This document shows positions 1-64,000 of a DNA stretch of 64,000 bases, piece after piece (position 1 is the stretch's first letter; each line of letters starts with the position of its first letter). Position numbers and translations under genes: made by a program. Where the stretch lies: positions 4,320,001 through 4,384,000 of the forward strand of contig OZ242010.1 in NCBI GenBank assembly GCA_965204745.1, written 5' to 3'. The notes below the pieces were generated by a model, which did not search any database, was not told the DNA's origin, and was given only the letters and a program-made list of their open reading frames with translations. Source of the DNA: Candidatus Latescibacterota bacterium. Lineage in GTDB: Bacteria; Latescibacterota; UBA2968.

Positions 1-1297
1 AGCGGTGGAGGCGTTCTTCCATTTCTTCGAGCGCGGGGCGGGCCTCGGGCGTATGGGCGAGATTGACCATCTCCAAGGGATCGGCGGATCGGTCGAACAG
101 CCACGGGCCGCGCTCATTGGCGTACCAACGCGCATAAGTATAATGCTCGGTGCGAACCCCGCGCCAACGGCCCACCCACCCCTCGCGGTTGGGCCAGCCG
201 TGCGCCATGTTTTGGAGATACGCGGATTCCGATCCCCCGGGCGCGTGTTCGGGATCCGCGGGCGCGTCTTCGCCCTGCCACACGCCGGAAATATCGCGGC
301 CTTGAAGCCCGTCGGGCAGGGGTAGGCCGCACGCGCCGAGCAGGGTTGGGACGAGATCTATCGCGCCGAAAAACGCCCGGCTCCGCACACCTGCCGGGAT
401 CGCATCCGGCCAGCGCACCACAAACGGCACATGGATGGACTCTTCGTAAGGCGTGGCTTTGGAGGCGCGCATCGACTCGTGCAGCCAGCGGTCACTCGGC
501 TTGCCATACCCGTGGCTCGACAGGTGGTCGCCGTGGTCAGATGTGTAACACACTATCGTATTATCCCGAATCCCAAAGCGGTCTAGCGCGTCCAACAGCC
601 GCGCCATTTGGGCATCCAAGCCCGTGCAACACCCGTAGTAATCGGCAATTTCCCGGCGTGCAAAATCCACCATCTGCGGGGGCACATTGCCCGGCACATC
701 CACCTCTGCGGGATCGTAAATCGCGTGTGCTTCGGGATATTGCGCGTAGGGCCAATGCGGGGGCCGCCACGACACGAACAGGGCAAAGGGATCGCCTGGA
801 CGCGCCTCCAAATGCCGTTCCATGAAACGAATCGCCAAATCCGTCTCCACCTCGGGCGCCCAGCCCTCAAAAAACGTCGGCCCGGCTTCATTCTCGTAAT
901 AACTGCGGTCAAAATACCCGCGCCCACCGTGCAGCGCGGCCAAATACTCCAGCCCGTAGCGATCTTCTTCTGCGTACGGCCCCTTGCCCAAGTGAAACGT
1001 GCCCACATGCGCGGTGCCATACCCACTTGCGCGCAAGGTCCCCGGCAGGGTCGGAATATCCCGGCGCGGGCGGTATTCATTGTCGATCACGAGATTCTGC
1101 CAGCCGTATCGCCCGGTCAACAAAATCGCCCGGTACGGGGAACACAGCGGATGGTTGGAAAACATGTTGTCGCACGCCATCCCCTCTGCCGCGAGCCCGT
1201 CCAATGCGGGCGTCTGAACAACGCGATTCCCATTGGCCCCCAACGCGCTATACCGCTGCTGGTCTGAAAAAACGAATAGGATATTTGGACGCTTCAT
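1..1297 (-). CDS. Sulfatase (formylglycine-dependent), 3' end runs off the window
   Basis: Not in the ORF track because there is no stop in the window. Manual translation from ATG 1297 gives MKRPNILFVFSDQQRYSALG...HPLCSPYRAILLTGRY with the CxPxR sulfatase motif. SD GGAG upstream; ATGA overlap with the upstream gene. Confidence 0.9.
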   Translation of the reverse strand, partial: MKRPNILFVFSDQQRYSALGANGNRVVQTPALDGLAAEGMACDNMFSNHPLCSPYRAILLTGRYGWQNLVIDNEYRPRRDIPTLPGTLRASGYGTAHVGTFHLGKGPYAEEDRYGLEYLAALHGGRGYFDRSYYENEAGPTFFEGWAPEVETDLAIRFMERHLEARPGDPFALFVSWRPPHWPYAQYPEAHAIYDPAEVDVPGNVPPQMVDFARREIADYYGCCTGLDAQMARLLDALDRFGIRDNTIVCYTSDHGDHLSSHGYGKPSDRWLHESMRASKATPYEESIHVPFVVRWPDAIPAGVRSRAFFGAIDLVPTLLGACGLPLPDGLQGRDISGVWQGEDAPADPEHAPGGSESAYLQNMAHGWPNREGWVGRWRGVRTEHYTYARWYANERGPWLFDRSADPLEMVNLAHTPEARPALEEMEERLHR

Positions 1298-2574
1298 GGT
1301 TGTATCTCCTTTACCACCTCTGCAACCGCTTCAATCGTCTCGTCGATCGCGTCATCGGTATGCGCGGTGGATAGGAACCAGGCCCCGCGCTCGAGGGCGC
1401 GCACGCCGCGGTGGAGGAGGGCTTCGGTGAAGGCGACATACCGCTCGCGATCCGCTTGAAGCGCGCTGCGATAATCGGTCACGGGTGCGTGGACATCAAA
1501 GCCGACGTGGAAAATCTGCGGAAAACCCGCGACTCGCGCTTGGATATTCGCGTCTCGCAATGCCCGGCAGATGCCTTCCATGAGCCGCGTTCCCCGCGCG
1601 TGCAACACGTCGAACGCCTCCGGTTGTTTCAACGCGGTCAGGGTCGCAACCACCGCAGCCATAGACGCGGGTTGGGCATTGTACGTGCCCCCGTGCATCA
1701 CGTCTTGGACGAACAGGTCCATCAAATCCGCACGCCCGGCCAAACACGACACCGGAAACCCATTGGCAATCGCTTTGCCAAACACCGCCAAATCCGGCGT
1801 CACGCCAAAATATTGTTGCGCGCCGCCCGGCGCCACGCGAAACCCGGTGATCACCTCGTCAAAAATGAGCGCTGTTCCCGTGGCTGTGCAAACCTCCCTC
1901 ACGCCTTCCAAATAGCCTTCGCCCGGAAAAATCACACTCGCATTGCACATCGCAGGCTCCATGATCACCGCGGCCACATCGCCCCGCTTCAGACGCGCAC
2001 GCAGGAGATCCAGATCGTTCCACACGAGCACCTCGATGTGCGGGTCTGCCATTTGCCCCGCGCTGCCGGGAATGGGCGCGGGCGCGTCTATCGGGCCGCA
2101 TCGATCTGGCGAAGGCGCGACCGACCACAGCACATTGTCGAACCAACCGTGGTAATGTCCCTCAAATTTGACCACAACAGATCGGCCCGTGCCCGCACGC
2201 GCCAACCGCAACGCCGCTTGCACCGCTTCGCTACCCGCGCAGTTGAATCGCACCCGATCCGCGCACGGCACCATCTCGCAAACCAACCGGGCCGCGGCTT
2301 GCTCAACTTTGGTTTGCCCGGCAAAGAGAACACCCGAATCGAGTCGTTCTCGAACCGCAGCCAAGACCGATTGTGGGTTGTGCCCCAAAATCATCGGTCC
2401 CATGCCCAAGTAATAATCGATCAGCCGGTTGCCATCCACGTCGTAGAGATACGGCCCTTCGCCGCGTTCAAACACCAATGGTAGCATGCCCAACCGGAAA
2501 TTGCTGTTCACCCCGCCCGGCAAATAGCGAGCGGCTTCGGCGATCAAGCGTTTGGATTTTTCAAAACTTTTCAT
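1294..2574 (-). CDS. Class III PLP aminotransferase (glutamate-1-semialdehyde aminomutase-like)
   Basis: PGGVNS, KFEGHYHG, LIFDEVITGFR, FGKAIANG and HGGTYN motifs. Confidence 0.9.
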   Translation of the reverse strand: MKSFEKSKRLIAEAARYLPGGVNSNFRLGMLPLVFERGEGPYLYDVDGNRLIDYYLGMGPMILGHNPQSVLAAVRERLDSGVLFAGQTKVEQAAARLVCEMVPCADRVRFNCAGSEAVQAALRLARAGTGRSVVVKFEGHYHGWFDNVLWSVAPSPDRCGPIDAPAPIPGSAGQMADPHIEVLVWNDLDLLRARLKRGDVAAVIMEPAMCNASVIFPGEGYLEGVREVCTATGTALIFDEVITGFRVAPGGAQQYFGVTPDLAVFGKAIANGFPVSCLAGRADLMDLFVQDVMHGGTYNAQPASMAAVVATLTALKQPEAFDVLHARGTRLMEGICRALRDANIQARVAGFPQIFHVGFDVHAPVTDYRSALQADRERYVAFTEALLHRGVRALERGAWFLSTAHTDDAIDETIEAVAEVVKEIQP

Positions 2575-2796
2575 GGTTAACGGGCGGGTGAATGGGCCGC
2601 AGGGGTTGAATGATTCTGCGGCGTTCGGGCGTCAACCGCGCGAGCAAGGCTTCTGAAGGGCGATACCCGTAGCGATTGTTTCCCCAGGTCATAGCGATAG
2701 ATCAAATGCCCGGCCTTGACGCGCCTCACTGCGTCGCCGGCATCGAGAAACACCTCCACGCAAATCGAACAAATAATCTTCCACTTCAGTCGGCAT
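2561..2796 (-). pseudogene. Internally deleted phytanoyl-CoA dioxygenase (PhyH) family remnant
   Basis: SD plus MPTEVEDYLFDLRG (typical N-terminus), then VEVFLDAGDA, IYRY and WGNNRYGYRPSEALLARLTPERRRIIQP (typical C-terminus), in different frames within 236 bp. Confidence 0.65.
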
Positions 2797-4189
2797 CAAA
2801 TTTTTCCTCCCCATTCCTCTCAAAAATTGCCGTGGCAACCTGCATCGTTTCAGCCACAGCATTGCGGAGGTCCCCCTGGAGGTCGTGAACTTGGCGCGCG
2901 CAAGCGACGAGGCGTTCGCGCGGTTCGCCGCTTTTGAGCATGGGCAGGAGGAACTCCCGTTCAAAAATGGATTCTCTGATTTCCGGCTGGACAGCCGTTA
3001 TCGCGAGATAATAAACCTGCTTCCGAAACATTTCCGATGTGAAAATGCTCCACAACAGGAGTGCCTCTGCATGGGTTTCTGGGCGAATCGCAATAAACCC
3101 GGTCGTGACCAAGTGCCCATCAAACTCGGGCGGCACAATGACGGCAGTGCCCCGAGAGGAAATGTTCTTAGCCAACAAAACATCGTTGGTCTGCACCTGC
3201 AATCGCGCCCGGGTGGGCAGATTTTCAAAAAAATCCTCGCGGTAATTGACGATAGCCCCTTCTCGGGTCACGTCTCCGATCTCAAAATATCGAAAGAGTT
3301 TGCCCTCGCACGCCTCTCCTTCTCGTGCGGTCAACTTTGGCACAATACGAAAATCACTACCGGTTAGCAACTCGACGCGTCCTTCCACAGCGCGGGCTTG
3401 CAAATCGGCCCGCGTTCTCGCCAAATCCGGCGCGTAGTAAAACGCATCCAACCGCTTGGGATCGAGTTCGTCCGCAGGCACGACAAACGTCTGGAAAGGA
3501 CAGCCCAAGTTCTCATTCTGAACCGCGTTGGGTTCAAACACTTCGATGATCTCCCCTTTCATCCGCCAGTGATTCCAGACCTCTGTCAGCCGCGGGATGT
3601 TATTTCGTTCAGGTGTGTAACGCTGATAGTCGTCATGGCCCACATTGTTGAGTATGCCCATGAAAACCGCGCCTTGTTCGTCGTTTTTGTTTTCGCGTTT
3701 CACAAGGTGAATGATGGACGTTTGCACCCCGGCTTGTGCCTGCAAAAAAGTATTGAACGGCAAAGCGATGACTTGGCGGACGATAAAATTTTCCAAAATA
3801 TAATCGCGGTATGTCTGGCTGTTCTCGCCATTGAGAACGGTGTTGTCGATCACCGTGAGCAACTCACCGCCAGGGTTGAGAAGCTCGCAATACCGCTCGA
3901 GAAACAAAACATTGGATTTCGTACTGCTCTCGCGCTTCCCATTCTTGGTGACAGCGATTTCGTATTGATCCAGCATCCGCCTCTCGTCGTCATTTTTGCG
4001 TTGGTACGAGATGCTGAACGGCGGGTTGGTCAGCACGACGTCAAATTTGCGACGCTCAAAAATTAAAAGTTGTTGGAGTTCTTTGACCTCGTTGGTCCTC
4101 TCCAGCGATAAGCCGGTGGGCGGCAGAAGTTCGCCATCGAGGGTATCGGCCACAAATACCGTACTGCCCCCGTCTCCGTGCAAATACAT
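2786..4189 (-). CDS. 5'-truncated N-6 DNA methylase with C-terminal specificity (TRD/HsdS-like) domain
   Basis: Starts at MYLHGDG (normally internal), has FDVVLTNPPF motif IV, a RLDAFYY linker and an HsdS-like tail. No SAM-binding motif I. The ORF-track 5' extension overlaps the GT2 gene. Confidence 0.75.
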   Translation of the reverse strand: MYLHGDGGSTVFVADTLDGELLPPTGLSLERTNEVKELQQLLIFERRKFDVVLTNPPFSISYQRKNDDERRMLDQYEIAVTKNGKRESSTKSNVLFLERYCELLNPGGELLTVIDNTVLNGENSQTYRDYILENFIVRQVIALPFNTFLQAQAGVQTSIIHLVKRENKNDEQGAVFMGILNNVGHDDYQRYTPERNNIPRLTEVWNHWRMKGEIIEVFEPNAVQNENLGCPFQTFVVPADELDPKRLDAFYYAPDLARTRADLQARAVEGRVELLTGSDFRIVPKLTAREGEACEGKLFRYFEIGDVTREGAIVNYREDFFENLPTRARLQVQTNDVLLAKNISSRGTAVIVPPEFDGHLVTTGFIAIRPETHAEALLLWSIFTSEMFRKQVYYLAITAVQPEIRESIFEREFLLPMLKSGEPRERLVACARQVHDLQGDLRNAVAETMQVATAIFERNGEEKFDAD

Positions 4190-4202
4190 ATCGTTCCCTA
4201 TC

Positions 4203-5171
4203 CTATTGCGTTGTTGTCTTGGACTGATCCTGGTCGAGTTCCATTGTTCGCACGCGCGTGGAAACATCTTTGAGGATGAGGCGGTTGGTGGCAATGAGAT
4301 CGGCGACAATGCCGGTGAGGAACATCTGGAACCCGGCGAGCAGGAGAATGGCCGCGAGGATGAGCGATTGAATGTGGAGTTCGCCCTCGTCGGTAAAAAA
4401 GAAAAAATAGAGAAACCGAAACCCGAGCAACGCGCCCGCGGAAAATGTGACCGCGCCAAACGCGAAAAAAATCCGCAGGGCTTTGTAGCACGCGTACGTC
4501 CGTAGGGAAATCTCGCCCGACTTAAAGACAAATTCCCCTAAATTTGTGAACAGGCGCGATTCGCGCGTTTTGGGATTGGTGCGAATGGGCACGATTTCAA
4601 TGGCGAGGTGGTCTTGCCCTGCTTGCACGACTTGCTCGGCGGTGTGATCAAAATCCGTGAATATCAACAAATGCAGGGCCGCATCCCGGGAAAATGCGCG
4701 AAACCCACAGGCGACATCGGGCACCTCAATCTGGGCGAGGCGGCTGATCACGCGGCTACCGAGCCACTGGAGCCATCGCTTCAAAAAAGAAAAGTGGTCG
4801 ATGCTGCTCGTTTGCCGATCCCCAATGACCATGTGGGCGCGCTTGTCGAGAATGGGTTGCACGAGCGCGGCAATATCGCCGCCGTAATACTGGTTGTCGC
4901 CATCCGTGTTGACGATGATATCCGCGCCGAGTTTGAGGCAGGTGTCAAAGCCCACCTTGAAGGCATGCCCCAAGCCGCGATTTTTGGGGAACGTGACGAC
5001 GTGATCCACGCCGAGTTCCCGCGCCACTTCAGCCGTGCGGTCATCCGACCCGTCGTCAATGACCAAGATCTCGACTTTGTCAATGCCGGGGATAGCACGC
5101 GGAATATCCTCGATCGTCGCGGGCAGGGTTTCTTCTTCGTTGAGGCAGGGAATTTGGACGATGAGTTTCAT
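4203..5171 (-). CDS. Glycosyltransferase family 2 (DPM1/GtrB-like) with two C-terminal TM helices
   Basis: IPCLNEE, IDDGSDD, NTDGDNQY (DxD), hydrophobic C-terminus. Confidence 0.9.
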   Translation of the reverse strand: MKLIVQIPCLNEEETLPATIEDIPRAIPGIDKVEILVIDDGSDDRTAEVARELGVDHVVTFPKNRGLGHAFKVGFDTCLKLGADIIVNTDGDNQYYGGDIAALVQPILDKRAHMVIGDRQTSSIDHFSFLKRWLQWLGSRVISRLAQIEVPDVACGFRAFSRDAALHLLIFTDFDHTAEQVVQAGQDHLAIEIVPIRTNPKTRESRLFTNLGEFVFKSGEISLRTYACYKALRIFFAFGAVTFSAGALLGFRFLYFFFFTDEGELHIQSLILAAILLLAGFQMFLTGIVADLIATNRLILKDVSTRVRTMELDQDQSKTTTQ

Positions 5172-5298
5172 GTTGGGACCTGGGGATTAGGGGTTGGCGT
5201 GTATTCGTTTCTTGACGAAATCAAAGACATTTGGTCACATGGAAATCGCGTCACTCATCCGCATCCAACAGACGCTAAACGTCATTTAGACTGCACAT

Positions 5299-5643
5299 CT
5301 ATGGCGTCAGACCCGTGCGTACTAGGTCAATAATTGTTTCTATAATTTGCCTGAACGCATCCGGGTTTAAGGTACCGACTTGGGTTTTAATGAGATTGCG
5401 GTTGGCAGTGAACAATTTTCCCGAACGGACATAGCTCACTAGATGTAACGATCCTATGGAAAAACTGGCGTTGGTCAATGCAATAGCTCGCCTATCACCA
5501 TAGGGGCGGCTCGTGATTTGGCAGAGAATCCAATCGCCTCGATCCACAGATGCAATCGCCACCGCAGGTCTCAATTTCGCTTGTGACAAATCGGAAAACG
5601 GAAAAGGCACTAAGACGACGGCACCTGTTGCAAGTGTGACCAT
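5299..5643 (-). CDS. PemK/MazF family toxin
   Basis: VVLVPFPFSDLSQAKLRPA...ILCQITS signature. Confidence 0.9.
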   Translation of the reverse strand: MVTLATGAVVLVPFPFSDLSQAKLRPAVAIASVDRGDWILCQITSRPYGDRRAIALTNASFSIGSLHLVSYVRSGKLFTANRNLIKTQVGTLNPDAFRQIIETIIDLVRTGLTP

Positions 5644-5831
5644 GCGGCATCCTCCTCGGGACGATTCCAGTCTTCAGCAAGCGCGGCTTCACTCAGCAAC
5701 GCCGTGTCGGGAATATCCGGGGCATCGGCGAGGATGGTCACAAATGCGCGGCGTGGCGCTGGCAACTGGAGCGGCTCCAGCAACTGTACGTTGCCTTGTT
5801 CGTCAATCGTAGCTTCAATGGTTTTCAGCAC
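5610..5831 (-). CDS. Putative antitoxin of the MazF-like toxin
   Basis: 73 aa acidic protein ending LSEAALAEDWNRPEEDAAWSHL, overlapping the toxin start. Confidence 0.8.
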   Translation of the reverse strand: MLKTIEATIDEQGNVQLLEPLQLPAPRRAFVTILADAPDIPDTALLSEAALAEDWNRPEEDAAWSHLQQVPSS

Positions 5832-5895
5832 TGTTTCTCCTTTCTACCCGCACAGCCTTGATTTCCGCTTGGATTTCTTTGTGTTGATGAGCGAC

Positions 5896-7575
5896 TCAAT
5901 CGCCGAAAATCGCGGCGGATGCAGCGGCGGCGCGGGCCGTGCGCTCTTCGGCGGACAGATCGCCCATCGCCTTGTAAAAGGCTTCGTCGTAATTGCGGGT
6001 CTTGATCACCACGGGCATGGGCACGGCATGCCCGAACACGAGGGCCTGCTGTTTGGAATCGAGACTCGCCAACACGCTTCGCAAGCCCGCGGCATTGGAT
6101 ACGCCCGTCAACACGCCTTGAATGTCTTTTTCGTCGTTGAGCAAGGCCGTGATCTTCGTGCCGAGTTGCGAGAGCACTTCCTCGTCAATGCCCGAAGGTC
6201 GCTGGTCAACGACGAGGAGGGAGACGTAGTATTTCCGCATCTCTCGGGCGATGGTGCCAAAAATGGTCTGTTTTGCCGTGGCCGGGTTGAGAAACTTGTG
6301 CGCTTCTTCGATGGTGATGACCAAGTGCCGGGGTTGGTCTTCGGTCTTTTGCGATGCGTAAAACTTTTCGCTCTTGGTGACGTACTGCTCGTGAATGCGC
6401 CGCGAGAGAATATTCGCCACGAGCAAATACGCGAGCATACTCGTCTGCCGCCCAAATTCGAGCACGATGTGAATGCCGCGGTCGATGTAGTCCATCATCG
6501 TATCCACCGCGTCCGCGCTGTCGAGGTGATCGACCATAAAGGGGAAATTGTCGATGCGCTTGAGCTTGCGATGCAAGGCGGACAGCGAGCTTTTGTTCGC
6601 GCCGATATCCTCGGCGAATTGCTCGACATCCGGGCCATCGACAGAGAGCAACTGCCGTAGCCAGCGGTTTTTGTACATCGCATAGACGAGATAGGCCGAT
6701 TCGGCAGCCGTGGGATTGAGTTGCAACTCGTCTTGCAGTGCGATCACATCCTCCACCGCGATTTGATCGTAGGCGATGTACACCTCGTGATCGGGCTGAA
6801 TCCCGCGCTGCCGGGACGATTCCGGATCCAGAGAAAACAGGGCGACTTGATTGCCGAACAACTGCTTGAGGCCCTTGACAAAACTGCTTCCCCCCTGCCC
6901 GCCGCCCTCTTTCATCGCGCGAAACCCGTACTCGTTGTGCATGTCAAAAATGAGATTGACGGCCTTCTCGTTCTTGATCAGGCCGCACAATACCAAGCGC
7001 GTGAGAAAGGATTTGCCCGTGCCGGTCTTGCCAAAAATGCCATTGCTGCGCTCGACAAACCGGTTGAGATTGATGCACACCGGCGTGTCCATGTCCAACG
7101 GCGTGCCCATGTTGAAAAACCGGTCGTCCTTTTCCTCACTGCCAAACACGCGCGACACATCTTCCTCGTCGGCCTCCACGACTTTGGAAAAATGACTCGG
7201 AATGGTCTTGACCGGGCGCGGCTCATCCACGATTTCCTCGCCCTGTTCGAGCATGAGCATGGGCCGCAACGCGACCGTGACGTACGTGCTCGACCCATTG
7301 AGCACGCTGTGCAACAACTGGTCCCCGTCGCGGGGCGGGTAGAGCAAAATGTCGGGATTGGTGGCATCGAGGGTCAAATCCGTGATCATCGAGAAGAACT
7401 GATTTTTATACCCCTCGATCACCACGAACTTGCCGGCTTTGACGTCCTCAACGCTGCGGTTGGGGTTGAGTTTCATCTCGACGCCCTCGGTCAAAGACCC
7501 GCGCGTGACAACGCCAATTTCGCCGATGGTCTGAATATCCGGCGACCCGTTGAGATTGTTCCAGAGATCGTTCAT
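5896..7575 (-). CDS. herA: HerA/FtsK family ATPase (DUF87) with N-terminal HAS barrel
   Basis: Walker A GKTGTGKS, IFDMHNEYG, IEEAHKF, AREMRKY, DQRPS. Confidence 0.9.
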   Translation of the reverse strand: MNDLWNNLNGSPDIQTIGEIGVVTRGSLTEGVEMKLNPNRSVEDVKAGKFVVIEGYKNQFFSMITDLTLDATNPDILLYPPRDGDQLLHSVLNGSSTYVTVALRPMLMLEQGEEIVDEPRPVKTIPSHFSKVVEADEEDVSRVFGSEEKDDRFFNMGTPLDMDTPVCINLNRFVERSNGIFGKTGTGKSFLTRLVLCGLIKNEKAVNLIFDMHNEYGFRAMKEGGGQGGSSFVKGLKQLFGNQVALFSLDPESSRQRGIQPDHEVYIAYDQIAVEDVIALQDELQLNPTAAESAYLVYAMYKNRWLRQLLSVDGPDVEQFAEDIGANKSSLSALHRKLKRIDNFPFMVDHLDSADAVDTMMDYIDRGIHIVLEFGRQTSMLAYLLVANILSRRIHEQYVTKSEKFYASQKTEDQPRHLVITIEEAHKFLNPATAKQTIFGTIAREMRKYYVSLLVVDQRPSGIDEEVLSQLGTKITALLNDEKDIQGVLTGVSNAAGLRSVLASLDSKQQALVFGHAVPMPVVIKTRNYDEAFYKAMGDLSAEERTARAAAASAAIFGD

Positions 7576-7584
7576 GGGAAAATG

Positions 7585-7644
7585 CAGTAGTCAGTGGTCA
7601 GTAGTCAGTGGTCAGTGGTCAGTGGTCAGTGGTCAGTGGTCAGT
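7585..7644. repeat. Heptamer tandem array (CAGTGGT/CAGTAGT)n, about 8 copies
   Basis: Directly visible immediately upstream of the herA start. Confidence 0.95.
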
Positions 7645-7714
7645 CCGCCCAACCCCCATCACCCGTAGATCAGCGACATGCTTCGCGGCCGTTGCGTTCA
7701 TCCGCGGTTGCGCC

Positions 7715-8314
7715 TCATTGGGAAACCCGCCTCATAATCGAACTGAGGCGGTCGTAGTCGTCGCGGATGAGGCGGCACAGGTCTTTGCCAATGCTCACCA
7801 GATAGGGCATGTCAAACGCACGCGCGGCCCAGGCATTTCGCACCGAGGCGATGATGAGATCGTCCGCGGGCAGGCGATTGCCATTGCCGCACAAAATGCT
7901 GCGGAGAAAATCGCCGCTGTTGGTCAGGGCTTTGACCTCGGATTCCGAGCAGGGAAACACAAAACTGTGGATGCCGGGCGGTTGCGGGGGCAAGACCCGT
8001 TGCGGGCCTTTGTCGTCGCCATAGCCGATAATCACCGCTTCAAACTCGGTTTTGAGCAGTTCGAAAATTTGCGGTTGTTCCTCGCGCAACTGCTGCTCGG
8101 TCAAGCCGTAGGCCGTGGCGCGGCGGTTGGGTTCAATCGAGTGCGTACACACATTGAACACCAAGCCATACACGGGCAACGCGCCGCGGGTTTTGACAAA
8201 GGATCCAAACGGCGGCGCGCCATTGAGCTCGCGGCTTTCTGACGTGAATTGCGACGTGGAACTCTCGATGATTTCCCCGATAAAGTCGCTGATATCAAAT
8301 TGCACGAGTGACAT
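7715..8314 (-). CDS. Stand-alone HAS-barrel domain protein (HerA/NurA operon partner)
   Basis: IGEIIESSTSQF, PPFGSFVK, PPQPPGIHSFV; located between nurA and herA. Confidence 0.8.
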   Translation of the reverse strand: MSLVQFDISDFIGEIIESSTSQFTSESRELNGAPPFGSFVKTRGALPVYGLVFNVCTHSIEPNRRATAYGLTEQQLREEQPQIFELLKTEFEAVIIGYGDDKGPQRVLPPQPPGIHSFVFPCSESEVKALTNSGDFLRSILCGNGNRLPADDLIIASVRNAWAARAFDMPYLVSIGKDLCRLIRDDYDRLSSIMRRVSQ

Positions 8315-8322
8315 GGAAACCT

Positions 8323-8559
8323 CTATTGTGAAAGGGCATACCAGTCTGACGCTGTAATTTCACTTTCGAGAATCGCTTCGACTTCCCGAATCATGAAACG
8401 CAACTGCGGAACAGAGTATTCAGAATTAGACGGAATAGCCAATCGGTGATTTTGATAGGTCATGAATTGGTGACGTGTCCCTGAATAAGGGCCATCAAAT
8501 CCGAGTTTGCGAAGCCGACGAATGAAATCGCGGCGTTTACATATCACCCAACGGTTCAT
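8323..8559 (-). CDS. hicA: HicA family toxin
   Basis: LRKLGFDGPYSGTRHQFM...LAIP, 78 aa, coupled to hicB. Confidence 0.85.
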   Translation of the reverse strand: MNRWVICKRRDFIRRLRKLGFDGPYSGTRHQFMTYQNHRLAIPSNSEYSVPQLRFMIREVEAILESEITASDWYALSQ

Positions 8560-8809
8560 GCACGGGCACCTTGTTTAAGTCGATACCCTTAACAACGGGC
8601 AGTTTATGTCCGAGTTTGATGCCCACAAAAATCCAATCTTCGAGTGTGGCATGGAGCTCTGCTTCACAGGTGCGGAGCGAATTGGCAAATGCCACAACGC
8701 CCTTACACCCGGGAATGCGTCCGCCGAACGTACCGTCCTCGAGCGCGTCGTATTCGGCCTGTGCCATGAGATCATGGATATAATCGGTGAGGATGAATTG
8801 TGTCGCCAT
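8537..8809 (-). CDS. hicB: HicB family antitoxin
   Basis: EDGTFGGRIPGCKGVVAF...LEDWI, 90 aa. Confidence 0.85.
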   Translation of the reverse strand: MATQFILTDYIHDLMAQAEYDALEDGTFGGRIPGCKGVVAFANSLRTCEAELHATLEDWIFVGIKLGHKLPVVKGIDLNKVPVHEPLGDM

Positions 8810-8839
8810 AGTGGGATTCTCGCTTATATGACCACAGCC

Positions 8840-9013
8840 TTATGAAAAAGAAAATGTGTCCTCATTCTGCATCGGTGGCGAAACGTAGGCGATGATTCGC
8901 TCAAAAAATACGACATCATCTTTGAACCTGCCCAGTCCTGTATTGCAACTGTCGCAGATCCATTCCCGCCCCTTTCCGGTTTTGTGGTCGTGGTCGCGTA
9001 CGATATTTGCCAT
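8840..9013 (-). pseudogene. C-terminal stub of an Hpy99I-like / endonuclease VII-type His-Me restriction nuclease
   Basis: ANIVRDHDHKTGKGREWICDSCNTGLGRFKDD; only 57 aa; TAATG-coupled to the upstream MTase. Confidence 0.75.
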
Positions 9014-9807
9014 TACGCCATCCCTGTCATCTGTATTTGTCCGCCATAAACGCGTTTTTTTGCGATTGCAATGTACTCTTTGGAAATATCCACGCCGATG
9101 AATCTGCGATTGTGCTTGAGAGCCATTTTGCCGGTCGTGCCACTGCCACACATGGGATCGAAGACGAGGTCGCCGGCATTTGTCCAGGACAAGATGTGGT
9201 CTTCCGCCAACTTTTCGGGAAAAACCGCGGGGTGTCCAAACGCGATTTTGTCGGTTGTCGTGCCGCCATAGCCGACCGCGTAAGGCCAGATATTTGTGCG
9301 GGTCTTTTCCTTTTTCAGTTCCTTGAGCACCTTCTTGTTCACCCCATCCGCGCCCTTGTTGTGCGTCAGCATCTCCATGCCGTGTCTGACCGTTTTCACT
9401 TTTATGGGATTAAACGTAGTCGGTTTGCCCCGCGACAACACAAACATAAACTCATAGCAATTCGTGTACGCATTGCTCCGCATAAACGGCGTGTTCTTCT
9501 TTTGGTAGATCATGACATCGTGCATCTGAAAACCGATGTCCTGAAAGAACAAGCCCTGCCGAAAACTGGTGAGGGTTCGCCCGCCATTGATCTTGTCCCC
9601 AACGACCCAGACGACGACCCCGCCCTGTTTTGTCACCCTGAATAGCTGCGTTGCGATATTCTCAAAGTCAAACGAGTAGCCCTTGTAATTTCGCAAATTA
9701 TCGTAAGGCGGCGAGGTCACGGTCAAGTCGATGGACGCCTCATCCATACGCGACATAAACGCCACGCAGTCCTCGACAAAAATTCCTTCTTCCATCATTT
9801 TCGCCAT
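9013..9807 (-). CDS. Beta-class DNA methyltransferase, probably N4-cytosine
   Basis: TSPPY motif IV precedes HPAVFP and DPMCGSGTT motif I. Confidence 0.9.
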   Translation of the reverse strand: MAKMMEEGIFVEDCVAFMSRMDEASIDLTVTSPPYDNLRNYKGYSFDFENIATQLFRVTKQGGVVVWVVGDKINGGRTLTSFRQGLFFQDIGFQMHDVMIYQKKNTPFMRSNAYTNCYEFMFVLSRGKPTTFNPIKVKTVRHGMEMLTHNKGADGVNKKVLKELKKEKTRTNIWPYAVGYGGTTTDKIAFGHPAVFPEKLAEDHILSWTNAGDLVFDPMCGSGTTGKMALKHNRRFIGVDISKEYIAIAKKRVYGGQIQMTGMA

Positions 9808-9873
9808 TTTGTTTCCTCGCGTCCAGAGTTCACATTGCGACTCTGGCGATTGCGGCAACCTTTCCGCGTCGAG

Positions 9874-10044
9874 TTACCAGTTGCCAAAAGTTTTGATCGC
9901 ACTGCCATAGACAAGGATCGTTTCATTGCAATTCCGTCTTTCTTGGATATTGTCCAACAAGAGTTCCATAACGGGTATTTTGTTGATGTTAAAACGCACT
10001 TCCCGATAGTGTTGGGGACTGTCATTTCGCATTTCGAGTTCTCC
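9874..10044 (-). pseudogene. Probable C-terminal stub of a restriction endonuclease gene
   Basis: A frame not in the ORF track reads GELEMRNDSPQHYREVRFNINKIPVMELLLDNIQERRNCNETILVYGSAIKTFGNW*, starting inside the 3' end of the Dam-like MTase. The resemblance to MTase-linked endonucleases is from memory and unverified. Confidence 0.5.
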
Positions 10045-11020
10045 GAATTAACAACTCGTGTGATTTTTTGACATGCGAGCCTTTGTTATTTTTCGTGCGA
10101 TTTTTTCCGATTCTCGTATCGCCCTGACCAAATGTGTACTGCCATTGCGGGGTTTCGATATGAAAATCCGAATACCAGTTGCGGATGGTGTCACAGTCGT
10201 TGTAGGACAAGATGAATCCGCCCTGATGTGAGAGGAGTAAGTCTCGGAGTTTTTCGTGCGGAAAGCCAACGTGATGGATCGGGAAGTTGCGGTGCGGATA
10301 CATGCCGACAAAGGTTTTTCCATCTTCGAGATAATAAGGCGGATCGCAATACAAAAAATCGCTTCTATGCGCGGGAATTGAATCCTCAAAACTCGCGCAT
10401 TGCACGGACATGCTGTTTGCGTGAAAGCACTTCACCTTTTCGAGCATCCTCGCATAGCGAGTTTCATTGAGATAGATATCCGAAGGCCAGCCGAGAAAAT
10501 GCGGGCCATAAGATGTGTTGGAATTAAAATAATAGTGTGCCGCGAGATCGCAGGGATCGAGCTTTTCCCCGTCCTTCCAATGGGAGACGAGTTTGTCCTT
10601 GACTTTTTTGAACGTGGCGCGGTCGGGCGAAAACCGTTCCAAGCGATTGTAGAGCGCGTCCCTCTCTCTCAACTGAATGTCCCAGTACGCGCATAAGATG
10701 TCGAATACATCATAAGCCACGACTTCTATACCCAACTCTTTGGCGCATGCCACTTCGACCGAACCGCCGCCTAAGAATGGCGACACCAATCGAATCAATC
10801 CCTTCGGCAAACGCGCTACGACATACCCCACCGCGAGGCTTTTCCCGCCGGCATAGCGCAGGGGCGATCCGAGATAGCGTTTGTAGTCCTGCTTCCCATT
10901 GCTTTTTAGCGCGTGCAAAAACCGCTCTTTACGCGAAAGGGCGTGACGCACCTCATCGAGACCAAATAAAGTGGGTACCGATATTTCATCGACAGGTGAA
11001 ACCGCAATTTTTTCTTTCAT
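10022..11020 (-). CDS. D12/Dam-class N6-adenine DNA methyltransferase
   Basis: SPLRYAGGKS, SPFLGGGSVE, FLYCDPPY, FILSYND. Confidence 0.92.
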   Translation of the reverse strand: MKEKIAVSPVDEISVPTLFGLDEVRHALSRKERFLHALKSNGKQDYKRYLGSPLRYAGGKSLAVGYVVARLPKGLIRLVSPFLGGGSVEVACAKELGIEVVAYDVFDILCAYWDIQLRERDALYNRLERFSPDRATFKKVKDKLVSHWKDGEKLDPCDLAAHYYFNSNTSYGPHFLGWPSDIYLNETRYARMLEKVKCFHANSMSVQCASFEDSIPAHRSDFLYCDPPYYLEDGKTFVGMYPHRNFPIHHVGFPHEKLRDLLLSHQGGFILSYNDCDTIRNWYSDFHIETPQWQYTFGQGDTRIGKNRTKNNKGSHVKKSHELLIRRTRNAK

Positions 11021-11034
11021 GGTGTTCTCCTTAC

Positions 11035-11185
11035 GCTACATCGGTGGCGAAACGTAGGCGATGATTCGTTAAAAAAATACGACATCAGGCGGCGAGGTCA
11101 CGGTCAAGTCTATGGACGCCTCATCCATACGCGACATAAACGCCACGCAGTCCTCGACAAAAAACCCTTCTTCCATCGTTGCCAT
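11035..11185 (-). pseudogene. Collapsed duplicate of the 9013-9807 MTase and the 8840-9013 nuclease
   Basis: 11088-11185 nearly equals 9708-9807 and 11039-11087 nearly equals 8870-8918. Reads MATMEEGFFVEDCVAFMSRMDEASIDLTVTSPP|DVVFF*. Confidence 0.9.
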
Positions 11186-11188
11186 TTC

Positions 11189-12067
11189 TTACTCCTCGCC
11201 GAACAGTTCCAAAGTTGGCGCGTCTTCGTCTGCGAGCCGAATGAAATACTTCCCCGACCGAATCCGATTCAGGGCGAACTCATAATACGACGGGATAATT
11301 TCAAAACCGACATAGTGCCGCCCTTTCATCTTGCTGACGACGGCGACTTGCCCCGAACCTAAAAAGGGATCCAAAACCACATCGCCCTTTTTGCTGGAGT
11401 AGTCGAGGATTTTCTCGATGAGCGCAGCGGGTAATTTTGTCGGCGTTTTCACCGCGCCATTCCAATACTCCCGCTTGATGTCCCAGACATCCTCTTTGTC
11501 CCTGTAATGTGCAGTGCCCCCGGTTTCTGTTTTTGCATCCTTATCAAAGCGAGAGAAAGGATAGAATTGCCGCTTCTGATCGTCTTTACAGACAAAGAGG
11601 CAATGATAATGCGAGGTGACATACTTCCGCTTTGTGACGACGCCAAACTGATATTTCCAGATCAGGTGATTAACCGTTGTGAGCGCGCACCGATCAATGG
11701 CGATCAGCAAGTCTTTCAGGTGATTCCATCCCGAGAAGATATACATGCTCCCGGACGCTTTGAGCACCCGCGTCGCCTGTTTAAGCCAAGCCTGTGTGAA
11801 CGCGAGGTAATCGCGGCTTTCTATCTCATTGTAACCTGGAAGCACCTGGTCGCCCTTTCGATTGTAGTTGTTGCGCGTCGCTTGAAAGTCAATGGCGAAT
11901 GGCGGATCTGTGATGATCAGGTCGATGCACGCCGCTGGCATGTCGGACATGAGCGAAATGCAATCGCCCTGCTTAATGGTGTCTCGCCATGATTTCACAA
12001 ATTCTGCCATCTTATCGCTTTCCTTTCTGACCAATTTTGCCATTTCTTGTTTTCGTGTCTCACTCAT
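11189..12067 (-). CDS. Beta-class DNA methyltransferase (N6-adenine/N4-cytosine)
   Basis: ITDPPF motif IV, TPTKLP, LDPFLGSG motif I; ATGA overlap with the nurA stop. Confidence 0.9.
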   Translation of the reverse strand: MSETRKQEMAKLVRKESDKMAEFVKSWRDTIKQGDCISLMSDMPAACIDLIITDPPFAIDFQATRNNYNRKGDQVLPGYNEIESRDYLAFTQAWLKQATRVLKASGSMYIFSGWNHLKDLLIAIDRCALTTVNHLIWKYQFGVVTKRKYVTSHYHCLFVCKDDQKRQFYPFSRFDKDAKTETGGTAHYRDKEDVWDIKREYWNGAVKTPTKLPAALIEKILDYSSKKGDVVLDPFLGSGQVAVVSKMKGRHYVGFEIIPSYYEFALNRIRSGKYFIRLADEDAPTLELFGEE

Positions 12068-13284
12068 ACCGCCGCGGCTATTTTTTTGAGTTGTTTGAGC
12101 GACTGTTCGATTTTGACGTCGTTTTTGACAAAGGCATCTTTTAGGAACTTGAAGAAGATATCGCGGTCGGCGCCGCGCACGATGGCGCGCTCGTGAGATT
12201 CGGACAAGACCACGGGATAGCCCCGCCCTTTCTCGACTTGATCGACAATGGTGGCGTGGACGAGGTCGAGCAACTCGCGGTCGCGGGCCACCCATTCGGG
12301 GATTTCCACGCGGCCGATCTCCCAACCCGTGTGAACGTAAAAAAAGCAGATGTGGTGGGGGCCGTAGTCGTCGAGGATTTTGGACGCGCTTCGGTACACC
12401 CCACTGCGCTCGCCGCGCTTGAGTTTGCGGGCGTACAGCATATCGTCGGTCACGCCGGCGATGGGTTCGCAGGGAATGGTTGCGGGCGGTTCGGCATTGG
12501 CATCGAGATTGAGACCGTGTTGCGCTTCGGCGGCTTTCCACGGGCACCGGTCGCAGTTGGGCGGCTGTTCAGGACACAGGCCCACGCGCAGGGCATTGAG
12601 CACATCCGCACTGCCGGGATCGGAAATATACCCCGCAATGGGCACGCGCAATGCGCGCAATCGCTCCAAACTGGCGAGCGTGGTCTTGAGGGTTTCGCGG
12701 CGAAAATCGTAGGGTTTGCCCTCGAGCATCCACAAAATCAAGGTACCATCTGTCAGCCCGGCGAGGGTTCGCCCCTCTGCGTGCGCCTGATCGGCCAGGG
12801 CCACGACCTTTTCCAATTCCATTGTATTGCGCCGCATTCCCACCACGTCGCGGGTGATGGCACTGCGCTTGCCCGCCCACTCTTGGTAGAGATCGTCCTC
12901 ATCGTAAAACAGCGTGGGTTCACTGCTCAACACGGGCCGCTCCCCGCTGCCGTAGTGAATGACGACATAGCCGATATTGATGAGAAAACAGTTGCCGACC
13001 TCGTGCCGATCCGGGAAAATCTGCGACCCATCCGCGGCGATGACAGTGAGTTCCTTGGGCCGGTCCGGCTTTGGACACGTCTCGGTAATCGGCCCGCCCG
13101 GTTGGGCCACCAGCCAAGACGTGCGGCTGCGCGCAATTTTAACGCTCAGACTTTCCCACGCATCTTCCCAGCGGTCCATTTCGGAACACGCCAACTCAAT
13201 GCGCGCAAAAAAATCGTCTTGCATGGTTCGGGCATCGACAGCCATCTGGTCGATCTGGCGTTTGAGCACACCGTAGTTGAGCAT
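12064..13284 (-). CDS. nurA: NurA family nuclease
   Basis: IAADGSQIFPDRHE, LTDGTL, GYIS, GRVEIPEW, GRGYPVVLSESHERA. Confidence 0.9.
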   Translation of the reverse strand: MLNYGVLKRQIDQMAVDARTMQDDFFARIELACSEMDRWEDAWESLSVKIARSRTSWLVAQPGGPITETCPKPDRPKELTVIAADGSQIFPDRHEVGNCFLINIGYVVIHYGSGERPVLSSEPTLFYDEDDLYQEWAGKRSAITRDVVGMRRNTMELEKVVALADQAHAEGRTLAGLTDGTLILWMLEGKPYDFRRETLKTTLASLERLRALRVPIAGYISDPGSADVLNALRVGLCPEQPPNCDRCPWKAAEAQHGLNLDANAEPPATIPCEPIAGVTDDMLYARKLKRGERSGVYRSASKILDDYGPHHICFFYVHTGWEIGRVEIPEWVARDRELLDLVHATIVDQVEKGRGYPVVLSESHERAIVRGADRDIFFKFLKDAFVKNDVKIEQSLKQLKKIAAAV

Positions 13285-13293
13285 GGGAAACTC

Positions 13294-13453
13294 CAGTTGT
13301 CAGTTGTCAGTTGTCAGTTGTCAGTTGTCAGTTGTCAGTTGTCAGTTGTCAGTTGTCAGTTGTCAGTTGTCAGTTGTCAGTTGTCAGTTGTCAGTTGTCA
13401 GTTGTCAGTTGTCAGTTGTCAGTTGTCAGTTGTCAGTTGTCAGTTGTCAGTTG
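13294..13453. repeat. Perfect heptamer tandem array (CAGTTGT)n, about 22-23 copies
   Basis: Directly visible immediately upstream of the nurA start. Confidence 0.97.
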
Positions 13454-13665
13454 ACCAATTCTAACGAACATAGCGGTGGGGAGCGGGCGGGGACTGACTA
13501 CTGACTACTTGGGCGGTAGGGTCAGGTGGGGACTGACCACTGACTGCTGTCAGTTGTCAGTTGTCAGTTGACTAATTCTAACGAACATAGCGGTGGGGAG
13601 CGGGCGGGGACTGACTACTGACTACTTGGGCGGTAGGGTCAGGTGGGGACTGACCACTGACTGCT
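13432..13665. repeat. Near-perfect tandem duplication of about 117 bp
   Basis: gac(c/t)aattctaacgaacatagcggtggggagcgggcggggactgactactgactacttggg...actgct occurs at 13453 and 13570. Confidence 0.9.
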
Positions 13666-13759
13666 ATCAGTTGTCAGTGGTCAGTCCGCACCGCCGCCCA
13701 TCAAGCGGTCAGGCACCCCGTCGCCGTACACGCACGAGCACGACGTAAGTTTAATCGCT

Positions 13760-14317
13760 CTACACGATTGATTCGTAAAAAAATTGCCGGCCACCGCCGG
13801 CCACGCTGCCGTCGCGCACGCGGCACACGAGGCCCATCTTTTGAAGGGCGTTGAGCCGGTTGCACGCGATATTGATGTTTTTCCTCAAGGCGTGGGCGAA
13901 CTCGGACGACGTCCCTTTCTTGCGGGTCAGCACCACGTCCAGGGCTTCTCGAATGGGCGTTTTGAGCACGCCGATCACCTGAATGTCGCCATCGTCGTCT
14001 TTGAAAAGCGCGGCCAAGTTCCGCAACGTGAGCACGGCCTCGAAGGTTTCGCGCACGGAATCATTGGCGTTTTGAATAAAGGCAAAGCGATGCCCGAGTT
14101 CGCCACTGCCGATTCGCATGAGGAGTTTGGAGAGCAATTCGTCGGCACAGGAAATGTCGATGAACGAGACGTTGGCAAAGTCGAGCGGCGTAACCGCATC
14201 GTCATCGGCTGTTTGCATGAATGCCATGAGCTGATTGAGCAATGCTTCGCCTCGGTCGCGCCCACTCAAAATGCCCGTGGGCGTTTGAAAAATAAAGGGA
14301 GGGGTTTGTTCAGGCAT
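13760..14317 (-). CDS. STAS-like (DUF4325-type) domain plus C-terminal winged HTH, putative regulator
   Basis: LSGRDRGE...LDFANVSFIDISCADEL; C-terminal SSEFAHALRKNINIACNRLNALQKMGLV. Confidence 0.65.
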   Translation of the reverse strand: MPEQTPPFIFQTPTGILSGRDRGEALLNQLMAFMQTADDDAVTPLDFANVSFIDISCADELLSKLLMRIGSGELGHRFAFIQNANDSVRETFEAVLTLRNLAALFKDDDGDIQVIGVLKTPIREALDVVLTRKKGTSSEFAHALRKNINIACNRLNALQKMGLVCRVRDGSVAGGGRQFFYESIV

Positions 14318-14384
14318 GCATCGTTCCTCAAAATTCGGTCGAGATGATGTTGGTGGAGATTGGCGGGGGAACGATGGGGAGAAG

Positions 14385-14511
14385 GTGGTCAGTGGTCAGT
14401 GGTCAGTGGTCAGTGGTCAGTGGTCAGTGGTCAGTGGTCAGTGGTCAGTGGTCAGTGGTCAGTGGTCAGTGGTCAGTGGTCAGTGGTCAGTGGTCAGTGG
14501 TCAGTGGTCAG
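14385..14511. repeat. Perfect heptamer tandem array (GTGGTCA)n, about 18 copies
   Basis: Directly visible. Confidence 0.97.
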
Positions 14512-14895
14512 CAGAACAGATCACCTTTGGGGATGGGTGGAGACTGGTAGTTGATGGCATCTTGTATCTTTGGGCGAGCACGGAGGCAATCGTCCCTTTT
14601 AATTGAATTCAGTTAAGTTGTGGGAAATTAGGCGTTATGAAATGATATGTCAAGTGTTTTTTATCGGGCGAGGGAAAATCCAAGGGTGCGTGCCGACATT
14701 GGCTATGCCCGTGCTTGCGCGTGCGCCGGAATGGCGATGGGGCAAGGCAAAGAGCGTTGATGTTGCAGTTGTACACCATTCCGCAGATTCGGCTATGCCG
14801 TGCTTGCAAATTGCGATATATTAAGCCCATCGCTCCTAACACATACGCAAAGGCGCGATGCCCTATGCTGATGCTACTCATAGTGGAACAAAGGT

Positions 14896-15525
14896 TTGAC
14901 CATGATTCCTCCTGCATCCAAAGACCAAATGCCCGTTTGGCGCGGCGATGGCAATGTCTTGCAGGTCAATGAAATTTTTTATTCCATCGAAGGCGAGGGC
15001 CTGCGCGTGGGGCAACCCACGACATTTGTGCGCCTGGCGCGGTGTAATTTGCGCTGCTTTTTCTGCGATACCGAGTTCGATACCTTTCGGGAAATGACTA
15101 TCGCGCAGATCGTCGCAACGGTCGAGCGGCACTCGGCGACGTGGGTGTGTTTGACCGGGGGCGAACCCCTGGGGCAAAATATCGCGTTGCTTTGCCGGGC
15201 ATTGGTGCAGGCCGGGTATCGGTTGCACATCGAAACGAATGGCACGGTTGATCCGGACCCGGTCTTGTGCGATCTCATCGAACACTGGACAGTATCGCCC
15301 AAACGCAGAAAAATCGCCGCCGGCCTGACGCGCATCACCGAACTCAAATACGTGGTGGGCCAGGCATTCCGCGAGGACGTGGTCGATGAACGCCGCGCAC
15401 AATACATCTACTTGCAGCCAGAGTCGAGTGAGCCCCAATATATTCGCAAGGCATTGGACATTTTGACTCGGCATCCCAACTGGCGGTTGTCGTGTCGCAT
15501 TCACAAAATACTGAACCTGCCATAA
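14896..15525 (+). CDS. queE: 7-carboxy-7-deazaguanine synthase (radical SAM); true start may be slightly downstream
   Basis: EIFYSIEGEG, FVRLARCNLRCFFCDT, LTGGEP, IETNG, TVSPK, WRLSCRIHK. Confidence 0.9.
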   Translation: MTMIPPASKDQMPVWRGDGNVLQVNEIFYSIEGEGLRVGQPTTFVRLARCNLRCFFCDTEFDTFREMTIAQIVATVERHSATWVCLTGGEPLGQNIALLCRALVQAGYRLHIETNGTVDPDPVLCDLIEHWTVSPKRRKIAAGLTRITELKYVVGQAFREDVVDERRAQYIYLQPESSEPQYIRKALDILTRHPNWRLSCRIHKILNLP

Positions 15526-15537
15526 GGAGAAGGGCAC

Positions 15538-16539
15538 ATGATCAAACTGGGCATGATCGGATGTGGGGGCATGGGAGGCGCGCACATGCGGCGGTTTCAC
15601 ACCTTGCGCCACCGCGTCTCATTGGCCGCTGCTGTCGATGTGGTGAAAGAACGCGCAGAGGGCATCGCACGACACTTTCCCGACGCCATCGCGGCCACGG
15701 ATTACCGCGAGATTTTGGGATCGGTTGACGCGGTATTGCTCGCGTTGCCCCATCACTTGCACTTTTCCGTGGGGCAAGCGTGCCTCGATGCGGGCGTTCA
15801 CGTCTTGCTCGAAAAACCCATGGCCAATTACGAAGTGGCGTGCAAGGAACTGATAGAAGCCGCGGAAAAATCGGGCAAAGTGCTGATGATCGCGTACTGC
15901 ATGCGCTTTCATCCCTTGGTACAACGCTTGAAAGCCCTGTTGGACGCCCAGGCGTATGGCGATGTGTTTCAGGTGTCGATTTGGACCGAACAACTCACGC
16001 GCTATCCCCCGGACCATTGGGCATCGAGCAAAGAGCGGTTGGGCGGCGGGCAGTTGTTCAGCCACGGGTGTCACTATATCGACTTGTTGCTCTATTTTTT
16101 GGGCCGACCCGTGCGCGGCACGCACATGGGCACGAATTTCGGCACGCCTTGGATGGAGCGCGAAGGCACGAGCAATGTGACGATGGAATTTGAAAATGGC
16201 CGCTTGGGCTACCACTTTGGCACATGGGGCGCTCGGGGCACGCGCTTGCGCTACGCGATTCACGCGCATTGCACCGAGGGGTTGCTCGAAGCCGATCTCT
16301 CGGGCGGCAAACTCGTGCATATCATGCGCGGCGACGAAACCGTGTTGCTCGAAGCCGAGCGCGGCAAACACACGGAAAACGAGATGGCCCATTTTCTCGA
16401 CTGCATCGAAACCGGGCGACAACCGCTGACAGATGGCAAGAGCAGTTTGCAGGGCTTGCGCGTGATCTGGCGATTGTACGAGGCCGAGCAAGCAGGGCAC
16501 ATCGCCGATTTGACCGGCTTGGGTTTGGAAGATGTTTGA
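15538..16539 (+). CDS. Gfo/Idh/MocA family oxidoreductase
   Basis: GCGGMG, HVLLEKPMA, GGGQLFSHGCHYID. Confidence 0.9.
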   Translation: MIKLGMIGCGGMGGAHMRRFHTLRHRVSLAAAVDVVKERAEGIARHFPDAIAATDYREILGSVDAVLLALPHHLHFSVGQACLDAGVHVLLEKPMANYEVACKELIEAAEKSGKVLMIAYCMRFHPLVQRLKALLDAQAYGDVFQVSIWTEQLTRYPPDHWASSKERLGGGQLFSHGCHYIDLLLYFLGRPVRGTHMGTNFGTPWMEREGTSNVTMEFENGRLGYHFGTWGARGTRLRYAIHAHCTEGLLEADLSGGKLVHIMRGDETVLLEAERGKHTENEMAHFLDCIETGRQPLTDGKSSLQGLRVIWRLYEAEQAGHIADLTGLGLEDV

Positions 16540-16780
16540 TCTATACCTACCCCCCCGGCCCGTTACGCGCTTCGTTGTAGGCTACGCCTGTGTCTGCGCC
16601 AAGATACAAGATGTAAGATGGGATTTTAGCCACGAGCGGGGTACAACTGGCGATAGCCCGTTCAAAGGCGAGCAGTGAGTGTAGGTCTTCTCCCGTCTTG
16701 CCTCTCACCTCTCACCTTTTTTCGTTACTCCAGCGCAGGCGTAACTGACGCCGGAGTCCAGTGATTTTTTGGAGGATGCC

Positions 16781-17806
16781 ATGCCACGGGAACTGATCGC
16801 CCTGTCGTCGGAAGAGATGGCCTTGCGAGAATACGAGGTGGCAGAGGTTGGAGAAGGAGAGATGCGGGTGCAGAGTCTGTACGCCGCGGCCAAGCACGGA
16901 ACCGAGATGTCCGGGGTGAAGGGGTATAGCGGGAAACGGGGGCCGTATGACGCAGAGCTTCAAGTGTTCCCAGACGCGGGCAAAGGCACGGGGCGGGCGT
17001 CTCGCGTGGGCAATATGTTCGTGGGGGCCGTGACAGCAGTCGGTGCGGATGTGGAAGGATTCGCAGAAGGCGATGAGGTGTTGGGTTACGGCCCGTTTCG
17101 AGAAGTCCATGTGGTCTCGGCAACGCGATGCTGGAAGATGCCGCAAGGATTCGCTTGGCAGTCCGCAGTGTGTTTGGATCCAGCGGATTTTGCGATGGGC
17201 GCGGTCAGGGATGGACAGGTGCGGATCGGCGACGCGGTCGCCGTATTTGGCATGGGCGCGATTGGCTTGATGGTGGTGCAGATCGCCAAACTCTCCGGCG
17301 CGTATCCGATAATCGCGGTCGATCCCCTGCCAAACCGCCGCCGGGCGGCCCAAACCTGCGGCGCGGATCTGATCCTCGATCCGACAGCCTGTGACGCAGG
17401 CGTGAAAATCAAAAGGGCAACGGCAAATAGAGGAGTGGATGTGGCGATAGAATACAGCGGCAATGTGCATGCCCTGCAAGCCGCTGTGCGCGGGGTGGCG
17501 TTTGGCGGCAATGTGGTGGCTGGCGCCGCGCCTCCGCCTTATGGCATCGGGTTGGATTTCGGCGCAGAAGCGCATTTCAATCGTCCCAATCTCATTTTTT
17601 CACGAGCGTGTAGCGAGCCGAACCGGGAACACCCCCGATGGGACGAAAAGCGCATTTACGCCACCTGTTGGCGATTGCTCACAGAGGGAAAACTGACGGG
17701 CGCACCGATTGTGACGCCCATCGTGGCGTTTGAAGCCCTCGTAACCGAATATCCAAAAATCGCCAGCGACCCCGAGCAAAACATCAAATTAGGCGCGTTT
17801 TTTTAG
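16781..17806 (+). CDS. Medium-chain (zinc-binding family) dehydrogenase
   Basis: KHGTE, VAVFGMGAIG, GVDVAIEYSG; SD GGAGG upstream. Confidence 0.85.
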   Translation: MPRELIALSSEEMALREYEVAEVGEGEMRVQSLYAAAKHGTEMSGVKGYSGKRGPYDAELQVFPDAGKGTGRASRVGNMFVGAVTAVGADVEGFAEGDEVLGYGPFREVHVVSATRCWKMPQGFAWQSAVCLDPADFAMGAVRDGQVRIGDAVAVFGMGAIGLMVVQIAKLSGAYPIIAVDPLPNRRRAAQTCGADLILDPTACDAGVKIKRATANRGVDVAIEYSGNVHALQAAVRGVAFGGNVVAGAAPPPYGIGLDFGAEAHFNRPNLIFSRACSEPNREHPRWDEKRIYATCWRLLTEGKLTGAPIVTPIVAFEALVTEYPKIASDPEQNIKLGAFF

Positions 17807-17839
17807 CACTCCTATGCCGCGCCTTAAGGAGAAAGCGAG

Positions 17840-18940
17840 ATGTCGAGACTGAAGCATATCGAAATCAAGGGTTTCCGATCCATCAAAGAGATGGCACTAG
17901 AACTCCGACCACTCAACGTCTTGATCGGTGCTAACGGAGCAGGTAAGAGCAATCTCATTGCTTTTTTTAACTTGGTGAACGAATTGATGGGTGAACGGCT
18001 TCAGCAATATATTGGTGCGACGGGGCGGGCGACAGGCAATCTGTATTTTGGCCCCAAAATAACCCCTCAATTGGAAGCAAAAATGGCGTTTGAAGTCGAA
18101 AATGGAACGGACACCTACCAGATACTGCTGCGTCACGCTTCCGGTGATTCTCTGTTTTTCGCTGAAGAAATACTCTCTTATCAGACAATAGACTCTCCGA
18201 CACCAAAGGTCGTACCATTGGGGGGGGGTCATTGGGAAACGCGGATTAGAGCCACGGCAACAGGAGGCGAATCAGTGGCACAAGCGGTCTGGCATCTGCT
18301 GGGCTATTGCCGCGTCTATCACTTCCACGATACATCGCCGACTGCGAGAGTTCGGCAGTATTGTTACGTGGGTGACAACCGATGGCTTATGCCCGATGCG
18401 GCGAATCTGGCGGCGGTATTGTATGCGTTAAAGTCCAGCGAGGAAATAGCGTATCGCCGGATCGTGAGGACAATTCAACAGGTGGCACCGTTCTTTGAGG
18501 ATTTTGATCTCGAGCCGACCCATTCCAGAGACATCATTCTCAACTGGCGCCATCGCGAGTCCGACCTCATTTTTGGGCCCCATCAATTCTCAGACGGTAC
18601 CCTGTGGGCGATATGCCTGATTTCGCTGCTGTTGCTACCCGAAAAAAATCGTCTCAACCTGATTGTGGTGGATGAGCCGGAACTCGGATTACACCCCTAC
18701 GCGCTCCAAGTGATCGCTTCGCTGTTTCGCGCAGCAAGCCACCACACGCAGGTTCTCGTCAGCACGCAGTCCAGCGCGTTTCTCGATGCTTTTGAGATAG
18801 AGGATATCGTGATTGTCGAACGAAATAACGAGGCTACGGAGGTTCGCAGGCCGGATGCCGAAAAGCTCGACGCTTGGCTGGAAGACTATTCGGTCGGGGA
18901 AATTTGGGAAAAAAACATCATCGGTGGGGGGCCGCACTGA
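17840..18940 (+). CDS. ABC-type ATPase (AAA_21/COG4637-like)
   Basis: Walker A GANGAGKS, signature FSDGT, Walker B VVDEPELGLHP, STQS. Confidence 0.9.
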   Translation: MSRLKHIEIKGFRSIKEMALELRPLNVLIGANGAGKSNLIAFFNLVNELMGERLQQYIGATGRATGNLYFGPKITPQLEAKMAFEVENGTDTYQILLRHASGDSLFFAEEILSYQTIDSPTPKVVPLGGGHWETRIRATATGGESVAQAVWHLLGYCRVYHFHDTSPTARVRQYCYVGDNRWLMPDAANLAAVLYALKSSEEIAYRRIVRTIQQVAPFFEDFDLEPTHSRDIILNWRHRESDLIFGPHQFSDGTLWAICLISLLLLPEKNRLNLIVVDEPELGLHPYALQVIASLFRAASHHTQVLVSTQSSAFLDAFEIEDIVIVERNNEATEVRRPDAEKLDAWLEDYSVGEIWEKNIIGGGPH

Positions 18941-20123
18941 TGGCTCGGCTCTATCTTTTTGCAGAAGGTTCAACGGAACAAACGTTTGCCAATACGGTCT
19001 TGAAACCGCATTTGGCAAATTTTGGAGTCTATATGCACAACCCGGTTTTGATTGCACACGCCCGAAAAAAGGGCAAAGTTCATCGCGGAGGTGGGAGAAA
19101 TTTCAGGGCGATGCAGAACGACATCAACCGCTTTCTCAATCAGGAGTCGGGGAATGACGTGTTTTTTACCACGATGATTGACCTTTACGCCCTCCATGCG
19201 AAATTCCCCGGCAGTGAAGAAGTTGAAAAACTGCGCCATGACCCGTATCAGCGCGTGGCTGCTCTCGAAAGGGTAAATAACTGTGCGGTAAAATCGTTGA
19301 CTATCGGATAGAATCGTTGACTATCGAAGAAGTTTGACAAAAATGAAACCTTTTGTCGGTTGTATCCGCCTAAGTCGTGTCAACAAAAGCAAGGCCATTT
19401 TTGTATTTGTTTGATTCCGCCGGTGGCAAAGCCTTGCTTTGTTGACAACCATCGGCGGTTTTTTTGGTGTTCTTGTTCTTTGACAAGTGAAGCGGGATAT
19501 GCGGTTGCTGGCGAAGGAACGCTTACGACGGCGATAACCAAGCGGTAAGCCTAAAATCTCCTGCCAGCGTAAAATCCACAGGAATAGATGGTTACAACCA
19601 ACTATCACTTGGGCGGCAAGCTCTGCCGAGCAAGTAAAAAACGGACGTGGAGGCGTTGTAAGACGGACAAGAGGCTGTAAGTGCTTGGACGCTGACCCGA
19701 TGAAGCGTCAACTTAATCGTATGCGATTGAGTCGATTTCATACGATTTGAGAGAGCGGCGTGGCTTAATGAGACCGGCGACTGCCGCTTCATCCCGTTTA
19801 TCCAGTTGCATGAATTTGAGGCTTATTTGTTTTGTGATGTATCCCAGTTCGCTTTCTTTTTTTCCAATGCAGATTCTCAAATCTCCGCTTTGCAGAGCAC
19901 CGAAAACATTCAGTACCCGGAACGCATTGACGACGGGCAACATACGGCGCCATCAAAGAGAATCATCGCCAAACTTCCCGAATATGAAGATTTGAAAACA
20001 ACAGTGGGACCACACGCGGCCGAACGGATTGGCTTGGAGAACATCCGATCCAAATGTCCCCACTTTAAGGCGTGGCTCGAGCGAATTGAGCGACTCGGAT
20101 CAGTCATGCCACAACGCTCCTGA
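18940..20123 (+). pseudogene. DUF4276 family (TOPRIM-like) protein split by an insertion
   Basis: N-part MARLYLFAEGSTE...TTMIDLY...RVAALE ends at 19269. The C-part resumes at 19755 as AAWLNETGDCRFIPFIQLHEFEAYLF...CPHFKAWL. Confidence 0.85.
19270..19754 (-). mobile_element. About 485 bp non-autonomous insertion, probable decayed IS
   Basis: Defined by the interruption of DUF4276. A 15-bp direct repeat aatcgttgactatcg lies near the left end and a hairpin aatcgtatg...catacgatt near the right end. No TIRs and no intact ORF. Confidence 0.65.
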
Positions 20124-20228
20124 CAAAAGCGATAATACACCTAACGACAATGGTTGATCCCTAGACACATCCCTTAGTGTTTCCGATCTGCTTACACCAA
20201 GGGGATGATAACGCAAAGGAATGGAAAG

Positions 20229-21587
20229 ATGGCAAAACGACGCACGTCAAAACGAGAAGGCATCACGGCGATTTCCGTGCAGGACTTCAAGTCGCTTGAC
20301 CGAGAAAGTCGGATTGAGATTCGCCCGCTCACGATTTTGGCAGGAGCGAACAGTTCTGGCAAGTCGAGTATGATGCAACCCCTGTTGCTGATGAAGCAGA
20401 CGCTCGAAGCGAGTTATGATCCCGGCCCCCTTTTGCTGGATGGTCCAAATGCCAAATTTACGTCCGTTGACCAATTCATTTCGCATATTCAGAAAAACGC
20501 CCATCGTCAAGCATTTAGCGTCGAAATAGAACAGGCGAAAGATACGACGCTTAAAGTTGTGTTTTCTCTTATCGAGGAGCGCGTGCTTGAAATCACAGAT
20601 ATGGTCATAAAAGATAAAAAAGACGCACTTCCGATTCATTTGAGACCAAATCTAAGTTCAAAAAAGATAAAAAAGGCTTTCTCAACATGGTTTGCAAAAA
20701 AATTTGCAAAAAAAATAAAATGGCCTAAAGGATGGGAGTTTAAGGTTGTGAGAAATCGGTGTTTTCTCGAGGTCGTTATGGATATTGCATCAGTACCACG
20801 AGATGCAACCAATTTCTTTCGACTTCCTATATATGATCTACTCATACGTAGCATGCGTCATGCCACCGATAGATATGATCCACTCATACGTAGCATAATT
20901 CACGTCCCCGGATTGCGCGGCAATCCGGAGCGCGTTTACAAAACGACGGCGACAGGCCCTGATTTCCCCGGCACATTTGAAAATTATGTCGCGAGTGTTG
21001 TTGCACGCTGGCAAGCAGGAAATGACGCCCGTCTCAATCAGCTCGAGGAGATGCTTGTCGCCCTCGGCCTAACAGGGAAAATTGCCACAAAGGCTGTCGA
21101 TTACACACAAATTGAGTTGCAGGTTGGCAGACTTCCGCAACCAACATCGGCTGGCGATCTCGTGAATATCGCCGATGTTGGCTTTGGCGTGTCGCAAGTG
21201 TTGCCCGTGCTCGTCGCGCTTCTCATTGCCGGACCGGAGCAACTCGTGTATCTCGAGCAACCGGAACTGCATTTGCACCCGAAAGCGCAATATGCACTGG
21301 CGGAAATTTTGGCGGAAACAGCACGGCGCGGCGTAAGGTTGGTCGTGGAGACGCACAGCGCGTTGTTGTTGCTCATGGTGCAGACATTGGTGGCAGAGGG
21401 GAATCTCGATCCCGAGTTGGTGAAATTACATTGGTTTTCGCGTAGCGATGAGAACGGAATGACGTCAATTCAAAGTGCGGATTTGGATGAGAACGGCGCT
21501 TTTGGGGATTGGGCCGAGGATTTCGGCGATATCGAGTTGATGGCTGAAGGCGCGTATTTGGATGCCGTGGAAGGGCGGAGCAAATAA
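20229..21587 (+). CDS. ABC-type ATPase (AAA_15/AAA_21, DUF3696-like C-terminus)
   Basis: GANSSGKS, VGFGVSQVLP, LEQPELHLHP, VETHS, LDENGAFGDW. Confidence 0.88.
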   Translation: MAKRRTSKREGITAISVQDFKSLDRESRIEIRPLTILAGANSSGKSSMMQPLLLMKQTLEASYDPGPLLLDGPNAKFTSVDQFISHIQKNAHRQAFSVEIEQAKDTTLKVVFSLIEERVLEITDMVIKDKKDALPIHLRPNLSSKKIKKAFSTWFAKKFAKKIKWPKGWEFKVVRNRCFLEVVMDIASVPRDATNFFRLPIYDLLIRSMRHATDRYDPLIRSIIHVPGLRGNPERVYKTTATGPDFPGTFENYVASVVARWQAGNDARLNQLEEMLVALGLTGKIATKAVDYTQIELQVGRLPQPTSAGDLVNIADVGFGVSQVLPVLVALLIAGPEQLVYLEQPELHLHPKAQYALAEILAETARRGVRLVVETHSALLLLMVQTLVAEGNLDPELVKLHWFSRSDENGMTSIQSADLDENGAFGDWAEDFGDIELMAEGAYLDAVEGRSK

Positions 21588-22108
21588 TGGCAAAACGGCC
21601 TCGGCGATTGGTGATTGACGCAGATGTTGTACGGTCTGCCGGTGAATCGGAGAAACCGACTTCAAGTGCGTGTCGAAAGTTTTTGGAGGCGGTGTTGAAT
21701 GTGGGACATCGCGTTGTGATGACACAGGCGATACGAGAAGAATGGCATCGCCACATGTCCAAATATTCGCGCAAATGGCAAACGCGAATGTGGGGCCGCC
21801 GGCGCGTTGCTTCCATTGAGGGCGAACGCGATGAACAGTTGCGCGCAAGAATTGATGGGGTTGTAACGCGGGATCAAAAGGCGGTCGTTGCCAAAGATAT
21901 CCATCTCATTGAAGCGGCGGTTGCAACTGATCAACTGGTCACTTCACGGGATGAAAGCGCACGCAGGGCGTTTGGAGATGCGGCGGTTGCTGTGCGCGAA
22001 TTGCGACAAGTTGTGTGGGTCGATCCAACGCGAGATGACGAAAAGCCGATTGACTGGTTGCAAAATGGCGTGCAGGCCGAAGCGAGTCGGCGGTTAGGTG
22101 CTCGATAA
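21587..22108 (+). CDS. Hypothetical protein with PIN-like acidic motifs
   Basis: LVIDADV, REEW, KDIHLIEAA, VTSRDE; TAATG-coupled to the ATPase. Confidence 0.6.
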   Translation: MAKRPRRLVIDADVVRSAGESEKPTSSACRKFLEAVLNVGHRVVMTQAIREEWHRHMSKYSRKWQTRMWGRRRVASIEGERDEQLRARIDGVVTRDQKAVVAKDIHLIEAAVATDQLVTSRDESARRAFGDAAVAVRELRQVVWVDPTRDDEKPIDWLQNGVQAEASRRLGAR

Positions 22109-22133
22109 GGAGCAGATAGGGCAACGGAAAGTT

Positions 22134-24032
22134 TCATCTGTTCAACACCCGCACGTCGCCTTGTCGGATGGTGATGCCTTGGGTGTCGAAATAATTCAGC
22201 AGGGGCACGGCGAATTTGCGCGTGGTGGCGATCAAGTTGCGAAATGTCGAGACATCGATCTCGGCATTTTTTTTTAGGTAATCGACCAATTGTTGCGTCA
22301 CATCTTCTATCACCTTGGGATGGAACAACAGGGTATCGTCCAAGCGCACCACCTGTCCCATCGCCTGCATGGCCGAAACCACCGCTTGCACGGCCTTCGC
22401 GCTGGCATCGACCGCCTCGGGCAATCCCCTCAAATCCTCGGGCGTCGTGCCGCCTGCTCGCAACAGGCGTGCGATCTCATCGCGCAGGGCTTCTTGCGCT
22501 GCGGTCAATGCAATTTCGTAATCGCGCAAGGCAATCAGCGCGTGATCGCTTTTGAGCACGCCCGTGCGAATGAGATATTCAACCCCGTGTGCAAACAAAT
22601 CGCCAGTCGGAGCACCCGTCACCCCTGCGCGGAGCTCATCGCGCCGCGCGCCCGGCCTGAGCGGATGGGCCTCGTGAAAAACCCGCATCGCATCGCCGAT
22701 ACCATCCAGCAAATCCCGCCAGCAAGTCGCGTGGACATAGCGCGTGTTGCCCGCCTGCACGTAACTGATCGCATCGCCCGCTGCCACGCACGCCTCGAGT
22801 TGGCCTTCGATCTCGGTCGCGGACTGCGCCATCTCAGACGCGAGTTGCAATGCCGTGCGCGGTTGCAAGCGCGCGGCCCTCAAGCGCGTCAGCAAAACCC
22901 GCCTAGGATCGTCTTGCTCTAATTCTCGCAACATCTCGACGACATCCTGCCGAAACCGCCTGTGCTTCACCGGTTGCGGATCTAGCACCACGCCCCCGCC
23001 TAGGGTCTGCACTGGGGAGTACCGCCTGATCACAAACCGGTCGCCTCGGGCCGCAACGCCGGGTTCTTCCAAGCGCAGTTGCACGAGTTGGGAATCCCCC
23101 GGCAGCAAAACCTCGCCTTCGAGCAACACCACGCGGGCCAACACATCTCGCGGCCCCATGAGCAAATGCACGCGCGTGCGATTCGTCACCTCTACGGCCG
23201 CATCGGGCAAGAGGTGCAAGCGGGCGTCGATCATATACGTGGTCTCGAAATAGCCCGGCTGGACGAGCAGGTCCCCGCGGGCGACCTCATCCACGACAAC
23301 CCCGCTCAAATTGATGGCTGCCCGCGCGCCCACCCGCGCCACCTCCACGTCTCGCCCATGGATTTGCACCCCGCGCACGCGCACATTTTTGCCCGCGGGC
23401 AACAGGACCAGTTCGTCGCGCACCTGCACCGCCCCAGAAATCACCGTGCCCGTGACCACTGTGCCAAAGCCCTGCACGGAAAATGCGCGGTCTATGGGCA
23501 AGCGAAACACGCCTCGGTCCGCCCGCGCTTCAATCGTTGCGATCTCTTCCTCGATCAGCGCGCGCAAGGCGTCGATCCCCTCCCCGCTCGTTGACGACAC
23601 GCGCACGATGGGCGCGCCTTCCAAAAATGTGCCCGCAAACACCTCTTGCAATTCTTCCTCGACTAATTCCAACCAATCGCCTTCTACCAGATCGATCTTG
23701 GTCAGGGCCACAATGCCGCGGGGCACGCCGAGCAGATTCAAAATGCCCAGATGCTCGCGCGTTTGCGGCATCACGCCATCGTCCGCAGCCACCACAAACA
23801 GGGCGAGATCGACCGTACACACGCCCGTCACCATGTTTTTGACAAACCGCTCGTGCCCCGGCACGTCGATGATCGTCACATCGTCTTTCCAGTACGCAAA
23901 GCCAATATCAATCGTCACGCCGCGGTCCCGCTCTTCGGGCAGCGTATCTGTTTCAATGCCCGTCAGGGCCTTGACCAATGCGGTCTTGCCGTGATCGATA
24001 TGGCCGGCTGTTCCGACAATCACATGCGCCAT
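22134..24032 (-). CDS. selB: Selenocysteine-specific elongation factor
   Basis: GTAGHIDHGKT, DVPGHERFVKNM, C-terminal TTRKFAVPLLNYFD...RQGDVR. Confidence 0.95.
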   Translation of the reverse strand: MAHVIVGTAGHIDHGKTALVKALTGIETDTLPEERDRGVTIDIGFAYWKDDVTIIDVPGHERFVKNMVTGVCTVDLALFVVAADDGVMPQTREHLGILNLLGVPRGIVALTKIDLVEGDWLELVEEELQEVFAGTFLEGAPIVRVSSTSGEGIDALRALIEEEIATIEARADRGVFRLPIDRAFSVQGFGTVVTGTVISGAVQVRDELVLLPAGKNVRVRGVQIHGRDVEVARVGARAAINLSGVVVDEVARGDLLVQPGYFETTYMIDARLHLLPDAAVEVTNRTRVHLLMGPRDVLARVVLLEGEVLLPGDSQLVQLRLEEPGVAARGDRFVIRRYSPVQTLGGGVVLDPQPVKHRRFRQDVVEMLRELEQDDPRRVLLTRLRAARLQPRTALQLASEMAQSATEIEGQLEACVAAGDAISYVQAGNTRYVHATCWRDLLDGIGDAMRVFHEAHPLRPGARRDELRAGVTGAPTGDLFAHGVEYLIRTGVLKSDHALIALRDYEIALTAAQEALRDEIARLLRAGGTTPEDLRGLPEAVDASAKAVQAVVSAMQAMGQVVRLDDTLLFHPKVIEDVTQQLVDYLKKNAEIDVSTFRNLIATTRKFAVPLLNYFDTQGITIRQGDVRVLNR

Positions 24033-25444
24033 CGGCCTCGCGCTCCTTTTTGGATAGCATCGCCCACCATGTCCACCTCGTCATCGCTTAGGGTACGCAC
24101 GTCCAACACCAACCGATTGTCGCGCACATAGCCGACCACGGGCGGGTCATGGCGGCGCAACGCAACGGACAGCGTCAAAATATCGCCGCCCGAGATGGCG
24201 ACGGCAACGCTCGGGATATTCTCCGCAGGCAAGGCCCCGCTCCCGGTTTGTGCCTGGGATGCGACCGCCTCACACGCAAAGCCGTCGAGATCGCCGATAG
24301 CCCGCAACAACCGCCGCGCGCGTCGTTCCAGTGTCGTCACGGATTCCGTCAACATGCGCCAGGTGGGATGCGCCCGAACCAATGCCTCGGGATTGGAGAA
24401 CAACCTCAACGTGGGTTCTAGCGCGGCATACGTCAACTTGCCGCAGCGCAGGGCGCGCATCAGGGGATTTTCCCGAATTTGCTCGACAACCGCCCGCTTG
24501 CCCACCACAATCCCGCATTGCGGCCCGCCGAGAACTTTATCCCCGCTGAACATCACCACATCCACGCCCGCGGCAATGCTGTCGGAGACCAGCGGTTCGC
24601 AGGGCAACCCGTAATCGCGCAGATCGAGTAGCACCCCGCCGCCCAAATCGTGCGCCACGGGCACGCCGTATTGCCGTCCCAACGCCGCCAGTTCTGCGGG
24701 GGCGACTTCCGCGCGAAACCCCACCACCTTGTAATTGCTCGGATGCACCGCCAGCAACAAGCCCGTATTTTCCGTTATCGCCTCTTCGTAATCGCGCAAA
24801 TACGTGCGGTTGGTCGTTCCCACCTCGACGAGGCGCGCGCCGCTTCGCGCCATGATATCGGGAATGCGAAACGACCCGCCAATTTCGACCAGTTGCCCGC
24901 GCGAGACAATGGCCTCTTTGCCCTGCGACAAGGTGTTCAAGGTCAGCAAAACAGCCGCGGCATTGTTGTTGACAACCGCGGCGGCTTCCGCGCCGGTCAA
25001 TTCGCACAGCAGGTCTTCCACAAGCGCCGTACGCGACCCGCGTCGTCCAGAATCCAAGTCCAATTCCAAATTGCTGTAATACCCCGCGATATCGGCGATC
25101 TGTTTCACGGCAACTTCGGGCAACGGCGCGCGGCCCAAATTCGTGTGCAAAATGATCCCCGTCGCATTGATGACGCGCTTGAGATTCGGCGCGAGTCGCT
25201 CGGTCAATCGGGCCTGCACCTGCGCGACGATTTGTTCGATCAACTCGTCTCGAGACGCGCCCACAACGTCGCCTTCGCGCATCGCCTCCCGCACGCGGTC
25301 GATAGCCTGCCGAACAACAGCGGTCAAAACGGGTGTTCCGAAACGCGCAGACAATTTTTGAACCGCTCGGTCTTTGAGCACCCGATCCACGCTGGGAATG
25401 CGCGAATAATCCGGCGGTGCGCTTGTCAAGTGGTTATCGCTCAT
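24020..25444 (-). CDS. selA: L-seryl-tRNA(Sec) selenium transferase
   Basis: VINATGIILHTNLGRA, VNNNAAA, EIGGSFRIP, FSGDKVLGGPQ. Confidence 0.95.
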   Translation of the reverse strand: MSDNHLTSAPPDYSRIPSVDRVLKDRAVQKLSARFGTPVLTAVVRQAIDRVREAMREGDVVGASRDELIEQIVAQVQARLTERLAPNLKRVINATGIILHTNLGRAPLPEVAVKQIADIAGYYSNLELDLDSGRRGSRTALVEDLLCELTGAEAAAVVNNNAAAVLLTLNTLSQGKEAIVSRGQLVEIGGSFRIPDIMARSGARLVEVGTTNRTYLRDYEEAITENTGLLLAVHPSNYKVVGFRAEVAPAELAALGRQYGVPVAHDLGGGVLLDLRDYGLPCEPLVSDSIAAGVDVVMFSGDKVLGGPQCGIVVGKRAVVEQIRENPLMRALRCGKLTYAALEPTLRLFSNPEALVRAHPTWRMLTESVTTLERRARRLLRAIGDLDGFACEAVASQAQTGSGALPAENIPSVAVAISGGDILTLSVALRRHDPPVVGYVRDNRLVLDVRTLSDDEVDMVGDAIQKGARGRWRM

Positions 25445-25642
25445 GGATTCAGTGGTCGGTGATTCGCACCTTTCGACCGAAAATGGAGGTTGATCGTCAA
25501 CGGATGAGTCATTATACTGCTCGCACGGCTTTTTTGGTAGCAAAAAGGATGCGGAATCGACGCGGGAAACGATTCCCCGCAAGGTGATATTTTTGGACGA
25601 TCAGAATGTCCCGTTCTGACGAGGTGCAAAGCGAGGTTCACA

Positions 25643-26959
25643 ATGTCTGATGCAAAAGCAGGTTGGGCGCAATTTGATTCAACGCCGGCCTTGGGCCTTC
25701 CCATGGGCGGGCGAGGGCCGCGGTTTTCGCCGGGCGCGGAGGTGCTCGATCCCCTGATCGCGCAAGCGGTTGTGATCGAAGATCAAAAAGGCTATCGCGC
25801 GGTTTGGATCTCGATAGACATGATCGGCATGACGTGGCACGCCACGAGTCGCTTGCGCTGTGAACTGGCCGCGATGACCGGGATTCCCTTTGAGGCTATC
25901 GTCGTCAATTTTTCGCATACGCACAGCGGCCCCATGTCTGGATTTGAGGGCTATGCGACGACCGAGCGCAAACCCGAAGCACTCGAGGCGTATGAAAACA
26001 GCCTGTTGTATCGCACGGTGAAAATGGTGCGCCTAGCTATCGAGAACATGCGCCCGGTTGCGGTTCGCGTGCATCGCGGCACATCTGATATTGGGATCAA
26101 CAGGCGGAGGCGAAATGCCGATGGCAGGATGGGGATGAGGCCGAATCCGGAGGGCTATATCAACCGCGATCTTTGGGTCATGCACCTCGCCGCAGAAGAC
26201 GGCCGTTGCGTGCTTTTTAATTACGGATGCCATCCGGTAATGGTGTACAGCTTTGCCTGGGATGGCATATCAGCGGATTTTCCGGGGGTCTGCCGCAATC
26301 GCTTGGTCGAAACCCTCGGCCCGAACACGCACGCGCAATTCATTCAGGGACTCGCCGGCAATATTCGACCGCGCCGCTTGGCGGATGCAGACGCCTTTCG
26401 CAAAGCCACGCCGCGGGATGTCGCGGCAACCGGCGCGCAACTCGCGGACGATGTCCTCGCGGCGATGTCCGCAGGCGGTGAAGAACTGGCGTTGGATTTC
26501 AACTGCGTATCGGGATTCGCACTGGCCCCGCGCGATGAGGACGCGATTTTGCCACTCGCCCATTGGAAGGCCCTGGCCGAGCGCGAGGCAGAACTCGAAC
26601 GCAATCTCGGCGCGTACTGGGTCGAGCGTCTGACCTCGGGCATCCTCCCCGCGCGCTTTTTGCCCTGGGCCATTGGGCTGATTCGGCTGACCGAGAACCA
26701 CACTATCGCGTGGCTCGGCAACGAGGTCGTCGCCGAATGGTTGCCCCTGCTCAGAACCTATCTCAATGACGCGAATCTCATCGCTTGGGGATATTGCCAG
26801 GATGGGCGCAATTACATGCCCACAGACGCGCTCATTCCCGAAGGCGGGTACGAAGTGGATCGGGCAAACCACTACACCAAAGCGGGCCCTGGCCCCTTTC
26901 GGATTGGCATAAACGCAGTGGCAAAAAAGACATTTCTCGAACTCGCCCAACGGCTGTAA
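25643..26959 (+). CDS. Neutral/alkaline ceramidase-like hypothetical protein
   Basis: SHTHSGP, GINRR, NYGCHP, ISADFPG, EGGYE. Confidence 0.75.
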   Translation: MSDAKAGWAQFDSTPALGLPMGGRGPRFSPGAEVLDPLIAQAVVIEDQKGYRAVWISIDMIGMTWHATSRLRCELAAMTGIPFEAIVVNFSHTHSGPMSGFEGYATTERKPEALEAYENSLLYRTVKMVRLAIENMRPVAVRVHRGTSDIGINRRRRNADGRMGMRPNPEGYINRDLWVMHLAAEDGRCVLFNYGCHPVMVYSFAWDGISADFPGVCRNRLVETLGPNTHAQFIQGLAGNIRPRRLADADAFRKATPRDVAATGAQLADDVLAAMSAGGEELALDFNCVSGFALAPRDEDAILPLAHWKALAEREAELERNLGAYWVERLTSGILPARFLPWAIGLIRLTENHTIAWLGNEVVAEWLPLLRTYLNDANLIAWGYCQDGRNYMPTDALIPEGGYEVDRANHYTKAGPGPFRIGINAVAKKTFLELAQRL

Positions 26960-27395
26960 TGAAACAGTCGCTCCTTCAGCTTTCTCGCTTTTGCTACCAC
27001 GCTCATCGCATTCACTGACGTTCCGCAGTTCAAAGAAGGCATCACAATAAGTGCCCTCGCAAAACACCCTCCGAGCAAGCCATCACGCACAGCGCGCAAG
27101 TCCATTGGCAACCCACATCCATCTTGCAACCCACTTTGCAGGCTGTCTCATGTCGTGCGATTACAAAAGCGATTTGCGCTGTGCAAGCCTCTCGGCGTTT
27201 GAGAGCGGCATTTTTGAACTGCTGGGGCAGTTGTACCCCGCTCGCTTACTTTTTTTTGCTGTTGAAAAAAGTAGGTCGCCGAAGGCATCGAAGGCAACCA
27301 ACGAGGCTGTAGGACCAAACGCCTTAAATGAGCAAGAAGCAACACAGTTGCTACTCTGTGCGTAACGTCAAAAAATAAAATGTCAACACGACCTA
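26960..27395 (+). mobile_element. IS5-derived MITE, module-B type, right TIR only
   Basis: Ends aaatgtcaacacgaccta. First 17 bp and last ~85 bp are shared with 48958-49377; the interior is shared with 37262-37610. Confidence 0.8.
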
Positions 27396-27416
27396 AAATT
27401 CGCCTGATTTCAGAGA

Positions 27417-28250
27417 TCAAAAGGAATAGGACGCGGAGAGAGACAAGGAGGGGTGGGGACGGGTGAAGCTGAGGCGGTCTAAGGGGACGGCTTGCCAGGT
27501 TTCATGGCTGGCGAGTTTGCCGATGATGCCGCCGATGCCTGCGCCGATCAAGGAGAAGACGGCGGTCTCGGGATTGAGCACGATATTGGCGACGGCTGAC
27601 CACCCGGTTTCGTCGCTGTTGTCCAAATCGGAGGACGAGAAGATGACGCCGATGCAAAATCCCGTGGCAAACCCGGCTTTGACGCCCTTTTTGATATGGG
27701 ATGTCCTGCCTAGGTTGATCGACATGTGGCCGAGTTCCGATGCGGTCAGGGTTTTGTACTCATCGCGTTTGTGCGTGGTTGCGAGGATGAGGCTGGAGTC
27801 CGTGACGCTGGCGATAATCCCCGCGAACCCGTGGTCGGTATCCCGCATGCCAATCGCGGCGTGGCGACCGATGGCGACGCCGGTTCGGGTCAAAAACCGA
27901 CGCGCTTGGGGGTTGAATTGGACGGCGATTTTTTGCGTGTTTTTCACGCGCAGGCGATCTATGGACTGGTAGATGATGCGCTGCCTGTGGGGCAACTGGG
28001 GGGTGACGAGGGTGACGGCGTATCCCTGCGTGCGGTTGACGTAGCCCCGAAATCGCCTTTTTTGCCCGTCGACAAAATGCGTGCCCTCGACATACGTGCC
28101 GATGTCGAGGGTTTTGATTTTTTTCCTGACCTCGCTGGCAGAACCCACCGTGCAAAGTTGCCCGAAGAGGCACAGCAGGAGGCACGCGATTTTCGGTATC
28201 GGACAGGCGTTGGGAATGGGCAAGATGGGGTCCGTGAGCGGAAAGACGTT
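27417..28250 (-). CDS. Hypothetical exported/membrane protein, start uncertain
   Basis: Signal-like IACLLLCLFGQLC, Gly-rich C-terminal helices, terminal SYSF. The ORF-track N-terminus overlaps the cupin gene. Confidence 0.55.
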   Translation of the reverse strand, partial: NVFPLTDPILPIPNACPIPKIACLLLCLFGQLCTVGSASEVRKKIKTLDIGTYVEGTHFVDGQKRRFRGYVNRTQGYAVTLVTPQLPHRQRIIYQSIDRLRVKNTQKIAVQFNPQARRFLTRTGVAIGRHAAIGMRDTDHGFAGIIASVTDSSLILATTHKRDEYKTLTASELGHMSINLGRTSHIKKGVKAGFATGFCIGVIFSSSDLDNSDETGWSAVANIVLNPETAVFSLIGAGIGGIIGKLASHETWQAVPLDRLSFTRPHPSLSLSASYSF

Positions 28251-28611
28251 ACGGCGCGTCTTCGGGTGGAATGTAGCGGTTGGCGAGGGCGACGTAGTCC
28301 TCGCGGATCGGCGAGAAGATGTCGAGGGCGACGCACGGGCCGTCGATGGCTTCGGCGCGATGGGGCACATGAGCGGGAATGAGGAAGGCTTCGCCGGATG
28401 CCACCGTGCGGGTCTCGCCGCCAATGGTGAATCTCATTTTGCCCTCGACCACGATGCCCCCTTGTTCGTGCGGATGGCTGTGCATCGGCACAACCGCGCC
28501 CGCGTCAAACTCCACGCGAGAGAGCATGAGGTTTTTGCCATAAGGCGTGCGAATACGCACGCCGGGCACGACTTCGTTGGCGGGATATGCGTTCCAATCG
28601 ATAAATGACAT
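28249..28611 (-). CDS. Cupin domain protein
   Basis: PMHSHPHEQ...IPAHVPH...DIFSPIREDY. Confidence 0.88.
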   Translation of the reverse strand: MSFIDWNAYPANEVVPGVRIRTPYGKNLMLSRVEFDAGAVVPMHSHPHEQGGIVVEGKMRFTIGGETRTVASGEAFLIPAHVPHRAEAIDGPCVALDIFSPIREDYVALANRYIPPEDAP

Positions 28612-28639
28612 GGGGTGATTCCCAAAAGAAATGGGCCTG

Positions 28640-29110
28640 TTAAACGGCTGTGCGCGCTTCGGCGTCAATGGCGGAAAAGAGTTGGCGGGTCATCAACCGG
28701 GCCGCGCTGGCGTGCAAGCGTTGGCCCACTGCGGCGAGCGGGCCGCCGATTTGCACGGTGCCGTCAAAGGTCACCGTTGTGCCCTCGCCCTCGGCGGTCA
28801 GCGAGACGCGCCCTTGGCCTTTGACAAATCCGGTCGCGCCTTTGAGGTCAACCGACATGGTATAGCGTTCTGGGGGATGGAGATCCGAGAGCACCACGTT
28901 GCCCGCGTACTTCCCGCGAATGGGGCCAATGCCCGCGGAGACCGCGATGGCGTACGTGCCCTCGCCCACTTGCTCGAGCGTTTCGCAACCGGGCATGCAG
29001 CGGGCGAGCACTTCGGGATCGGTGAGCAGGTCAAAGGTGCGCTCGGGTGGCGCGCTGACCGGATGTGTGCCGGTGAATTTCAAGATGCCTCCTTCAAGCG
29101 ACCCGTTCAA
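28640..29110 (-). CDS. coxG: CoxG/SRPBCC family accessory protein
   Basis: LTDPEVLARCMPGCE, GPLAAVGQRL; adjacent to coxSLM. Confidence 0.85.
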   Translation of the reverse strand: MNGSLEGGILKFTGTHPVSAPPERTFDLLTDPEVLARCMPGCETLEQVGEGTYAIAVSAGIGPIRGKYAGNVVLSDLHPPERYTMSVDLKGATGFVKGQGRVSLTAEGEGTTVTFDGTVQIGGPLAAVGQRLHASAARLMTRQLFSAIDAEARTAV

Positions 29111-29951
29111 ATGCGCGGGTCAATGCCCGTCGTGTGAACACGCGGGCCAAGTGGGCGCGGTAATCGGCGGAGGCGTGGTGGTCTTCCTGAAAGTCCTCCA
29201 CGCTATCGGCGGCATGGGCAGCGGCCTCGGGGATGGCGTCTTTCCCGCGGCCGAGAAGCGCGTCTTCGACTGCGCGTGCGCGATAGGCAGCCGAGGCCAC
29301 GCCGGTAACGCCCACCGCGACAGAAGCGCAACGGCCCGCGCTGTCGAGGGCGACTTGGGCCGCGACGCCCGCGAGGGCAAAGCCGGACGCGGATTGCCGC
29401 ATTTTGATGTACGCGCCGGCCGAGTTGTCGGCCGGGGTGGCGATGCGAATGCGCGTGAGGATTTCCCCGGCTCGCAATGCAGTGGTGAGCAGGCCGAGGA
29501 AAAATTCAGCCGCCGGCAACGTGCGTTCTCCGCTCGGCCCGGCAATGTCGAATTGTGCATCGAGGGCGAGCATGGCCGCGGGCCAATCCGCCGCTGGGTC
29601 CGCATGGGCGATGCTACCGCCCACCGTGCCCCGGTTGCGAACTTGCACGTCGCCGATTTCCGATGCGGTTTCGGGCAACAAGCCGCATTTGCCCGGCAAC
29701 AGGCGATGGCTTTCGACCACGTAGTGCGTCGCCAAGGCGCCAATCGCGATGGTCTCGTTGCCCGCAATCACTTTCTTCAGGCCGGCAATGCCGCCCAAGT
29801 CGATGACGACCGCAGGCGCGGCAAAGCGCAATTTCATCAGGGGAATCAGGCTGTGACCGCCGGCCATCACGCTGGCGTCGTCGCCGTGTTCCCGCACCAA
29901 GCGCATCGCGCGTTGCAGGGTTTTGGGTGCGTGGTAATCAAAGGGAGTCAT
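29094..29951 (-). CDS. coxM: Molybdenum hydroxylase FAD subunit (CoxM/CutM)
   Basis: FDYHAP, AGGHSLIPLMKLR, QVRNRGTVGGSIAHADPAAD. Confidence 0.9.
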   Translation of the reverse strand: MTPFDYHAPKTLQRAMRLVREHGDDASVMAGGHSLIPLMKLRFAAPAVVIDLGGIAGLKKVIAGNETIAIGALATHYVVESHRLLPGKCGLLPETASEIGDVQVRNRGTVGGSIAHADPAADWPAAMLALDAQFDIAGPSGERTLPAAEFFLGLLTTALRAGEILTRIRIATPADNSAGAYIKMRQSASGFALAGVAAQVALDSAGRCASVAVGVTGVASAAYRARAVEDALLGRGKDAIPEAAAHAADSVEDFQEDHHASADYRAHLARVFTRRALTRAFERVA

Positions 29952-32286
29952 CGTTTCTCTCCTGCATGAGTTTCCAGAGTTTTTCAGGGCGCAGGGGCAG
30001 GTCGATGTGCCGCACGCCAAAGGGTTTCAGCGCGTCGATGACCGCGTTGGCTATGGCGGGGGTAGAGCCAATCGTGCCGGCTTCGCCCACGCCTTTGACG
30101 CCCATGGGATTGACCGGGGAAGGCGTGACCGTGTTGTCCAGTTCAAAGCGCGGGAAGTCGTGCGCTTTGGGCAGGGCATAGTCCATGAATGACCCGGTGA
30201 GCATCTGCCCGGTTGCGTCGTAGATGGCTTCTTCGTACAGGGCCTGCCCCACGCCTTGGGCAATGCCGCCGTGGACCTGACCTTCCACGATGAGCGGGTT
30301 GATGATGTTGCCGCAGTCGTCAACCGCGATGTAGCGTTGCAGGTCGACCTCGCCGGTGTCGGCATCCACTTCGACTACGGCGATGTGCGTGCCAAAGGGA
30401 TAGGTGAAGTTCGGGGGTTCAAAAAAGTGCGATTCCGCAAGGCCCGGCTCTGTTTCGGGCGGCAGGCCGACCCCGACGTGCGCCACCTGGGCGATTTCCG
30501 CCAGGCTGAGGCCGGATTCGGGCGCGCCGTGGACGCTGTACTTGCCGTCTTCGAGCACGATGTCTTGCGGGTTGCTCTCCATGAGGTGCGCGGCGATTTT
30601 GATGACTTTGTCCTTGATTTTGCCCATCGCGTGGACCATGGCCGTGCCGCCCACAGCGGTTGCGCGGCTGCCAAATGTGCCGATGCCGTATTGCACCGCG
30701 TCGGTGTCGCCGTGGATGATGCGGATGTCCTCGAGATCCACGCCCAAGCCGTCGGCGACGAGTTGGGCAAAGGTGGTTTCCTGGCCCTGCCCGTGAGGGG
30801 ACACGCCCGTGAGCACGGTCACTTTGCCGGTGGGATCGACGCGCACCGTGCTGCTTTCCCACCCGCCGGCCGGCATTGCAGCCGAAGGCCCCATGCCGCA
30901 GATTTCCACGTACGTGGAAAACCCAATGCCGGGATACCGGCCCCGTGCGCGCAGGTCCGCTTGTTGTTGACGCAGGACATCGTAGTCCGCCATTTTGAGC
31001 GCGCGGTCGAGGGCCGCGGTGTAGTCGCCGCTGTCGTAGGCGAGCGCGGTTCCGGTTTCGTGGGGAAAGGCGTCTTTGCCGATGAAGTTTTTGCGCCGCA
31101 CGTCTAGGGGATCGAGATCGAGATCGTGGGCGACGATGTCGATCATGCGCTCGATGAGGTACGTGGCTTCGGGGCGCCCCGCGCCGCGATACGCGTCGGT
31201 CGCCATTTTGTTCGTGAAGGCCGCGGTGAGGTCCATCCGCACGTTTTGAAAGGTGTACGAACCGCACAGCATCAAGCCCGTGAGCGTGGGAATGGCCGGG
31301 GTGAGCAACTGGTAATACGCGCCCACATCTGCCGTGACCGTGTATTTGAGGCCGAGGATCGCGCCGTCGCTGTTCACCGCGAGTTCGACCTGCCCGACTT
31401 GGTCGCGCCCGTGGATGGTGTGCAAAAAGTTTTCGCGCCGGGATTCGATCCACTTGACGGGTTGATCGAGTTGCTTTGCCAGGTGTCCGATAAGGGCTTC
31501 TTCCGCGTACACATTGAGTTTGCATCCAAACCCGCCGCCCACTTCCGGGGCGATGACGCGCACGTGGTTTTCGGCCATGTCGAGCATGATGGACAGTTGC
31601 GTTCGCAAGAGGTGGGGAATTTGCGTGGATGACCAAAGGGTGAGTTGGTCTTTGCCGCGTGTGTATTGGGCGAGCACCCCGCGCGTTTCCATGGGGTTGG
31701 GCACGAGGCGTTGGTGATCGATGCGCTGGCTGACGATGTGATCGGCTTCGGCAAATGCCGCGTCGATGTCGCCGCCGGCAATCTGCCAGGTGAACGCCAG
31801 GTTGTCGTCCCAATCTTCGTGGAGAACGGGCGCGCCCTCGGCCAAGGCCGCGTTTGCGGAGTTGACGGCATCGAGGAGATCGCAATCGACTTCGATGAGG
31901 TCGAGGGCGTCTCGGGCGATGTACGCATCGGTCGCGGCAACTGCGGCAATGGGTTCGCCCACAAAGCGGACTTTGTCTGTGGCGAGCACCGGATGGTGGG
32001 GCACTTTGATCCCGGGAAAGCCCTCGGGATCTGTGGCGGCACAGGGAATCCCGCCGATGGTGTCTTTGATGTCGTCGCCGGTGACGACGGCCTTGACGCC
32101 GGGCAAATTTTGAGCCGCGGCTGTGTCGATGGCATTGATGCGCGCATGGGCATAAGGGCTTCGCAAAATTGCCACATGCAAGGTATCGGGCAATTTAATG
32201 TCATCGACGTAGTGCGCGAGGCCCTGGATCAATCGGGGGTCTTCGCGGCGCTTGATGCGGGCGCCGACGGTTTTGCTAACTGGCAT
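29938..32286 (-). CDS. coxL: Molybdenum hydroxylase large subunit (form II CoxL/CutL-like)
   Basis: RREDPRL, VGGGFGCK, active-site loop AYRGAGR, GTFGSR, GVKGVGEAG. Confidence 0.9.
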   Translation of the reverse strand: MPVSKTVGARIKRREDPRLIQGLAHYVDDIKLPDTLHVAILRSPYAHARINAIDTAAAQNLPGVKAVVTGDDIKDTIGGIPCAATDPEGFPGIKVPHHPVLATDKVRFVGEPIAAVAATDAYIARDALDLIEVDCDLLDAVNSANAALAEGAPVLHEDWDDNLAFTWQIAGGDIDAAFAEADHIVSQRIDHQRLVPNPMETRGVLAQYTRGKDQLTLWSSTQIPHLLRTQLSIMLDMAENHVRVIAPEVGGGFGCKLNVYAEEALIGHLAKQLDQPVKWIESRRENFLHTIHGRDQVGQVELAVNSDGAILGLKYTVTADVGAYYQLLTPAIPTLTGLMLCGSYTFQNVRMDLTAAFTNKMATDAYRGAGRPEATYLIERMIDIVAHDLDLDPLDVRRKNFIGKDAFPHETGTALAYDSGDYTAALDRALKMADYDVLRQQQADLRARGRYPGIGFSTYVEICGMGPSAAMPAGGWESSTVRVDPTGKVTVLTGVSPHGQGQETTFAQLVADGLGVDLEDIRIIHGDTDAVQYGIGTFGSRATAVGGTAMVHAMGKIKDKVIKIAAHLMESNPQDIVLEDGKYSVHGAPESGLSLAEIAQVAHVGVGLPPETEPGLAESHFFEPPNFTYPFGTHIAVVEVDADTGEVDLQRYIAVDDCGNIINPLIVEGQVHGGIAQGVGQALYEEAIYDATGQMLTGSFMDYALPKAHDFPRFELDNTVTPSPVNPMGVKGVGEAGTIGSTPAIANAVIDALKPFGVRHIDLPLRPEKLWKLMQERNDDSL

Positions 32287-32298
32287 GGGCGGCCTCCT

Positions 32299-32763
32299 CT
32301 AGGCGGTCATTTTCTCTGCGGCGTATTGCACCGCATCGACGATGTGTTGATAGCCAGTGCAGCGGCAATAATTGCCTTCGATGCCGCGGCGGATATCGGC
32401 TTCGCTGGGTTTGGGATTGCGTTGCAAAAGCTGGTGCGCGGCGATGATCATGCCCGGGGTGCAAAAACCGCACTGCAAGCCGTGGCATTCCCAGAAGCCT
32501 TCCTGAATGGGGTGCAATTCGCCGTTTTGAGCCAACCCCTCAATGGTGGTGATTTCAGCACCGTGGGCCTGCACTGCCAAAACCGTACACGCTTTGACGG
32601 CCTCGCCATTGAGCATCACGCTGCACGCGCCACACAAGCTGGTTTCGCAGCCTACATGGGTGCCGGTCAAGCCGACGACTTCGCGCAAGAAGTGGACGAG
32701 CAACATCCGGGGTTCGACATCGTGGCGTTGACGCTCTCCGTTGACTGTGACTTCAATTTTCAC
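32299..32763 (-). CDS. coxS: Molybdenum hydroxylase 2Fe-2S subunit (CoxS)
   Basis: [26 protein letters not shown]. Confidence 0.92.
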
Positions 32764-32869
32764 GAGCGCGCCTCCTTTGAGAAGGGATGAATGAACACGT
32801 CTGAAGGGGCGACAGTATATGGAGCATCGAGCCGAGATGCAAATAGTTTCTTGGGTGTATGAGATGAGG

Positions 32870-33466
32870 TTATTTTTTCGACGTTACTTACAGATTAGCA
32901 AATGTGTTGCTTGCTCATTTAAGGCGTTTGGTCCTTTGATGGCTTCTCGCTCTGGTTGCTCTGATGGCGTTGACCGAGGGGACCTATCCCCCGGCCCCTT
33001 TCCTGCGAGGAAAGGGGAGTAAAGCACCTTTGATGGCTTAGGTTGCTCTGATGGCATTGCGCGAGGGGACCTATCCCCCGGCCCCTTTCCTACGAGGAAA
33101 GGGGAGTAAAGCACCTTTGATGGCTTCTCGCTCTGGTTGCTCTGATGGCGTTGACCGAGGGGACCTATCCCCCGGCCCCTTTCCTACGAGGAAAGGGGAG
33201 TAAAGCACCTTTGATGGCTTCTCGCTCTGGTTGCTCTGATGGCGTTGACCGAGGGCATAAAGCGATTAAAAATCCCTCATCAATCCCCTCGCAAAACCGC
33301 TCACAGTTCCCCCCTTCCTCGCAGGAAGGGGGGTTAGGGGGGTAGGTCCCGATAAGGCGCGACTATTCCAGTTTCTCAAACCGAGAGCATATTCTGCGAT
33401 ATGCCTTGATTTTTTCGATAAACTGCTCAAGCCAGTTGCTTTGCTCGTAAATGTCAACACAACCTA
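32870..33466 (-). mobile_element. IS5-derived MITE, module-A type, with 3 tandem ~80-85 bp REP-like hairpin units
   Basis: Reverse-complement match to 48958-49377; TIR aaatgtcaacacaaccta ending at 33466; units contain cccctttcct-acg-aggaaagggg. Confidence 0.85.
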
Positions 33467-33515
33467 CTGACTACTGATTGCGGTGGATGGGCGGGGGCTG
33501 ACTACTGACCACTGA

Positions 33516-36500
33516 CTACTGACTACTGATTTTGGAATTGACGCTGAGGCCATAGAGACGGGCGAATGTGAGAAAGTCCGGGAAATTGACGACGCCATCG
33601 CCATCGAAATCAAAGGTGGGATCGGGGGTTTGAAAGGCGCGGGCAAAGGCGAGGAAATCCAGGAAGTCGATTACCCCGTTGCCATCTGCGTCTGCGCGTG
33701 CGAGCAGGCTCGGATCGCGGATATCTGTGAGGGTCGTCTGCCCGAGGGGGGTGCCGGTCGCGTCGGAGGCGTTGAGAATGGCGAGGGTGTACGGCGTGGG
33801 CAAGCGCGTTGGGAAGGACAGAACCGCGCGGGTATTTTGGCGATCCAAGATGACGGAGGTGGGTTGGCCCATCCCGGCGAGCAAATAGGCCGAGGGCCGG
33901 GCCGCATCCGCGCTCATGGCTTCGGAAAAGAAGAGCTGGATCTGATCGTCCGATAGAGTTTCGCAACGCACCACCTCGGGCCGGGCATTGGGGATGAGGG
34001 ATACGATGCCCGAGCGCAAGTCCGCATCGGCGATAGCGACGATCTGATAGCGATAGTTCTCGCCTTCGGTGAGCAACTCGTCGATGTACGCGGTGCGGTC
34101 ATGGATTTCATCGAAATTGACCAGCGCGCCTTCTCTGCCCACAGCGCGGTAGATCTGGTAAGCAGACGCATCGGGCACGGGCATCCAGTTGAGTTCAACG
34201 CGGGTCGGACCAAGGGCACGGGCGCGAATGATCTGCGGGGAGGGGACCGAGGCCGGAGGGGCATCGCGTTCGACGATGTGAACCGCGCCATCACAATTGT
34301 GAACCGCGCCATCACAATTAAAAAGCACTTCGCTGTGAAAATCCCCGTCCAAATCCGCGATGAGCGGGCGGTACGTCACCCCTACGGGCGAATGCCAGAA
34401 CGGCCGATAGCGATTGGGCGCGTCTGCGCGAAAAGCGTAGAGCTGGGGGGGCGTGCAAACGAGCAGATCGGACAGGCCATCCCCATCGACATCCCCAGTG
34501 GCGATCCCAGGCCCCGTGATCGCCACGCCGTTGATCCGCACAGCCCATTCGGGGGCAAACCCATTGGCACTCGCGCTGTAAATCTCCAATTCCCAAAAGC
34601 CATTGAAGGGATTAGTGTCGTCTTCATAAGCGCGGGCGACGGCAAATTCGATTACCCCGTCAGCGTCCAAATCCGCGCCACCGCCGATCCAACGCGCGTC
34701 TCCGGTCCCGTGTTCGAGCCAAGTCTGATCATATCTTCCCGCGCGGTATTCGTACATCCACAAGTCGCCAGCTTCGTCGCCGGTGAGGATTTCCCGGTGC
34801 CCGTTGTTGTCAAAATCCGCGACCACAAAGCGCGTGCCGGGCACGCCTCCGTCCGGCGAGGGATCGCGCAGAAAATCATCGCGGGTCTCGCCGCCGACAT
34901 AGCGAATGACGCGGATGCCGCGCCGCGTGCCTGCGATGATATCCGGGATCCTGTCGCCATCCACATCGGCAAACTGCCCGCCGGACAGGTCGCGCCATTC
35001 GTACTCTAAGCGCGTGGGATAGGGATTGGCGGCCGTGCCGGTCAAGAGCCGGAGACCCAGCGAGACCCCGCCCAAGAGGTCGTCGCGTCCATCGTCGTTA
35101 AAATCGCCGATAGCCTGCGGCGTAAAATGCTCCTCGGTTTGAAAGACATCGGAAAACGCGCCATTCAGTTCGTAAATGTGGACCGGGCCGAAGGGCGCGC
35201 CGCTGATGTAGGGCATGAGCGCGATTTCGGGTTTGCCATCGCGGTCGAAATCCGAGGCGCGGTCCGGCAAATAGCCATCGGGCAAGGTGCCGATTTTTGA
35301 AAAGCCATTTTGCGGGATGCGAAACGGGACGTAGTCAAATGCGCGGGCGGGTTCAATGGTGCGGGCACCATTTTCCCCGTCTGCGAGGATGTGGTATGTC
35401 ACCGCGCCTGCGGGCAAGGTGTGGGGCAAGACGACTCGGTGCTTGGTTTGCACGAGGCCGGTGTAGATCGTATCGACATCCGCGCCCAGGCGATAGGCCA
35501 TGCCCCCGTGGGCGCGTTGGTCCGTTTCCCAGCGGCATTCAAAAACTCGGCGGTCCGCCTCCAACACGTCGCCGCAGACGAGGTTTGTGATCGCGGGGCC
35601 GGTTTTCTGAATGGCAACGCGCACGCGGTCTTCGATGATCCCGCCGTCTGACAAATCCGCTTCGAGGCGCAAAACAGCGGCGGTTTGTGGGAAGTCGGAC
35701 ACGTCCCATGCATGGCGGATGGACGCGGATGGCGAACCCGATGCGAGGCGCGTCCAGTTTGACGGGTCGTGGCCCAAGCCGTAGGACAGGCGATACCCGG
35801 TTGGTTGCACGCCGCTAACAGTGGCGCGAATGTCGAACGCGGCGTCCGCGCCCTGATCGTTGTCGGGCGATAGGATGGCGACGGTCAGGGAATCGAATGT
35901 GCCCAGGCGAGCGGCGAGGCTGTCTCCGCTCACGCGCCCGGCGCCATGGCGATTGTAATTCCACGGTTCCTTGAGGTCAACAGCAGACGCGATGAGCAAC
36001 CCGCGGACGGATTGGGGCGAAAGTTCGGGCCGCCGCGAGAGGATGAGGGCGACCAAACCGGCAACATGGGGCGCGGAGAACGAGGTGCCAGAGGCCGTGC
36101 GATACTGGTTGTTGAGGGACGTAGTGAGCACGCGGAAGCCCGGCGCGACGAGATCGAGCGCGGCCCCTCTGCTGCTGAACGATGCCAGATAATCCTCGTG
36201 GTCTGTCGCGCCTATGGCGAGGGTCGCGTGATGCGCCGCGGGATAGGCCAAGGGGCCAGCCGAGTTGCCCGCAGAGGAGACGAGCACAACGCCCATCGCG
36301 TGCGCGTAGTGGAGGATGTCGCTCAAGACGAATGTGCGCTCCTCCCCGCCCCAACTCATGTTGATCACCTGCGCGCCGTTTTCCACGGCGTAGAGAATCG
36401 CCGCGGCGAGATCGTCTTCTTCCAAAAAACTACCGCCGCCGCCTTCGATCCGGTTCAGGCCAGCGCGCAGGGCCATGAGTTGTGCGTCCGGCGCGATGCC

Positions 36501-37214
36501 CGCGATACCCACCTCGTTATTTGTCGTGGCTGCGACAATGCCCGCGACGCGTGTTCCATGCGAGGATTCATCGCGGGGGTCGTTGTCCCGGTCGAGGTAA
36601 TCGCCCCTGCCTGGCACGCCCGGTGCATGGGTAAAATCCCATCCTCTGATGTCGTCGATGTACCCGTTGTCGTCGTCGTCAACCCCCTGTGTGCCGCGCA
36701 ATTCTGCGTCATTGTGCCAAATATTATCGCGGAGGTCTTCGTGGTCGTAATCTATGCCGGAGTCGATGATTGCGACGACGATTTGTTTTTTCATCGGGCC
36801 GAGGGACTGGTGCAGGGTTTCCCAACCGAGGGTTTGGAGACTTCGTTGCGCGTCGTAGCGCGGGTCATTGGATTGGTGCGTGAATATATGATTGGGCTGG
36901 GCATAGACCACGTCTGGGCGCGATGCGTAATCGGCTGCGGCTACCGCTGGGTCGCCGGACAGGTGAACGCGATATACGCCCATCAGGGGATGGGGATGCG
37001 CGGCTTTGGCACTCCTCGGCGCGAACAGGGGTTCGATCCGGGTCGCGCCATGGTGGTCGGACATGGCTGGCCCGAGAGCCGGCTTCGCGTTGCGGAACTT
37101 GACGAGAATTTGGCCGGGCGAATAATCGGGTTGCGCGTGTGCTATGTGGGAAAGACAAAGCGCAAAGGTGCAAAGTGCAACGCGCCACCGAGTAGGAGGA
37201 TGTGTGTAGGACAA
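33516..37214 (-). CDS. Secreted S8 subtilase with FG-GAP repeats, FN3/Ig-like domains and a dockerin/EF-hand-like C-terminus
   Basis: AIIDSG, HGTRVAG and SGTSFSAP catalytic triad; DxDxDG repeats; DFDGDGVVNFPDFLTFARLYG. Probable TTG start at 37214 before a signal peptide; the ORF-track extension runs into a repeat. Confidence 0.9.
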   Translation of the reverse strand: MSYTHPPTRWRVALCTFALCLSHIAHAQPDYSPGQILVKFRNAKPALGPAMSDHHGATRIEPLFAPRSAKAAHPHPLMGVYRVHLSGDPAVAAADYASRPDVVYAQPNHIFTHQSNDPRYDAQRSLQTLGWETLHQSLGPMKKQIVVAIIDSGIDYDHEDLRDNIWHNDAELRGTQGVDDDDNGYIDDIRGWDFTHAPGVPGRGDYLDRDNDPRDESSHGTRVAGIVAATTNNEVGIAGIAPDAQLMALRAGLNRIEGGGGSFLEEDDLAAAILYAVENGAQVINMSWGGEERTFVLSDILHYAHAMGVVLVSSAGNSAGPLAYPAAHHATLAIGATDHEDYLASFSSRGAALDLVAPGFRVLTTSLNNQYRTASGTSFSAPHVAGLVALILSRRPELSPQSVRGLLIASAVDLKEPWNYNRHGAGRVSGDSLAARLGTFDSLTVAILSPDNDQGADAAFDIRATVSGVQPTGYRLSYGLGHDPSNWTRLASGSPSASIRHAWDVSDFPQTAAVLRLEADLSDGGIIEDRVRVAIQKTGPAITNLVCGDVLEADRRVFECRWETDQRAHGGMAYRLGADVDTIYTGLVQTKHRVVLPHTLPAGAVTYHILADGENGARTIEPARAFDYVPFRIPQNGFSKIGTLPDGYLPDRASDFDRDGKPEIALMPYISGAPFGPVHIYELNGAFSDVFQTEEHFTPQAIGDFNDDGRDDLLGGVSLGLRLLTGTAANPYPTRLEYEWRDLSGGQFADVDGDRIPDIIAGTRRGIRVIRYVGGETRDDFLRDPSPDGGVPGTRFVVADFDNNGHREILTGDEAGDLWMYEYRAGRYDQTWLEHGTGDARWIGGGADLDADGVIEFAVARAYEDDTNPFNGFWELEIYSASANGFAPEWAVRINGVAITGPGIATGDVDGDGLSDLLVCTPPQLYAFRADAPNRYRPFWHSPVGVTYRPLIADLDGDFHSEVLFNCDGAVHNCDGAVHIVERDAPPASVPSPQIIRARALGPTRVELNWMPVPDASAYQIYRAVGREGALVNFDEIHDRTAYIDELLTEGENYRYQIVAIADADLRSGIVSLIPNARPEVVRCETLSDDQIQLFFSEAMSADAARPSAYLLAGMGQPTSVILDRQNTRAVLSFPTRLPTPYTLAILNASDATGTPLGQTTLTDIRDPSLLARADADGNGVIDFLDFLAFARAFQTPDPTFDFDGDGVVNFPDFLTFARLYGLSVNSKISSQ

Positions 37215-37244
37215 GGTAGAATCCTGGCGGTTAGTGGTCAGTGG

Positions 37245-37640
37245 TTGGGTCGTGTTGACATCCAGCATTCTCGCTTTTGCTACCACGCTCATCTTATTCA
37301 CGGACGTTCCGCAGTTCAAAGAAGGCATCACAACAAGTACCCTCGCAAAACACCATCAGCTAAAGCCATCAGGCACAGCGCGCAAGGCCGTCTCGCAACC
37401 CACATCCATGTAGCAACCCACTTTGCAGGCTGGCGCATGTCGTTCTGTTACAAAAGCGATTTGCGCTGTGCAAGCCCCTCGGCGTTTGAGAGCGGCATTT
37501 TTTGCTTACTTTTTTTTGCTGTTGAAAAAAAGTAAGTCGCCGAAGGGATCGAAGGCAACCAACGAGGCTGTAGGACCAAACGCCTTAAATCAGCAAGCAA
37601 CACATTTGCTAAATTTCGGCGCAAGCGCAAGCATAACGTA
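37245..37640 (+). mobile_element. IS5-derived MITE, module-B type, left TIR-like end
   Basis: Starts tgggtcgtgttgacat; interior highly similar to 26977-27355. Confidence 0.8.
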
Positions 37641-37669
37641 AGTAATCCAGTGACTTTTTATTGTTGCGT

Positions 37670-38851
37670 CTATCTGTGTTCATCTGTGGTTGTTTGTTGC
37701 CTTTCTTTTTCTGAAGGCAGAAGCGCGACCAGCAGCGCGGCGGGGATGAGCAGGAGCGAGACAGCGGTGAGGGCGATGGGGGTGGATGTCCAGTCGGCGA
37801 GGTAGCCTACGGGTAGTATGATGAGGCCCGCGATGCTCCATGAGAAGCCCATCATCAAACCGGTTGCAGTACCCGTGTTGTGCGGCAAGGCGCGTTGGGC
37901 GAGGGAGATGTTCGTGGTGATGCCGAGGTCGTACAAAAACCCGGCCACAAAGAACGCGATGAGCGATAGGTAGCCATCTGTGAGGCAAAATACCATGTGA
38001 AAAATTGCGGATGACGCGCAGGAAAAGGCGAGGAGTTTGCGCGGAGACATGCGGTCTGCCAGATAGCCGCCCGTGATGCGGCCCAAGGTGCTGGCGAGCA
38101 AGTACCCGGAAAAGACCCAACCGATGAAGACCGTTGACCAGCCGCGAGACGCGCCCAAGATGGCCGTGAAATTGACAAAGCCCGTGTGGATGATGGAGCG
38201 CAATACGCTGATGGCGAAGAGCGTCCACAGGGTGCGGATTTTGGACTGGACGGAAAAGTCGATTTTGCCAGCGGCGATGCGGCGTTCATCGCGCGGGATT
38301 TTTCGCGCTTGGCGCAGGATCATGGGCGTGAGAATGAGGACCGGGATGCCGATGAGCCACAGGTATTCAATGCCGTATCGCGCCACGATTTGCGTGCCGG
38401 CAAGGGCCGCGATGGTCATGCCCAGGGTGCCGCCCGTGAGGAAAATCGCCATGGACAGATTCGCACGGCGCGGCGCCAATGCCGTGACCAATCCGCCGGC
38501 GGTGGGGTGAAAGAGAGACGACCCAAAGGAGGCGAAGATGAGAAACACCGCGAGGATGTACGCACTCGGGGAGAAGCCGATGCAGGAGACGAAAACCCCG
38601 CTGACAAAAAGCCCCAGCGCGACGAGTGCCATGCGGTCGCGCCCATCGCTAAAGTAGCCCATGAAGGGCTGTGCAACCGACCCGCAAAAGACGATGACCG
38701 TGGGCAAGTAGGCGAACTGCGCCACCGTGAGATTGAAATGCCCTTGAAAAAACGCCCACAATGGCGGGGTGAGGGTCATGTAAAAATCCAACGCCATGTG
38801 CGCGGCGGTGACGTAAAAAACCGGGCGAAGCGGTGTGCGGGAAGTAGGCAT
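37670..38851 (-). CDS. MFS transporter (Fsr-like)
   Basis: About 12 hydrophobic segments; QPFMGYFSD, SLFHP, GGYLADR. Confidence 0.88.
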   Translation of the reverse strand: MPTSRTPLRPVFYVTAAHMALDFYMTLTPPLWAFFQGHFNLTVAQFAYLPTVIVFCGSVAQPFMGYFSDGRDRMALVALGLFVSGVFVSCIGFSPSAYILAVFLIFASFGSSLFHPTAGGLVTALAPRRANLSMAIFLTGGTLGMTIAALAGTQIVARYGIEYLWLIGIPVLILTPMILRQARKIPRDERRIAAGKIDFSVQSKIRTLWTLFAISVLRSIIHTGFVNFTAILGASRGWSTVFIGWVFSGYLLASTLGRITGGYLADRMSPRKLLAFSCASSAIFHMVFCLTDGYLSLIAFFVAGFLYDLGITTNISLAQRALPHNTGTATGLMMGFSWSIAGLIILPVGYLADWTSTPIALTAVSLLLIPAALLVALLPSEKERQQTTTDEHR

Positions 38852-38854
38852 GGG

Positions 38855-38960
38855 CGTAAGACGCAAGAGGGGAGAGGCAAGAGGTGAGATGAAAGGCGTA
38901 AGAGGTGAGAGGCGAGAGGCGAGATGAAAGGCGTAAGAGGTGAGAGGCAAGAGGTGAGAC
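38855..38960. repeat. Degenerate purine-rich heptamer array (GTGAGAG/GCAAGAG/GTAAGAG)
   Basis: Same family at 41088-41217 (inverted), 48877-48938 and 62817-62965. Confidence 0.85.
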
Positions 38961-39101
38961 AACCCCGCCGCCATTAACCGTAGGGACAGGCACAGGGGCC
39001 TGTCCCCGAATAACGCCTATACAAAGGCGAAATGTAATACCAATTTGATTTTATATTTTTTCTCCAGCCCTAGGCTCTCAAGCGGTGATGGTTCCGCGCC
39101 T

Positions 39102-40508
39102 CTAAGGCCAATCGCCGGTTACTTCTTGAAACGGTGCCACGGGTTCAAATGGTTCAGCGTAGTCCCCGCCGTTGTGGCTGTGTTCGCAGGAACGTAGCCA
39201 GTCGCGCAGGGTTTCTCGCGTTTGCCCCAATCGCTCGCGTTGTCGCGCCGCCAAATTGGTGGTCTCGGCGCGATCTGCGAGCATATCAAAGCACAAATCC
39301 TCGCGGCCATCGGGCGACAGATTGGTCAAACACTTGTACCGATTGTCGATCATCGCAATGGTCGGCGCGTCAAACATCGACGCCTTTGAGCTGATAAACC
39401 GATAGGGAATCGGCATCGGACGCTCGGTCATCTCGCCCGCGATCAACGGTAGCAAACTCGTCCCATCAATGGGCCGATCATCCGGCATCTCATAGCCCAT
39501 CACCTCGGCTATCGTGGGAAAATAATCCAGCGTGCTGCACGGCATATCCACCACGCGCTCGGCCGCGGCAACCCCCGGCCAGTGCAACAGCGCGGGCACG
39601 CCCACGCCGCCATCAAACAAAGACCGCTTTCGCCCGCGCAAGCCGCCCGTGGATCCCCGATGGCGACCACTTTCACCCGTCCTGCCTTCCGGCCCATTGT
39701 CCGAACAAAACCAAATCATCGTATTCTGCGCCACGCCCAATGCCTCTAGCGTCCGATACAACCGCCCGACCTGATCATCCACCGCCGTGACACAGCCGTA
39801 ATAATGTTGCTCGTCCTCGCTGTATGCCGCGTACATCGCCCGGTATTCCGGCCCGGCAACCACCGGGGCGTGCGGCGCGTGAAACCAGATCGTCGCAAAA
39901 AATGGCGCGCCATTTGCCACGGCCTTTTCGACAAATGGAATCGCCCGATCCATCAACACCCGCGAATCGCACCCGGATAAATTCTCCGTTGCCAAGTCGC
40001 CATTTTCGTAATACGGCGACGCCCACGCCCGATCCAACCGTTGCCCGGTCTTTTGGTCGATGTCTCGCGTCGGATCCCAAGTCGGCACCGCGTATTCAGT
40101 CGCAAAAGACACATCGTAATCGCGTTCCCACGGCGGCGCGTAATTGCGCGCGGGGTCGCGGTTGGCCTTGCCCGAATAATTCGCATTTAGCGTGCCCAGA
40201 TGCCACTTGCCAAAATGCCCGGTGGCGTATCCGCGTGATTTCAGCATCCGCGCCAGCGTGATCTCCTGCGCCGGCAAGTGCCCGCGATTGGCATGCGTGA
40301 TGCCGTATCGAAAATAATGCCGCCCGGTCAAGCATGTCCCCCGGGTTGGCGAACACACCGGCCCGCCCGCGTAAAACCGCGTGAACCGAATCCCCTGTTG
40401 CGCCAGACGATCCAAATTCGGCGTCTCGATCACCGCATTCCCATTAAACCCCACATCCCCATATCCGAGATCATCGCACATCATCATAATAATATTCGGC
40501 TCATTCAT
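39102..40508 (-). CDS. Arylsulfatase family sulfatase
   Basis: PNIIMMMCDDLGYGD, CSPTR, GKWHLG, SDNG. Confidence 0.92.
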   Translation of the reverse strand: MNEPNIIMMMCDDLGYGDVGFNGNAVIETPNLDRLAQQGIRFTRFYAGGPVCSPTRGTCLTGRHYFRYGITHANRGHLPAQEITLARMLKSRGYATGHFGKWHLGTLNANYSGKANRDPARNYAPPWERDYDVSFATEYAVPTWDPTRDIDQKTGQRLDRAWASPYYENGDLATENLSGCDSRVLMDRAIPFVEKAVANGAPFFATIWFHAPHAPVVAGPEYRAMYAAYSEDEQHYYGCVTAVDDQVGRLYRTLEALGVAQNTMIWFCSDNGPEGRTGESGRHRGSTGGLRGRKRSLFDGGVGVPALLHWPGVAAAERVVDMPCSTLDYFPTIAEVMGYEMPDDRPIDGTSLLPLIAGEMTERPMPIPYRFISSKASMFDAPTIAMIDNRYKCLTNLSPDGREDLCFDMLADRAETTNLAARQRERLGQTRETLRDWLRSCEHSHNGGDYAEPFEPVAPFQEVTGDWP

Positions 40509-40987
40509 CGAAAACACGCTCCTTTTGGATCGGGGTGGATCGGATCGACCCAATACACTTCTTCGGGTTCTTCGACAACCGGAATATCCAAATTGACCAC
40601 CACAGGCTCTTGATCGCTCCGCACCAACACGCATTCCAAGGGTTCATCCGCGCTGGCATTGATCTCTTGATGCGGCACGTAGGGCGGCACGTAAATAAAA
40701 TCACCCGGGCCCGCTTCTGCCATGTACTCCAACTGCTCGCCCCAGCGCATGCGCGCTTTGCCGCGCACCACGTAGATCACGCTCTCCGATGCCCCGTGAT
40801 GATGCGCCCCGGTCTTTGCGTTGGGATGGATTTCAACCGTCCCCGCCCAGAGCTTTTCTGCCCCTGCGCTTGCGCGATTGATCGCCGCGGCGCGCGTCAT
40901 CCCCGGCGTCTGTGGCGTATTCAAATCCAACCGATCTCCCGTCACCACGCGCACCCCGCAATCGCGCCAGTCCTTTTTGTCGTCCAT
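40505..40987 (-). CDS. Cupin domain protein
   Basis: TGAHHHGASESVIY...PGDFIYVPPYVPHQEIN. Confidence 0.88.
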   Translation of the reverse strand: MDDKKDWRDCGVRVVTGDRLDLNTPQTPGMTRAAAINRASAGAEKLWAGTVEIHPNAKTGAHHHGASESVIYVVRGKARMRWGEQLEYMAEAGPGDFIYVPPYVPHQEINASADEPLECVLVRSDQEPVVVNLDIPVVEEPEEVYWVDPIHPDPKGACFR

Positions 40988-41087
40988 AACTCCTCCAAAT
41001 AGTTGTTCAGGATTTCATGCGACATCGGGCAGACTTTTCTCTAATTTTCTGACGGAACTCCAAGTAGTAGCGATAATCGTTCGCCCT

Positions 41088-41217
41088 CCCCTCTTGCGTC
41101 TCACCTCTTACGTCTCCCCTCTTGCGTCTCACCTCTTACGTCTCCCCTCTTGCGTCTCACCTCTTACGTCTCCCCTCTTACGTCTCACCTCTTACGTCTC
41201 CCCTCTTACGTCTCACC
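41088..41217. repeat. 14-bp periodic array CCTCTT(A/G)CGTCTC(A/C), about 9 copies
   Basis: Directly visible; overlaps the purB stop. Confidence 0.92.
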
Positions 41218-42576
41218 TAAAACACCATCTACCAATCGCGGGGCAAGGCCGATATACGATTGGGGCGTCAGATTTTTTAGGCGTTTGAGATCGGCTTGTG
41301 GGAGTTTATCGAGGGTATTGAGAAAGGCGCGAATGTCGTCTTGGGTCATGTCCGTTCCCCTACTGAGGGCTTTCATCCGTTCGTAGGGATCCTCGTACCC
41401 GGCTTTTCGCATGACGGTCTGGATGGCTTCGCCCAAGATCGCCCATTCGGCGTTGAGGGCGCGGGCAATGGCCCGTTTGTCAATGGCGACTTTGCCCATG
41501 CCGCTTGCAAGGGATTTCAGGGCGAGGCACGCATGCCCGATAGCCGGCCCGATGTTGCGGCTGGCGGACGAATCGGACAAATCGCGTTGCAGGCGCGACA
41601 CGGGCAATTTGGTCGCTAGGTGTTCGAGCAGGGCCGTGCTGACGCCCAAATTGGCTTCGGCATTTTCAAAGTCGATGGGATTGACTTTGTGGGGCATGGT
41701 CGATGACCCGACTTCTGAGGCGATGGTTTTCTGCCGAAAATAGGATCGGGAGATGTAGGCCCACATGTCGCGGGCAAAGTCGAGCGCGATGGTGTTGAAC
41801 CGGATGATCAGATGAAAGACTTCGGCCATGTAATCGTGCGATTCGATTTGCGTGGTGAGCGGGTTGAATGTGAGGCCGAGGCGTTGGACGAACTCCCGGG
41901 CGAGGTCTTGCCAAAGTACGTCGGGATAGGCCGCGACGTGTGCGTTGTAATTGCCGGTGGCACCGTTGAATTTGCCCAGGTAGTCGAGGCGGGCCGCCTG
42001 GTTGAGTTGCCGCTGCCAGCGATAGACAAAGACCGCGAGTTCCTTGCCCATCGTGGTGGGCGTGGCCGGTTGCCCGTGCGTGTGCGCGAGGATGGGCACG
42101 TCCCGCAGGTGTTGCGCGTGTCGTGTGACTGTGTGGACGAGCTCTCGGGCGAGGGGCAAAAAGACTTCTGTGACCGCGGATTTGAGCATCAAGGCGTGTG
42201 CGAGATTGTTGATGTCTTCCGACGTACAGCAAAAATGCACGGCCTCTCGCACGTCTGCAAGCGAGGTTTCCGCGAGGCGTTCCCGGAGGTAGTATTCGAC
42301 TGATTTGACATCGTGATTGGTCGCGCTTTCAATGGCGACGACGCGCTCGGCTCGTCGCTCGTCAAAATCATCGATCCACGATTGCAACAGCCGATGTTCC
42401 GCGGCGGTAAATGCGCGCACATGCGACAGTTCGGGCCGTGCGGATTGAAAGCGCAACCATTCGATTTCGATTTGCACGCGATAGGCGATCAGCGCGAAAT
42501 GCGACAGGCACGGCGCGAGGGCCTGCAAGCGATTCGCGTACCGATTGTCGAGCGGAGAGAGCGCGGTGAGGTTCAT
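41206..42576 (-). CDS. purB: Adenylosuccinate lyase
   Basis: LTALSPLDNRY, TNHDVK, CTSEDINN, GSSTMPHKVNPIDFEN. Confidence 0.95.
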   Translation of the reverse strand: MNLTALSPLDNRYANRLQALAPCLSHFALIAYRVQIEIEWLRFQSARPELSHVRAFTAAEHRLLQSWIDDFDERRAERVVAIESATNHDVKSVEYYLRERLAETSLADVREAVHFCCTSEDINNLAHALMLKSAVTEVFLPLARELVHTVTRHAQHLRDVPILAHTHGQPATPTTMGKELAVFVYRWQRQLNQAARLDYLGKFNGATGNYNAHVAAYPDVLWQDLAREFVQRLGLTFNPLTTQIESHDYMAEVFHLIIRFNTIALDFARDMWAYISRSYFRQKTIASEVGSSTMPHKVNPIDFENAEANLGVSTALLEHLATKLPVSRLQRDLSDSSASRNIGPAIGHACLALKSLASGMGKVAIDKRAIARALNAEWAILGEAIQTVMRKAGYEDPYERMKALSRGTDMTQDDIRAFLNTLDKLPQADLKRLKNLTPQSYIGLAPRLVDGVLGET

Positions 42577-42598
42577 GGGATCCCTTAAAAGATAAGCA

Positions 42599-42787
42599 CT
42601 AATCCGGGTCGCCGTATTCGAGGGGGGCGTCGTCTTCGGGAAATTCATAGACATAGCCACACGGGCAGATCGGATGATCGGATTCGCGCGGGGTGTGACA
42701 TTCGGGACAGCGTTCGACGGGTTTGTGGAGGTATTTGACGAGAGCGACGACGATCAGAACCGTGGCGAAAAGGATGGTGTAGAACAT
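42599..42787 (-). CDS. Small membrane-anchored zinc-ribbon hypothetical protein
   Basis: N-terminal TM helix, CPEC...CPC. Confidence 0.6.
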   Translation of the reverse strand: MFYTILFATVLIVVALVKYLHKPVERCPECHTPRESDHPICPCGYVYEFPEDDAPLEYGDPD

Positions 42788-42845
42788 GGATTGGTGTCGT
42801 AAAAAAACAACAGGCGAGAAGAATCCCGCCTGTTTGTGTGGTCGA

Positions 42846-43028
42846 TCAGGTCGCGCCCATATCGCCTCCGCGCGCAACGGCTTTGAGGCCCGCTGGTTTG
42901 TGTCGCGCGTTGGAGATGAGTTGGTCTATGCGATCCTGAAGGGTCTTAATGTCTTGCTCGAAGGCGTCGAGTTCTTTGACGAGATCGTCAAAATCGAGCC
43001 TAATCGCGGTGGCTTTCCTCAAACCCAT
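42846..43028 (-). CDS. Small coiled-coil hypothetical protein
   Basis: SD AAAGGA plus MGLRKATAIRLDFDDLVKELDAFEQDIKTLQDRIDQLI with a heptad pattern. Confidence 0.55.
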   Translation of the reverse strand: MGLRKATAIRLDFDDLVKELDAFEQDIKTLQDRIDQLISNARHKPAGLKAVARGGDMGAT

Positions 43029-43206
43029 TGCAGTTCCTTTCTGATACGGGATGGCATCAGGGGAGAGAGGGGAAGTTTGGGAAAGGGGAGTGGGAATATA
43101 GGACAAGGCGCGGGCGGCGTCAAGGGGGATTAGCCAACAGCGCGTCAATTTGTTCCCGCGTGGGCATGGCGGGTTGCAACATCCCCCGCTTAATCCGAAA
43201 ACGCGG

Positions 43207-43235
43207 TTGACTTTTGCCCTCGCATGCGGTATATT
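43207..43235 (+). promoter_or_regulatory. Sigma70-type promoter
   Basis: TTGACT-17 bp-TATATT. Confidence 0.65.
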
Positions 43236-43241
43236 GGGGGC

Positions 43242-43487
43242 ACACGAGAAAGGAGGTGGTCGAATGAGTGACATGACCAGTGGAGGTGACTGTCGTTAGG
43301 TGCGCCCGCCAGGAGCGGAGACAGCATCTCGAAATGGTAGCGCGCCTGGCAATCCAACACAGTCATCGAGCGGTTCGTTATCTGCCACATCGGCGATTTT
43401 GATGATCGCGAGGCAGAAACGCCGTCAGACGAAGCGCCGCACGGAGATGGGTTGATTTTTCGACATCCGCCGCGCGGCGTTTTTTGT
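43242..43487 (+). ncRNA. Candidate structured RNA containing an 11-codon sORF
   Basis: Own promoter; SD AAAGGAGGTG plus ATG 43264 (MSDMTSGGDCR*); stems ccagg..gcg/cgc..cctgg and cgg.cgtt.tctgcc/ggcaga.aacg.ccg; ends in a GC hairpin plus T tract. Confidence 0.55.
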
Positions 43488-43499
43488 TGGCTTTCTAAC

Positions 43500-43527
43500 T
43501 TGACAAAATTGGATTATCCTGTACCTT
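43500..43527 (+). promoter_or_regulatory. Probable rplM promoter
   Basis: TTGACA-16 bp-TACCTT about 50 bp upstream of rplM. Confidence 0.5.
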
Positions 43528-43579
43528 CAAAAACTCCATTGCCCACAACACACATCGAGTTAAGCGAGGAATTGAAACG

Positions 43580-44011
43580 ATGAGGACACCGAGTGCAAAA
43601 AAAGGTGATGTCGAACAAGTCTGGTATGTCGCCGATGCAGAAGGCAAGGTGCTCGGGCGATTTGCCAGTGGCGTAGCTCGGATTTTGCGCGGCAAACACA
43701 AGCCCTTTTACACGCCCCACATTGACGCGGGGGATCACGTGGTGATCGTCAATGCGGAGAAAATTCGGGTCAAGGGCAATAACAAAGCCCGGCAAAAGGT
43801 TTATACGAGTTACAGCGGGTATCCCGGCGGGCTGAAAAAGCAGACGCTGGAAGACGCGCTCGAAAAGCGACCCGCATTTGTTCTCGAGCACGCGATTCGG
43901 GGCATGTTGCCCCACAACAAATTGGGCCGGCAAATGATGAAAAAGGTCCGGATTTACGCCGGCCCGGAACACCCACACCGCGCTCAGTCTCCCGAGCCAA
44001 TCGATTTGTAG
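43580..44011 (+). CDS. rplM: 50S ribosomal protein L13
   Basis: WYVADAEGKVLGR, LRGKHKPFYTPH, SGYPGGLK. Confidence 0.98.
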   Translation: MRTPSAKKGDVEQVWYVADAEGKVLGRFASGVARILRGKHKPFYTPHIDAGDHVVIVNAEKIRVKGNNKARQKVYTSYSGYPGGLKKQTLEDALEKRPAFVLEHAIRGMLPHNKLGRQMMKKVRIYAGPEHPHRAQSPEPIDL

Positions 44012-44066
44012 AGGAGTTAACGTCTTGTATATTGTTGACTATTGTTGTTTATTTATCGTGTTGTCT

Positions 44067-44654
44067 ATGGCGTATGTAAATACTCGCAAAGCGGTTGCTT
44101 TGCTTGGCGTTCATCCGAGCACATTGCGTAGGTGGGCGACTGACGGTCGGATTGAGCACATTCGTAGTCCGGGTGGTCGGAGGCTTTACAATGTCGATGC
44201 GTTCTTGCGGGAAGAAGTTGGGGTTGTGTGCTATGCACGGGTCAGCAGTTATGCCGAAAAAGACGACTTGCGAGGGCAAGTTGCACTCTTGCGATCCCGT
44301 TATCCCGAAGCAGAGATCGTCAAAGACATTGGGGGAGGTCTCAACGGGAAGCGGAAAGGCCTTGTTGCCCTACTGGAACGCTTACACAGCGGAGAGAAGT
44401 TGCGAATTGTGGTTGCCCACAAAGACCGTCTTGCAAGGTTCGGCTTTGAACTTATTGACTGGCTGGCAAAGCAAAACGGGGGCGCGGTCATGGTTCTCGA
44501 CGAGTCAAGTTGCAGTCCGGAACAAGAACTCACGCAGGATATTCTGTCCATTCTCGATTCGTTCTCTTGTCGGCTGTACGGACTCCGCAAGTATCGTGAC
44601 AAAATCGAAAAAGATAAGACTCTCTCTGACAAGCGAGCAGAAGGCGTTGGTTAA
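44067..44654 (+). CDS. tnpA: IS607 serine-recombinase transposase
   Basis: N-terminal MerR-like HTH (LGVHPSTLRRW...SPGGRRLY), YARVSS, DRLARFGFEL, FSCRLYGLRKY. Confidence 0.95.
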   Translation: MAYVNTRKAVALLGVHPSTLRRWATDGRIEHIRSPGGRRLYNVDAFLREEVGVVCYARVSSYAEKDDLRGQVALLRSRYPEAEIVKDIGGGLNGKRKGLVALLERLHSGEKLRIVVAHKDRLARFGFELIDWLAKQNGGAVMVLDESSCSPEQELTQDILSILDSFSCRLYGLRKYRDKIEKDKTLSDKRAEGVG

Positions 44655-45738
44655 GGTCTGGTTGGCAGGTAGCCGTTGGTGGTATAACGAGGCCGTGTCG
44701 TTGTATCGTGCGGGATTTTCCGTATCCGAGTATGAGATGCGTGCTCTTGTTCGTGCGGTGAGTCCTGAGTGGTTTGCGGATGTTCCGAGCAAGATATTGT
44801 GCGGTGCGATAGCAGATGCTCACAAAGCGAATCAGGCCGTCTGGCGTAAGCGGAAAGCGTTGAAGAAGAAAGGGATAAAGCGGAAAGTGATGCTCCATTT
44901 TCGCAGTCGTAAATGTCCTGTTCAGTCCTTGTATTTGTGCCATGTGGCGTGGAACAAGGCATTGACGACATTTTATCCGCGTCGTCTTGGCAATGTTCAT
45001 CTCTGCGAATCATTGTCTGTTGTTCCGAAGGATGGTCGTTTGGTCCGTCACAATGGGCGTTACTATGTGACGGTTCCCTATTCAAGTCCACGGCGCGTAA
45101 CCGAGAACCAAGGGCGCGTCGTGGCACTTGATCCAGGTATTCGCAGTTTCTTGACGTTCTATTCCGAGAAGGATTGTGGTAAGATTGGCGAAGGTGATTT
45201 TGGTCGTATTCAGCGTTTGTGCGTTCATCTTGACGGGTTGATCGGTCGCATGACAAAGGCTATCGGATTTCGCAAGGTGCGTTTGAAGCGTGCCTGCCAT
45301 CGCATGCGGTGGCGCATCCGAGATTTGATAGATGAACTACACAAACAGACGGCTCGCTGGTTGGTGGACAACTACGATGTGATTCTGTTGCCCACGTTTG
45401 AAACGCAGGATATGGTACAGCGTGGCAAGCGTTGCCTTCGTCGTAAATCTGTTCGCAGTATGTTGACCTTCGCCCATTACCGCTTCAAGCAGTTTTTGAA
45501 GCACAAAGCATTTGAGACAGGCAAGTTGGTCTTCGATGTGAATGAGGCATACACGTCCAAAACAGTCAGTTGGACAGGCGAGCGTGTGAAGAACTTGGGC
45601 GGTGCTAAGGTCATTCGCAGTCGGATAGATGGTCAAGTAATGGATCGAGATCTAAATGGCGCACGGGGTATTTTTCTCCGTGCTTTGGGCGATACACCCA
45701 AGTTGCGCAACTGCTTGGATGCAACTTGCACTGGTTGA
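44596..45738 (+). CDS. tnpB: IS607 TnpB RNA-guided nuclease; start uncertain, frame open back to 44095
   Basis: KSKKIRL, RuvC-I VALDPG, VNEAYTSKT, RuvC-III MDRDLNGARGI. Confidence 0.92.
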   Translation: MTKSKKIRLSLTSEQKALVKVWLAGSRWWYNEAVSLYRAGFSVSEYEMRALVRAVSPEWFADVPSKILCGAIADAHKANQAVWRKRKALKKKGIKRKVMLHFRSRKCPVQSLYLCHVAWNKALTTFYPRRLGNVHLCESLSVVPKDGRLVRHNGRYYVTVPYSSPRRVTENQGRVVALDPGIRSFLTFYSEKDCGKIGEGDFGRIQRLCVHLDGLIGRMTKAIGFRKVRLKRACHRMRWRIRDLIDELHKQTARWLVDNYDVILLPTFETQDMVQRGKRCLRRKSVRSMLTFAHYRFKQFLKHKAFETGKLVFDVNEAYTSKTVSWTGERVKNLGGAKVIRSRIDGQVMDRDLNGARGIFLRALGDTPKLRNCLDATCTG

Positions 45739-45789
45739 ACACTTATTGACGAGTCAATAATGGTCAACAGAAAGGTATCAGGTGATATT

Positions 45790-46185
45790 TTGGCTATTGA
45801 ACCCTTGAGTTCTGCCACCGGGCGGCGCAAGACCTCGACCGCGCATGTGAAACTCTATCCCGGCACGGGCGCGATCACCATCAACGGGCATTCCGCCGCC
45901 GATTATCTCAAGCGAGAGACGTTGGTGATGATCATCGAACAGCCCTTAGACGTGACCGAGACCCGCGGCACCTATGACATTGTCGCCAAAGCAAAAGGGG
46001 GCGGTTTGACCGGTCAGGCCGGCGCCGTGCGATTGGGCATCGCGCGCAGTTTGCAGCGCGTGAACGAGGCCAATCACCAACCCCTTCGCGGCGCGGGATT
46101 GCTCACGCGCGACCCGCGCAAGGTGGAGCGCAAAAAGCCCGGGCAACCCGGCGCACGCAAAAAATTCCAGTTTTCCAAGCGTTGA
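45790..46185 (+). CDS. rpsI: 30S ribosomal protein S9
   Basis: [32 protein letters not shown]...QFSKR; TTG start at 45790. Confidence 0.97.
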
Positions 46186-46219
46186 GTTTTTCCCAATCCC
46201 CGCGCGGAATGGGGCAATA

Positions 46220-46300
46220 TTCCACATGCATCCCGATTGTCGCATGGGTGCTTATCGGCAATGCGGCGAGCCGAGGGGTGCAGAGGCCAAACCCAATGGA
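46220..46300 (+). promoter_or_regulatory. rpsB (S2) leader RNA
   Basis: Position, plus the pattern cacatgcatccc...gggtgc...ggggtgca-gaggc-aaac with a tgcatccc/ggggtgca stem. Confidence 0.6.
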
Positions 46301-46306
46301 GGTCAC

Positions 46307-47059
46307 ATGGCGGTTGTTTCGATGAGGCAATTGCTCGAATCGGGCGTTCACTTCGGGCACCAAACCCGGCGGTGGAACCCCAAGATGCGGAAGTACATTT
46401 TTACAGAGCGCAATGGGATTTACATCGTCGATCTGCAAAAGACGCAGGCGCGAATCGAATCCGCGTATCAAGTCGTGCGCCAGATGGCAGAGACGGGCCA
46501 ACCGATTCTGTTTGTCGGCACAAAAAAACAGGCCAAAGACATCATCGCAGATGCCGCAGAACGCTGCGATATGTTTTTCGTCAACAACCGCTGGCTGGGC
46601 GGCATGCTGACGAATTTTCAAACCATTCGCCAAAGCATCCGCAGGCTGGACGCGCTGGACAAAATGGCCGGCGATGGCACTTATCAGCAGTTGACCAAAA
46701 AAGAAGTGTTGCGCCTCGAGCGCGAGCGCGACAAGTTGGAAAAATCCCTGGGCGGCATCCGCAGCATGGGGCGGTTGCCCGCACTCGTGTTTGTCGTGGA
46801 TACGAAAAAGGAGAGAATCGCCGTTGCCGAAGCGCGCCGCTTGGAAATTCCCATCGTGGCGGTCGTGGATACCAACTGCGATCCGGATGAGGTGGATCAC
46901 CCCATTCCGGGCAATGACGATGCGATGCGGTCCATCGCGCTCATTACGAATTTGATGGCCGAGGCCGTGCTCGAGGGCAACACCGTTCGACAGGATGAAC
47001 GGGACGCCGCGCCAACCACGGGCCCCGAGATTACGGAAATCGATCCCAGCAACAATTAA
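46307..47059 (+). CDS. rpsB: 30S ribosomal protein S2
   Basis: [35 protein letters not shown]. Confidence 0.98.
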
Positions 47060-47075
47060 CGAGGTGGAGACGACA

Positions 47076-47675
47076 ATGGCAATTTCTGCAAAAATGGTGC
47101 GAGAATTGCGCGTGAGAACCAACGTGGGCATGATGGATTGCAAGCGGGCACTCGAAGAGGCCGATGGCAACATGGATAAGGCCGTTGAGTTGTTGCGTAA
47201 ACGGGGCATTGCCAAAGCCGAGAGCCGATCCGGGCGTCAGGCAAAAGAAGGGGTTATCGCGTCTTATATCCACGCGGGAAACCAGTTGGGCGTTTTGCTC
47301 GAGCTCAACAGCGAGACCGACTTCGTGGCGCGCACGGACGAGTTTCAGGCGTTTTCAAAAGACGTCGCCATGCACATTGCCGCGGCCGCGCCTCTGGTCG
47401 TGAACCGCGAGGATTTGGATGCCGAGACCTTGGAAAAGGAACGCAATATTTACCGCGAGCAGACCTTGGGCGAGGGCAAACCCGATCATATTGTCGATAG
47501 AATCGTCGATGGGCGGATGGACAAGTACTATCAAGACGTGGTCTTGATGGAACAGGCGTTTGTCAAAGATCCGGACAAGACCATTCGGGATTTGCACTTG
47601 GAACTCGTGGCGAAGTGCGGGGAAAACATCACCATCCGCCGATTCGCCCGATTCGTTTTGGGTGAAGAGCATTGA
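47076..47675 (+). CDS. tsf: Elongation factor Ts (short, about 199 aa form)
   Basis: GMMDCKRAL, ELNSETDFVA, IRRFARF. Confidence 0.97.
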   Translation: MAISAKMVRELRVRTNVGMMDCKRALEEADGNMDKAVELLRKRGIAKAESRSGRQAKEGVIASYIHAGNQLGVLLELNSETDFVARTDEFQAFSKDVAMHIAAAAPLVVNREDLDAETLEKERNIYREQTLGEGKPDHIVDRIVDGRMDKYYQDVVLMEQAFVKDPDKTIRDLHLELVAKCGENITIRRFARFVLGEEH

Positions 47676-47696
47676 GCGTCTAAGAGGAGGTGGGCC

Positions 47697-48254
47697 GTGA
47701 TCGATGATCTCATGGCGGAAGCGCGCACATCCATGCAAAAGTCCGTTACCGCCCTGCAAAACGAGATGGCGACCGTGCGTACCGGGCGGGCCAACGCACA
47801 TCTGCTGGATCAAATTCGGGTCGAGTACTACGGTTCGCAAGTGCCGATCAATCAGGTCGCCACGGTGGGCGTGCCAGAACCGCGGCTGATCGCGATTCAA
47901 CCCTGGGACAAGTCCGCGATTGCCCCGATTGAAAAGGCGATTCAGGAATCGAATTTGGGATTGACGCCATCCAACGATGGCACAATTATTCGCTTGCCCA
48001 TCCCGCAGTTGACCGAAGAGCGCAGGCGCGATCTCGTGCGCTTGGTGCGGCAATACGCCGAGGAGAGCCGGGTTTCCGTTCGCAATGCCCGCCGCGATGC
48101 CAATGAATTTATCCGCGATGCCCAAAGAGAGGGCGAGATCCCCGAAGACGATGCCCGCCGCGCAACGGACCGCACTCAGGCCCTGACCGACGAGTATGTC
48201 GCAAAAATTGACGACGTGCTCAAACAAAAAGAAGCCGAAATCATGGAAATTTAG
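47697..48254 (+). CDS. frr: Ribosome recycling factor
   Basis: VRTGRAN, IQPWDKS, LTEERRRDL, RNARRDA. Confidence 0.97.
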   Translation: MIDDLMAEARTSMQKSVTALQNEMATVRTGRANAHLLDQIRVEYYGSQVPINQVATVGVPEPRLIAIQPWDKSAIAPIEKAIQESNLGLTPSNDGTIIRLPIPQLTEERRRDLVRLVRQYAEESRVSVRNARRDANEFIRDAQREGEIPEDDARRATDRTQALTDEYVAKIDDVLKQKEAEIMEI

Positions 48255-48278
48255 CGCGACGCGACATCCGCTACGCCA

Positions 48279-48319
48279 AAAAGGCCATCTCCCGCTGGAG
48301 GTGGCCTTTTATTTTTTTT
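48279..48319. terminator. Intrinsic terminator, probably bidirectional
   Basis: aaaaggccatctcc-cgct-ggaggtggcctttt plus T tract between convergent genes. Confidence 0.85.
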
Positions 48320-48348
48320 CGCTACGCCCGTGTCTTTTGTCGCTGAGT

Positions 48349-48852
48349 TTAGTTCTTCCCCGCGTAGATTTCGACAAATTTCCCGTAGTGCCAGACGTAA
48401 TACGCCGTGCGATAGTGCGATTTGGATTTGCCGGTTCGGGCCGCGCGTTCGACCGCTTCGGGGGGGTTGGCGATCAAGAGTTTGCTGTCGAGGCGAAAGC
48501 GAAAGCCCAAGTGCGTGACAAACGGGGCAAAGATCACGCCGCCGGTTTGCGCGTCAACAACGGCGATTTGCTGGCACTCCCCCCCGCAAAACCACCGCAC
48601 AATGGTTTGATCGCCGGCAAAATTAGGGCCGATTTGCGCGCCTTGAATTAAGCGGTCTCGAAACCGAATCGCCCGCGGATGGCTCACGAGATTAACGGGA
48701 CGCGGTTTGTCTTTGTAAATTCGATACTCGGGCACTGCAAATTGTTCAAACGCCGGTCTTTCCGTCACGCGGTCAGGCGGAGGGGGCAATCTGGGTTCGG
48801 GCACGCAGGCGACGAAAAAAACGAGGAGGGGACAGATCGACTTGTATTTCAT
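48349..48852 (-). CDS. Hypothetical lipoprotein
   Basis: MKYKSICPLLVFFVAC lipobox-like; GPNFAG...WFCGGECQ...DSKLLIANP. Confidence 0.7.
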   Translation of the reverse strand: MKYKSICPLLVFFVACVPEPRLPPPPDRVTERPAFEQFAVPEYRIYKDKPRPVNLVSHPRAIRFRDRLIQGAQIGPNFAGDQTIVRWFCGGECQQIAVVDAQTGGVIFAPFVTHLGFRFRLDSKLLIANPPEAVERAARTGKSKSHYRTAYYVWHYGKFVEIYAGKN

Positions 48853-48957
48853 CTCTTGATCCAAAGTGAATAAAAGGTGAGAGGTGAGAGGCAAGACGGG
48901 AGAGGCAAGAGGTAAGAAGTAAGACGGGAGAGGCAAGAGTCAGTGGTCAGTGGTCAG

Positions 48958-49377
48958 TAGGTTCTGTTGACATTTACGAGCAAAGCAACTGGCTGGTTTA
49001 TCGAGAAAATCAAGCCCTATCGCAGAATATGCTCTCGGTTTGAGAAACTGAAACAGTCGCTCCTTATCGGGACCTACCCCCTAACCCCCTTCCTGCGAGG
49101 AAGGGGGAACTGTGATCGGTTTTGCGAGGGGATTGATGAGGGTATTTAATCGCTTTATGCCCTCGGTCAACGCCATCAGAGCAACCAGAGCGAGAAGCCA
49201 TCAAAGGAGCTTTACTCCCCTTTCCTCGTAGGAAAGGGGCCGGGGGATAGGTCCCCTCGCGCAACGCCATCAGAGCAACCTAAGCCATCAAAGGACCAAA
49301 CGCCTTAAATGAGCAAGAAGCAACACATTTGCTAATCTGTGCGTAACGTCAAAAAAATGAAATGTCAACACAACCTA
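48958..49377 (+). mobile_element. Complete IS5-family-derived MITE
   Basis: TIRs taggttctgttgacattt ... aaatgtcaacacaaccta; transposase relic WFIEKIKPYRRICSRFEKL; internal REP-like hairpins. Confidence 0.88.
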
Positions 49378-49649
49378 GTCAGTAGTCAGTCCCCACCCTT
49401 CCACCCCAAGGCTGTAAGGCCAAACGTTTTAGACCAGCACCGCATGATCATTTATTTTTGATGTGAGGCAGGAGGCGGACAATATAAAATCAAATTGGTA
49501 TAAGATACAAGACGGAAGAAGACCTACACACGGCTCGCCTTTGAACGGGTTGTCGCCAGTTGTACGCACTTCCATCTTTCCCCTTGCTTGACTCTCTTTT
49601 GCTCATGGGGTACATTCCCATATCCGCATATCATCTCAAGGAGCCAGTT

Positions 49650-50729
49650 ATGAGCAGCACTTATGGTCACGCATTTCGCATCACCACTTGGGGAGAGTCG
49701 CACGGCGGTGGGGTTGGCGTGGTGTTGGATGGATGCCCGCCCGGGCTGGAACTCGGCGAGGAAGACATTCAAATTGAACTCGACCGCCGCAAGCCGGGCC
49801 AGAGCAAAATCACTACGCAGCGCAAAGAAGATGACCGCGTGGAAATCCATTCGGGTATTTTTGAAGGCCAGACCCTGGGCACGCCCATCTCGATGGTGGT
49901 GTGGAACCAAGACGCGCGTGCCAAAGACTACGCTGAAATGCGGACCAAATACCGCCCCTCGCACGCGGATTACACGTATCAAAAAAAATACGGCATTCGC
50001 AACTGGCAAGGCGGCGGCAGAGCCAGCGCACGCGAAACCATTGGCCGGGTTGCAGCCGGGGCAGTTGCGCGCAAATTGCTCAAACGCGATTGCGACATCG
50101 ACATTATCGCCTATGTCCGCCAAGTTCACACCCTCGTTGCCGCCGTCGACCCCATCGCCATCACCCGCGAGCAGGTGGAGGCCAACATCGCCCGCGTGCC
50201 CAACCCCGAGATTGCCGAGCAAATCATTCAACGCATTGACGCGGCCCGCAAAGATGGCGATTCCCTCGGCGGCATCGTCGAGGCTATCGCCCATCGCGTT
50301 CCCCCCGGCTGGGGCGAGCCGATCTTTGACAAACTCGAAGCGGACTTGGCAAAAGCCATGCTCTCGTTGCCCGCGTGCAAGGGCTTTGAATCCGGTTCGG
50401 GCTTTGCCGGCCTCGCCATGACCGGCTCGACGCACAACGATCCGTTTTACAACGACGGCAACGGGATTCACACGCGCACCAACCATTCGGGCGGGATTCA
50501 GGGCGGCATCTCCAACGGCGAACCCGTCATCATCCGCGCGGCTTTCAAACCCACGGCCACGATTTTGACCGAACAGGAGACGGTTGACATTTACGGCAAT
50601 CCCACCACCCTCAAAGGCCGCGGTCGGCACGACCCCTGCGTCTTGCCCCGCGCCGTTCCCATTGTCGAAGCCATGATGGCCCTCGTACTCGCGGACCACT
50701 ACCTCCGCCAACGCGGGCAACGAGGGTGA
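49650..50729 (+). CDS. aroC: Chorismate synthase
   Basis: [42 protein letters not shown]. Confidence 0.97.
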
Positions 50730-50838
50730 GCAATAAAATGCAGCATTGAAGGGATGTCTTGGCGAATAGCAAAAGAACGACAGCGTTTTCAAAACCCATT
50801 TATCAAAGCGCGAATCGCTATATCACCGAGGAAACATT

Positions 50839-52491
50839 ATGATTGACGCGCAACTATTCACCTGCATCAAAAACGCGGGGCCACGTGCCTATCGGTTTGC
50901 GTGGCGGAATTTCGCGCATCTCTTGAAGGATCGCGCAGAACGACAACCGCACAGCCCCGCATTGATATTTTGCGATAGCGATTCGGATACTCGCAACGTC
51001 ATCACCTATTCTGAATTTGAACGCCGCACCGCCGCGCTCGCGGGCCGGATGCACCGGGAATTTGGCATCCAGCGCGGCGACTGCGTTGGGCTTGCCCTGC
51101 CCAACTGCGCGGAAATCCCCTTGCTGACCCTCGCCCTGTTTCGCTTGGGCGCGACCTCTGTGCCCCTCGACCTCGCCAAAGACGTTCCCGCACGCAAACG
51201 CTACAAACTCAAAAACGCCGGCGCGCGCCTGCTCGTCGTTTTGCCCGGATACGCGGAGGCCCAACGCCGGGAAGTGCCCGATATCCAGATCGCAACAACC
51301 GAACAATTGCGCCCTGACGCGCCCGACGCGGATCTCGAACCCGAGTGGGCGGGCGATCCAAAATGCGAACAGCATTCCAACATCATCCTCTACACATCTG
51401 GCACGACGGGCCAGCCCAAGGGCGTGTGCATCACCCGGCAAAGCCTCGCGTCCAATGCGGATGGCATCATTCGCTGGCTCGGGTTTGACGCACGCGAACG
51501 CCTGTCATTGGTCTTGCCCCTCCACCACATCAACTCCACCACGTTCTCCATTGCCAGCCTGATGGCGGGCGCCTGTCTGATTCTCAACTCCCGGTACAGG
51601 GTCTCGGCATTTTGGCGCGTCATCGCGCGGGAACGGGCCACGTCTGCGAGTATTGTGCCGACGATCATGGCCGACCTCCTCGGCCGCGCAGCCGAGTTTG
51701 AACGCGAAGGCCACGATATTTCTCGGCTCGAGAAAATCATGATCGGCTCTGCGCCCGTGCCGCCCAATGTCGCGTGTCAATTTGTGGATCGCTTTGGCGT
51801 GCGCTTGGTGCAGGGCTATGGCTCGACCGAAGTCAGCTTGCGCGTGACCGGCGTGCCCCCGGAGTTGCCCGATGATCAATACCGCGATGTGCTCGAACAA
51901 AACGCCATCGGCGTCGAACTCGCCAACAACAATATCCGCATTGCCGGCAGTGCGGGCGAAGGCGAGATCGGCGAAATCCTCGTGCGCGGCCCGGTGGTTG
52001 CCAATGGCTATCTCAACCAACCCAAAGCCACTGCCGAGGTTTTTTGCAATGGCTGGTTCCACACCGGCGACATGGGGTATTACCGAGACATCCACGCTCG
52101 GCGGTTCTATTTCATGCACGGGCGAAAAAGGGAAATCATCATCAAAGGCGGGATCAACATCTCGCCCATCGCCGTCGAAAACGCCCTGCGAGACGCCTGC
52201 CCCGAACTCGACGCGGTCTATGTAATCGGCCTCTGCGATGACCGATGGGGCGAAGCTGTGGGCGCGGCAACCATTTTCAACCCCTCGGTCAAACATCCCG
52301 AACGCACGGCCCGAGATATTCTCCGACGCGGGCAAACCGGACACATCCCCGGCCTGAGCGCGTACGAGGCCCCGTCGCGCATCATCCCCATCACCCACGA
52401 GGACTTACCCCTCACCTCAACCGGCAAAGTCCAACGCAGTGCCCTGCGGGAGAGGGTTCAAAACGAGTGCGTGCCCATCCGCTCCGCCTAG
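50839..52491 (+). CDS. Class I adenylate-forming enzyme (acyl-CoA synthetase-like)
   Basis: YTSGTTGQPKG, QGYGSTE, WFHTGDMG, LTSTGKVQR. Confidence 0.9.
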   Translation: MIDAQLFTCIKNAGPRAYRFAWRNFAHLLKDRAERQPHSPALIFCDSDSDTRNVITYSEFERRTAALAGRMHREFGIQRGDCVGLALPNCAEIPLLTLALFRLGATSVPLDLAKDVPARKRYKLKNAGARLLVVLPGYAEAQRREVPDIQIATTEQLRPDAPDADLEPEWAGDPKCEQHSNIILYTSGTTGQPKGVCITRQSLASNADGIIRWLGFDARERLSLVLPLHHINSTTFSIASLMAGACLILNSRYRVSAFWRVIARERATSASIVPTIMADLLGRAAEFEREGHDISRLEKIMIGSAPVPPNVACQFVDRFGVRLVQGYGSTEVSLRVTGVPPELPDDQYRDVLEQNAIGVELANNNIRIAGSAGEGEIGEILVRGPVVANGYLNQPKATAEVFCNGWFHTGDMGYYRDIHARRFYFMHGRKREIIIKGGINISPIAVENALRDACPELDAVYVIGLCDDRWGEAVGAATIFNPSVKHPERTARDILRRGQTGHIPGLSAYEAPSRIIPITHEDLPLTSTGKVQRSALRERVQNECVPIRSA

Positions 52492-52517
52492 CCACCCGTG
52501 CGTGCCCTACCGCCATA

Positions 52518-53190
52518 GACCTATCCCCCGGCCCCTTTCCTACGGGAAAGGAGAGTAGAGTTCCTTTGATGGCTTATATCTATGCTTGTTCTGATGGCTT
52601 TGCGCGAATGGATCGCGCCATAGAAACCCAATCTCGCACAAATCCCTCGCAAGACCCATCGCCATTCCCCCTTCCTTTTAGGAAGGGGGCCCAGGGGGTA
52701 GGTCCCAATCCCGCGCAGGACCTATCCCCCGGCCCCTTTCCTACGAGGAAAGGGGAGTAAAGCTCCTTTGATGGCTTATATCTATGCTTGTTCTGATGGC
52801 TTTGCGCGAATGGATCGCGCCATAGAAACCCAATCTCGCACAAATCCCTCGCAAAATCCATCGCCATTCCCCCTTCCTTTTAGGAAGGGGGCCAGGGGGT
52901 AGGTCCCACCTCGCAAAACCTATCCCCCCGGCCCCCGTTATTCGCTTCGCTCATTGTAGGCTACGCCTGTGCCTACAAGGAAGGGGAGCGCATGGCTTTT
53001 TGAAGTTTGTATCCTTGGCTGTTCTGATGGCGTTTGGGACCTATCCCCCGGCCCCTTTCCTACGAGGAAAGGGGAGTAAAGTTCCTTTGATGGCTTATAT
53101 CAATGGCTACTCTGATGGCGTTGTGCGAGGGCATAAAGCGATTAAAAATCCCTCATCATTCCCCTCGCCATTCCTCTCGCCATTCCCCCT
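52518..53190. repeat. Cluster of REP-like hairpins including a tandem duplication of about 200 bp
   Basis: gacctatcccccggcccctttcctacg(a)ggaaagg units at about 52519, 52719, 52918 and 53038; 52519-52708 is similar to 52719-52908. Confidence 0.88.
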
Positions 53191-53350
53191 GAGGTTGCAT
53201 AGACAAGGTCGGTAGGCTTGGCGCGAATGGTCGGGACGCGAACCCGAGCGCACACCAGATCCCTTACAAACCCCTCATCACAGGAGGCCCCCTATGTCGA
53301 ACTCTCACCCCGCTTTTGCCGGCATTGATGTCCGTGCCCGCACGTTGTCC
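53189..53350 (+). mobile_element. IS110 left-end stub (non-coding leader plus the first ~19 codons)
   Basis: MSNSHPAFAGIDVRARTLS is nearly identical to the N-terminus of the transposase at 63990, with the same ggaggcccc SD region. Confidence 0.88.
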
Positions 53351-53523
53351 ATTGCCTTGATGATGCGTTGGGCAATCGGATTTTTTGGGGGTTGTTCCGA
53401 CAATGGCTCTTGCCCTTTGGCTTTCCATGTTAGAAATTCGAGGTACTCTTTCAGTTGTTCCGCCTCTCTATCTGGAAGCCCATCCACGGTCTTACGTATC
53501 CATTCTCTTGTTGGCGTCTGCAT
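53305..53523 (-). CDS. Small DUF2281-like protein, C-terminus replaced by IS110 stub sequence
   Basis: IRKTVDGLPDREAEQLKEYLEFLTWK; the last 13 codons come from the antisense strand of the IS110 stub. Confidence 0.5.
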   Translation of the reverse strand: MQTPTREWIRKTVDGLPDREAEQLKEYLEFLTWKAKGQEPLSEQPPKNPIAQRIIKAMDNVRARTSMPAKAG

Positions 53524-53766
53524 GATCGTTCTCTCCTTAGCTGTATCTTCTACTGTTGTCGGATTGGGTTGAATGTACATAGTGAGATGGGTATTGTCAA
53601 TTGTGTATGGCCTGTTTTGGACATTTGCTGGTTGCCTCAACCGAAGAGGAAAGAGACAAGGCGGAAGGCAAGGGAAAGGTCAAAAAAAGAAAAGGGTCGT
53701 ACGAAAAATCGCACGACCCTTTTTTGCTGTCTCTACGAATCAGTGGCCTAATCAGTTGAAGATTTG

Positions 53767-55116
53767 TCAGTAACGGTTATTTCGCATTTTCTCGAGTTCC
53801 GCCCTGACCAAATCAAACGGCAATTTGAAGAAATTGAAATGCTCATAAAGCGGCGACAGTAAAGGATGAATAATCTCCGCGAGATTGTCTTTTATCTGTT
53901 GCTGAGTGATATGTTCCTTCACTGTGACCTCATCTGTATGCGATTTGTAGTAAATACCGGAGGATATAAACTGGTTACGATACATATTGGTCAAAACCCG
54001 TTCCTTCAATCCTGTGAAGCGGCAGTAAATGGCAATTTGATCTACCTCGTCAAATGTTTCTGCAAATCGGCTTGCAAATAACAACCCCTCGCCAATACGC
54101 AAAATTGAGGGGGTGACGCTAAACAGGCGACCAGGATTACTTTGATCAATCCTTGGACTATCCTCAAAATACCCACGGATAGTATAGAGTTTTCCATCGC
54201 GTGAAACTCGCCAAAAATCACAAGTTGATGGATCAGTGGGTCTCCCACCGGTGGGAGATGGACGACCAACCCATGCTTCTACAAAGTCCTTATCATAAGG
54301 ATATGGCCTCCATTCTGGTATATTATTTAAATTTAAGAATGGGGTCCATCCTGACAAGTTGATCCGTCTTGCAACATCAAGACGTTTTTGTAGTTCAGAT
54401 AAGCTCACCGGTTCCGCACCCACTAAAGCAAAACCCATCTCATAATAGCCATGTGGGAACCGAGATGGAGAAGCGGCAGGCTCATTTGCCACCAATTCTT
54501 CCCAACGATCACGGGTAGCAGTGCAGTAAGCCTCCAACTCGTCAAGCGTACTGGGTCTTGGGGGTTGTGTTTCGACACTTCCCGTGATAATAGATCGGAT
54601 CGCTTCGAGCATATCGTCTCGCGTAGCCCTTACGCAGCGATTGAGCAAAGTACGCCATTCATCCGCTGTCTTTGGTTCCTCGCTTCGTGGACCTGGTTTC
54701 CGAATGTAGCAACGGTGCTGGGCGATGTTTTCTAGACTTTCGCGCTTACTCATTACAGGTACAGTGAGTGTACCTGGCACAACGATAACCGGATGCTCTA
54801 CATTTGTGTCTGAACTTCGTACAGGATGCATCTCGCAGTGAAATTCTGGTTCGGCATATCGACATATGGCTCCGTTTATGGCGTCTTGTGTAATCGCCGG
54901 AATGGCTTTCGGACGTTGTTGTGAAGCAAGGATTTGGCCCTGCTCTTCAAATCCAAGGACGATGAACCCGCCGCCATGGTTGGCTAAAGCAATGGCCGCC
55001 TTAGCGAGTTTTGCTTTGTCCTCATTTTTTTTCAGATCTAGCCAACTCTTGTACTCGTAAGCAAGGTCTTCCCTTGGTTGATCAACAAGTGGCTGAATAT
55101 CTTCTCTAAGTGGCAT
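53767..55116 (-). CDS. AlbA_2/Schlafen-like domain protein with an uncharacterised C-terminal domain
   Basis: REDLAYEYKSW...KAAIALANHGGGFIVLGFEE; lower GC than flanks. Confidence 0.8.
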   Translation of the reverse strand: MPLREDIQPLVDQPREDLAYEYKSWLDLKKNEDKAKLAKAAIALANHGGGFIVLGFEEQGQILASQQRPKAIPAITQDAINGAICRYAEPEFHCEMHPVRSSDTNVEHPVIVVPGTLTVPVMSKRESLENIAQHRCYIRKPGPRSEEPKTADEWRTLLNRCVRATRDDMLEAIRSIITGSVETQPPRPSTLDELEAYCTATRDRWEELVANEPAASPSRFPHGYYEMGFALVGAEPVSLSELQKRLDVARRINLSGWTPFLNLNNIPEWRPYPYDKDFVEAWVGRPSPTGGRPTDPSTCDFWRVSRDGKLYTIRGYFEDSPRIDQSNPGRLFSVTPSILRIGEGLLFASRFAETFDEVDQIAIYCRFTGLKERVLTNMYRNQFISSGIYYKSHTDEVTVKEHITQQQIKDNLAEIIHPLLSPLYEHFNFFKLPFDLVRAELEKMRNNRY

Positions 55117-55317
55117 AACAAATCTCTCCTTGTGCTTATTTTTGGGGATTTCGCGCCTTTCTGCGTGTCCTTAGTGTTTTCCTTGTGGATTCACCTCTCC
55201 CCTTCTAATCTGCATTTATCGACGTTTTGAGTTGTGATACAGTTGTGGTTTGCACGGCATCTCCCTATGGGTCAAAAGGCGATTCAAAACGCGTCGGTTG
55301 AGGAGACTGACCACTTC

Positions 55318-58300
55318 CTACTTCCCTCCAACATCCGTAATGAATCCAAACAACAACGTAAAATAAATTTTCAACCCACTGCGTTCAAGGGGATCGCCAG
55401 CGCGTTGCAAGGGCACATGGTCAAAGCCGTAGGCCACGTCCAGACTGGCGCGCGTGGGGAAGAGGTAAAACGAGGTCGCGTCATAGCGCAACTGCGCGCC
55501 CAATTCGCGCTTCCAGCCGCGGTTGAGCACCGCATCGTCCGCCGTGCCATCCCAGGCGCGTCCGAGGCCGGCAAAGAGCGCGCCGTAGAGTTGATCGGAG
55601 TAGATCGGGCCGGTTTGTTGGTCGATGCGCGACAAGATGGGAAAGCGATAGGTCGAGCGCAACATCAGGGCGCGGCGGCCCTCCATGCTGTAAAACGTAT
55701 AGCCCTTCATGCCGGGCAAGCCGCCGAGAAAAAAGTCAAACGCGTCGTCGACCGCGCTGTCGATCAGGCCCCCGAAAACCCGGAAACTCAACGCGCTCGG
55801 CCCGGGGCCAAGGGGGATAAATTCGTTCCAATCCAGCGAGAATCGGTTGTAAAAATACCGGTCATACGTTTCGATGAGCAGCGAGGTATTTTCCTCAAAC
55901 CCGCTGATAAACCAGTTGAAATACCGGTGGTAGCGCAACGCGACGCGGCGGCCAGAGCGGGGGTTGATCGCCGAATCGCGGAACCGGCCCGTGGCATCGA
56001 GGCGATAGGTCAGCGCGAGGTCAAAGCCGTTGAGGGTGGTCGCGCCCACAACCTCGCGGTTGAGGCCGTTGAACCGCGCTTGATCCAGCACCGCGCCCGT
56101 GCGGTTGTACGCGAGACGCGCGTCGATGAGCCCGCCGCGTGCCATCGCGTAGTTGCCGCCGATTTCAATGCCGGTCAGCGTGAATGTGCGGTCGTAGATG
56201 CGAAAGTCCTCGTCGCGGCTGATCACGTCTTCCTCGACGTGGCGCGACAGGCGATAGGCTTCCAAGAAGAATGTGGGCCGGCGTTTGCGGTATTCGTAAA
56301 GGGCGTAGAGATCCATGTCCAAGTCGTGGGCGATCAGGCCGCTGATGACAAAGGTTTGTTTTCGCAACACATCGTCCGACCCGGCTATCGCGCCGAATTT
56401 GAACTTGCCGCTGTCAACCGCTAGGCGCGGGAGGATGGTGGTGGTCGAAAATTCACTCCTGTAAGGGCGGCTGCCTGGCGCGGGTTTGGGCATTGCGGGC
56501 ACGAGGGGTTTGACCTGAAAGATGCCGGGATCCACGGGTTCGTTCAATGGCCGGGCGAGCACGCGGATTTCGTAGGCGTTTTTGCCGTAATGGGCAAAGG
56601 CGATGCGGTCGCCTTCGGGATGCACATGGGGTTGAAACGCGCCGCCGTACACGCGGGTGAGGCGGCTGATCGCGCCGTCGGATAGATCGACGCGATACAA
56701 GTTGAAAATGCCGTCATGGTCAGAGGCAAAGACGATAGCCGATCCATCGGGCGTCCAGCAGGGGTCGCGGTCCGTTTCGCCAGAGGCGATCCGCACCGCG
56801 TAATCGCCCCCGGTCGCGGGGATGGTGGCGATGTCGCGCGATGTGCCGACTCGGTAGATCGAAAAGGCGATATGCGACCCATCCGGCGACCAGCGCGGGG
56901 TGGCGACCTGTGACCCATCTGAAAAGTGCGTGAGATAGCGCGTTTCCCCGGTGGTTGCGTCCAAAATCCCGAGGTTGGTGTTGCCCCCGCCATTTTTGAC
57001 AAAGGCGATTTGCGACCCATCCGGCGAGTAGGCCGGGTGCATGCCGCGCAAGCCATGGCTCAAGCGCGTTTCCCCCGGGAACGTGTCGTTCCCCAGGCCG
57101 ATGGCATTTTTGACGCTTTGAACCACGCCTGATTTTTCGGTCTCGAGATCCATCGTATAGAGGTCCCAGTGCCGAGAGCCGTATTTGTCGGGCTGGCTGT
57201 GGCGCGCATAGAGGACGCACCCGCTCTCGGGCGACCAGTCCCAAGCCGTCACCGCGACCGGGGCGATGCGTTCTGTGCTGCTGTCCGCGAGGGTATAAAC
57301 CATCAAACCCGTGCGCCCGTAATCGCGGCCTCGGTTGGAGAGAAAGGCGAGTTGCGCGCCGTCGGGCGACCAGCGGGGGTGCAGGTTGAGATAGCCATCT
57401 CCGTAAATGAGATCGCCCTGCGCGGGATCGGCCTCGATTTGCGCGACTTGATCCGCGTACCGTTTTTTGAGCGATGTGACCCAGCGGTCGTGCAATTCGC
57501 GCTCCGAGATGCCCAGCGCGGCCCGAACCGCGCCGCCAAAATCCGTGCGCCACCAGACCTTCATCTGCCGATACAATTCCGGGAGTTTGTCGCGCCCATA
57601 CGCATCGGCGATAAACGAGGTGAGCGAATAGCCGTGGTCATACACTTTTTCAAACCCGAGACCGGTCTTCGCGCCAAAAACGCCCATTTCGCTGCGCGTG
57701 AGCAGGGTGTTGTTGCGCGTGGCTTGGCGCAAGATCATATCCCGGTGCGAGTCCCAGCGGTCGTGCTTTGCCCCCGGCGCCATGTATTGCGCCGTGCCCT
57801 CGGCGAACCACGGCGGGATAATGGTGGCGGGAATGACGTAGGCAGCCAAAACATTGGGGTACCCGTCCAAGATGTCGTCGCGCTTGCCCTCGCCCTGATA
57901 GCGCAAGTAGTTGACGAGCAACCCGGGCATGCGCCGCGAGGCTTTGCGCGCGGTTTGCAGGGCGATGATGTGCGTCAGTTCGTGCGCGAGCACATTGGGC
58001 AGCCAATCCGTGGCGCCGCGCAGTGCAAAGTCGAGATTGGACACCCAGATTTCAATGGTGTTGTGATAATAATACGCCGCGCCATTGGCGTAGTCTTCGG
58101 TGTCTTTGAGGAGGATGCGGACCTTGGAATCGGGTTCAAAATCGTAAAATGCCGAGATCGGGCCATAAACATCTTCGGCGATTTGGGCCGCACGCGGGGC
58201 CAAGTTTTCCAAGCCCTGATGAAAATAGACCTTGAAATGCTCGGTCTCTATCACGCGCCAGTCCAGTTCCGGATGATTGGCGTCAAACTGCGCCATCGCG

Positions 58301-58353
58301 GGCGCGCCCAGCGCGAGGAAGATGAACAGGAGTTGTGCGAATTTGTGGTGCAT
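55318..58353 (-). CDS. Outer-membrane protein: MA-type metallopeptidase-like domain, TolB/PD40 propeller and Omp85/BamA-like barrel
   Basis: Signal peptide, AHELTH...WFAEG, P-W/Y-SPDG repeats, LPGMKGY, C-terminal beta-strands. Confidence 0.8.
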   Translation of the reverse strand: MHHKFAQLLFIFLALGAPAMAQFDANHPELDWRVIETEHFKVYFHQGLENLAPRAAQIAEDVYGPISAFYDFEPDSKVRILLKDTEDYANGAAYYYHNTIEIWVSNLDFALRGATDWLPNVLAHELTHIIALQTARKASRRMPGLLVNYLRYQGEGKRDDILDGYPNVLAAYVIPATIIPPWFAEGTAQYMAPGAKHDRWDSHRDMILRQATRNNTLLTRSEMGVFGAKTGLGFEKVYDHGYSLTSFIADAYGRDKLPELYRQMKVWWRTDFGGAVRAALGISERELHDRWVTSLKKRYADQVAQIEADPAQGDLIYGDGYLNLHPRWSPDGAQLAFLSNRGRDYGRTGLMVYTLADSSTERIAPVAVTAWDWSPESGCVLYARHSQPDKYGSRHWDLYTMDLETEKSGVVQSVKNAIGLGNDTFPGETRLSHGLRGMHPAYSPDGSQIAFVKNGGGNTNLGILDATTGETRYLTHFSDGSQVATPRWSPDGSHIAFSIYRVGTSRDIATIPATGGDYAVRIASGETDRDPCWTPDGSAIVFASDHDGIFNLYRVDLSDGAISRLTRVYGGAFQPHVHPEGDRIAFAHYGKNAYEIRVLARPLNEPVDPGIFQVKPLVPAMPKPAPGSRPYRSEFSTTTILPRLAVDSGKFKFGAIAGSDDVLRKQTFVISGLIAHDLDMDLYALYEYRKRRPTFFLEAYRLSRHVEEDVISRDEDFRIYDRTFTLTGIEIGGNYAMARGGLIDARLAYNRTGAVLDQARFNGLNREVVGATTLNGFDLALTYRLDATGRFRDSAINPRSGRRVALRYHRYFNWFISGFEENTSLLIETYDRYFYNRFSLDWNEFIPLGPGPSALSFRVFGGLIDSAVDDAFDFFLGGLPGMKGYTFYSMEGRRALMLRSTYRFPILSRIDQQTGPIYSDQLYGALFAGLGRAWDGTADDAVLNRGWKRELGAQLRYDATSFYLFPTRASLDVAYGFDHVPLQRAGDPLERSGLKIYFTLLFGFITDVGGK

Positions 58354-58398
58354 AAATTTCCTTCAACCGCCATGACGCCGCAACAATGCCGCCATTAT

Positions 58399-59373
58399 TT
58401 ACCCCTCCACCTTCGCATTGGCAAACAAATTACTGACGGATTCATCGTTGTTGATGCGGCGGATGGATTCGGCGAGAATGGGGGCCACGGAGAGCACCTT
58501 GATTTTCCCATTGCAGGCGCTTTTGGGCACGGGAATGGAGTTGGAGACCACGAGTTCTGTGAGCACGGAATTTTCCACGTATTCAACCGCGGGGTCTGCC
58601 AGAACCGGGTGGACGATAGTGGCGCGAATCTCGCACGCGCCTTTGTCTTTGAGCGCGGCAGCGGCTTTGGTGAGGGAGCCGCCCGTGGAGATAATGTCAT
58701 CGACGAGGAGGGCGTTTTTGTCTTTGACTTCGCCGATGATGTTCATGACCTCGATCCGTTGCCCACTCCAGCGGCGTTTATCCACAATCGCCAATGACGC
58801 GCCGAGGAGTTCGGCGTACGCACGCGCCATTTTGATGCCGCCGACATCGGGCGCGACGACGACGAGGTCTTCGAGGTTTTGTCGCTTGAAGTATTCGCCC
58901 AAAACATTGATGGAATAGAGGTGGTCGACCGGAATGTCGAAGAAGCCCTGGATCTGATTGGCGTGCAGGTCCAAGGTGAGCACGCGCCGCGCCCCGGCCG
59001 TGTAGATCATGTTGGCGATCAGTTTGGCGGTGATGGGCACGCGGGGGCGGTCTTTGCGATCTTGTCGCGCGTAGCCATAGTAGGGCACGACCGCGGTGAT
59101 GCGCCGAGCAGAGGCGCGCCGCGCCGCGTCGATCAAGACGAGCAGTTCCATCAAGGCATCGTTGGGCGAGATGCCCCGTTCTGTGTTTGTGCAAATGGGT
59201 TGCACGATAAACACGTCGCAACCGCGCACGTTTTCGTCAATTTGCACATGCGTTTCGCCGCCGGAAAAGCTGGTCACAGTGGCTTCGGCGAGCCGCGTGT
59301 CCAAAACGCGGCTGATGTCTTCGGCCAAGGGCCGGTTGGCATTGCCGGAAAAAATTTTGAGATCGTACCCCAT
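58399..59373 (-). CDS. prs: Ribose-phosphate pyrophosphokinase
   Basis: KIFSGNAN, PYYGYARQDRK, DLHANQIQGFF, LVDDIISTGGS. Confidence 0.97.
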   Translation of the reverse strand: MGYDLKIFSGNANRPLAEDISRVLDTRLAEATVTSFSGGETHVQIDENVRGCDVFIVQPICTNTERGISPNDALMELLVLIDAARRASARRITAVVPYYGYARQDRKDRPRVPITAKLIANMIYTAGARRVLTLDLHANQIQGFFDIPVDHLYSINVLGEYFKRQNLEDLVVVAPDVGGIKMARAYAELLGASLAIVDKRRWSGQRIEVMNIIGEVKDKNALLVDDIISTGGSLTKAAAALKDKGACEIRATIVHPVLADPAVEYVENSVLTELVVSNSIPVPKSACNGKIKVLSVAPILAESIRRINNDESVSNLFANAKVEG

Positions 59374-59431
59374 GGTTCTCCCTCCTGTTGTCGAGCGGTG
59401 AACGGGCAATATACGGGCGAGCGGATGCGGA

Positions 59432-60364
59432 TCAAATTGGATTTTTGTCCGCGAGGTCGAGCGCGATTGAAATGATCGGACTATCGGCGGTTGAGCACGG
59501 GGATTCGCGTTCTCGAAATCCGATTTTTTGGTAAAAGATGCGCGCTGGATTGTCTTCTTTAACCTGAGCCTCAAGGGTGGTGGCGCCGCCGGCTGTTGCC
59601 CATTGGACAACGGCGCGCACGATTTGTTCGCCTAATTTTTGCCCCCGAACTTCGGGCGCGACCCACATGGCGGTCAGCACTGCCGCGTGGGGTGCCGTGC
59701 GATAACAACCCGCCATTCCGCCCGGCGCGTCATCTACATAAGCTATGAAATAGGCGCGATCCGACAATGTCGCATGGTCTCGCGCCATGTCGCGCCACTC
59801 GCTGTCGGTTCTTTTTTGGGCTTCTGCCAACGTTGTGCAAAAGGCATCGGCCGCGTCTTCAAGTGCGCGGAGGCGCGTGGCTTTGAGGATTTGCCATTGG
59901 CCCGCACGGATGCGGGCTATCGCGACGTTCACGGTTTGCTCCGGCAAAATTTTGGGATCGACAACCGTCAGTTCTCCCCTGCGGATGCTGCGGTAATAAC
60001 ACCCGTAGCGCGCCCGGCCATTTTCGCGGGTATGGCACGCGCCCTCGCCTTTGAGGCGCACGAGATAGAGCAGGGAATTTTGCTCGCAGTTGATGCGGAC
60101 ATCGATCAATTCGAGCGCGTTGCCAGATGTGCTACCCTTGATCCAGAGTTCATTGCGCGAGGTGCTCCAAAACGTTGCGACGCGGTGCTCAAGCGCGTGG
60201 TCAAGGGCCTGTTGATCGGCATAGCCGATCAGGAGAACGGCTTTGCTCTCCACGTCCTGCACCGCAACCGGAATGACCGGATGATCGGCCCGTGCAACTG
60301 CGCGGAGTTTTTCAAAGTCGAGGCGAATCTCGCTGCCTTCTTCGAGTGGGCGATCTATGGACAT
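59432..60364 (-). CDS. hisI: Phosphoribosyl-AMP cyclohydrolase fused to a GNAT acetyltransferase
   Basis: FWSTSRNELWIKGSTSGN...NCEQNSL...GACHT...CYYR, then MWVAPEVRGQKLG...NPARIFYQKIGF in the same frame. Confidence 0.8.
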   Translation of the reverse strand: MSIDRPLEEGSEIRLDFEKLRAVARADHPVIPVAVQDVESKAVLLIGYADQQALDHALEHRVATFWSTSRNELWIKGSTSGNALELIDVRINCEQNSLLYLVRLKGEGACHTRENGRARYGCYYRSIRRGELTVVDPKILPEQTVNVAIARIRAGQWQILKATRLRALEDAADAFCTTLAEAQKRTDSEWRDMARDHATLSDRAYFIAYVDDAPGGMAGCYRTAPHAAVLTAMWVAPEVRGQKLGEQIVRAVVQWATAGGATTLEAQVKEDNPARIFYQKIGFRERESPCSTADSPIISIALDLADKNPI

Positions 60365-60375
60365 AGCGATTTTCA

Positions 60376-60416
60376 AAATAAAAAGCCCGCTGCCGAAAAC
60401 GCGACAGCGGGCTTGT
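60376..60416 (-). terminator. Intrinsic terminator just upstream of hisI (candidate attenuator)
   Basis: Minus strand AAGCCCGCTG-tcgcgttttcgg-CAGCGGGCTT-TTTATTTT. Confidence 0.8.
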
Positions 60417-60431
60417 TCACAGGATGAATTT

Positions 60432-60572
60432 TTACCACATCTCCACCGCCGAGCGCGTTTGGCAAAAGGCCGCGTGATGGGTGAGACGGTCGACGAGTTG
60501 GACAAACGCATCCCCGACCGAAATCGCGTTCGGATTTGAGGGGATGATCGCATTGTCGATTCGCGTGTTCAT
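60432..60572 (-). CDS. Candidate leaderless leader peptide (46 aa, His-His)
   Basis: ATG lies at the predicted TSS; MNTRIDNA...LTHHAAF...EMW*; stops 15 nt before the terminator. Confidence 0.4.
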   Translation of the reverse strand: MNTRIDNAIIPSNPNAISVGDAFVQLVDRLTHHAAFCQTRSAVEMW

Positions 60573-60578
60573 AACGAA

Positions 60579-60607
60579 AAAATAGAAAGGTAGCGTCGTT
60601 GCGTCAA
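60579..60607 (-). promoter_or_regulatory. Sigma70-type promoter for the hisI-prs direction
   Basis: TTGACG-17 bp-TATTTT on the minus strand. Confidence 0.55.
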
Positions 60608-60858
60608 GGTTTTTTTCGACCAAAACAGAGAAATCGGGATATTGAGACTGCCAACTTATCGTTCAGGCTGTGGTGGGTACGGGGCGTCCGGCATCTGACG
60701 AGGGAAATTCCTCGATACTTTCGAGCAACTAGAGGGGTAGGTCTGAAAGCCCTGCAAATGCCGTTTGTTGAAAGACTTGATATTGTCGGGTAGGTGCGTT
60801 ATTTTGGGTCCGAATTGGGGATGATGGACTGCTAGCGAACGGGTATTGATAGGAGGGC

Positions 60859-61956
60859 ATGCTTATGAAAATCACGGGCGTTGATTTGATTCCGGTCGCA
60901 TCCAGACGCGAGACCGGGTCTGTGTCCCGACACGTCATTATTCGTCTGCATACGGATCATGGACTGATCGGCTTGGGCGAAATGTCCGATGTGGGCGACT
61001 GGGGTGTGATGTACGATCTCGATGATGTCAAGCGCGCGTACGAGTCCTTGCTCGTCGGAAGGGATCCCCGCGCGTGGCGTGCCATAGTCATCGCAGCGAG
61101 GTCGCGCCTGCGAATGGGTGGGGCGATTCGCGCGGGCTTCGAGATCGGGCTGTTCGATTTGATCGGCAAGATCCAAAACCAGTCGGTGGCGGGCATCTTC
61201 GGGGGTGCGTTGCGAAATGAGTTGCGCGTGTGCTACCCGATTTTCAGAAACCATTCGCGGCGAGATGCCGAGGAGAATATCGCGCGCGTCAATCGCCGCA
61301 TGAAAGAGGGGCAAGACCTGTTTCGGCTGTATCACGGGGGCAATTTGGAAGCGGACGAGATCTTTTTGGATGGCGTGAAATCGACCTGGGGAGATCAATT
61401 CGTGCTGAAATCCCTGGACTTCAGCGGCGGACTCAAATGGAAACGGGTGGTGCAAGCACTCGAGGTTCTGTTGAGATACTACGCGCCCATTCTCTTGGAG
61501 TCCGTCTCGGATCGCAAGGACCTCGAGGGCCAGTACGAGGTCCGCAAGCGGATTGACTTGCCCATCAGCGAGCACGTCAGTTCGATAAACCAAGCGTACG
61601 AATTTGCCCGACACCGGTACGTGGATATCTTCAACATCAGCCTCTCGGGCGCGGGTGGATTCACAACCGCGCTGCACATTGCCCAAGTCGCGGACGCCGC
61701 GGGCCTGTCGTGTTTGGTGGGAACGACGCAGGAACTTTCAATCGGCGTGGCCGCGCAGGCCATGTTCGGCTCGGTCGTGGAAAATCTCGATTATCCGGGC
61801 GATCCAACGGGTGGTTTGCTCTACGAGAGCGATGTGGTCAAAGAGCGCGTGCAGTACGAAAAGGGCCATCTGATCGTGCCCAAAGGGCCGGGGCTGGGCA
61901 TGGCGTTGGACGAGGAAAAACTCGGCGCGATTTCAGAGCCTTTGCGCTCTGGGTAG
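60859..61956 (+). CDS. Enolase superfamily (mandelate racemase/muconate cycloisomerase-like) protein
   Basis: IRLHTDHGLIGLGE, LFDLIGK, D/E/E ligands (SLDFS, LLESV, ISEHV), VPKGPGLG. Confidence 0.88.
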   Translation: MLMKITGVDLIPVASRRETGSVSRHVIIRLHTDHGLIGLGEMSDVGDWGVMYDLDDVKRAYESLLVGRDPRAWRAIVIAARSRLRMGGAIRAGFEIGLFDLIGKIQNQSVAGIFGGALRNELRVCYPIFRNHSRRDAEENIARVNRRMKEGQDLFRLYHGGNLEADEIFLDGVKSTWGDQFVLKSLDFSGGLKWKRVVQALEVLLRYYAPILLESVSDRKDLEGQYEVRKRIDLPISEHVSSINQAYEFARHRYVDIFNISLSGAGGFTTALHIAQVADAAGLSCLVGTTQELSIGVAAQAMFGSVVENLDYPGDPTGGLLYESDVVKERVQYEKGHLIVPKGPGLGMALDEEKLGAISEPLRSG

Positions 61957-61967
61957 GAGGCGAAACC

Positions 61968-62795
61968 ATGGCGCGACCAAGGACTTGGTTGCCGGTTGAA
62001 GGCGCGGTTGACGAGATTCTCGCCCGGGTTCCCCGGCCGTTCGACGCGATGCGGGCGGGCGAGATTCCGGCTGTGATTGTGCGGCGCGCATTTCCGGCAG
62101 AGCACTGCGCGGCACTCATCGCGCGGTTTTACAAACGCGGTCTCCTGTACGACCCGCGCGAAAAGGGCGAACCCCGCCGCGTTGACATCGGCACGAGCTT
62201 GGGCCATCTCGCCCGCGATCCTGACGCCTTCTACGACCATGCGCGGCAGACCCACGCCCTCTTCGCGTCCCTCTTCAACGGGTTCGATGATCCGGTGCAA
62301 ACGCTCTACGACGCGCTCGCCAAAATGCTTCCGCACAAGCGGGTGATGACAGCGCGTAGCCCTGACGGTCGGCTTTACGGCCCCGCGATTTTCAGAACCT
62401 ACTATGAGGGGTTGGGCCACTATCCGCATTATGATTCCGTATCCAAGCGGTCCAAACGCTACGAATTTTCCGCGTCTCGATTCGACCATCAGTTCGCGGG
62501 TGTGCTCTGCTTTCAGAACAGCGAAGTCCGAGGCGACAGCGGGGAGGGCATCCTGTACAACGCGCCCATGGCGCCCGAGTTTCAAGGCCCGCTCGACGAA
62601 AAGCGGTTTCGGGAATACGCGGATCAGCAGGGCATTGCGCGCGTGCAAGTCCACCTCGAACCGGGGGATCTCTACTTTTTTTATTCCGAGACGATTCACG
62701 AAGTCCCCTTTGTCGTCGGCGATGTGCCGCGCGTCGTCCTCGCGTCGTTCATCGGTATGTCCGAGGACGATCCCGAGGTCTATGTCTGGTCTTGA
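61968..62795 (+). CDS. Putative 2OG-Fe(II) oxygenase-fold protein
   Basis: PHYD...LEPGDLYFF...IHEV...PRVV (HxD...H...R). Confidence 0.65.
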   Translation: MARPRTWLPVEGAVDEILARVPRPFDAMRAGEIPAVIVRRAFPAEHCAALIARFYKRGLLYDPREKGEPRRVDIGTSLGHLARDPDAFYDHARQTHALFASLFNGFDDPVQTLYDALAKMLPHKRVMTARSPDGRLYGPAIFRTYYEGLGHYPHYDSVSKRSKRYEFSASRFDHQFAGVLCFQNSEVRGDSGEGILYNAPMAPEFQGPLDEKRFREYADQQGIARVQVHLEPGDLYFFYSETIHEVPFVVGDVPRVVLASFIGMSEDDPEVYVWS

Positions 62796-62964
62796 AGGCG
62801 ATCAGCTCCGCACTTCGGTGAGACGTAAGAGGGGAGAGGCAAGAGGGGAGAGGGGATTTTAGCCACAAAAGGCACAAAAGGCACAAAAGGTGAGCAGTGT
62901 GTAGGGGCAATGCCCCTGTGCTCGCCCAAAGCGGTGAGAGGGGAGAAGTAAGAGGGGAGAAGTA

Positions 62965-64000
62965 AGATACTCTCTTAAAAGGTCAAGGGGTTTTCGGGGT
63001 GATTCGATAGAATTTTTCGCCCTCAAAATCTTGGTCATGGCGCAACATGCCCCAGATCGAATGGAGCAACTTTCGCATCACCGCAACGATAGCCTGCAAA
63101 GGTTTCTTGCCGCGGGCGATGAGTTGGTCATAGAAGGCTTTGACATGGCCTTCGTGTCTGATGGCCACCCAGGCAGGCATATAGAGGGCATGGCGGAGGT
63201 ACTTATTCCCGGTTTTCGAGATGCGTCTTTGTGGATTGGCGGTTCCGGATTGTTTGGGTTTGGGATCCAGGCCTGCATGTGCGACCCACTGGGGCGGTTG
63301 CATCTCCTCTGGCAAAAGGGTCAACTCGGCCAAGAGCCGCAAGGCACTCGTTTGCGCGATGCCAGGCGTCGAGCAGAGGCGTTGGTAGGCACGCTTGAGG
63401 GGCTCATCGTGCAAAACGAGATCGAGGGCTTGGCTTTCCAAGTATGCAATCCGGCGTTTGAAGTGTCGAATATTCACCTGAATATCGCGTGCGATGAGAC
63501 GTGTGCTGCGGATGTGGTAGCTCTGCGCGTGGTTGCGGCTCTGTTCGCGGATGATCTCCTGCTTGAGTTGGTCAATGCGTCTGGTGAGGGCTTGCAGTTG
63601 AAGCCGTTGCTCGCTCGGCGCTTGCCAAGGCACAAAAGGCATGCGCTCGGCATAGTCGAGGATCAACAACGCATCCTTCGCATCCGTCTTCGCCCGTTGC
63701 ATGCAGGCTTGGGCGTACTTGCTCATCGCTTTGGGATTGACGACCATGACCTTTGTGTGGCGATGCCGATGCAAGGCCAAGGCCACCCCCAAACTGTAAA
63801 GCCCGGTCGCTTCGAGGCACACAGAGACCATGTGCCCGCCCTTCGTGAGCCACTTCAGCAACCGCTTATGCGCTTGGGGATCATTGGCAAAGGTCGCTTG
63901 CATGACAGCTTGTCCGGGTCTGGACAGGGCAACGGACAACGTGCGGGCACTGACATCAATGCCGGCAAAAGCGGGGTGAGATTTCGACATGGGGGCCTCC
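62965..64000 (-). mobile_element. IS110 family element (left end outside the window)
   Basis: Short right end TTGACCttttaagagagtatCT after the transposase; no TIR. Confidence 0.88.
62983..63990 (-). CDS. IS110 family DEDD recombinase/transposase
   Basis: GIDVS, CLEATG, KTDAKDA, AGLDPKPKQSG, SKTGNKYLRHALY. Confidence 0.95.
   Translation of the reverse strand: MSKSHPAFAGIDVSARTLSVALSRPGQAVMQATFANDPQAHKRLLKWLTKGGHMVSVCLEATGLYSLGVALALHRHRHTKVMVVNPKAMSKYAQACMQRAKTDAKDALLILDYAERMPFVPWQAPSEQRLQLQALTRRIDQLKQEIIREQSRNHAQSYHIRSTRLIARDIQVNIRHFKRRIAYLESQALDLVLHDEPLKRAYQRLCSTPGIAQTSALRLLAELTLLPEEMQPPQWVAHAGLDPKPKQSGTANPQRRISKTGNKYLRHALYMPAWVAIRHEGHVKAFYDQLIARGKKPLQAIVAVMRKLLHSIWGMLRHDQDFEGEKFYRITPKTP

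Follow-up and report, generated by a model that had tools for sequence, protein, structure and literature searches.

The analysed stretch (the window) comprises 64,000 nucleotides of a Latescibacterota genome. One co-directional series of genes and gene fragments lies on its minus strand, in the order up185, nurA, MTase A, a 158-nt relic, MTase B, a stub, MTase C, a second stub, hicB, hicA, the HAS-barrel gene and herA (Table 1). The original prediction, made from the letters alone, had placed intact methyltransferases and nuclease stubs between nurA and the HAS-barrel gene. All of its genes, stubs and positions were recovered, as was the coupling through ATGA and TAATG: MTase A overlaps the nurA stop in ATGA, and the stub behind MTase C starts in TAATG at the MTase C stop. 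The relic (11028–11185), a 12-nt direct repeat and the upstream operon gene (13760–14317) were not part of the original prediction.

Table 1. Features of the nurA–herA region in window coordinates.
Feature	Position	Strand	Match or remark
up185	13760..14317	(-)	First gene of conserved operon
nurA	12064..13284	(-)	Pfam NurA 1.2e-28
12-nt direct repeat AAGAAATGGCAA, left copy	12037..12048	(-)	Flanks MTase A insert
MTase A, beta-class N6/N4 DNA methyltransferase, DPPF	11189..12067	(-)	Pfam N6_N4_Mtase 2e-38, model positions 1-219/221
12-nt direct repeat AAGAAATGGCAA, right copy	11179..11190	(-)	Flanks MTase A insert
Relic, first 33 codons of MTase C	11087..11185	(-)	Direct repeat D3, 94 nt at 96%
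Relic, 3' end of Hpy99I-like nuclease gene	11028..11087	(-)	Direct repeat D4, 60 nt at 90%
MTase B, D12-class (Dam-like, DPPY) adenine methyltransferase, intact	10022..11020	(-)	Pfam MethyltransfD12 4.3e-32, 1-252/253
R.B stub, 3' part, 56 codons	9874..10044	(-)	Residues 202-257 of L002:12252-13025
MTase C, beta-class N6/N4 methyltransferase, SPPY, intact	9013..9807	(-)	Pfam N6_N4_Mtase 1.7e-42, 1-221/221
R.C stub, 3' part, 57 codons	8840..9013	(-)	Residues 142-187 of L001:12031-12618
hicB-like antitoxin gene	8537..8809	(-)	Pfam UPF0150-like 1.4e-23
hicA-like toxin gene	8323..8559	(-)	Pfam HicA_toxin E 0.0014, below cut-off
HAS-barrel gene, stand-alone	7715..8314	(-)	Pfam HAS-barrel 6.7e-07
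herA	5896..7575	(-)	Pfam DUF87 1.3e-32 plus HAS-barrel

The region around nurA was compared across 80 loci. The HAS-barrel gene was conserved after nurA in 70 of them, and up185 was found upstream of nurA in most by tblastn. The Pfam search returned no family for up185; the closest Atlas clusters bear the name STAS-like (with DUF4325 in 34% of their members and HTH_24 in 16%), and a resemblance to STAS-like/DUF4325 plus HTH proteins is taken as a lead only. For nurA, 907 homologues were found, and the window gene is 95% identical to those of the relatives L001 and L002. The herA product matched PADLOC HerA models (best 3.4e-37), and every NCBIfam HerA model scored far under its cut-off. The HicA_toxin match was weak (19.1 bits vs a cut-off of 27). 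GC content was 0.47–0.53 over 8001–12000 compared to 0.56–0.60 in nurA and herA, which points to a foreign origin of the lower-GC part. Scans of promoters and terminators yielded 3 promoter-like sites (6.0 expected) and 12 terminator-like sites (12.3 expected).

The R.C stub matched the Endonuclease_7 model (5e-15) at positions 39–80 of 82 only and therefore represents a 3' part. In tblastn, it was 93% identical (E = 7e-25) to the end of an intact 195-aa gene in L001; a chance ORF was ruled out by this match. An additional 7-nt deletion alters the last residues of the stub. The intact L001 product aligned to R.Hpy99I (PDB 3fc3_A, E = 9.8e-75) over residues 4–190, corresponding to residues 12–198 of 200 in Hpy99I, with about 112 identical residues among 187 aligned positions as counted in the alignment. 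It carries the Pfam domains SH3_17, His_Me_b4a2 and Endonuclease_7 and matched PADLOC REase_II (1.4e-77). Compared to L001, approximately 430 nt are missing from the window, in a gap that runs from the very end of MTase C (alignment A3). By homology, the stub is the 3' remnant of an R.Hpy99I-family restriction nuclease, and MTase C, which is 91–93% identical to its copies in L001, L002 and L004, is the partner of this nuclease.

MTase B was 89% identical to its counterpart in L002 and matched PADLOC MTase_II PDLC03281 (5.1e-113, positions 9–307 of 309). The stub behind it had no family in Pfam, NCBIfam or PADLOC. It was 86% identical (E = 1e-26, tblastn) to the end of an intact 257-aa gene in L002, and a chance ORF was again rejected by this match. 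The L002 product belongs to a family with 922 hits, and its predicted model (pLDDT 91.5) was used in a structure search. The four best PDB matches were all Type II nucleases: two HinP1I entries (E = 6.5e-4, TM 0.47/0.49, and E = 7.2e-3), MspI (E = 0.011) and HhaI (E = 0.25). An Atlas cluster named R.HinP1I scored 0.95. Thus, the best matches of the model suggest a HinP1I/MspI-like fold for R.B, and the window stub is the 3' remnant of a restriction nuclease gene. About 600 nt are missing, in a gap from the very end of MTase B (alignment A4), and the last 5 residues of MTase B are swapped for 7 at the deletion junction. The original prediction had suspected that the stubs were nuclease remnants and had guessed the one behind MTase C to be of Hpy99I type; the intact genes in L001, a full-length homologue of R.Hpy99I, and L002 bear out both points.

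MTase A is solitary and intact. It matched PADLOC MTase_II (4.6e-62) and CcrM in the PDB (1.8e-26). A close copy was present in none of the 80 loci, and no nuclease remnant adjoins the gene. The repeat AAGAAATGGCAA occurs just twice in the window, on both sides of MTase A, and as a single copy in L001, within the leader of MTase C.

In the relic, the start of MTase C runs without a spacer into the final 60 nt of the Hpy99I-like gene, and the latter part contains in-frame stops. Its MTase C part was 96.7% identical to the MTase C of the window vs 84–89% to those of L001, L002 and L004, and its R.C part was 95.9% identical over 49 nt to the R.C stub of the window. Close relatives differ at this site, and the 94-nt and 60-nt repeats could mislead a metagenome assembler, so that the array might be a chimera of L001-like and L002-like strain haplotypes. 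We give this reading the smallest chance of those considered here: the relic is nearest to the copies of the window itself rather than to L001 or L002, MTase A is found in neither strain nor any other compared locus, and at the relic junction and at both nuclease deletions the joined sequences share no more than 2–3 nt, which is unlike the product of a repeat-mediated misjoin.

Among the 70 loci that hold both nurA and the HAS gene, the gap between them was at most 200 nt in 55, 200–1000 nt in 9 and more than 1000 nt in 6; it is 3749 nt in the window. The junction was variable only in the close relatives of the window and a few others, where it contains hicBA, R-M genes, a bSEFIR gene or metabolic genes. 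Non-selfish genes lie at the site in L025, L048 and L061. hicB was present here in 11 of 80 loci, followed by hicA copies of 75–90% identity in L005, L007, L010, L014, L015, L026 and L030. Neither a recombinase nor an att-like site was found.

In the NurA+HAS+HerA tree, the four genomes bearing MTase C formed one clade (support 97/94), in which L001 grouped with the window to the exclusion of L002 (99/97). R.C is complete in L001, a 3' stub in the window, reduced to its 5' 65 codons fused to hicB in L004, and absent from L002. A single gain of MTase C was followed by independent losses of its nuclease in three of the four genomes, each by a different lesion. MTase B is common to the window and L002; since L001 is nearer to the window, either loss in L001 or recombination between lineages is needed.

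The original prediction had described the interval as a site where R-M systems are repeatedly captured and disarmed. Its variability among relatives and the repeated loss of nucleases with retention of methylases, R.B in the window included, agreed with this view. The captures are few, one each of MTase C with R.C, MTase B with R.B, and MTase A. R-M genes did insert at the site, which is not specific to them, as hicBA, the bSEFIR gene and the metabolic genes indicate. Disarming by nuclease loss applied to MTases B and C and could not be extended to MTase A. The interpretation as a whole is partly supported.

The dN/dS values of MTase C (0.063–0.094 at dS 0.38–0.71) were close to those of nurA (0.051–0.085 at dS 0.30–0.82) and indicate purifying selection on MTase C, which could largely predate each nuclease loss. 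The methylases might instead be functionless, decaying leftovers that are intact only through recent nuclease deletions, in an array that will erode. The R.C stub still showed a dN/dS of 0.07 against L001 (15 differences), suggesting a recent deletion, and identity between the relic copies and their source is 96–97%; both observations are consistent with recent events. L001–L005 also have many relics, frameshifts and fused fragments at the site. However, all three genomes lacking intact R.C (window, L002 and L004) have a full-length MTase C whose motifs are conserved, pairwise comparisons of these copies gave dN/dS 0.067–0.090 at dS 0.45–0.71, and both window deletions halt at the methylase ends and leave the ORFs open. 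We therefore consider mere leftovers unlikely.

The methylases could also mark self DNA for the NurA-HerA nuclease-helicase, making the whole operon an R-M-like defence system. Of the 80 loci, 10 have an MTase A/C-like gene immediately behind herA (L062, L063, L066, L070, L071, L072, L074, L075, L079 and L080). Neighbours of defence type also occur: bSEFIR in L025, and genes for a PemK/MazF-like toxin and a fragment of an Eco57I-like methylase downstream of herA in the window. Against this, the interval is empty in 55 of 70 loci, and each of the two stub-bearing methylases is paired with a classical Type II nuclease of its own in a sister genome. The up185-nurA-HAS-herA operon is inherited vertically, and its nurA, HAS and herA genes have dN/dS of 0.03–0.11. 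No PADLOC model was matched by up185, NurA or the HAS protein, and HerA reached 90.6 bits vs the cut-off of 800 of the anti-phage HerA model. Such a defence module is thus highly improbable.

The reading we prefer, at a probability of about 80%, is that the tight nurA/HAS junction serves this Latescibacterota lineage as a hot spot where promoterless "addiction" modules insert, and that R-M decay followed. hicBA would have been present first. The MTase C and R.C pair would have entered once, in the ancestor of the four genomes, and the MTase B and R.B pair upstream of it, with a duplication of the MTase C module. MTase A would have entered last, beside nurA, with the 12-bp duplication. Short-homology deletions in the window genome would then have cut the 5' 75–80% from both nuclease genes, and the greater part of the duplicated MTase C module would have been lost through another. 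Each of the two nuclease deletions starts within the final 2–5 codons of the methylase. The site now retains three intact methylase genes, hicBA, both nuclease stubs and the relic. This order of insertions and deletions is our reconstruction. The methylases are probably transcribed by read-through from the operon and active as orphans. They may persist since only nuclease-first loss is survivable, and also because methylation gives protection against these R-M systems, which are still in circulation among sister lineages (R.C is kept in L001 and R.B in L002).

The closest known system for R.C is the Hpy99I R-M system of Helicobacter pylori, in which M.Hpy99I is described as a beta-class m4C enzyme for CGWCG (PMC3936762) and R.Hpy99I has been solved structurally (PDB 3fc3/3gox; PMC2699513). 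The L001 nuclease aligns with R.Hpy99I end to end and keeps its D-H catalytic pair, Asn metal ligand and CXXC motifs, and MTase C is likened to the system by its beta class and SPPY motif. In contrast, the host here is a Latescibacterota bacterium, and the window nuclease is reduced to its last 45 homologous residues. R.B resembles the monomeric PD-(D/E)XK nucleases HinP1I and MspI (PDB 2fkc, 1ynm and 1sa3), its best structural matches, in size (257 aa vs 247–262). It differs in its low identity to them (11–12%, TM ~0.47), in its adenine (D12) rather than m5C methylase partner, and in its family lacking a Pfam, NCBIfam or PADLOC model.

As in integron arrays, co-directional cassettes without promoters of their own follow one another at a single site, downstream of a resident promoter; however, no integrase, attI or attC was found here, and the junctions are irregular, marked by relics, microhomology deletions and a 12-bp duplication. 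Furuta et al. 2010 (PMC2853133) reported that R-M systems can insert with long target duplication. Like the insertions described there, MTase B and R.B carry no mobility gene and have direct repeats of 94 nt and 60 nt on their flanks; the repeated sequence is resident, and the comparator L001 holds it in single copy. Unlike them, the target lies inside an operon, and the left repeat is a composite of both ends of a 1.4-kb module. Whole-module duplication followed by internal deletion must therefore be assumed, and duplication is not the sole possible model.

We regard the site as a clear example of how R-M systems decay into orphan methylases, a process already known, here at an insertion hot spot. 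That orphan methylases arise as degradation products of R-M systems was described by Seshasayee et al. 2012 (PMC3424554). As with the orphans described there, a methylase persists next to a degraded nuclease gene and shows the conservation of an ordinary gene. Here, by contrast with that description, three methylases are stacked in one operon junction, and the intact ancestral state survives in sister genomes, so that the exact deletions can be read.

The operon holding nurA, the HAS-barrel gene and herA carries an insert of three intact methylase genes (MTase A, B and C), two dead nuclease genes and one intact-looking toxin-antitoxin pair, all co-directional and tightly packed. The dead genes, stub 1 and stub 2, are 3' remnants of R.C and R.B, the nuclease partners of MTase C and MTase B, and a further relic combines a piece of the MTase C 5' end with the R.C 3' end. 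The array of methylases and stubs described in the original prediction was correct at every coordinate, according to translations and family scans. Stop and start codons overlap as ATGA where nurA passes into MTase A, and as TAATG where MTase C passes into stub 1. GC content was 0.47-0.53 over 8001-12000 compared to 0.56-0.60 in nurA and herA, and the low value fits the expectation for acquired DNA. Of the two adjacent toxin-antitoxin genes, hicB gave a HicB (UPF0150-like) match at 1.4e-23, and the HicA_toxin match of hicA was weak (19.1 bits, cut-off 27).

Coordinates of features in the window; operon genes are listed in transcription order, followed by other features
Feature	Positions	Strand	Remark
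up185	13760-14317	minus	first in transcription order
nurA	12064-13284	minus	after up185
MTase A	11189-12067	minus	beta-class N6/N4, DPPF
Relic, 158 nt	11028-11185	minus	after MTase A
MTase B	10022-11020	minus	D12 class, DPPY
Stub 2	9874-10044	minus	after MTase B
MTase C	9013-9807	minus	beta-class, SPPY
Stub 1	8840-9013	minus	after MTase C
hicB	8537-8809	minus	after stub 1
hicA	8323-8559	minus	after hicB
HAS-barrel gene	7715-8314	minus	after hicA
herA	5896-7575	minus	last in transcription order
PemK/MazF-like toxin gene and small upstream ORF	5299-5831	minus	just downstream of herA
Eco57I/N6_Mtase-like ORF	2786-4531	minus	model positions 121-284/311 only
Spacer tandem repeats	7585-7644, 13294-13453, 13431-13685, 14385-14511		upstream of up185, up185-nurA, HAS-herA
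Tandem arrays listed with the spacer arrays	33498-33529, 48939-48958
Two AAA_21/AAA_15 ATPase genes and one Schlafen AlbA_2 gene	17840-18940, 20205-21587, 53767-55116
Tandem array	32933-33255		94 nt x3.5
Tandem array	52509-52935		202 nt x2.1
TnpB-like ORF	44095-45738		547 aa
IS110 transposase	62983-63990

The operon opens with a conserved gene, up185, that has no Pfam family; its Atlas likeness is to STAS-like (DUF4325) and HTH proteins, and it is present at most of 80 related loci holding nurA. A distant clade has an additional 235-aa ORF between up185 and nurA (L062:9242-9949). The tandem repeats that fill the operon spacers are perfect heptamer arrays (CAGTGGT x8.6, CAGTTGT x22.9 and GTGGTCA x18.1) plus a 117-nt repeat. 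Akin to these, ACTGACC runs stand in place of hicA before the HAS gene in the sister genomes L001 and L002. Elsewhere in the window, the Eco57I/N6_Mtase-like ORF may be truncated, since its model match is partial, and the two longer tandem arrays have a common core of about 45 nt including CCTATCCCCCGGCCCCTTTCCTACG, which looks like a dispersed repeat element. The AAA_21/AAA_15 and Schlafen AlbA_2 families are frequent in defence contexts.

All three methylases matched PADLOC Type II methylase models. MTase A covered positions 1-219/221 of the beta-class N6/N4 model PF01555 and MTase C covered 1-221/221; in translation, the DPPF of MTase A is followed by the SAM motif DPFLGSG and the SPPY of MTase C by DPMCGSG. 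MTase B covered 1-252/253 of the D12-class model PF02086 (E 4.3e-32). It was not classed as Dam itself because its score against the Dam subfamily model TIGR00571 was 61 bits, under the cut-off of 114.85. PDB sequence searches upheld the class of each enzyme and do not distinguish an m4C from an m6A product for MTase C. No close copy of MTase A was detected by tblastn at any of the 80 loci. MTase A, as an 858-nt segment, lies between two copies of the 12-mer AAGAAATGGCAA, its two occurrences in the whole window; L001 has one, inside the MTase C leader.

The identity of R.C was read from L001, where a 195-aa ORF (12031-12618) follows MTase C and ends in the sequence of stub 1. Its residues 4-190 align with residues 12-198/200 of Hpy99I (PDB 3fc3_A, E 9.8e-75), with about 112/187 aligned positions identical by our own count. 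The ORF contains the Pfam domains SH3_17, His_Me_b4a2 and Endonuclease_7 and matched PADLOC REase_II at 1.4e-77 over 2-188/190. Both the full-length similarity and the domain set are those of the R.Hpy99I family, which is now extended to Latescibacterota. M.Hpy99I is a Type IIP, beta-class m4C methylase of CGWCG (PMC3936762), and the end-to-end likeness of the L001 gene to Hpy99I therefore favors the earlier guess, at the sequence level, that a Hpy99I-type nuclease was paired here with an m4C methylase. An assignment of stub 1 as an Endonuclease VII-type homing nuclease was dropped on the same likeness.

Hpy99I needs an N-terminal beta-barrel and a pair of beta4-alpha2 repeats, in each of which four Cys bind a Zn ion; both repeats contact DNA, the first reads the major groove, and the catalytic residues are D148, H149 and N165 (PMC2699513). 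The window retains only residues 142-187/195 of R.C, and stub 1 covers only positions 39-80/82 of the Endonuclease_7 model. The RDHDH...CDSCN stretch of stub 1 keeps the beta-beta-alpha-Me catalytic residues, aligned with those three residues of Hpy99I. Deletion has removed the barrel, the first repeat and, from the second repeat, its first CXXC, which leaves the R.Hpy99I domain set incomplete. With these parts and half of the second zinc site gone, stub 1 is almost certainly inactive as a nuclease, judged from its sequence. The CGWCG observed/expected ratio was 0.87 in the window, 0.88 in L001, 0.77 in L002 and 0.71 in the empty-site genome L008, so no avoidance signal followed nuclease presence among these four. 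Other palindromes were depleted window-wide (GCWGC 0.56, GGWCC 0.61, CCWGG 0.65), and CGWCG was not; the depletion may stem from further restriction systems of this lineage.

The second nuclease, R.B, was recognized in L002, where a 257-aa ORF (12252-13025) adjoins the D12-class gene MTase B and its 3' end is the window's stub 2. The window retains R.B residues 202-257/257. When representatives were searched with stub 2 (56 aa), 50 matches were obtained at E <=0.001; many were short fragments, and the full-length ones had about 257-264 aa, which identifies stub 2 as a C-terminus. R.B itself had no PDB sequence match at E up to 1, and no match was found in the Pfam (including R-HINP1I), NCBIfam or PADLOC copies searched. 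A structural model was built on alignment A2 (41 sequences; mean pLDDT 91.5), and its best four PDB fold matches were all Type II restriction enzymes: HinP1I 2fkc_A (E 6.5e-4, TM 0.47/0.49), HinP1I 1ynm (E 7.2e-3), MspI (E 0.011) and HhaI (E 0.25). As a lead, an R.HinP1I-named Atlas cluster scored 0.95 for R.B at rank 15th, with the family on 27% of its members. Based on the model, R.B is a probable nuclease with a predicted, putatively HinP1I/MspI-like fold. The residues D51, D54, S61 and K63, invariant in A2, are candidates for its D...(E/Q/N/S)xK motif, and all of them lie outside stub 2. The search for homologues returned 922 at E <=0.001 among 1161 candidates. A family of this size, with such a predicted fold and without a model in the libraries searched, is probably an unrecognized Type II nuclease family. 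Its members (about 255 aa; P0171-P0290) are well conserved, with 62-94% identity among the 120 listed.

Compared with these intact genes, the window has lost about 430 nt of the Hpy99I-like gene (alignment A3) and about 600 nt of R.B (alignment A4). No further copy of either nuclease occurs within the 64-kb window, and neither MTase B nor MTase C has an intact cognate nuclease beside it, as a complete Type II R-M system would. The R.C junction falls inside the final two MTase C codons and changes the methylase C-terminus from ...AGVV(E) to ...TGMA; an extra 7-nt deletion, common to the relic copy, changes the last residues of stub 1. The R.B junction lies five codons ahead of the MTase B stop and changes ...LLIWKDTN to ...LLIRRTRNAK. 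Because only 2-3 nt are common to the joined sequences, we read both deletions as illegitimate, rather than as repeat collapses. In the relic, the final 60 nt of the Hpy99I-like gene follow the first 33 codons of MTase C with nothing between them, and in-frame stops are present. These two pieces matched the window's own full copies at 96.7% and 95.9%, versus 84-92% for other genomes, which suggests that the MTase C module was duplicated within the lineage and then gutted.

The nurA-HAS interval was compared across relatives. NurA homologues numbered 907 at E <=0.001 among 8000 scored candidates, and 27 sequences were aligned (A1). A genome_contigs scan gave 334 pattern matches and 296 confirmed relatives, from which the best 80 loci were kept; nearly all are Latescibacterota MAGs, many are complete chromosomes, and two share 95% NurA identity with the window. 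In tblastn searches with the window's proteins, nurA and the HAS gene were both present in 70 of these best 80 loci. The other ten (L018, L036, L039, L040, L043, L045, L046, L047, L049 and L052) were short contigs, or Moduliflexus/Vecturithrix-group loci without a HAS or HerA match.

The gap between nurA and the HAS gene was at most 200 nt in 55/70 loci, compared to 3749 nt in the window. It measured 200-1000 nt in nine loci (L003, L005, L007, L010, L014, L015, L026, L027 and L030), eight of which carry hicB or hicBA, and exceeded 1000 nt in six (L001, L002, L004, L025, L048 and L061). As anticipated, the content varied and included methylases, hicBA, bSEFIR and metabolic genes. L001 contains MTase C, intact R.C and hicB with a foreign tail. 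L002 contains a 40-nt hicB 5' relic, MTase B, intact R.B, MTase C and the last ~20 nt of hicA. In L004, a 65-codon 5' piece of R.C comes after MTase C and is joined to the middle of hicB. L025 carries a bSEFIR gene (PADLOC 3.6e-51) and two metabolic genes (L025:11179-14233), and L048 and L061 each carry one gene, enolase superfamily-like when its translation was read by eye. Among the 18 closest genomes, the flanking junctions were stable: the HAS-herA gap exceeded 200 nt in L001 only, and the up185-nurA gap was at most 203 nt throughout. Even the few bases that separate two closely set genes in a conserved operon can thus serve as an insertion hot spot.

Several further features were seen at these loci. 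The hicB tail of L001 is replaced by a TnpB C-terminus-like piece (12642-12959; Cas12f1-like_TNB, E 0.044, weak). The two metabolic ORFs of L025 resemble, by eye, a Gfo/Idh/MocA-type oxidoreductase and a sugar-isomerase-like TIM-barrel protein. In 10 of the best 80 loci (L062, L063, L066, L070, L071, L072, L074, L075, L079 and L080), all from the distant clade whose NurA is about 52% identical, herA is immediately followed by an MTase A/C-like gene at about 13.6-14.5 kb. It is present as a fragment alone in L053 and absent from L068, which suggests a second variable R-M site at the 3' end of the operon.

A tree of concatenated NurA, HAS and HerA was built with 24 rows (the window, L001-L017 and L019-L024), omitting the incomplete L018, L026 and L030 and all loci from L025 onward. 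L004 was grouped with (L002,(L001,window)) at support 97/94. These four are all the MTase C bearers, and their forming one clade argues for a single entry of MTase C and R.C. Across them, MTase C showed dN/dS of 0.063-0.094 and dS of 0.38-0.71, comparable to nurA (0.051-0.085 and 0.30-0.82, respectively). The low dN/dS of MTase C was also found in genome pairs with R.C gone from both, indicating three losses of R.C, each through a different lesion, with the methylase retained. hicA repeats this loss pattern: L001-L004 lack it, and in L005 it is divided between two frames, for which a long-read indel error is a possible cause.

The ancestral order would have been nurA, MTase C, R.C, hicBA and HAS. 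MTase B and R.B would have entered later, along with the duplication of the MTase C module; L001 would subsequently have collapsed the repeat, L002 would have deleted the first copy plus the second R.C-hicBA, and the window's genome would have undergone three deletions and gained MTase A. Since L001, not L002, is next to the window in the tree, this model requires a loss in L001 or inter-lineage recombination.

The methylases may be transcribed together with the operon. No terminator-like site was found on the minus strand over 8300-12060, in a scan whose site counts do not exceed expectation (12 terminator-like sites versus 12.3 expected over 5200-14800; promoter-like sites, 3 versus 6.0). 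The order of loss, nuclease before methylase, would be forced by the lethality of the reverse order. The orphan methylases may be retained through protection against matching nucleases, given that such nucleases still circulate in sister lineages; a protective role of this kind has been proposed (PMC3424554).

A broader reading is that the nurA-HAS junction is a dedicated, integrase-free capture site for promoterless cassettes of addiction and defence (TA, R-M, bSEFIR) expressed from the promoter of an operon that processes double-strand breaks, with the stacked orphan methylases as a 'vaccination' array against circulating R-M systems. On that reading, selfish modules that break DNA would share their regulation with NurA-HerA, the machinery resecting the breaks they cause. 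We consider this improbable. Nothing supports a functional tie of the methylases to NurA-HerA: most relatives are insert-free, NurA, the HAS protein and up185 had no PADLOC match, and HerA scored far under the anti-phage cut-off (90.6 bits against NCBIfam HerA_antiphage, cut-off 800). The known anti-phage HerA systems, Sir2-HerA and DUF4297-HerA, differ from the window, in which the partner of HerA is NurA.

The site also differs from an integron, which has an integrase and attC-type cassette sites. No integrase family was found in 40 ORFs, picked by eye from the window's 89 ORFs of >=170 aa, and no repeat common to the cassette ends occurs among the window's repeats listed. The sole mobility genes seen in the scanned ORFs were the TnpB-like ORF and the IS110 transposase. 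Insertion of R-M units in the absence of mobility genes, accompanied by long duplications, has been described; it is defined by R and M inside an insert of <20 kb and a direct repeat of >30 bp that aligns to a single copy in an insert-free genome (PMC2853133). The window's repeats, 94 nt and 60 nt, are single-copy in L001, and the left one is made of two pieces that lie far apart in the target.

Orphan methylases have been described as degradation products of R-M systems (PMC3424554). The underlying process is therefore already known, and the window presents no new kind of system. The setting is new, a tightly spaced gene junction of the up185-nurA-HAS-herA operon in Latescibacterota, as are the nuclease family missing from the family libraries searched here and the complete series of decay stages in sister genomes. 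A limited literature search found no earlier description of a cassette site in this operon. The series is unusually legible, with one R-M system intact and in three independently disarmed states across four sister genomes, and with junctions readable to the base. It gives direct support for orphan methylases arising by nuclease-first R-M decay.

Follow-up and report, generated by a model that had tools for sequence, protein, structure and literature searches.

An IS607-family element with TnpB inserted within the ribosome-binding sequence of rpsI in a Latescibacterota genome

Results

The window analysed here, a stretch of 64,000 nt from contig OZ242010.1 of a Candidatus Latescibacterota bacterium, contains the ribosomal protein genes rplM and rpsI, separated by an IS607-family element that is co-oriented with the operon; all features described below lie on the + strand. 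The gene rplM (ribosomal protein L13; 43580..44011, Pfam PF00572, E=1.6e-44) is an open reading frame ending with the stop codon TAG at 44009-44011, while rpsI (ribosomal protein S9; 45790..46185, Pfam PF00380, E=1.5e-46) is an intact frame of 131 codons opened by its native TTG at 45790-45792. This start position is the same in all 20 congeners (TTG in 19, GTG in one), and a search of the genome (G000) gave a single rpsI match. With 10 nt, the native Shine-Dalgarno (SD) sequence of rpsI, AGGAGGTGAT, is unusually long; the 16S rRNA 3' tail reads GGATCACCTCCTTTCT. A first-pass annotation made from the sequence alone had described an IS607-type element encoding TnpA and TnpB between the two ribosomal protein genes, which was borne out by profile searches (NF033518, NF040570 and Pfam). 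Scanning the + strand from 43300 to 46400, element included, for promoters revealed nothing sigma-70-like, and terminator-like matches at the locus occurred only at chance level. Rfam searches returned no group I intron, no RAGATH-18 RNA and no other relevant family between 43300 and 46500 at E<=1, and no RAGATH-18 or other relevant match between 45450 and 45830 at E<=10; beyond a miRNA model matched by chance and a t44 below threshold, the searches gave no match. The element thus carries no recognisable intron, as the first-pass annotation had stated.

The ends of the element follow from uninterrupted sites in related genomes. All 20 same-genus genomes, as well as near-identical contigs, display the empty site TAG-AGGAG|GTGATATT-TTG, and the junction reads TAG-AGGAGGTGATT.T-(T/G)TG in all 29 relatives' loci displayed. 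Contigs with the empty allele were found in three of the four public runs compared: the contigs of X2, X7 and X9 pass from window position 44014 directly to 45780, so that 1765 bp are absent and the joint is ambiguous by 2 nt; the far side of the joint is supported by 220 nt at about 99 % identity in X9, by 38 nt in X2 and, weakly, by merely 28 nt in X7. The X1 contigs contain both occupied junctions and the occupied form alone. Occupied and empty alleles therefore coexist among near-identical genomes, as represented by the run contigs, and the insertion is absent from the other genomes of the genus (0/20). From the empty sites of the congeners and the 1765-bp skip, the element is therefore assigned to 44017..45781, equivalently 44015-45779, with AG at both junctions. 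The insertion point, AGGAG|GTGAT, falls within the rpsI SD, with TTG 45790 following 8 nt downstream. The left flank (44012..44016) is AGGAG, the upstream half of the original SD, and its last two bases (44015-44016) are the left crossover core AG, within which the joint is ambiguous by 2 nt. The right-hand AG core (45780..45781) is preceded by ATC. The empty site has a single AG and the occupied one has an AG at 44015-44016 and another at 45780-45781, so that there is no target-site duplication. The right-end motif ATCAG differs from AGGAG at -3 and -4, and the -3 mismatch may serve self-avoidance, by analogy with the elements discussed below.

The gene tnpA (44067..44654) encodes a serine recombinase of 195 aa, counted from a conserved ATG (MAYVNTRK...), which scores 170.3 bits against the IS607 transposase model NF033518 (cut-off 110) and combines an N-terminal MerR-type HTH with a resolvase catalytic domain (Pfam Resolvase, MerR), as is characteristic of IS607. 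ATG 44067 is kept in six of six tnpA copies, and the gene lacks its own SD. The preceding left-end non-coding region (44017..44066) holds a TTG at 44025-44027 and the motif GTTGAC at 44034-44039, which recurs in inverted form as GTCAAC at the right end, and the two motifs may together constitute a TnpA binding site. TTG 44025 is element DNA; TAACGTCTTGTA is also found in a fragment of a left end at another place in the genome. AGGAG now stands 8 nt before this TTG, which is in frame with tnpA in the rpsI copy only; in the other five tnpA copies an in-frame stop precedes the conserved ATG by 2-13 codons, so TTG 44025 was rejected as a family-wide tnpA start (stop in 5/6 copies). The earlier suggestion that the original SD and TTG of rpsI now open the tnpA frame consequently holds for AGGAG placed 8 nt before an in-frame TTG, but not for the origin of that TTG. 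The core is AG in 7/8 copies instead of the canonical IS607 core GG, which is found in sister lineages; altered cores were tolerated in experiments, according to the available passages of bioRxiv 10.1101/2023.11.20.567912.

The second gene, tnpB (44596..45738), overlaps the end of tnpA by 59 nt and encodes 380 aa from a GTG start. The protein matches Pfam Cas12f1-like_TNB and reaches 103.2 bits against NF040570 guided_TnpB (cut-off 100). An alignment of ten homologues, which are under evident purifying selection, shows the RuvC triad D180 (DPG), E318 and D353 to be invariant in 10/10, and these residues align to DPG, NE..T.KT and DRD.N of Fanzor2. All four zinc-finger cysteines are absent in 10/10, the stretch reading TVSWTGE...IRSRxDG in place of CxxC...CxxC. 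According to the available part of bioRxiv 10.1101/2023.08.09.552727, the zinc finger is present in "many", not all, TnpBs; with its cysteines absent, the present protein is not assured of nuclease competence. The best PDB match is 9b0l, Fanzor2 L79 (E=3.3e-21), the sole chain significant by sequence; no chain of the ISFba1 group with its AGGAG TAM was detected by this sequence search. The protein carries ALDPG and NE-AYTSKT-(V), the latter with the glutamate that lies six residues ahead of the zinc-finger position, and by these motifs we assign it to the pro-Fanzor TnpBs as defined in the accessible passages of the same preprint. Relatives are mostly cyanobacterial.

A putative omega/reRNA scaffold was analysed in the region 45632..45781 by covariation across 27 sequences. 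It comprises a hairpin at 45661-45683 and a long-range helix of GATAC (45691-45695) with GTATC (45775-45779). Paired cells amounted to 96.5 % versus 86.3 % in shuffles and double-change cells to 54 versus 14.9, with 0/500 shuffles as high. This covarying structure overlaps the 3' end of tnpB and reaches the right end of the element, the arrangement of an OMEGA RNA, as which we predict it to function. Placed from the IS607/TnpB literature, the predicted guide-matching target of about 16-20 nt (45782..45801) would begin with GTGATATTTTGG... at 45782 and takes in the residual SD GTGAT (45782-45786) as well as the rpsI TTG. A guide derived from the right flank and matching element-free alleles, as proposed in the first-pass annotation, thus stands as a prediction, with its start at 45782 and not at GCTATTGAA.

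The genome holds eight dispersed copies of the element, seven besides the rpsI copy at 78-87 % identity, and tnpB is still linked to tnpA in 6/8; together with the presence/absence polymorphism, the dispersed copies indicate that the element is mobile. The left flank is AGGAG in 7/8 copies and GGAG in 8/8, and the right end is ATCAG in 7/8. Copy L006 is located within a coding sequence and has TG, not AG, at its right end, whereas the left flank of L008 is TGGAG, with about 25 nt missing relative to a congener. A gene start judged by ORF length follows 6-9 nt downstream in 9/11 right-end junctions, compared to a baseline of 1483/6368 (23 %) for all AGGAG sites (p about 7e-5 in a binomial test), whereby the 11 junctions are not independent, since the flanks of L004 and L007 are paralogous and DUF433 genes account for two of the targets. 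A single duplicated segment is an unlikely origin of L004 and L007, as their flanks are 86-87 % identical and the elements only 77.5 %. Five of the seven downstream ORFs tested are real genes, four of them with a Pfam domain starting from residues 4-11. For the DUF6807 gene, whose Pfam domain begins at residue 87, relatives show AGGAG, 9 nt and ATG in 7/7 loci, and relatives of a targeted sulfatase gene have an AGGA(G/C)-type SD in 6/7 loci (AGAGGG in G001). Since AGGAG is the SD core and is strand-specific, copies of this lineage would come to lie co-oriented with host genes and 6-9 nt before their starts.

In each of the eight left ends, an ATG, GTG or TTG follows the core at a distance of 0-8 nt, and in six of them at 4-8 nt. 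Among the seven copies other than that at rpsI, this codon opens a start-stop or very short ORF in five; in L002 the ORF is longer but out of frame, and L008 has just an ATG immediately adjoining the core. Congeners harbour a sister lineage whose core is GG and whose left flanks are rich in purines; 7/10 of its copies lie 4-11 nt before start codons. Across the wider clade, start-codon proximity was found in 16/73 cases against a baseline of 8.8 %, mostly in non-cyanobacterial hosts; we do not claim a bias for the whole clade, given this count and the weak signal in the cyanobacterial relatives.

Discussion

We consider it likely that an IS607 element integrated at the AGGAG of the rpsI SD, its target motif being the ribosome-binding sequence. 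An autonomous element of 1765 bp, equipped with TnpA_S, TnpB and an omegaRNA-like 3' scaffold, would have entered by conservative recombination, its serine recombinase crossing over at the AG of AGGAG, the first half of the extended SD AGGAGGTGAT. AGGAG would be the integration motif of the lineage and, judging from other IS607 elements, the TAM of its TnpB. At the right junction, AG and the native GTGAT form AGGTGAT, a 7-nt complement of the 16S tail whose distance from the TTG has not changed. As the SD was unusually long, rpsI is probably still translatable, and its translation probably persists from the shortened SD, with transcription presumably supplied by read-through of the element. 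The left junction places AGGAG 8 nt before the element's own TTG, by chance in frame with tnpA in the rpsI copy. Excision would restore AGGAG followed by GTGATATTTTGG..., a site that the TnpB-omegaRNA complex could cut and that would then be repaired from an occupied sister copy.

The readings that compete with integration at the SD differ widely in plausibility. Recombination at the TTG, as put forward in the first-pass annotation, would make the left TTG the old rpsI start and let the right end bring a new SD. The junction strings quoted in its favour are literally present, TTG lies 8 nt after AGGAG on the left and 8 nt after ATCAG on the right, and sequence alone would permit such a course; however, the empty allele is AGGAGGTGAT..TTG in 20/20 congeners and in the contigs, not AGGAG-TTAACGTC-TTG, so that excision at those breakpoints yields a sequence that no relative has. 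The breakpoint lies inside the SD, 8 nt upstream of the start codon, the 1765-bp skip runs from 44014-44016 to 45780-45782, and TAACGTCTTGTA recurs in another left-end fragment. Nor does the right end supply AGGTGA as a new SD, since it shares only the terminal AG and GTGAT is native. The in-frame ATG at 45760 is no conserved alternative rpsI start either, because the right-end sequence reads AATAAGG or AATAAGT in 4/8 copies, which lack it. The search for empty alleles and further copies that the annotation had recommended found both, with ends and core that differ from its proposal, and we regard recombination at the start codon as almost certainly wrong. A role of TnpB as a zinc-finger-less, guide-dependent DNA or RNA binder that modulates the downstream gene in a TldR-like manner appears improbable to us. 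The absence of the cysteines in 10/10 homologues under evident purifying selection would suit such a protein, as would a guide spanning the ribosome-binding site of the target gene, but the RuvC residues D, E and D are invariant, the gene is tnpA-linked in 6/8 copies and mobile, and the TldR repressors are described as nuclease-dead in the available passages on them.

Two further readings concern selection. According to one, SD targeting is an adaptation and not a by-product, the specificity having evolved for landing between host SD and start codon, where host transcription, a host SD for left-end starts or tnpA, and tolerated sites are the supposed gains. The junction counts (9/11 versus 23 %, 7/10 in the sister lineage, 16/73 versus 8.8 % in the wider clade), the start codon within 0-8 nt of the core in all eight left ends and the lack of an own SD for tnpA point in this direction. 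AGGAG specificity combined with the loss of intragenic insertions can, however, produce the same bias; the right end restores no SD and keeps AG only, the rpsI copy alone has its left-end start in frame with tnpA, cyanobacterial relatives show only a weak bias and the copies are non-independent, which leaves adaptation rather doubtful. The other reading, a recent and mildly deleterious accident in one strain that impairs rpsI, will be lost and reflects no selection, is in our view less likely than not. Near-identical genomes of other runs have the empty site, 0/20 genus genomes carry the insertion, the SD was cut from 10 to 7 nt and no outward promoter is predicted, whereas the intact ORF of the sole rpsI copy and the exclusively occupied X1 contigs speak against impairment. 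An accident is compatible with integration at the SD as preferred here and differs from it on fitness alone.

The element itself belongs to a known kind, IS607-TnpB; what is noteworthy is the bias toward ribosome-binding sites and the survival of rpsI on half of its SD. The corrected anatomy alters the predicted guide, the TAM and the account of rpsI translation. A consequence of an AGGAG-type TAM would be that elements are steered, always in sense orientation, into ribosome-binding sites, among them the one of a ribosomal protein gene that is essential and present in a single copy. Beyond this, it is conceivable, though less likely than not, that a Latescibacteria-borne branch of pro-Fanzor IS607 elements is specialised on SDs, with the SD core as both TnpA target and TAM. 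Each copy would then be wedged between host SD and start codon in the orientation of the gene. The element would be fed by the promoter and SD of its host via left-end starts, including the in-frame TTG-tnpA of the rpsI copy, and the guide RNA would consist of the host gene's ribosome-binding site, setting host translation against guide maturation at an essential gene. A full-text literature search on IS607 in connection with Shine-Dalgarno sequences, ribosome-binding sites or RAGATH-18 found no relevant paper on the steering of elements by an AGGAG-type TAM. The near-identical strains, which naturally differ in carrying the occupied or the empty allele, represent a ready test system that could show the SD need of an essential gene, the 1.8-kb read-through, and guide formation versus translation.

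Comparison with known systems

Cutting of the empty site followed by copying from an occupied sister is the known TnpB retention mechanism ("homing"). In the available passages on CboIStron, the IS607 IStron of Clostridium botulinum (bioRxiv 10.1101/2023.11.20.567912), the TnpA_S target equals the TnpB TAM, core included. Like the rpsI element, it combines a serine-recombinase TnpA and TnpB with a 2-nt core at both junctions; its excision is scarless, its target motif is the TAM and its right-end motif differs at -3, where a C avoids self-cleavage; a mismatch at -3 is present here as well. Its guide spans the junction with the host gene, so that guide formation competes with host-gene expression, as is likewise proposed here; the conflict would involve the ribosome-binding site in the rpsI element versus a splice site in CboIStron. 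The two differ in core and motif (AG and AGGAG versus GG and TGGG), and CboIStron carries a group I intron, which the rpsI element lacks, so that the latter is no IStron.

A parallel in motif is the RAGATH-18 group (ISFba1), for whose IS607 TnpBs, of about 387 aa, the available passages of PMC11061315 report a measured 5'-AGGAG TAM in 18/22 strains and GAGGG in 4/22, and which likewise has AG-rich motifs by the left end; these passages contain no wording on "ribosome binding" or "insertion site". In that group a RAGATH-18 RNA lies downstream of tnpB, whereas the rpsI element shows no match to it at E<=10, and because neither RAGATH-18 nor any other relevant Rfam family was matched, its TnpB does not belong to the group with measured AGGAG TAMs. 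With pro-Fanzor IS607 TnpBs and Fanzor2, as far as described in the accessible sections of their sources, it shares the DPG in RuvC-I and the glutamate placed six residues ahead of the zinc-finger position, and the mostly cyanobacterial relatives are a further point in common. ISXfa1 (bioRxiv 10.1101/2023.08.09.552727, available part) likewise has a mismatched right end, CGG versus the TAM GGG. In contrast to the pro-Fanzor TnpBs, the zinc-finger cysteines are replaced here (TVSWTG..., 10/10), core and motif are AG and AGGAG, not GG, and the host is Latescibacteria-like.

The insertion between rplM and rpsI

The insertion seen in the first-pass annotation is real but was mis-anatomised: it is an IS607 element whose TnpB is of the pro-Fanzor type and whose target is of the AGGAG type. 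One copy, polymorphic between near-identical strains, occupies the ribosome-binding site of the essential gene rpsI and leaves that gene half of its Shine-Dalgarno sequence (SD). An ORF and domain search places two overlapping genes, both on the + strand, between rplM (window 43580-44011, +; Pfam L13) and rpsI (+, native start TTG 45790, ORF end at 46185; Pfam S9). tnpA, read from ATG 44067, encodes a 195-aa protein that combines a MerR-type HTH with a resolvase domain and matches the NCBIfam IS607-transposase equivalog with 170.3 bits (cut-off 110); tnpB, read from GTG 44596, encodes 380 aa with Cas12f1-like TNB and OrfB domains and reaches 103.2 bits against 100 for guided_TnpB. As an Rfam search detected neither a group I intron nor RAGATH-18 in or around the element, the earlier description of an intron-less IS607 is borne out. 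Directly upstream of rpsB, at window 46205-46292 (+), Rfam gave a sub-threshold hit to t44 RNA (27.8 bits, the gathering score being 44; E=0.005), which may represent an S2 leader.

Element ends and the empty site

The rpsI locus was compared in 40 related genomes. In 20/20 same-genus genomes the rplM stop is directly followed by AGGAGGTGATT.T and then by TTG (19 genomes) or GTG (1 genome) and GC.., and all nine of the more distant loci inspected likewise have a short SD-bearing spacer without insertion. As an independent line of evidence, Logan contigs from four public sequencing runs were aligned to window 43580-46185. In three of the runs (X9, X2 and X7) position 44014 is joined directly to 45780, which leaves out 1765 bp; the placement of this joint is ambiguous by 2 nt. 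The X9 joint lies on a single contig of 2485 nt, which continues 220 nt past it and differs from the window at 1 position on one side and at 4 on the other; the X2 joint extends 38 nt further at a depth of 90 with 0 differences in rplM, while that of X7 is weak, reaching merely 28 nt. Contigs of the fourth run, X1, span both occupied junctions with no joint among them, and since X1 may be the genome's own sample, it does not count as independent support.

The empty site reads TAG-AGGAG|GTGATATT-TTG, and the element spans 44017-45781 or, equivalently, 44015-45779. AG is present once in the empty site and at both junctions of the occupied allele, the pattern that crossover by a serine recombinase at a 2-nt core should leave. 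The element had originally been drawn as ending exactly at TTG; the relatives' empty sites and the 1765-bp skip move the breakpoints by 11 nt on each side. This misplacement arose because a TTG coincidentally stands 8 nt past AGGAG on the left and 8 nt past ATCAG on the right. The left one, TTG 44025, is not the old rpsI start it was taken for but element DNA; TAACGTCTTGTA recurs in another, truncated left end of the genome. Inverted subterminal hexamers occur as GTTGAC on the left (window 44034-44039) and GTCAAC on the right (window 45765-45770), and relatives carry CTAAC beside the left core and a repeated GTTAGC at the right end; these are likely TnpA-binding repeats.

Consequences for rpsI and tnpA

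The 16S rRNA of the genome ends in ...GGATCACCTCCTTTCT, so that the native rpsI SD, AGGAGGTGAT, is perfectly complementary to it over 10 nt. In the occupied allele this SD is interrupted after AGGAG. The last two bases of the element are AG, so the right junction becomes AG+GTGAT, and the resulting AGGTGAT is a 7-nt complement to the 16S tail at the native distance to TTG 45790. The element therefore does not supply a new SD and rebuild the rpsI start, as had been proposed; the second half of an unusually long native SD is simply kept. rpsI is intact and is the sole copy found in the genome. Given that no promoter-like site was predicted on the + strand within the element and that terminator-like sites are no more frequent than expected by chance, read-through from rplM would be the likeliest source of the rpsI transcript.

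The AGGAG half of the SD now stands 8 nt ahead of TTG 44025, and from this TTG the reading frame runs into tnpA uninterrupted by a stop. Of the proposal that the SD and TTG of rpsI now open the tnpA frame, the SD part thus stands, whereas the TTG belongs to the element. In principle, the host SD could drive a TnpA with 14 extra residues in the rpsI copy. Since each of the five remaining tnpA copies has a stop codon in frame 2-13 codons ahead of the conserved ATG, this arrangement is a quirk of the rpsI copy and not a family design. The tnpA ATGs have no SD of their own in any copy. At 8/8 left ends an ATG, GTG or TTG follows the host AGGAG within 0-8 nt (4-8 nt in six). It opens a start-stop or very short ORF in five of the other seven copies, such as ATG-TAG in L006 and GTG-TAG in L004; the GTG of L002 leads into a longer out-of-frame ORF, L008 has just an ATG directly at the core, and the frame agrees with tnpA in the rpsI copy only. 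As the left ends are mutually related, these start codons may have arisen by chance.

Copies in the genome and the AGGAG target

Eight TnpB-bearing copies with 78-87% identity to the rpsI copy were found in the genome, six with tnpA and two tnpB-only, one tnpB being frameshifted; right-end and left-end fragments are also present. AGGAG ends the left flank in 7/8 copies and GGAG in 8/8, while the right end is ...AAAGGTATCAG in 7/8 and ...TCTG in L006. The AGGAG is the SD of the host gene and not element sequence, since congeners have an SD of this kind at both further targets compared, the DUF6807 target (AGGAG, 9 nt, ATG in 7/7 relatives' loci) and the sulfatase target (an AGGA(G/C)-type SD in 6/7; AGAGGG in the relative G001).

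Three sites deserve separate mention. The left flank of L008 (G000 about 754900) is TGGAG and, compared with congener G016, lacks ~25 nt between ...gcaggttGGA and the AGGAG SD, which may reflect a small deletion after insertion. L004 (G000 2875032-2876814, -) and L007 (G000 about 3119528-3120986, +) are two distinct elements of the subfamily at the same position, with GGAGGAG on the left, 8 nt and then an ATG that opens a small ORF (MYFFDFLSNRRE...). Only one of the two has tnpA, the other being tnpB-only, and their paralogous flanks are 86-87% identical but the elements only 77.5%, which suggests independent insertions at the same SD. L006 (G000 1988245-1989994, -), at GAGGAG (Glu-Glu codons) in the 3'-terminal part of a coding region, is the sole TnpB-bearing copy not ahead of a gene start.

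At 9/11 right-end junctions in the genome a start codon opening an ORF of at least 60 aa lies 6-9 nt past the core; in L007 the ATG at 8 nt opens a shorter ORF. By the same criterion the genome-wide AGGAG baseline is 1483/6368 (23%), giving a binomial p of about 7e-5, a value to be read with the 11 junctions not being independent and ORF length being a mere proxy for a gene. Recognisable genes account for 5/7 tested downstream ORFs (DUF433 twice, sulfatase, DUF6807, ExbD), with the Pfam domain starting at residues 4-11 in four of these proteins and at residue 87 in the DUF6807 protein. The DUF433 genes lie at G000 212069.. (L002) and 609062.. (L012). Right-end-only remnants, in which tblastn found no TnpB, occur at G000 1110365 (+), 2785251 (-) and 609073 (-); two of the three have the variant ...AAAAGGAACAG, and a gene start follows each by 6-8 nt.

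The AGGAG target coincides with the SD core, which in this genus brings copies into ribosome-binding sites. This bias may be adaptive, or it may follow as a side effect from AGGAG specificity combined with selection. A sister lineage in four congeners, with TnpB about 55% identical and right ends ...AAGGATCGG, has purine-rich ..RAGG at its left-flank ends and a start codon 4-11 nt downstream in 7/10 copies. The wider clade comprises 502 confirmed relatives, the best 80 of which are mostly from cyanobacteria, also from Latescibacteria and Caldilineaceae, and its right ends are ...GTATCGG. Here just 16/73 distinct junctions lie 4-11 nt ahead of a start codon, the corresponding share of GG sites in these flanks being 8.8%; the 16 come mainly from non-cyanobacterial hosts.

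TnpB and its predicted RNA

When seven TnpBs of this genome were aligned with three of congeners, D180 (ALDPG), E318 (NEAYTSKT) and D353 (MDRD.NGA) proved invariant in 10/10, and these motifs align with Fanzor2 L79, the sole significant PDB match (E=3.3e-21). The four zinc-finger cysteines are unusually missing in 10/10, with TVSWTGE as invariant substitute. The replacing stretch YTSKTVSWTGE...IRSRxDG (TnpB residues 321-346, window about 45556-45633) is invariant down to 52% identity, and the YTSKTVSW peptide combined with a second peptide pattern matched 585 stretches in the genome collection. The "pro-Fanzor" signature, described as DPG together with a glutamate that precedes the zinc-finger position by six residues in a mostly cyanobacterial clade (bioRxiv 10.1101/2023.08.09.552727), is present in the TnpB of the rpsI copy.

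Aligning the last 150 nt of 27 diverse copies revealed compensatory changes in a hairpin lying within the 3' end of the tnpB coding sequence (window 45661-45683, +) and in a long-range helix GATAC/GTATC (45691-45695 with 45775-45779, +). Paired cells amount to 96.5% versus 86.3% in shuffles and cells changed on both sides to 54 versus 14.9; 0/500 shuffles attain these figures, and in slid controls 39-59% of cells are paired. This covarying 3' structure fits a predicted omegaRNA scaffold ending at the core dinucleotide.

Comparison with known IS607 systems

For CboIStron, the preprint describes scarless excision by the IS607 TnpA, integration at a TGGG motif containing the GG core, and a TnpB TAM identical to the TnpA motif, the right-end TCGG being spared cleavage via its -3 base (bioRxiv 10.1101/2023.11.20.567912). 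ISXfa1 is reported to follow the same logic with GGG versus CGG (bioRxiv 10.1101/2023.08.09.552727). The rpsI copy differs from CboIStron in its letters, with AGGAG on the left flank, an AG core and ATCAG at the right end, the two pentamers differing at -3 and -4. From this contrast and the published logic we infer AGGAG as the TnpB TAM and a guide from 45782 (GTGATATTTTGG...), which would span what remains of the SD together with the start codon of rpsI and, with the corrected ends, replaces the guide GCTATTGAA... of the first-pass annotation. In its published role, TnpB retains the element by cleaving the site from which it has excised, which is then restored from a chromosome still carrying the insertion. 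Measured TAMs of RAGATH-18-associated IS607 TnpBs are given as 5'-AGGAG in 18/22 strains and GAGGG in 4/22 (Cell Research, PMC11061315); the rpsI copy, itself without a RAGATH-18 match, shares this AGGAG in its left flank.
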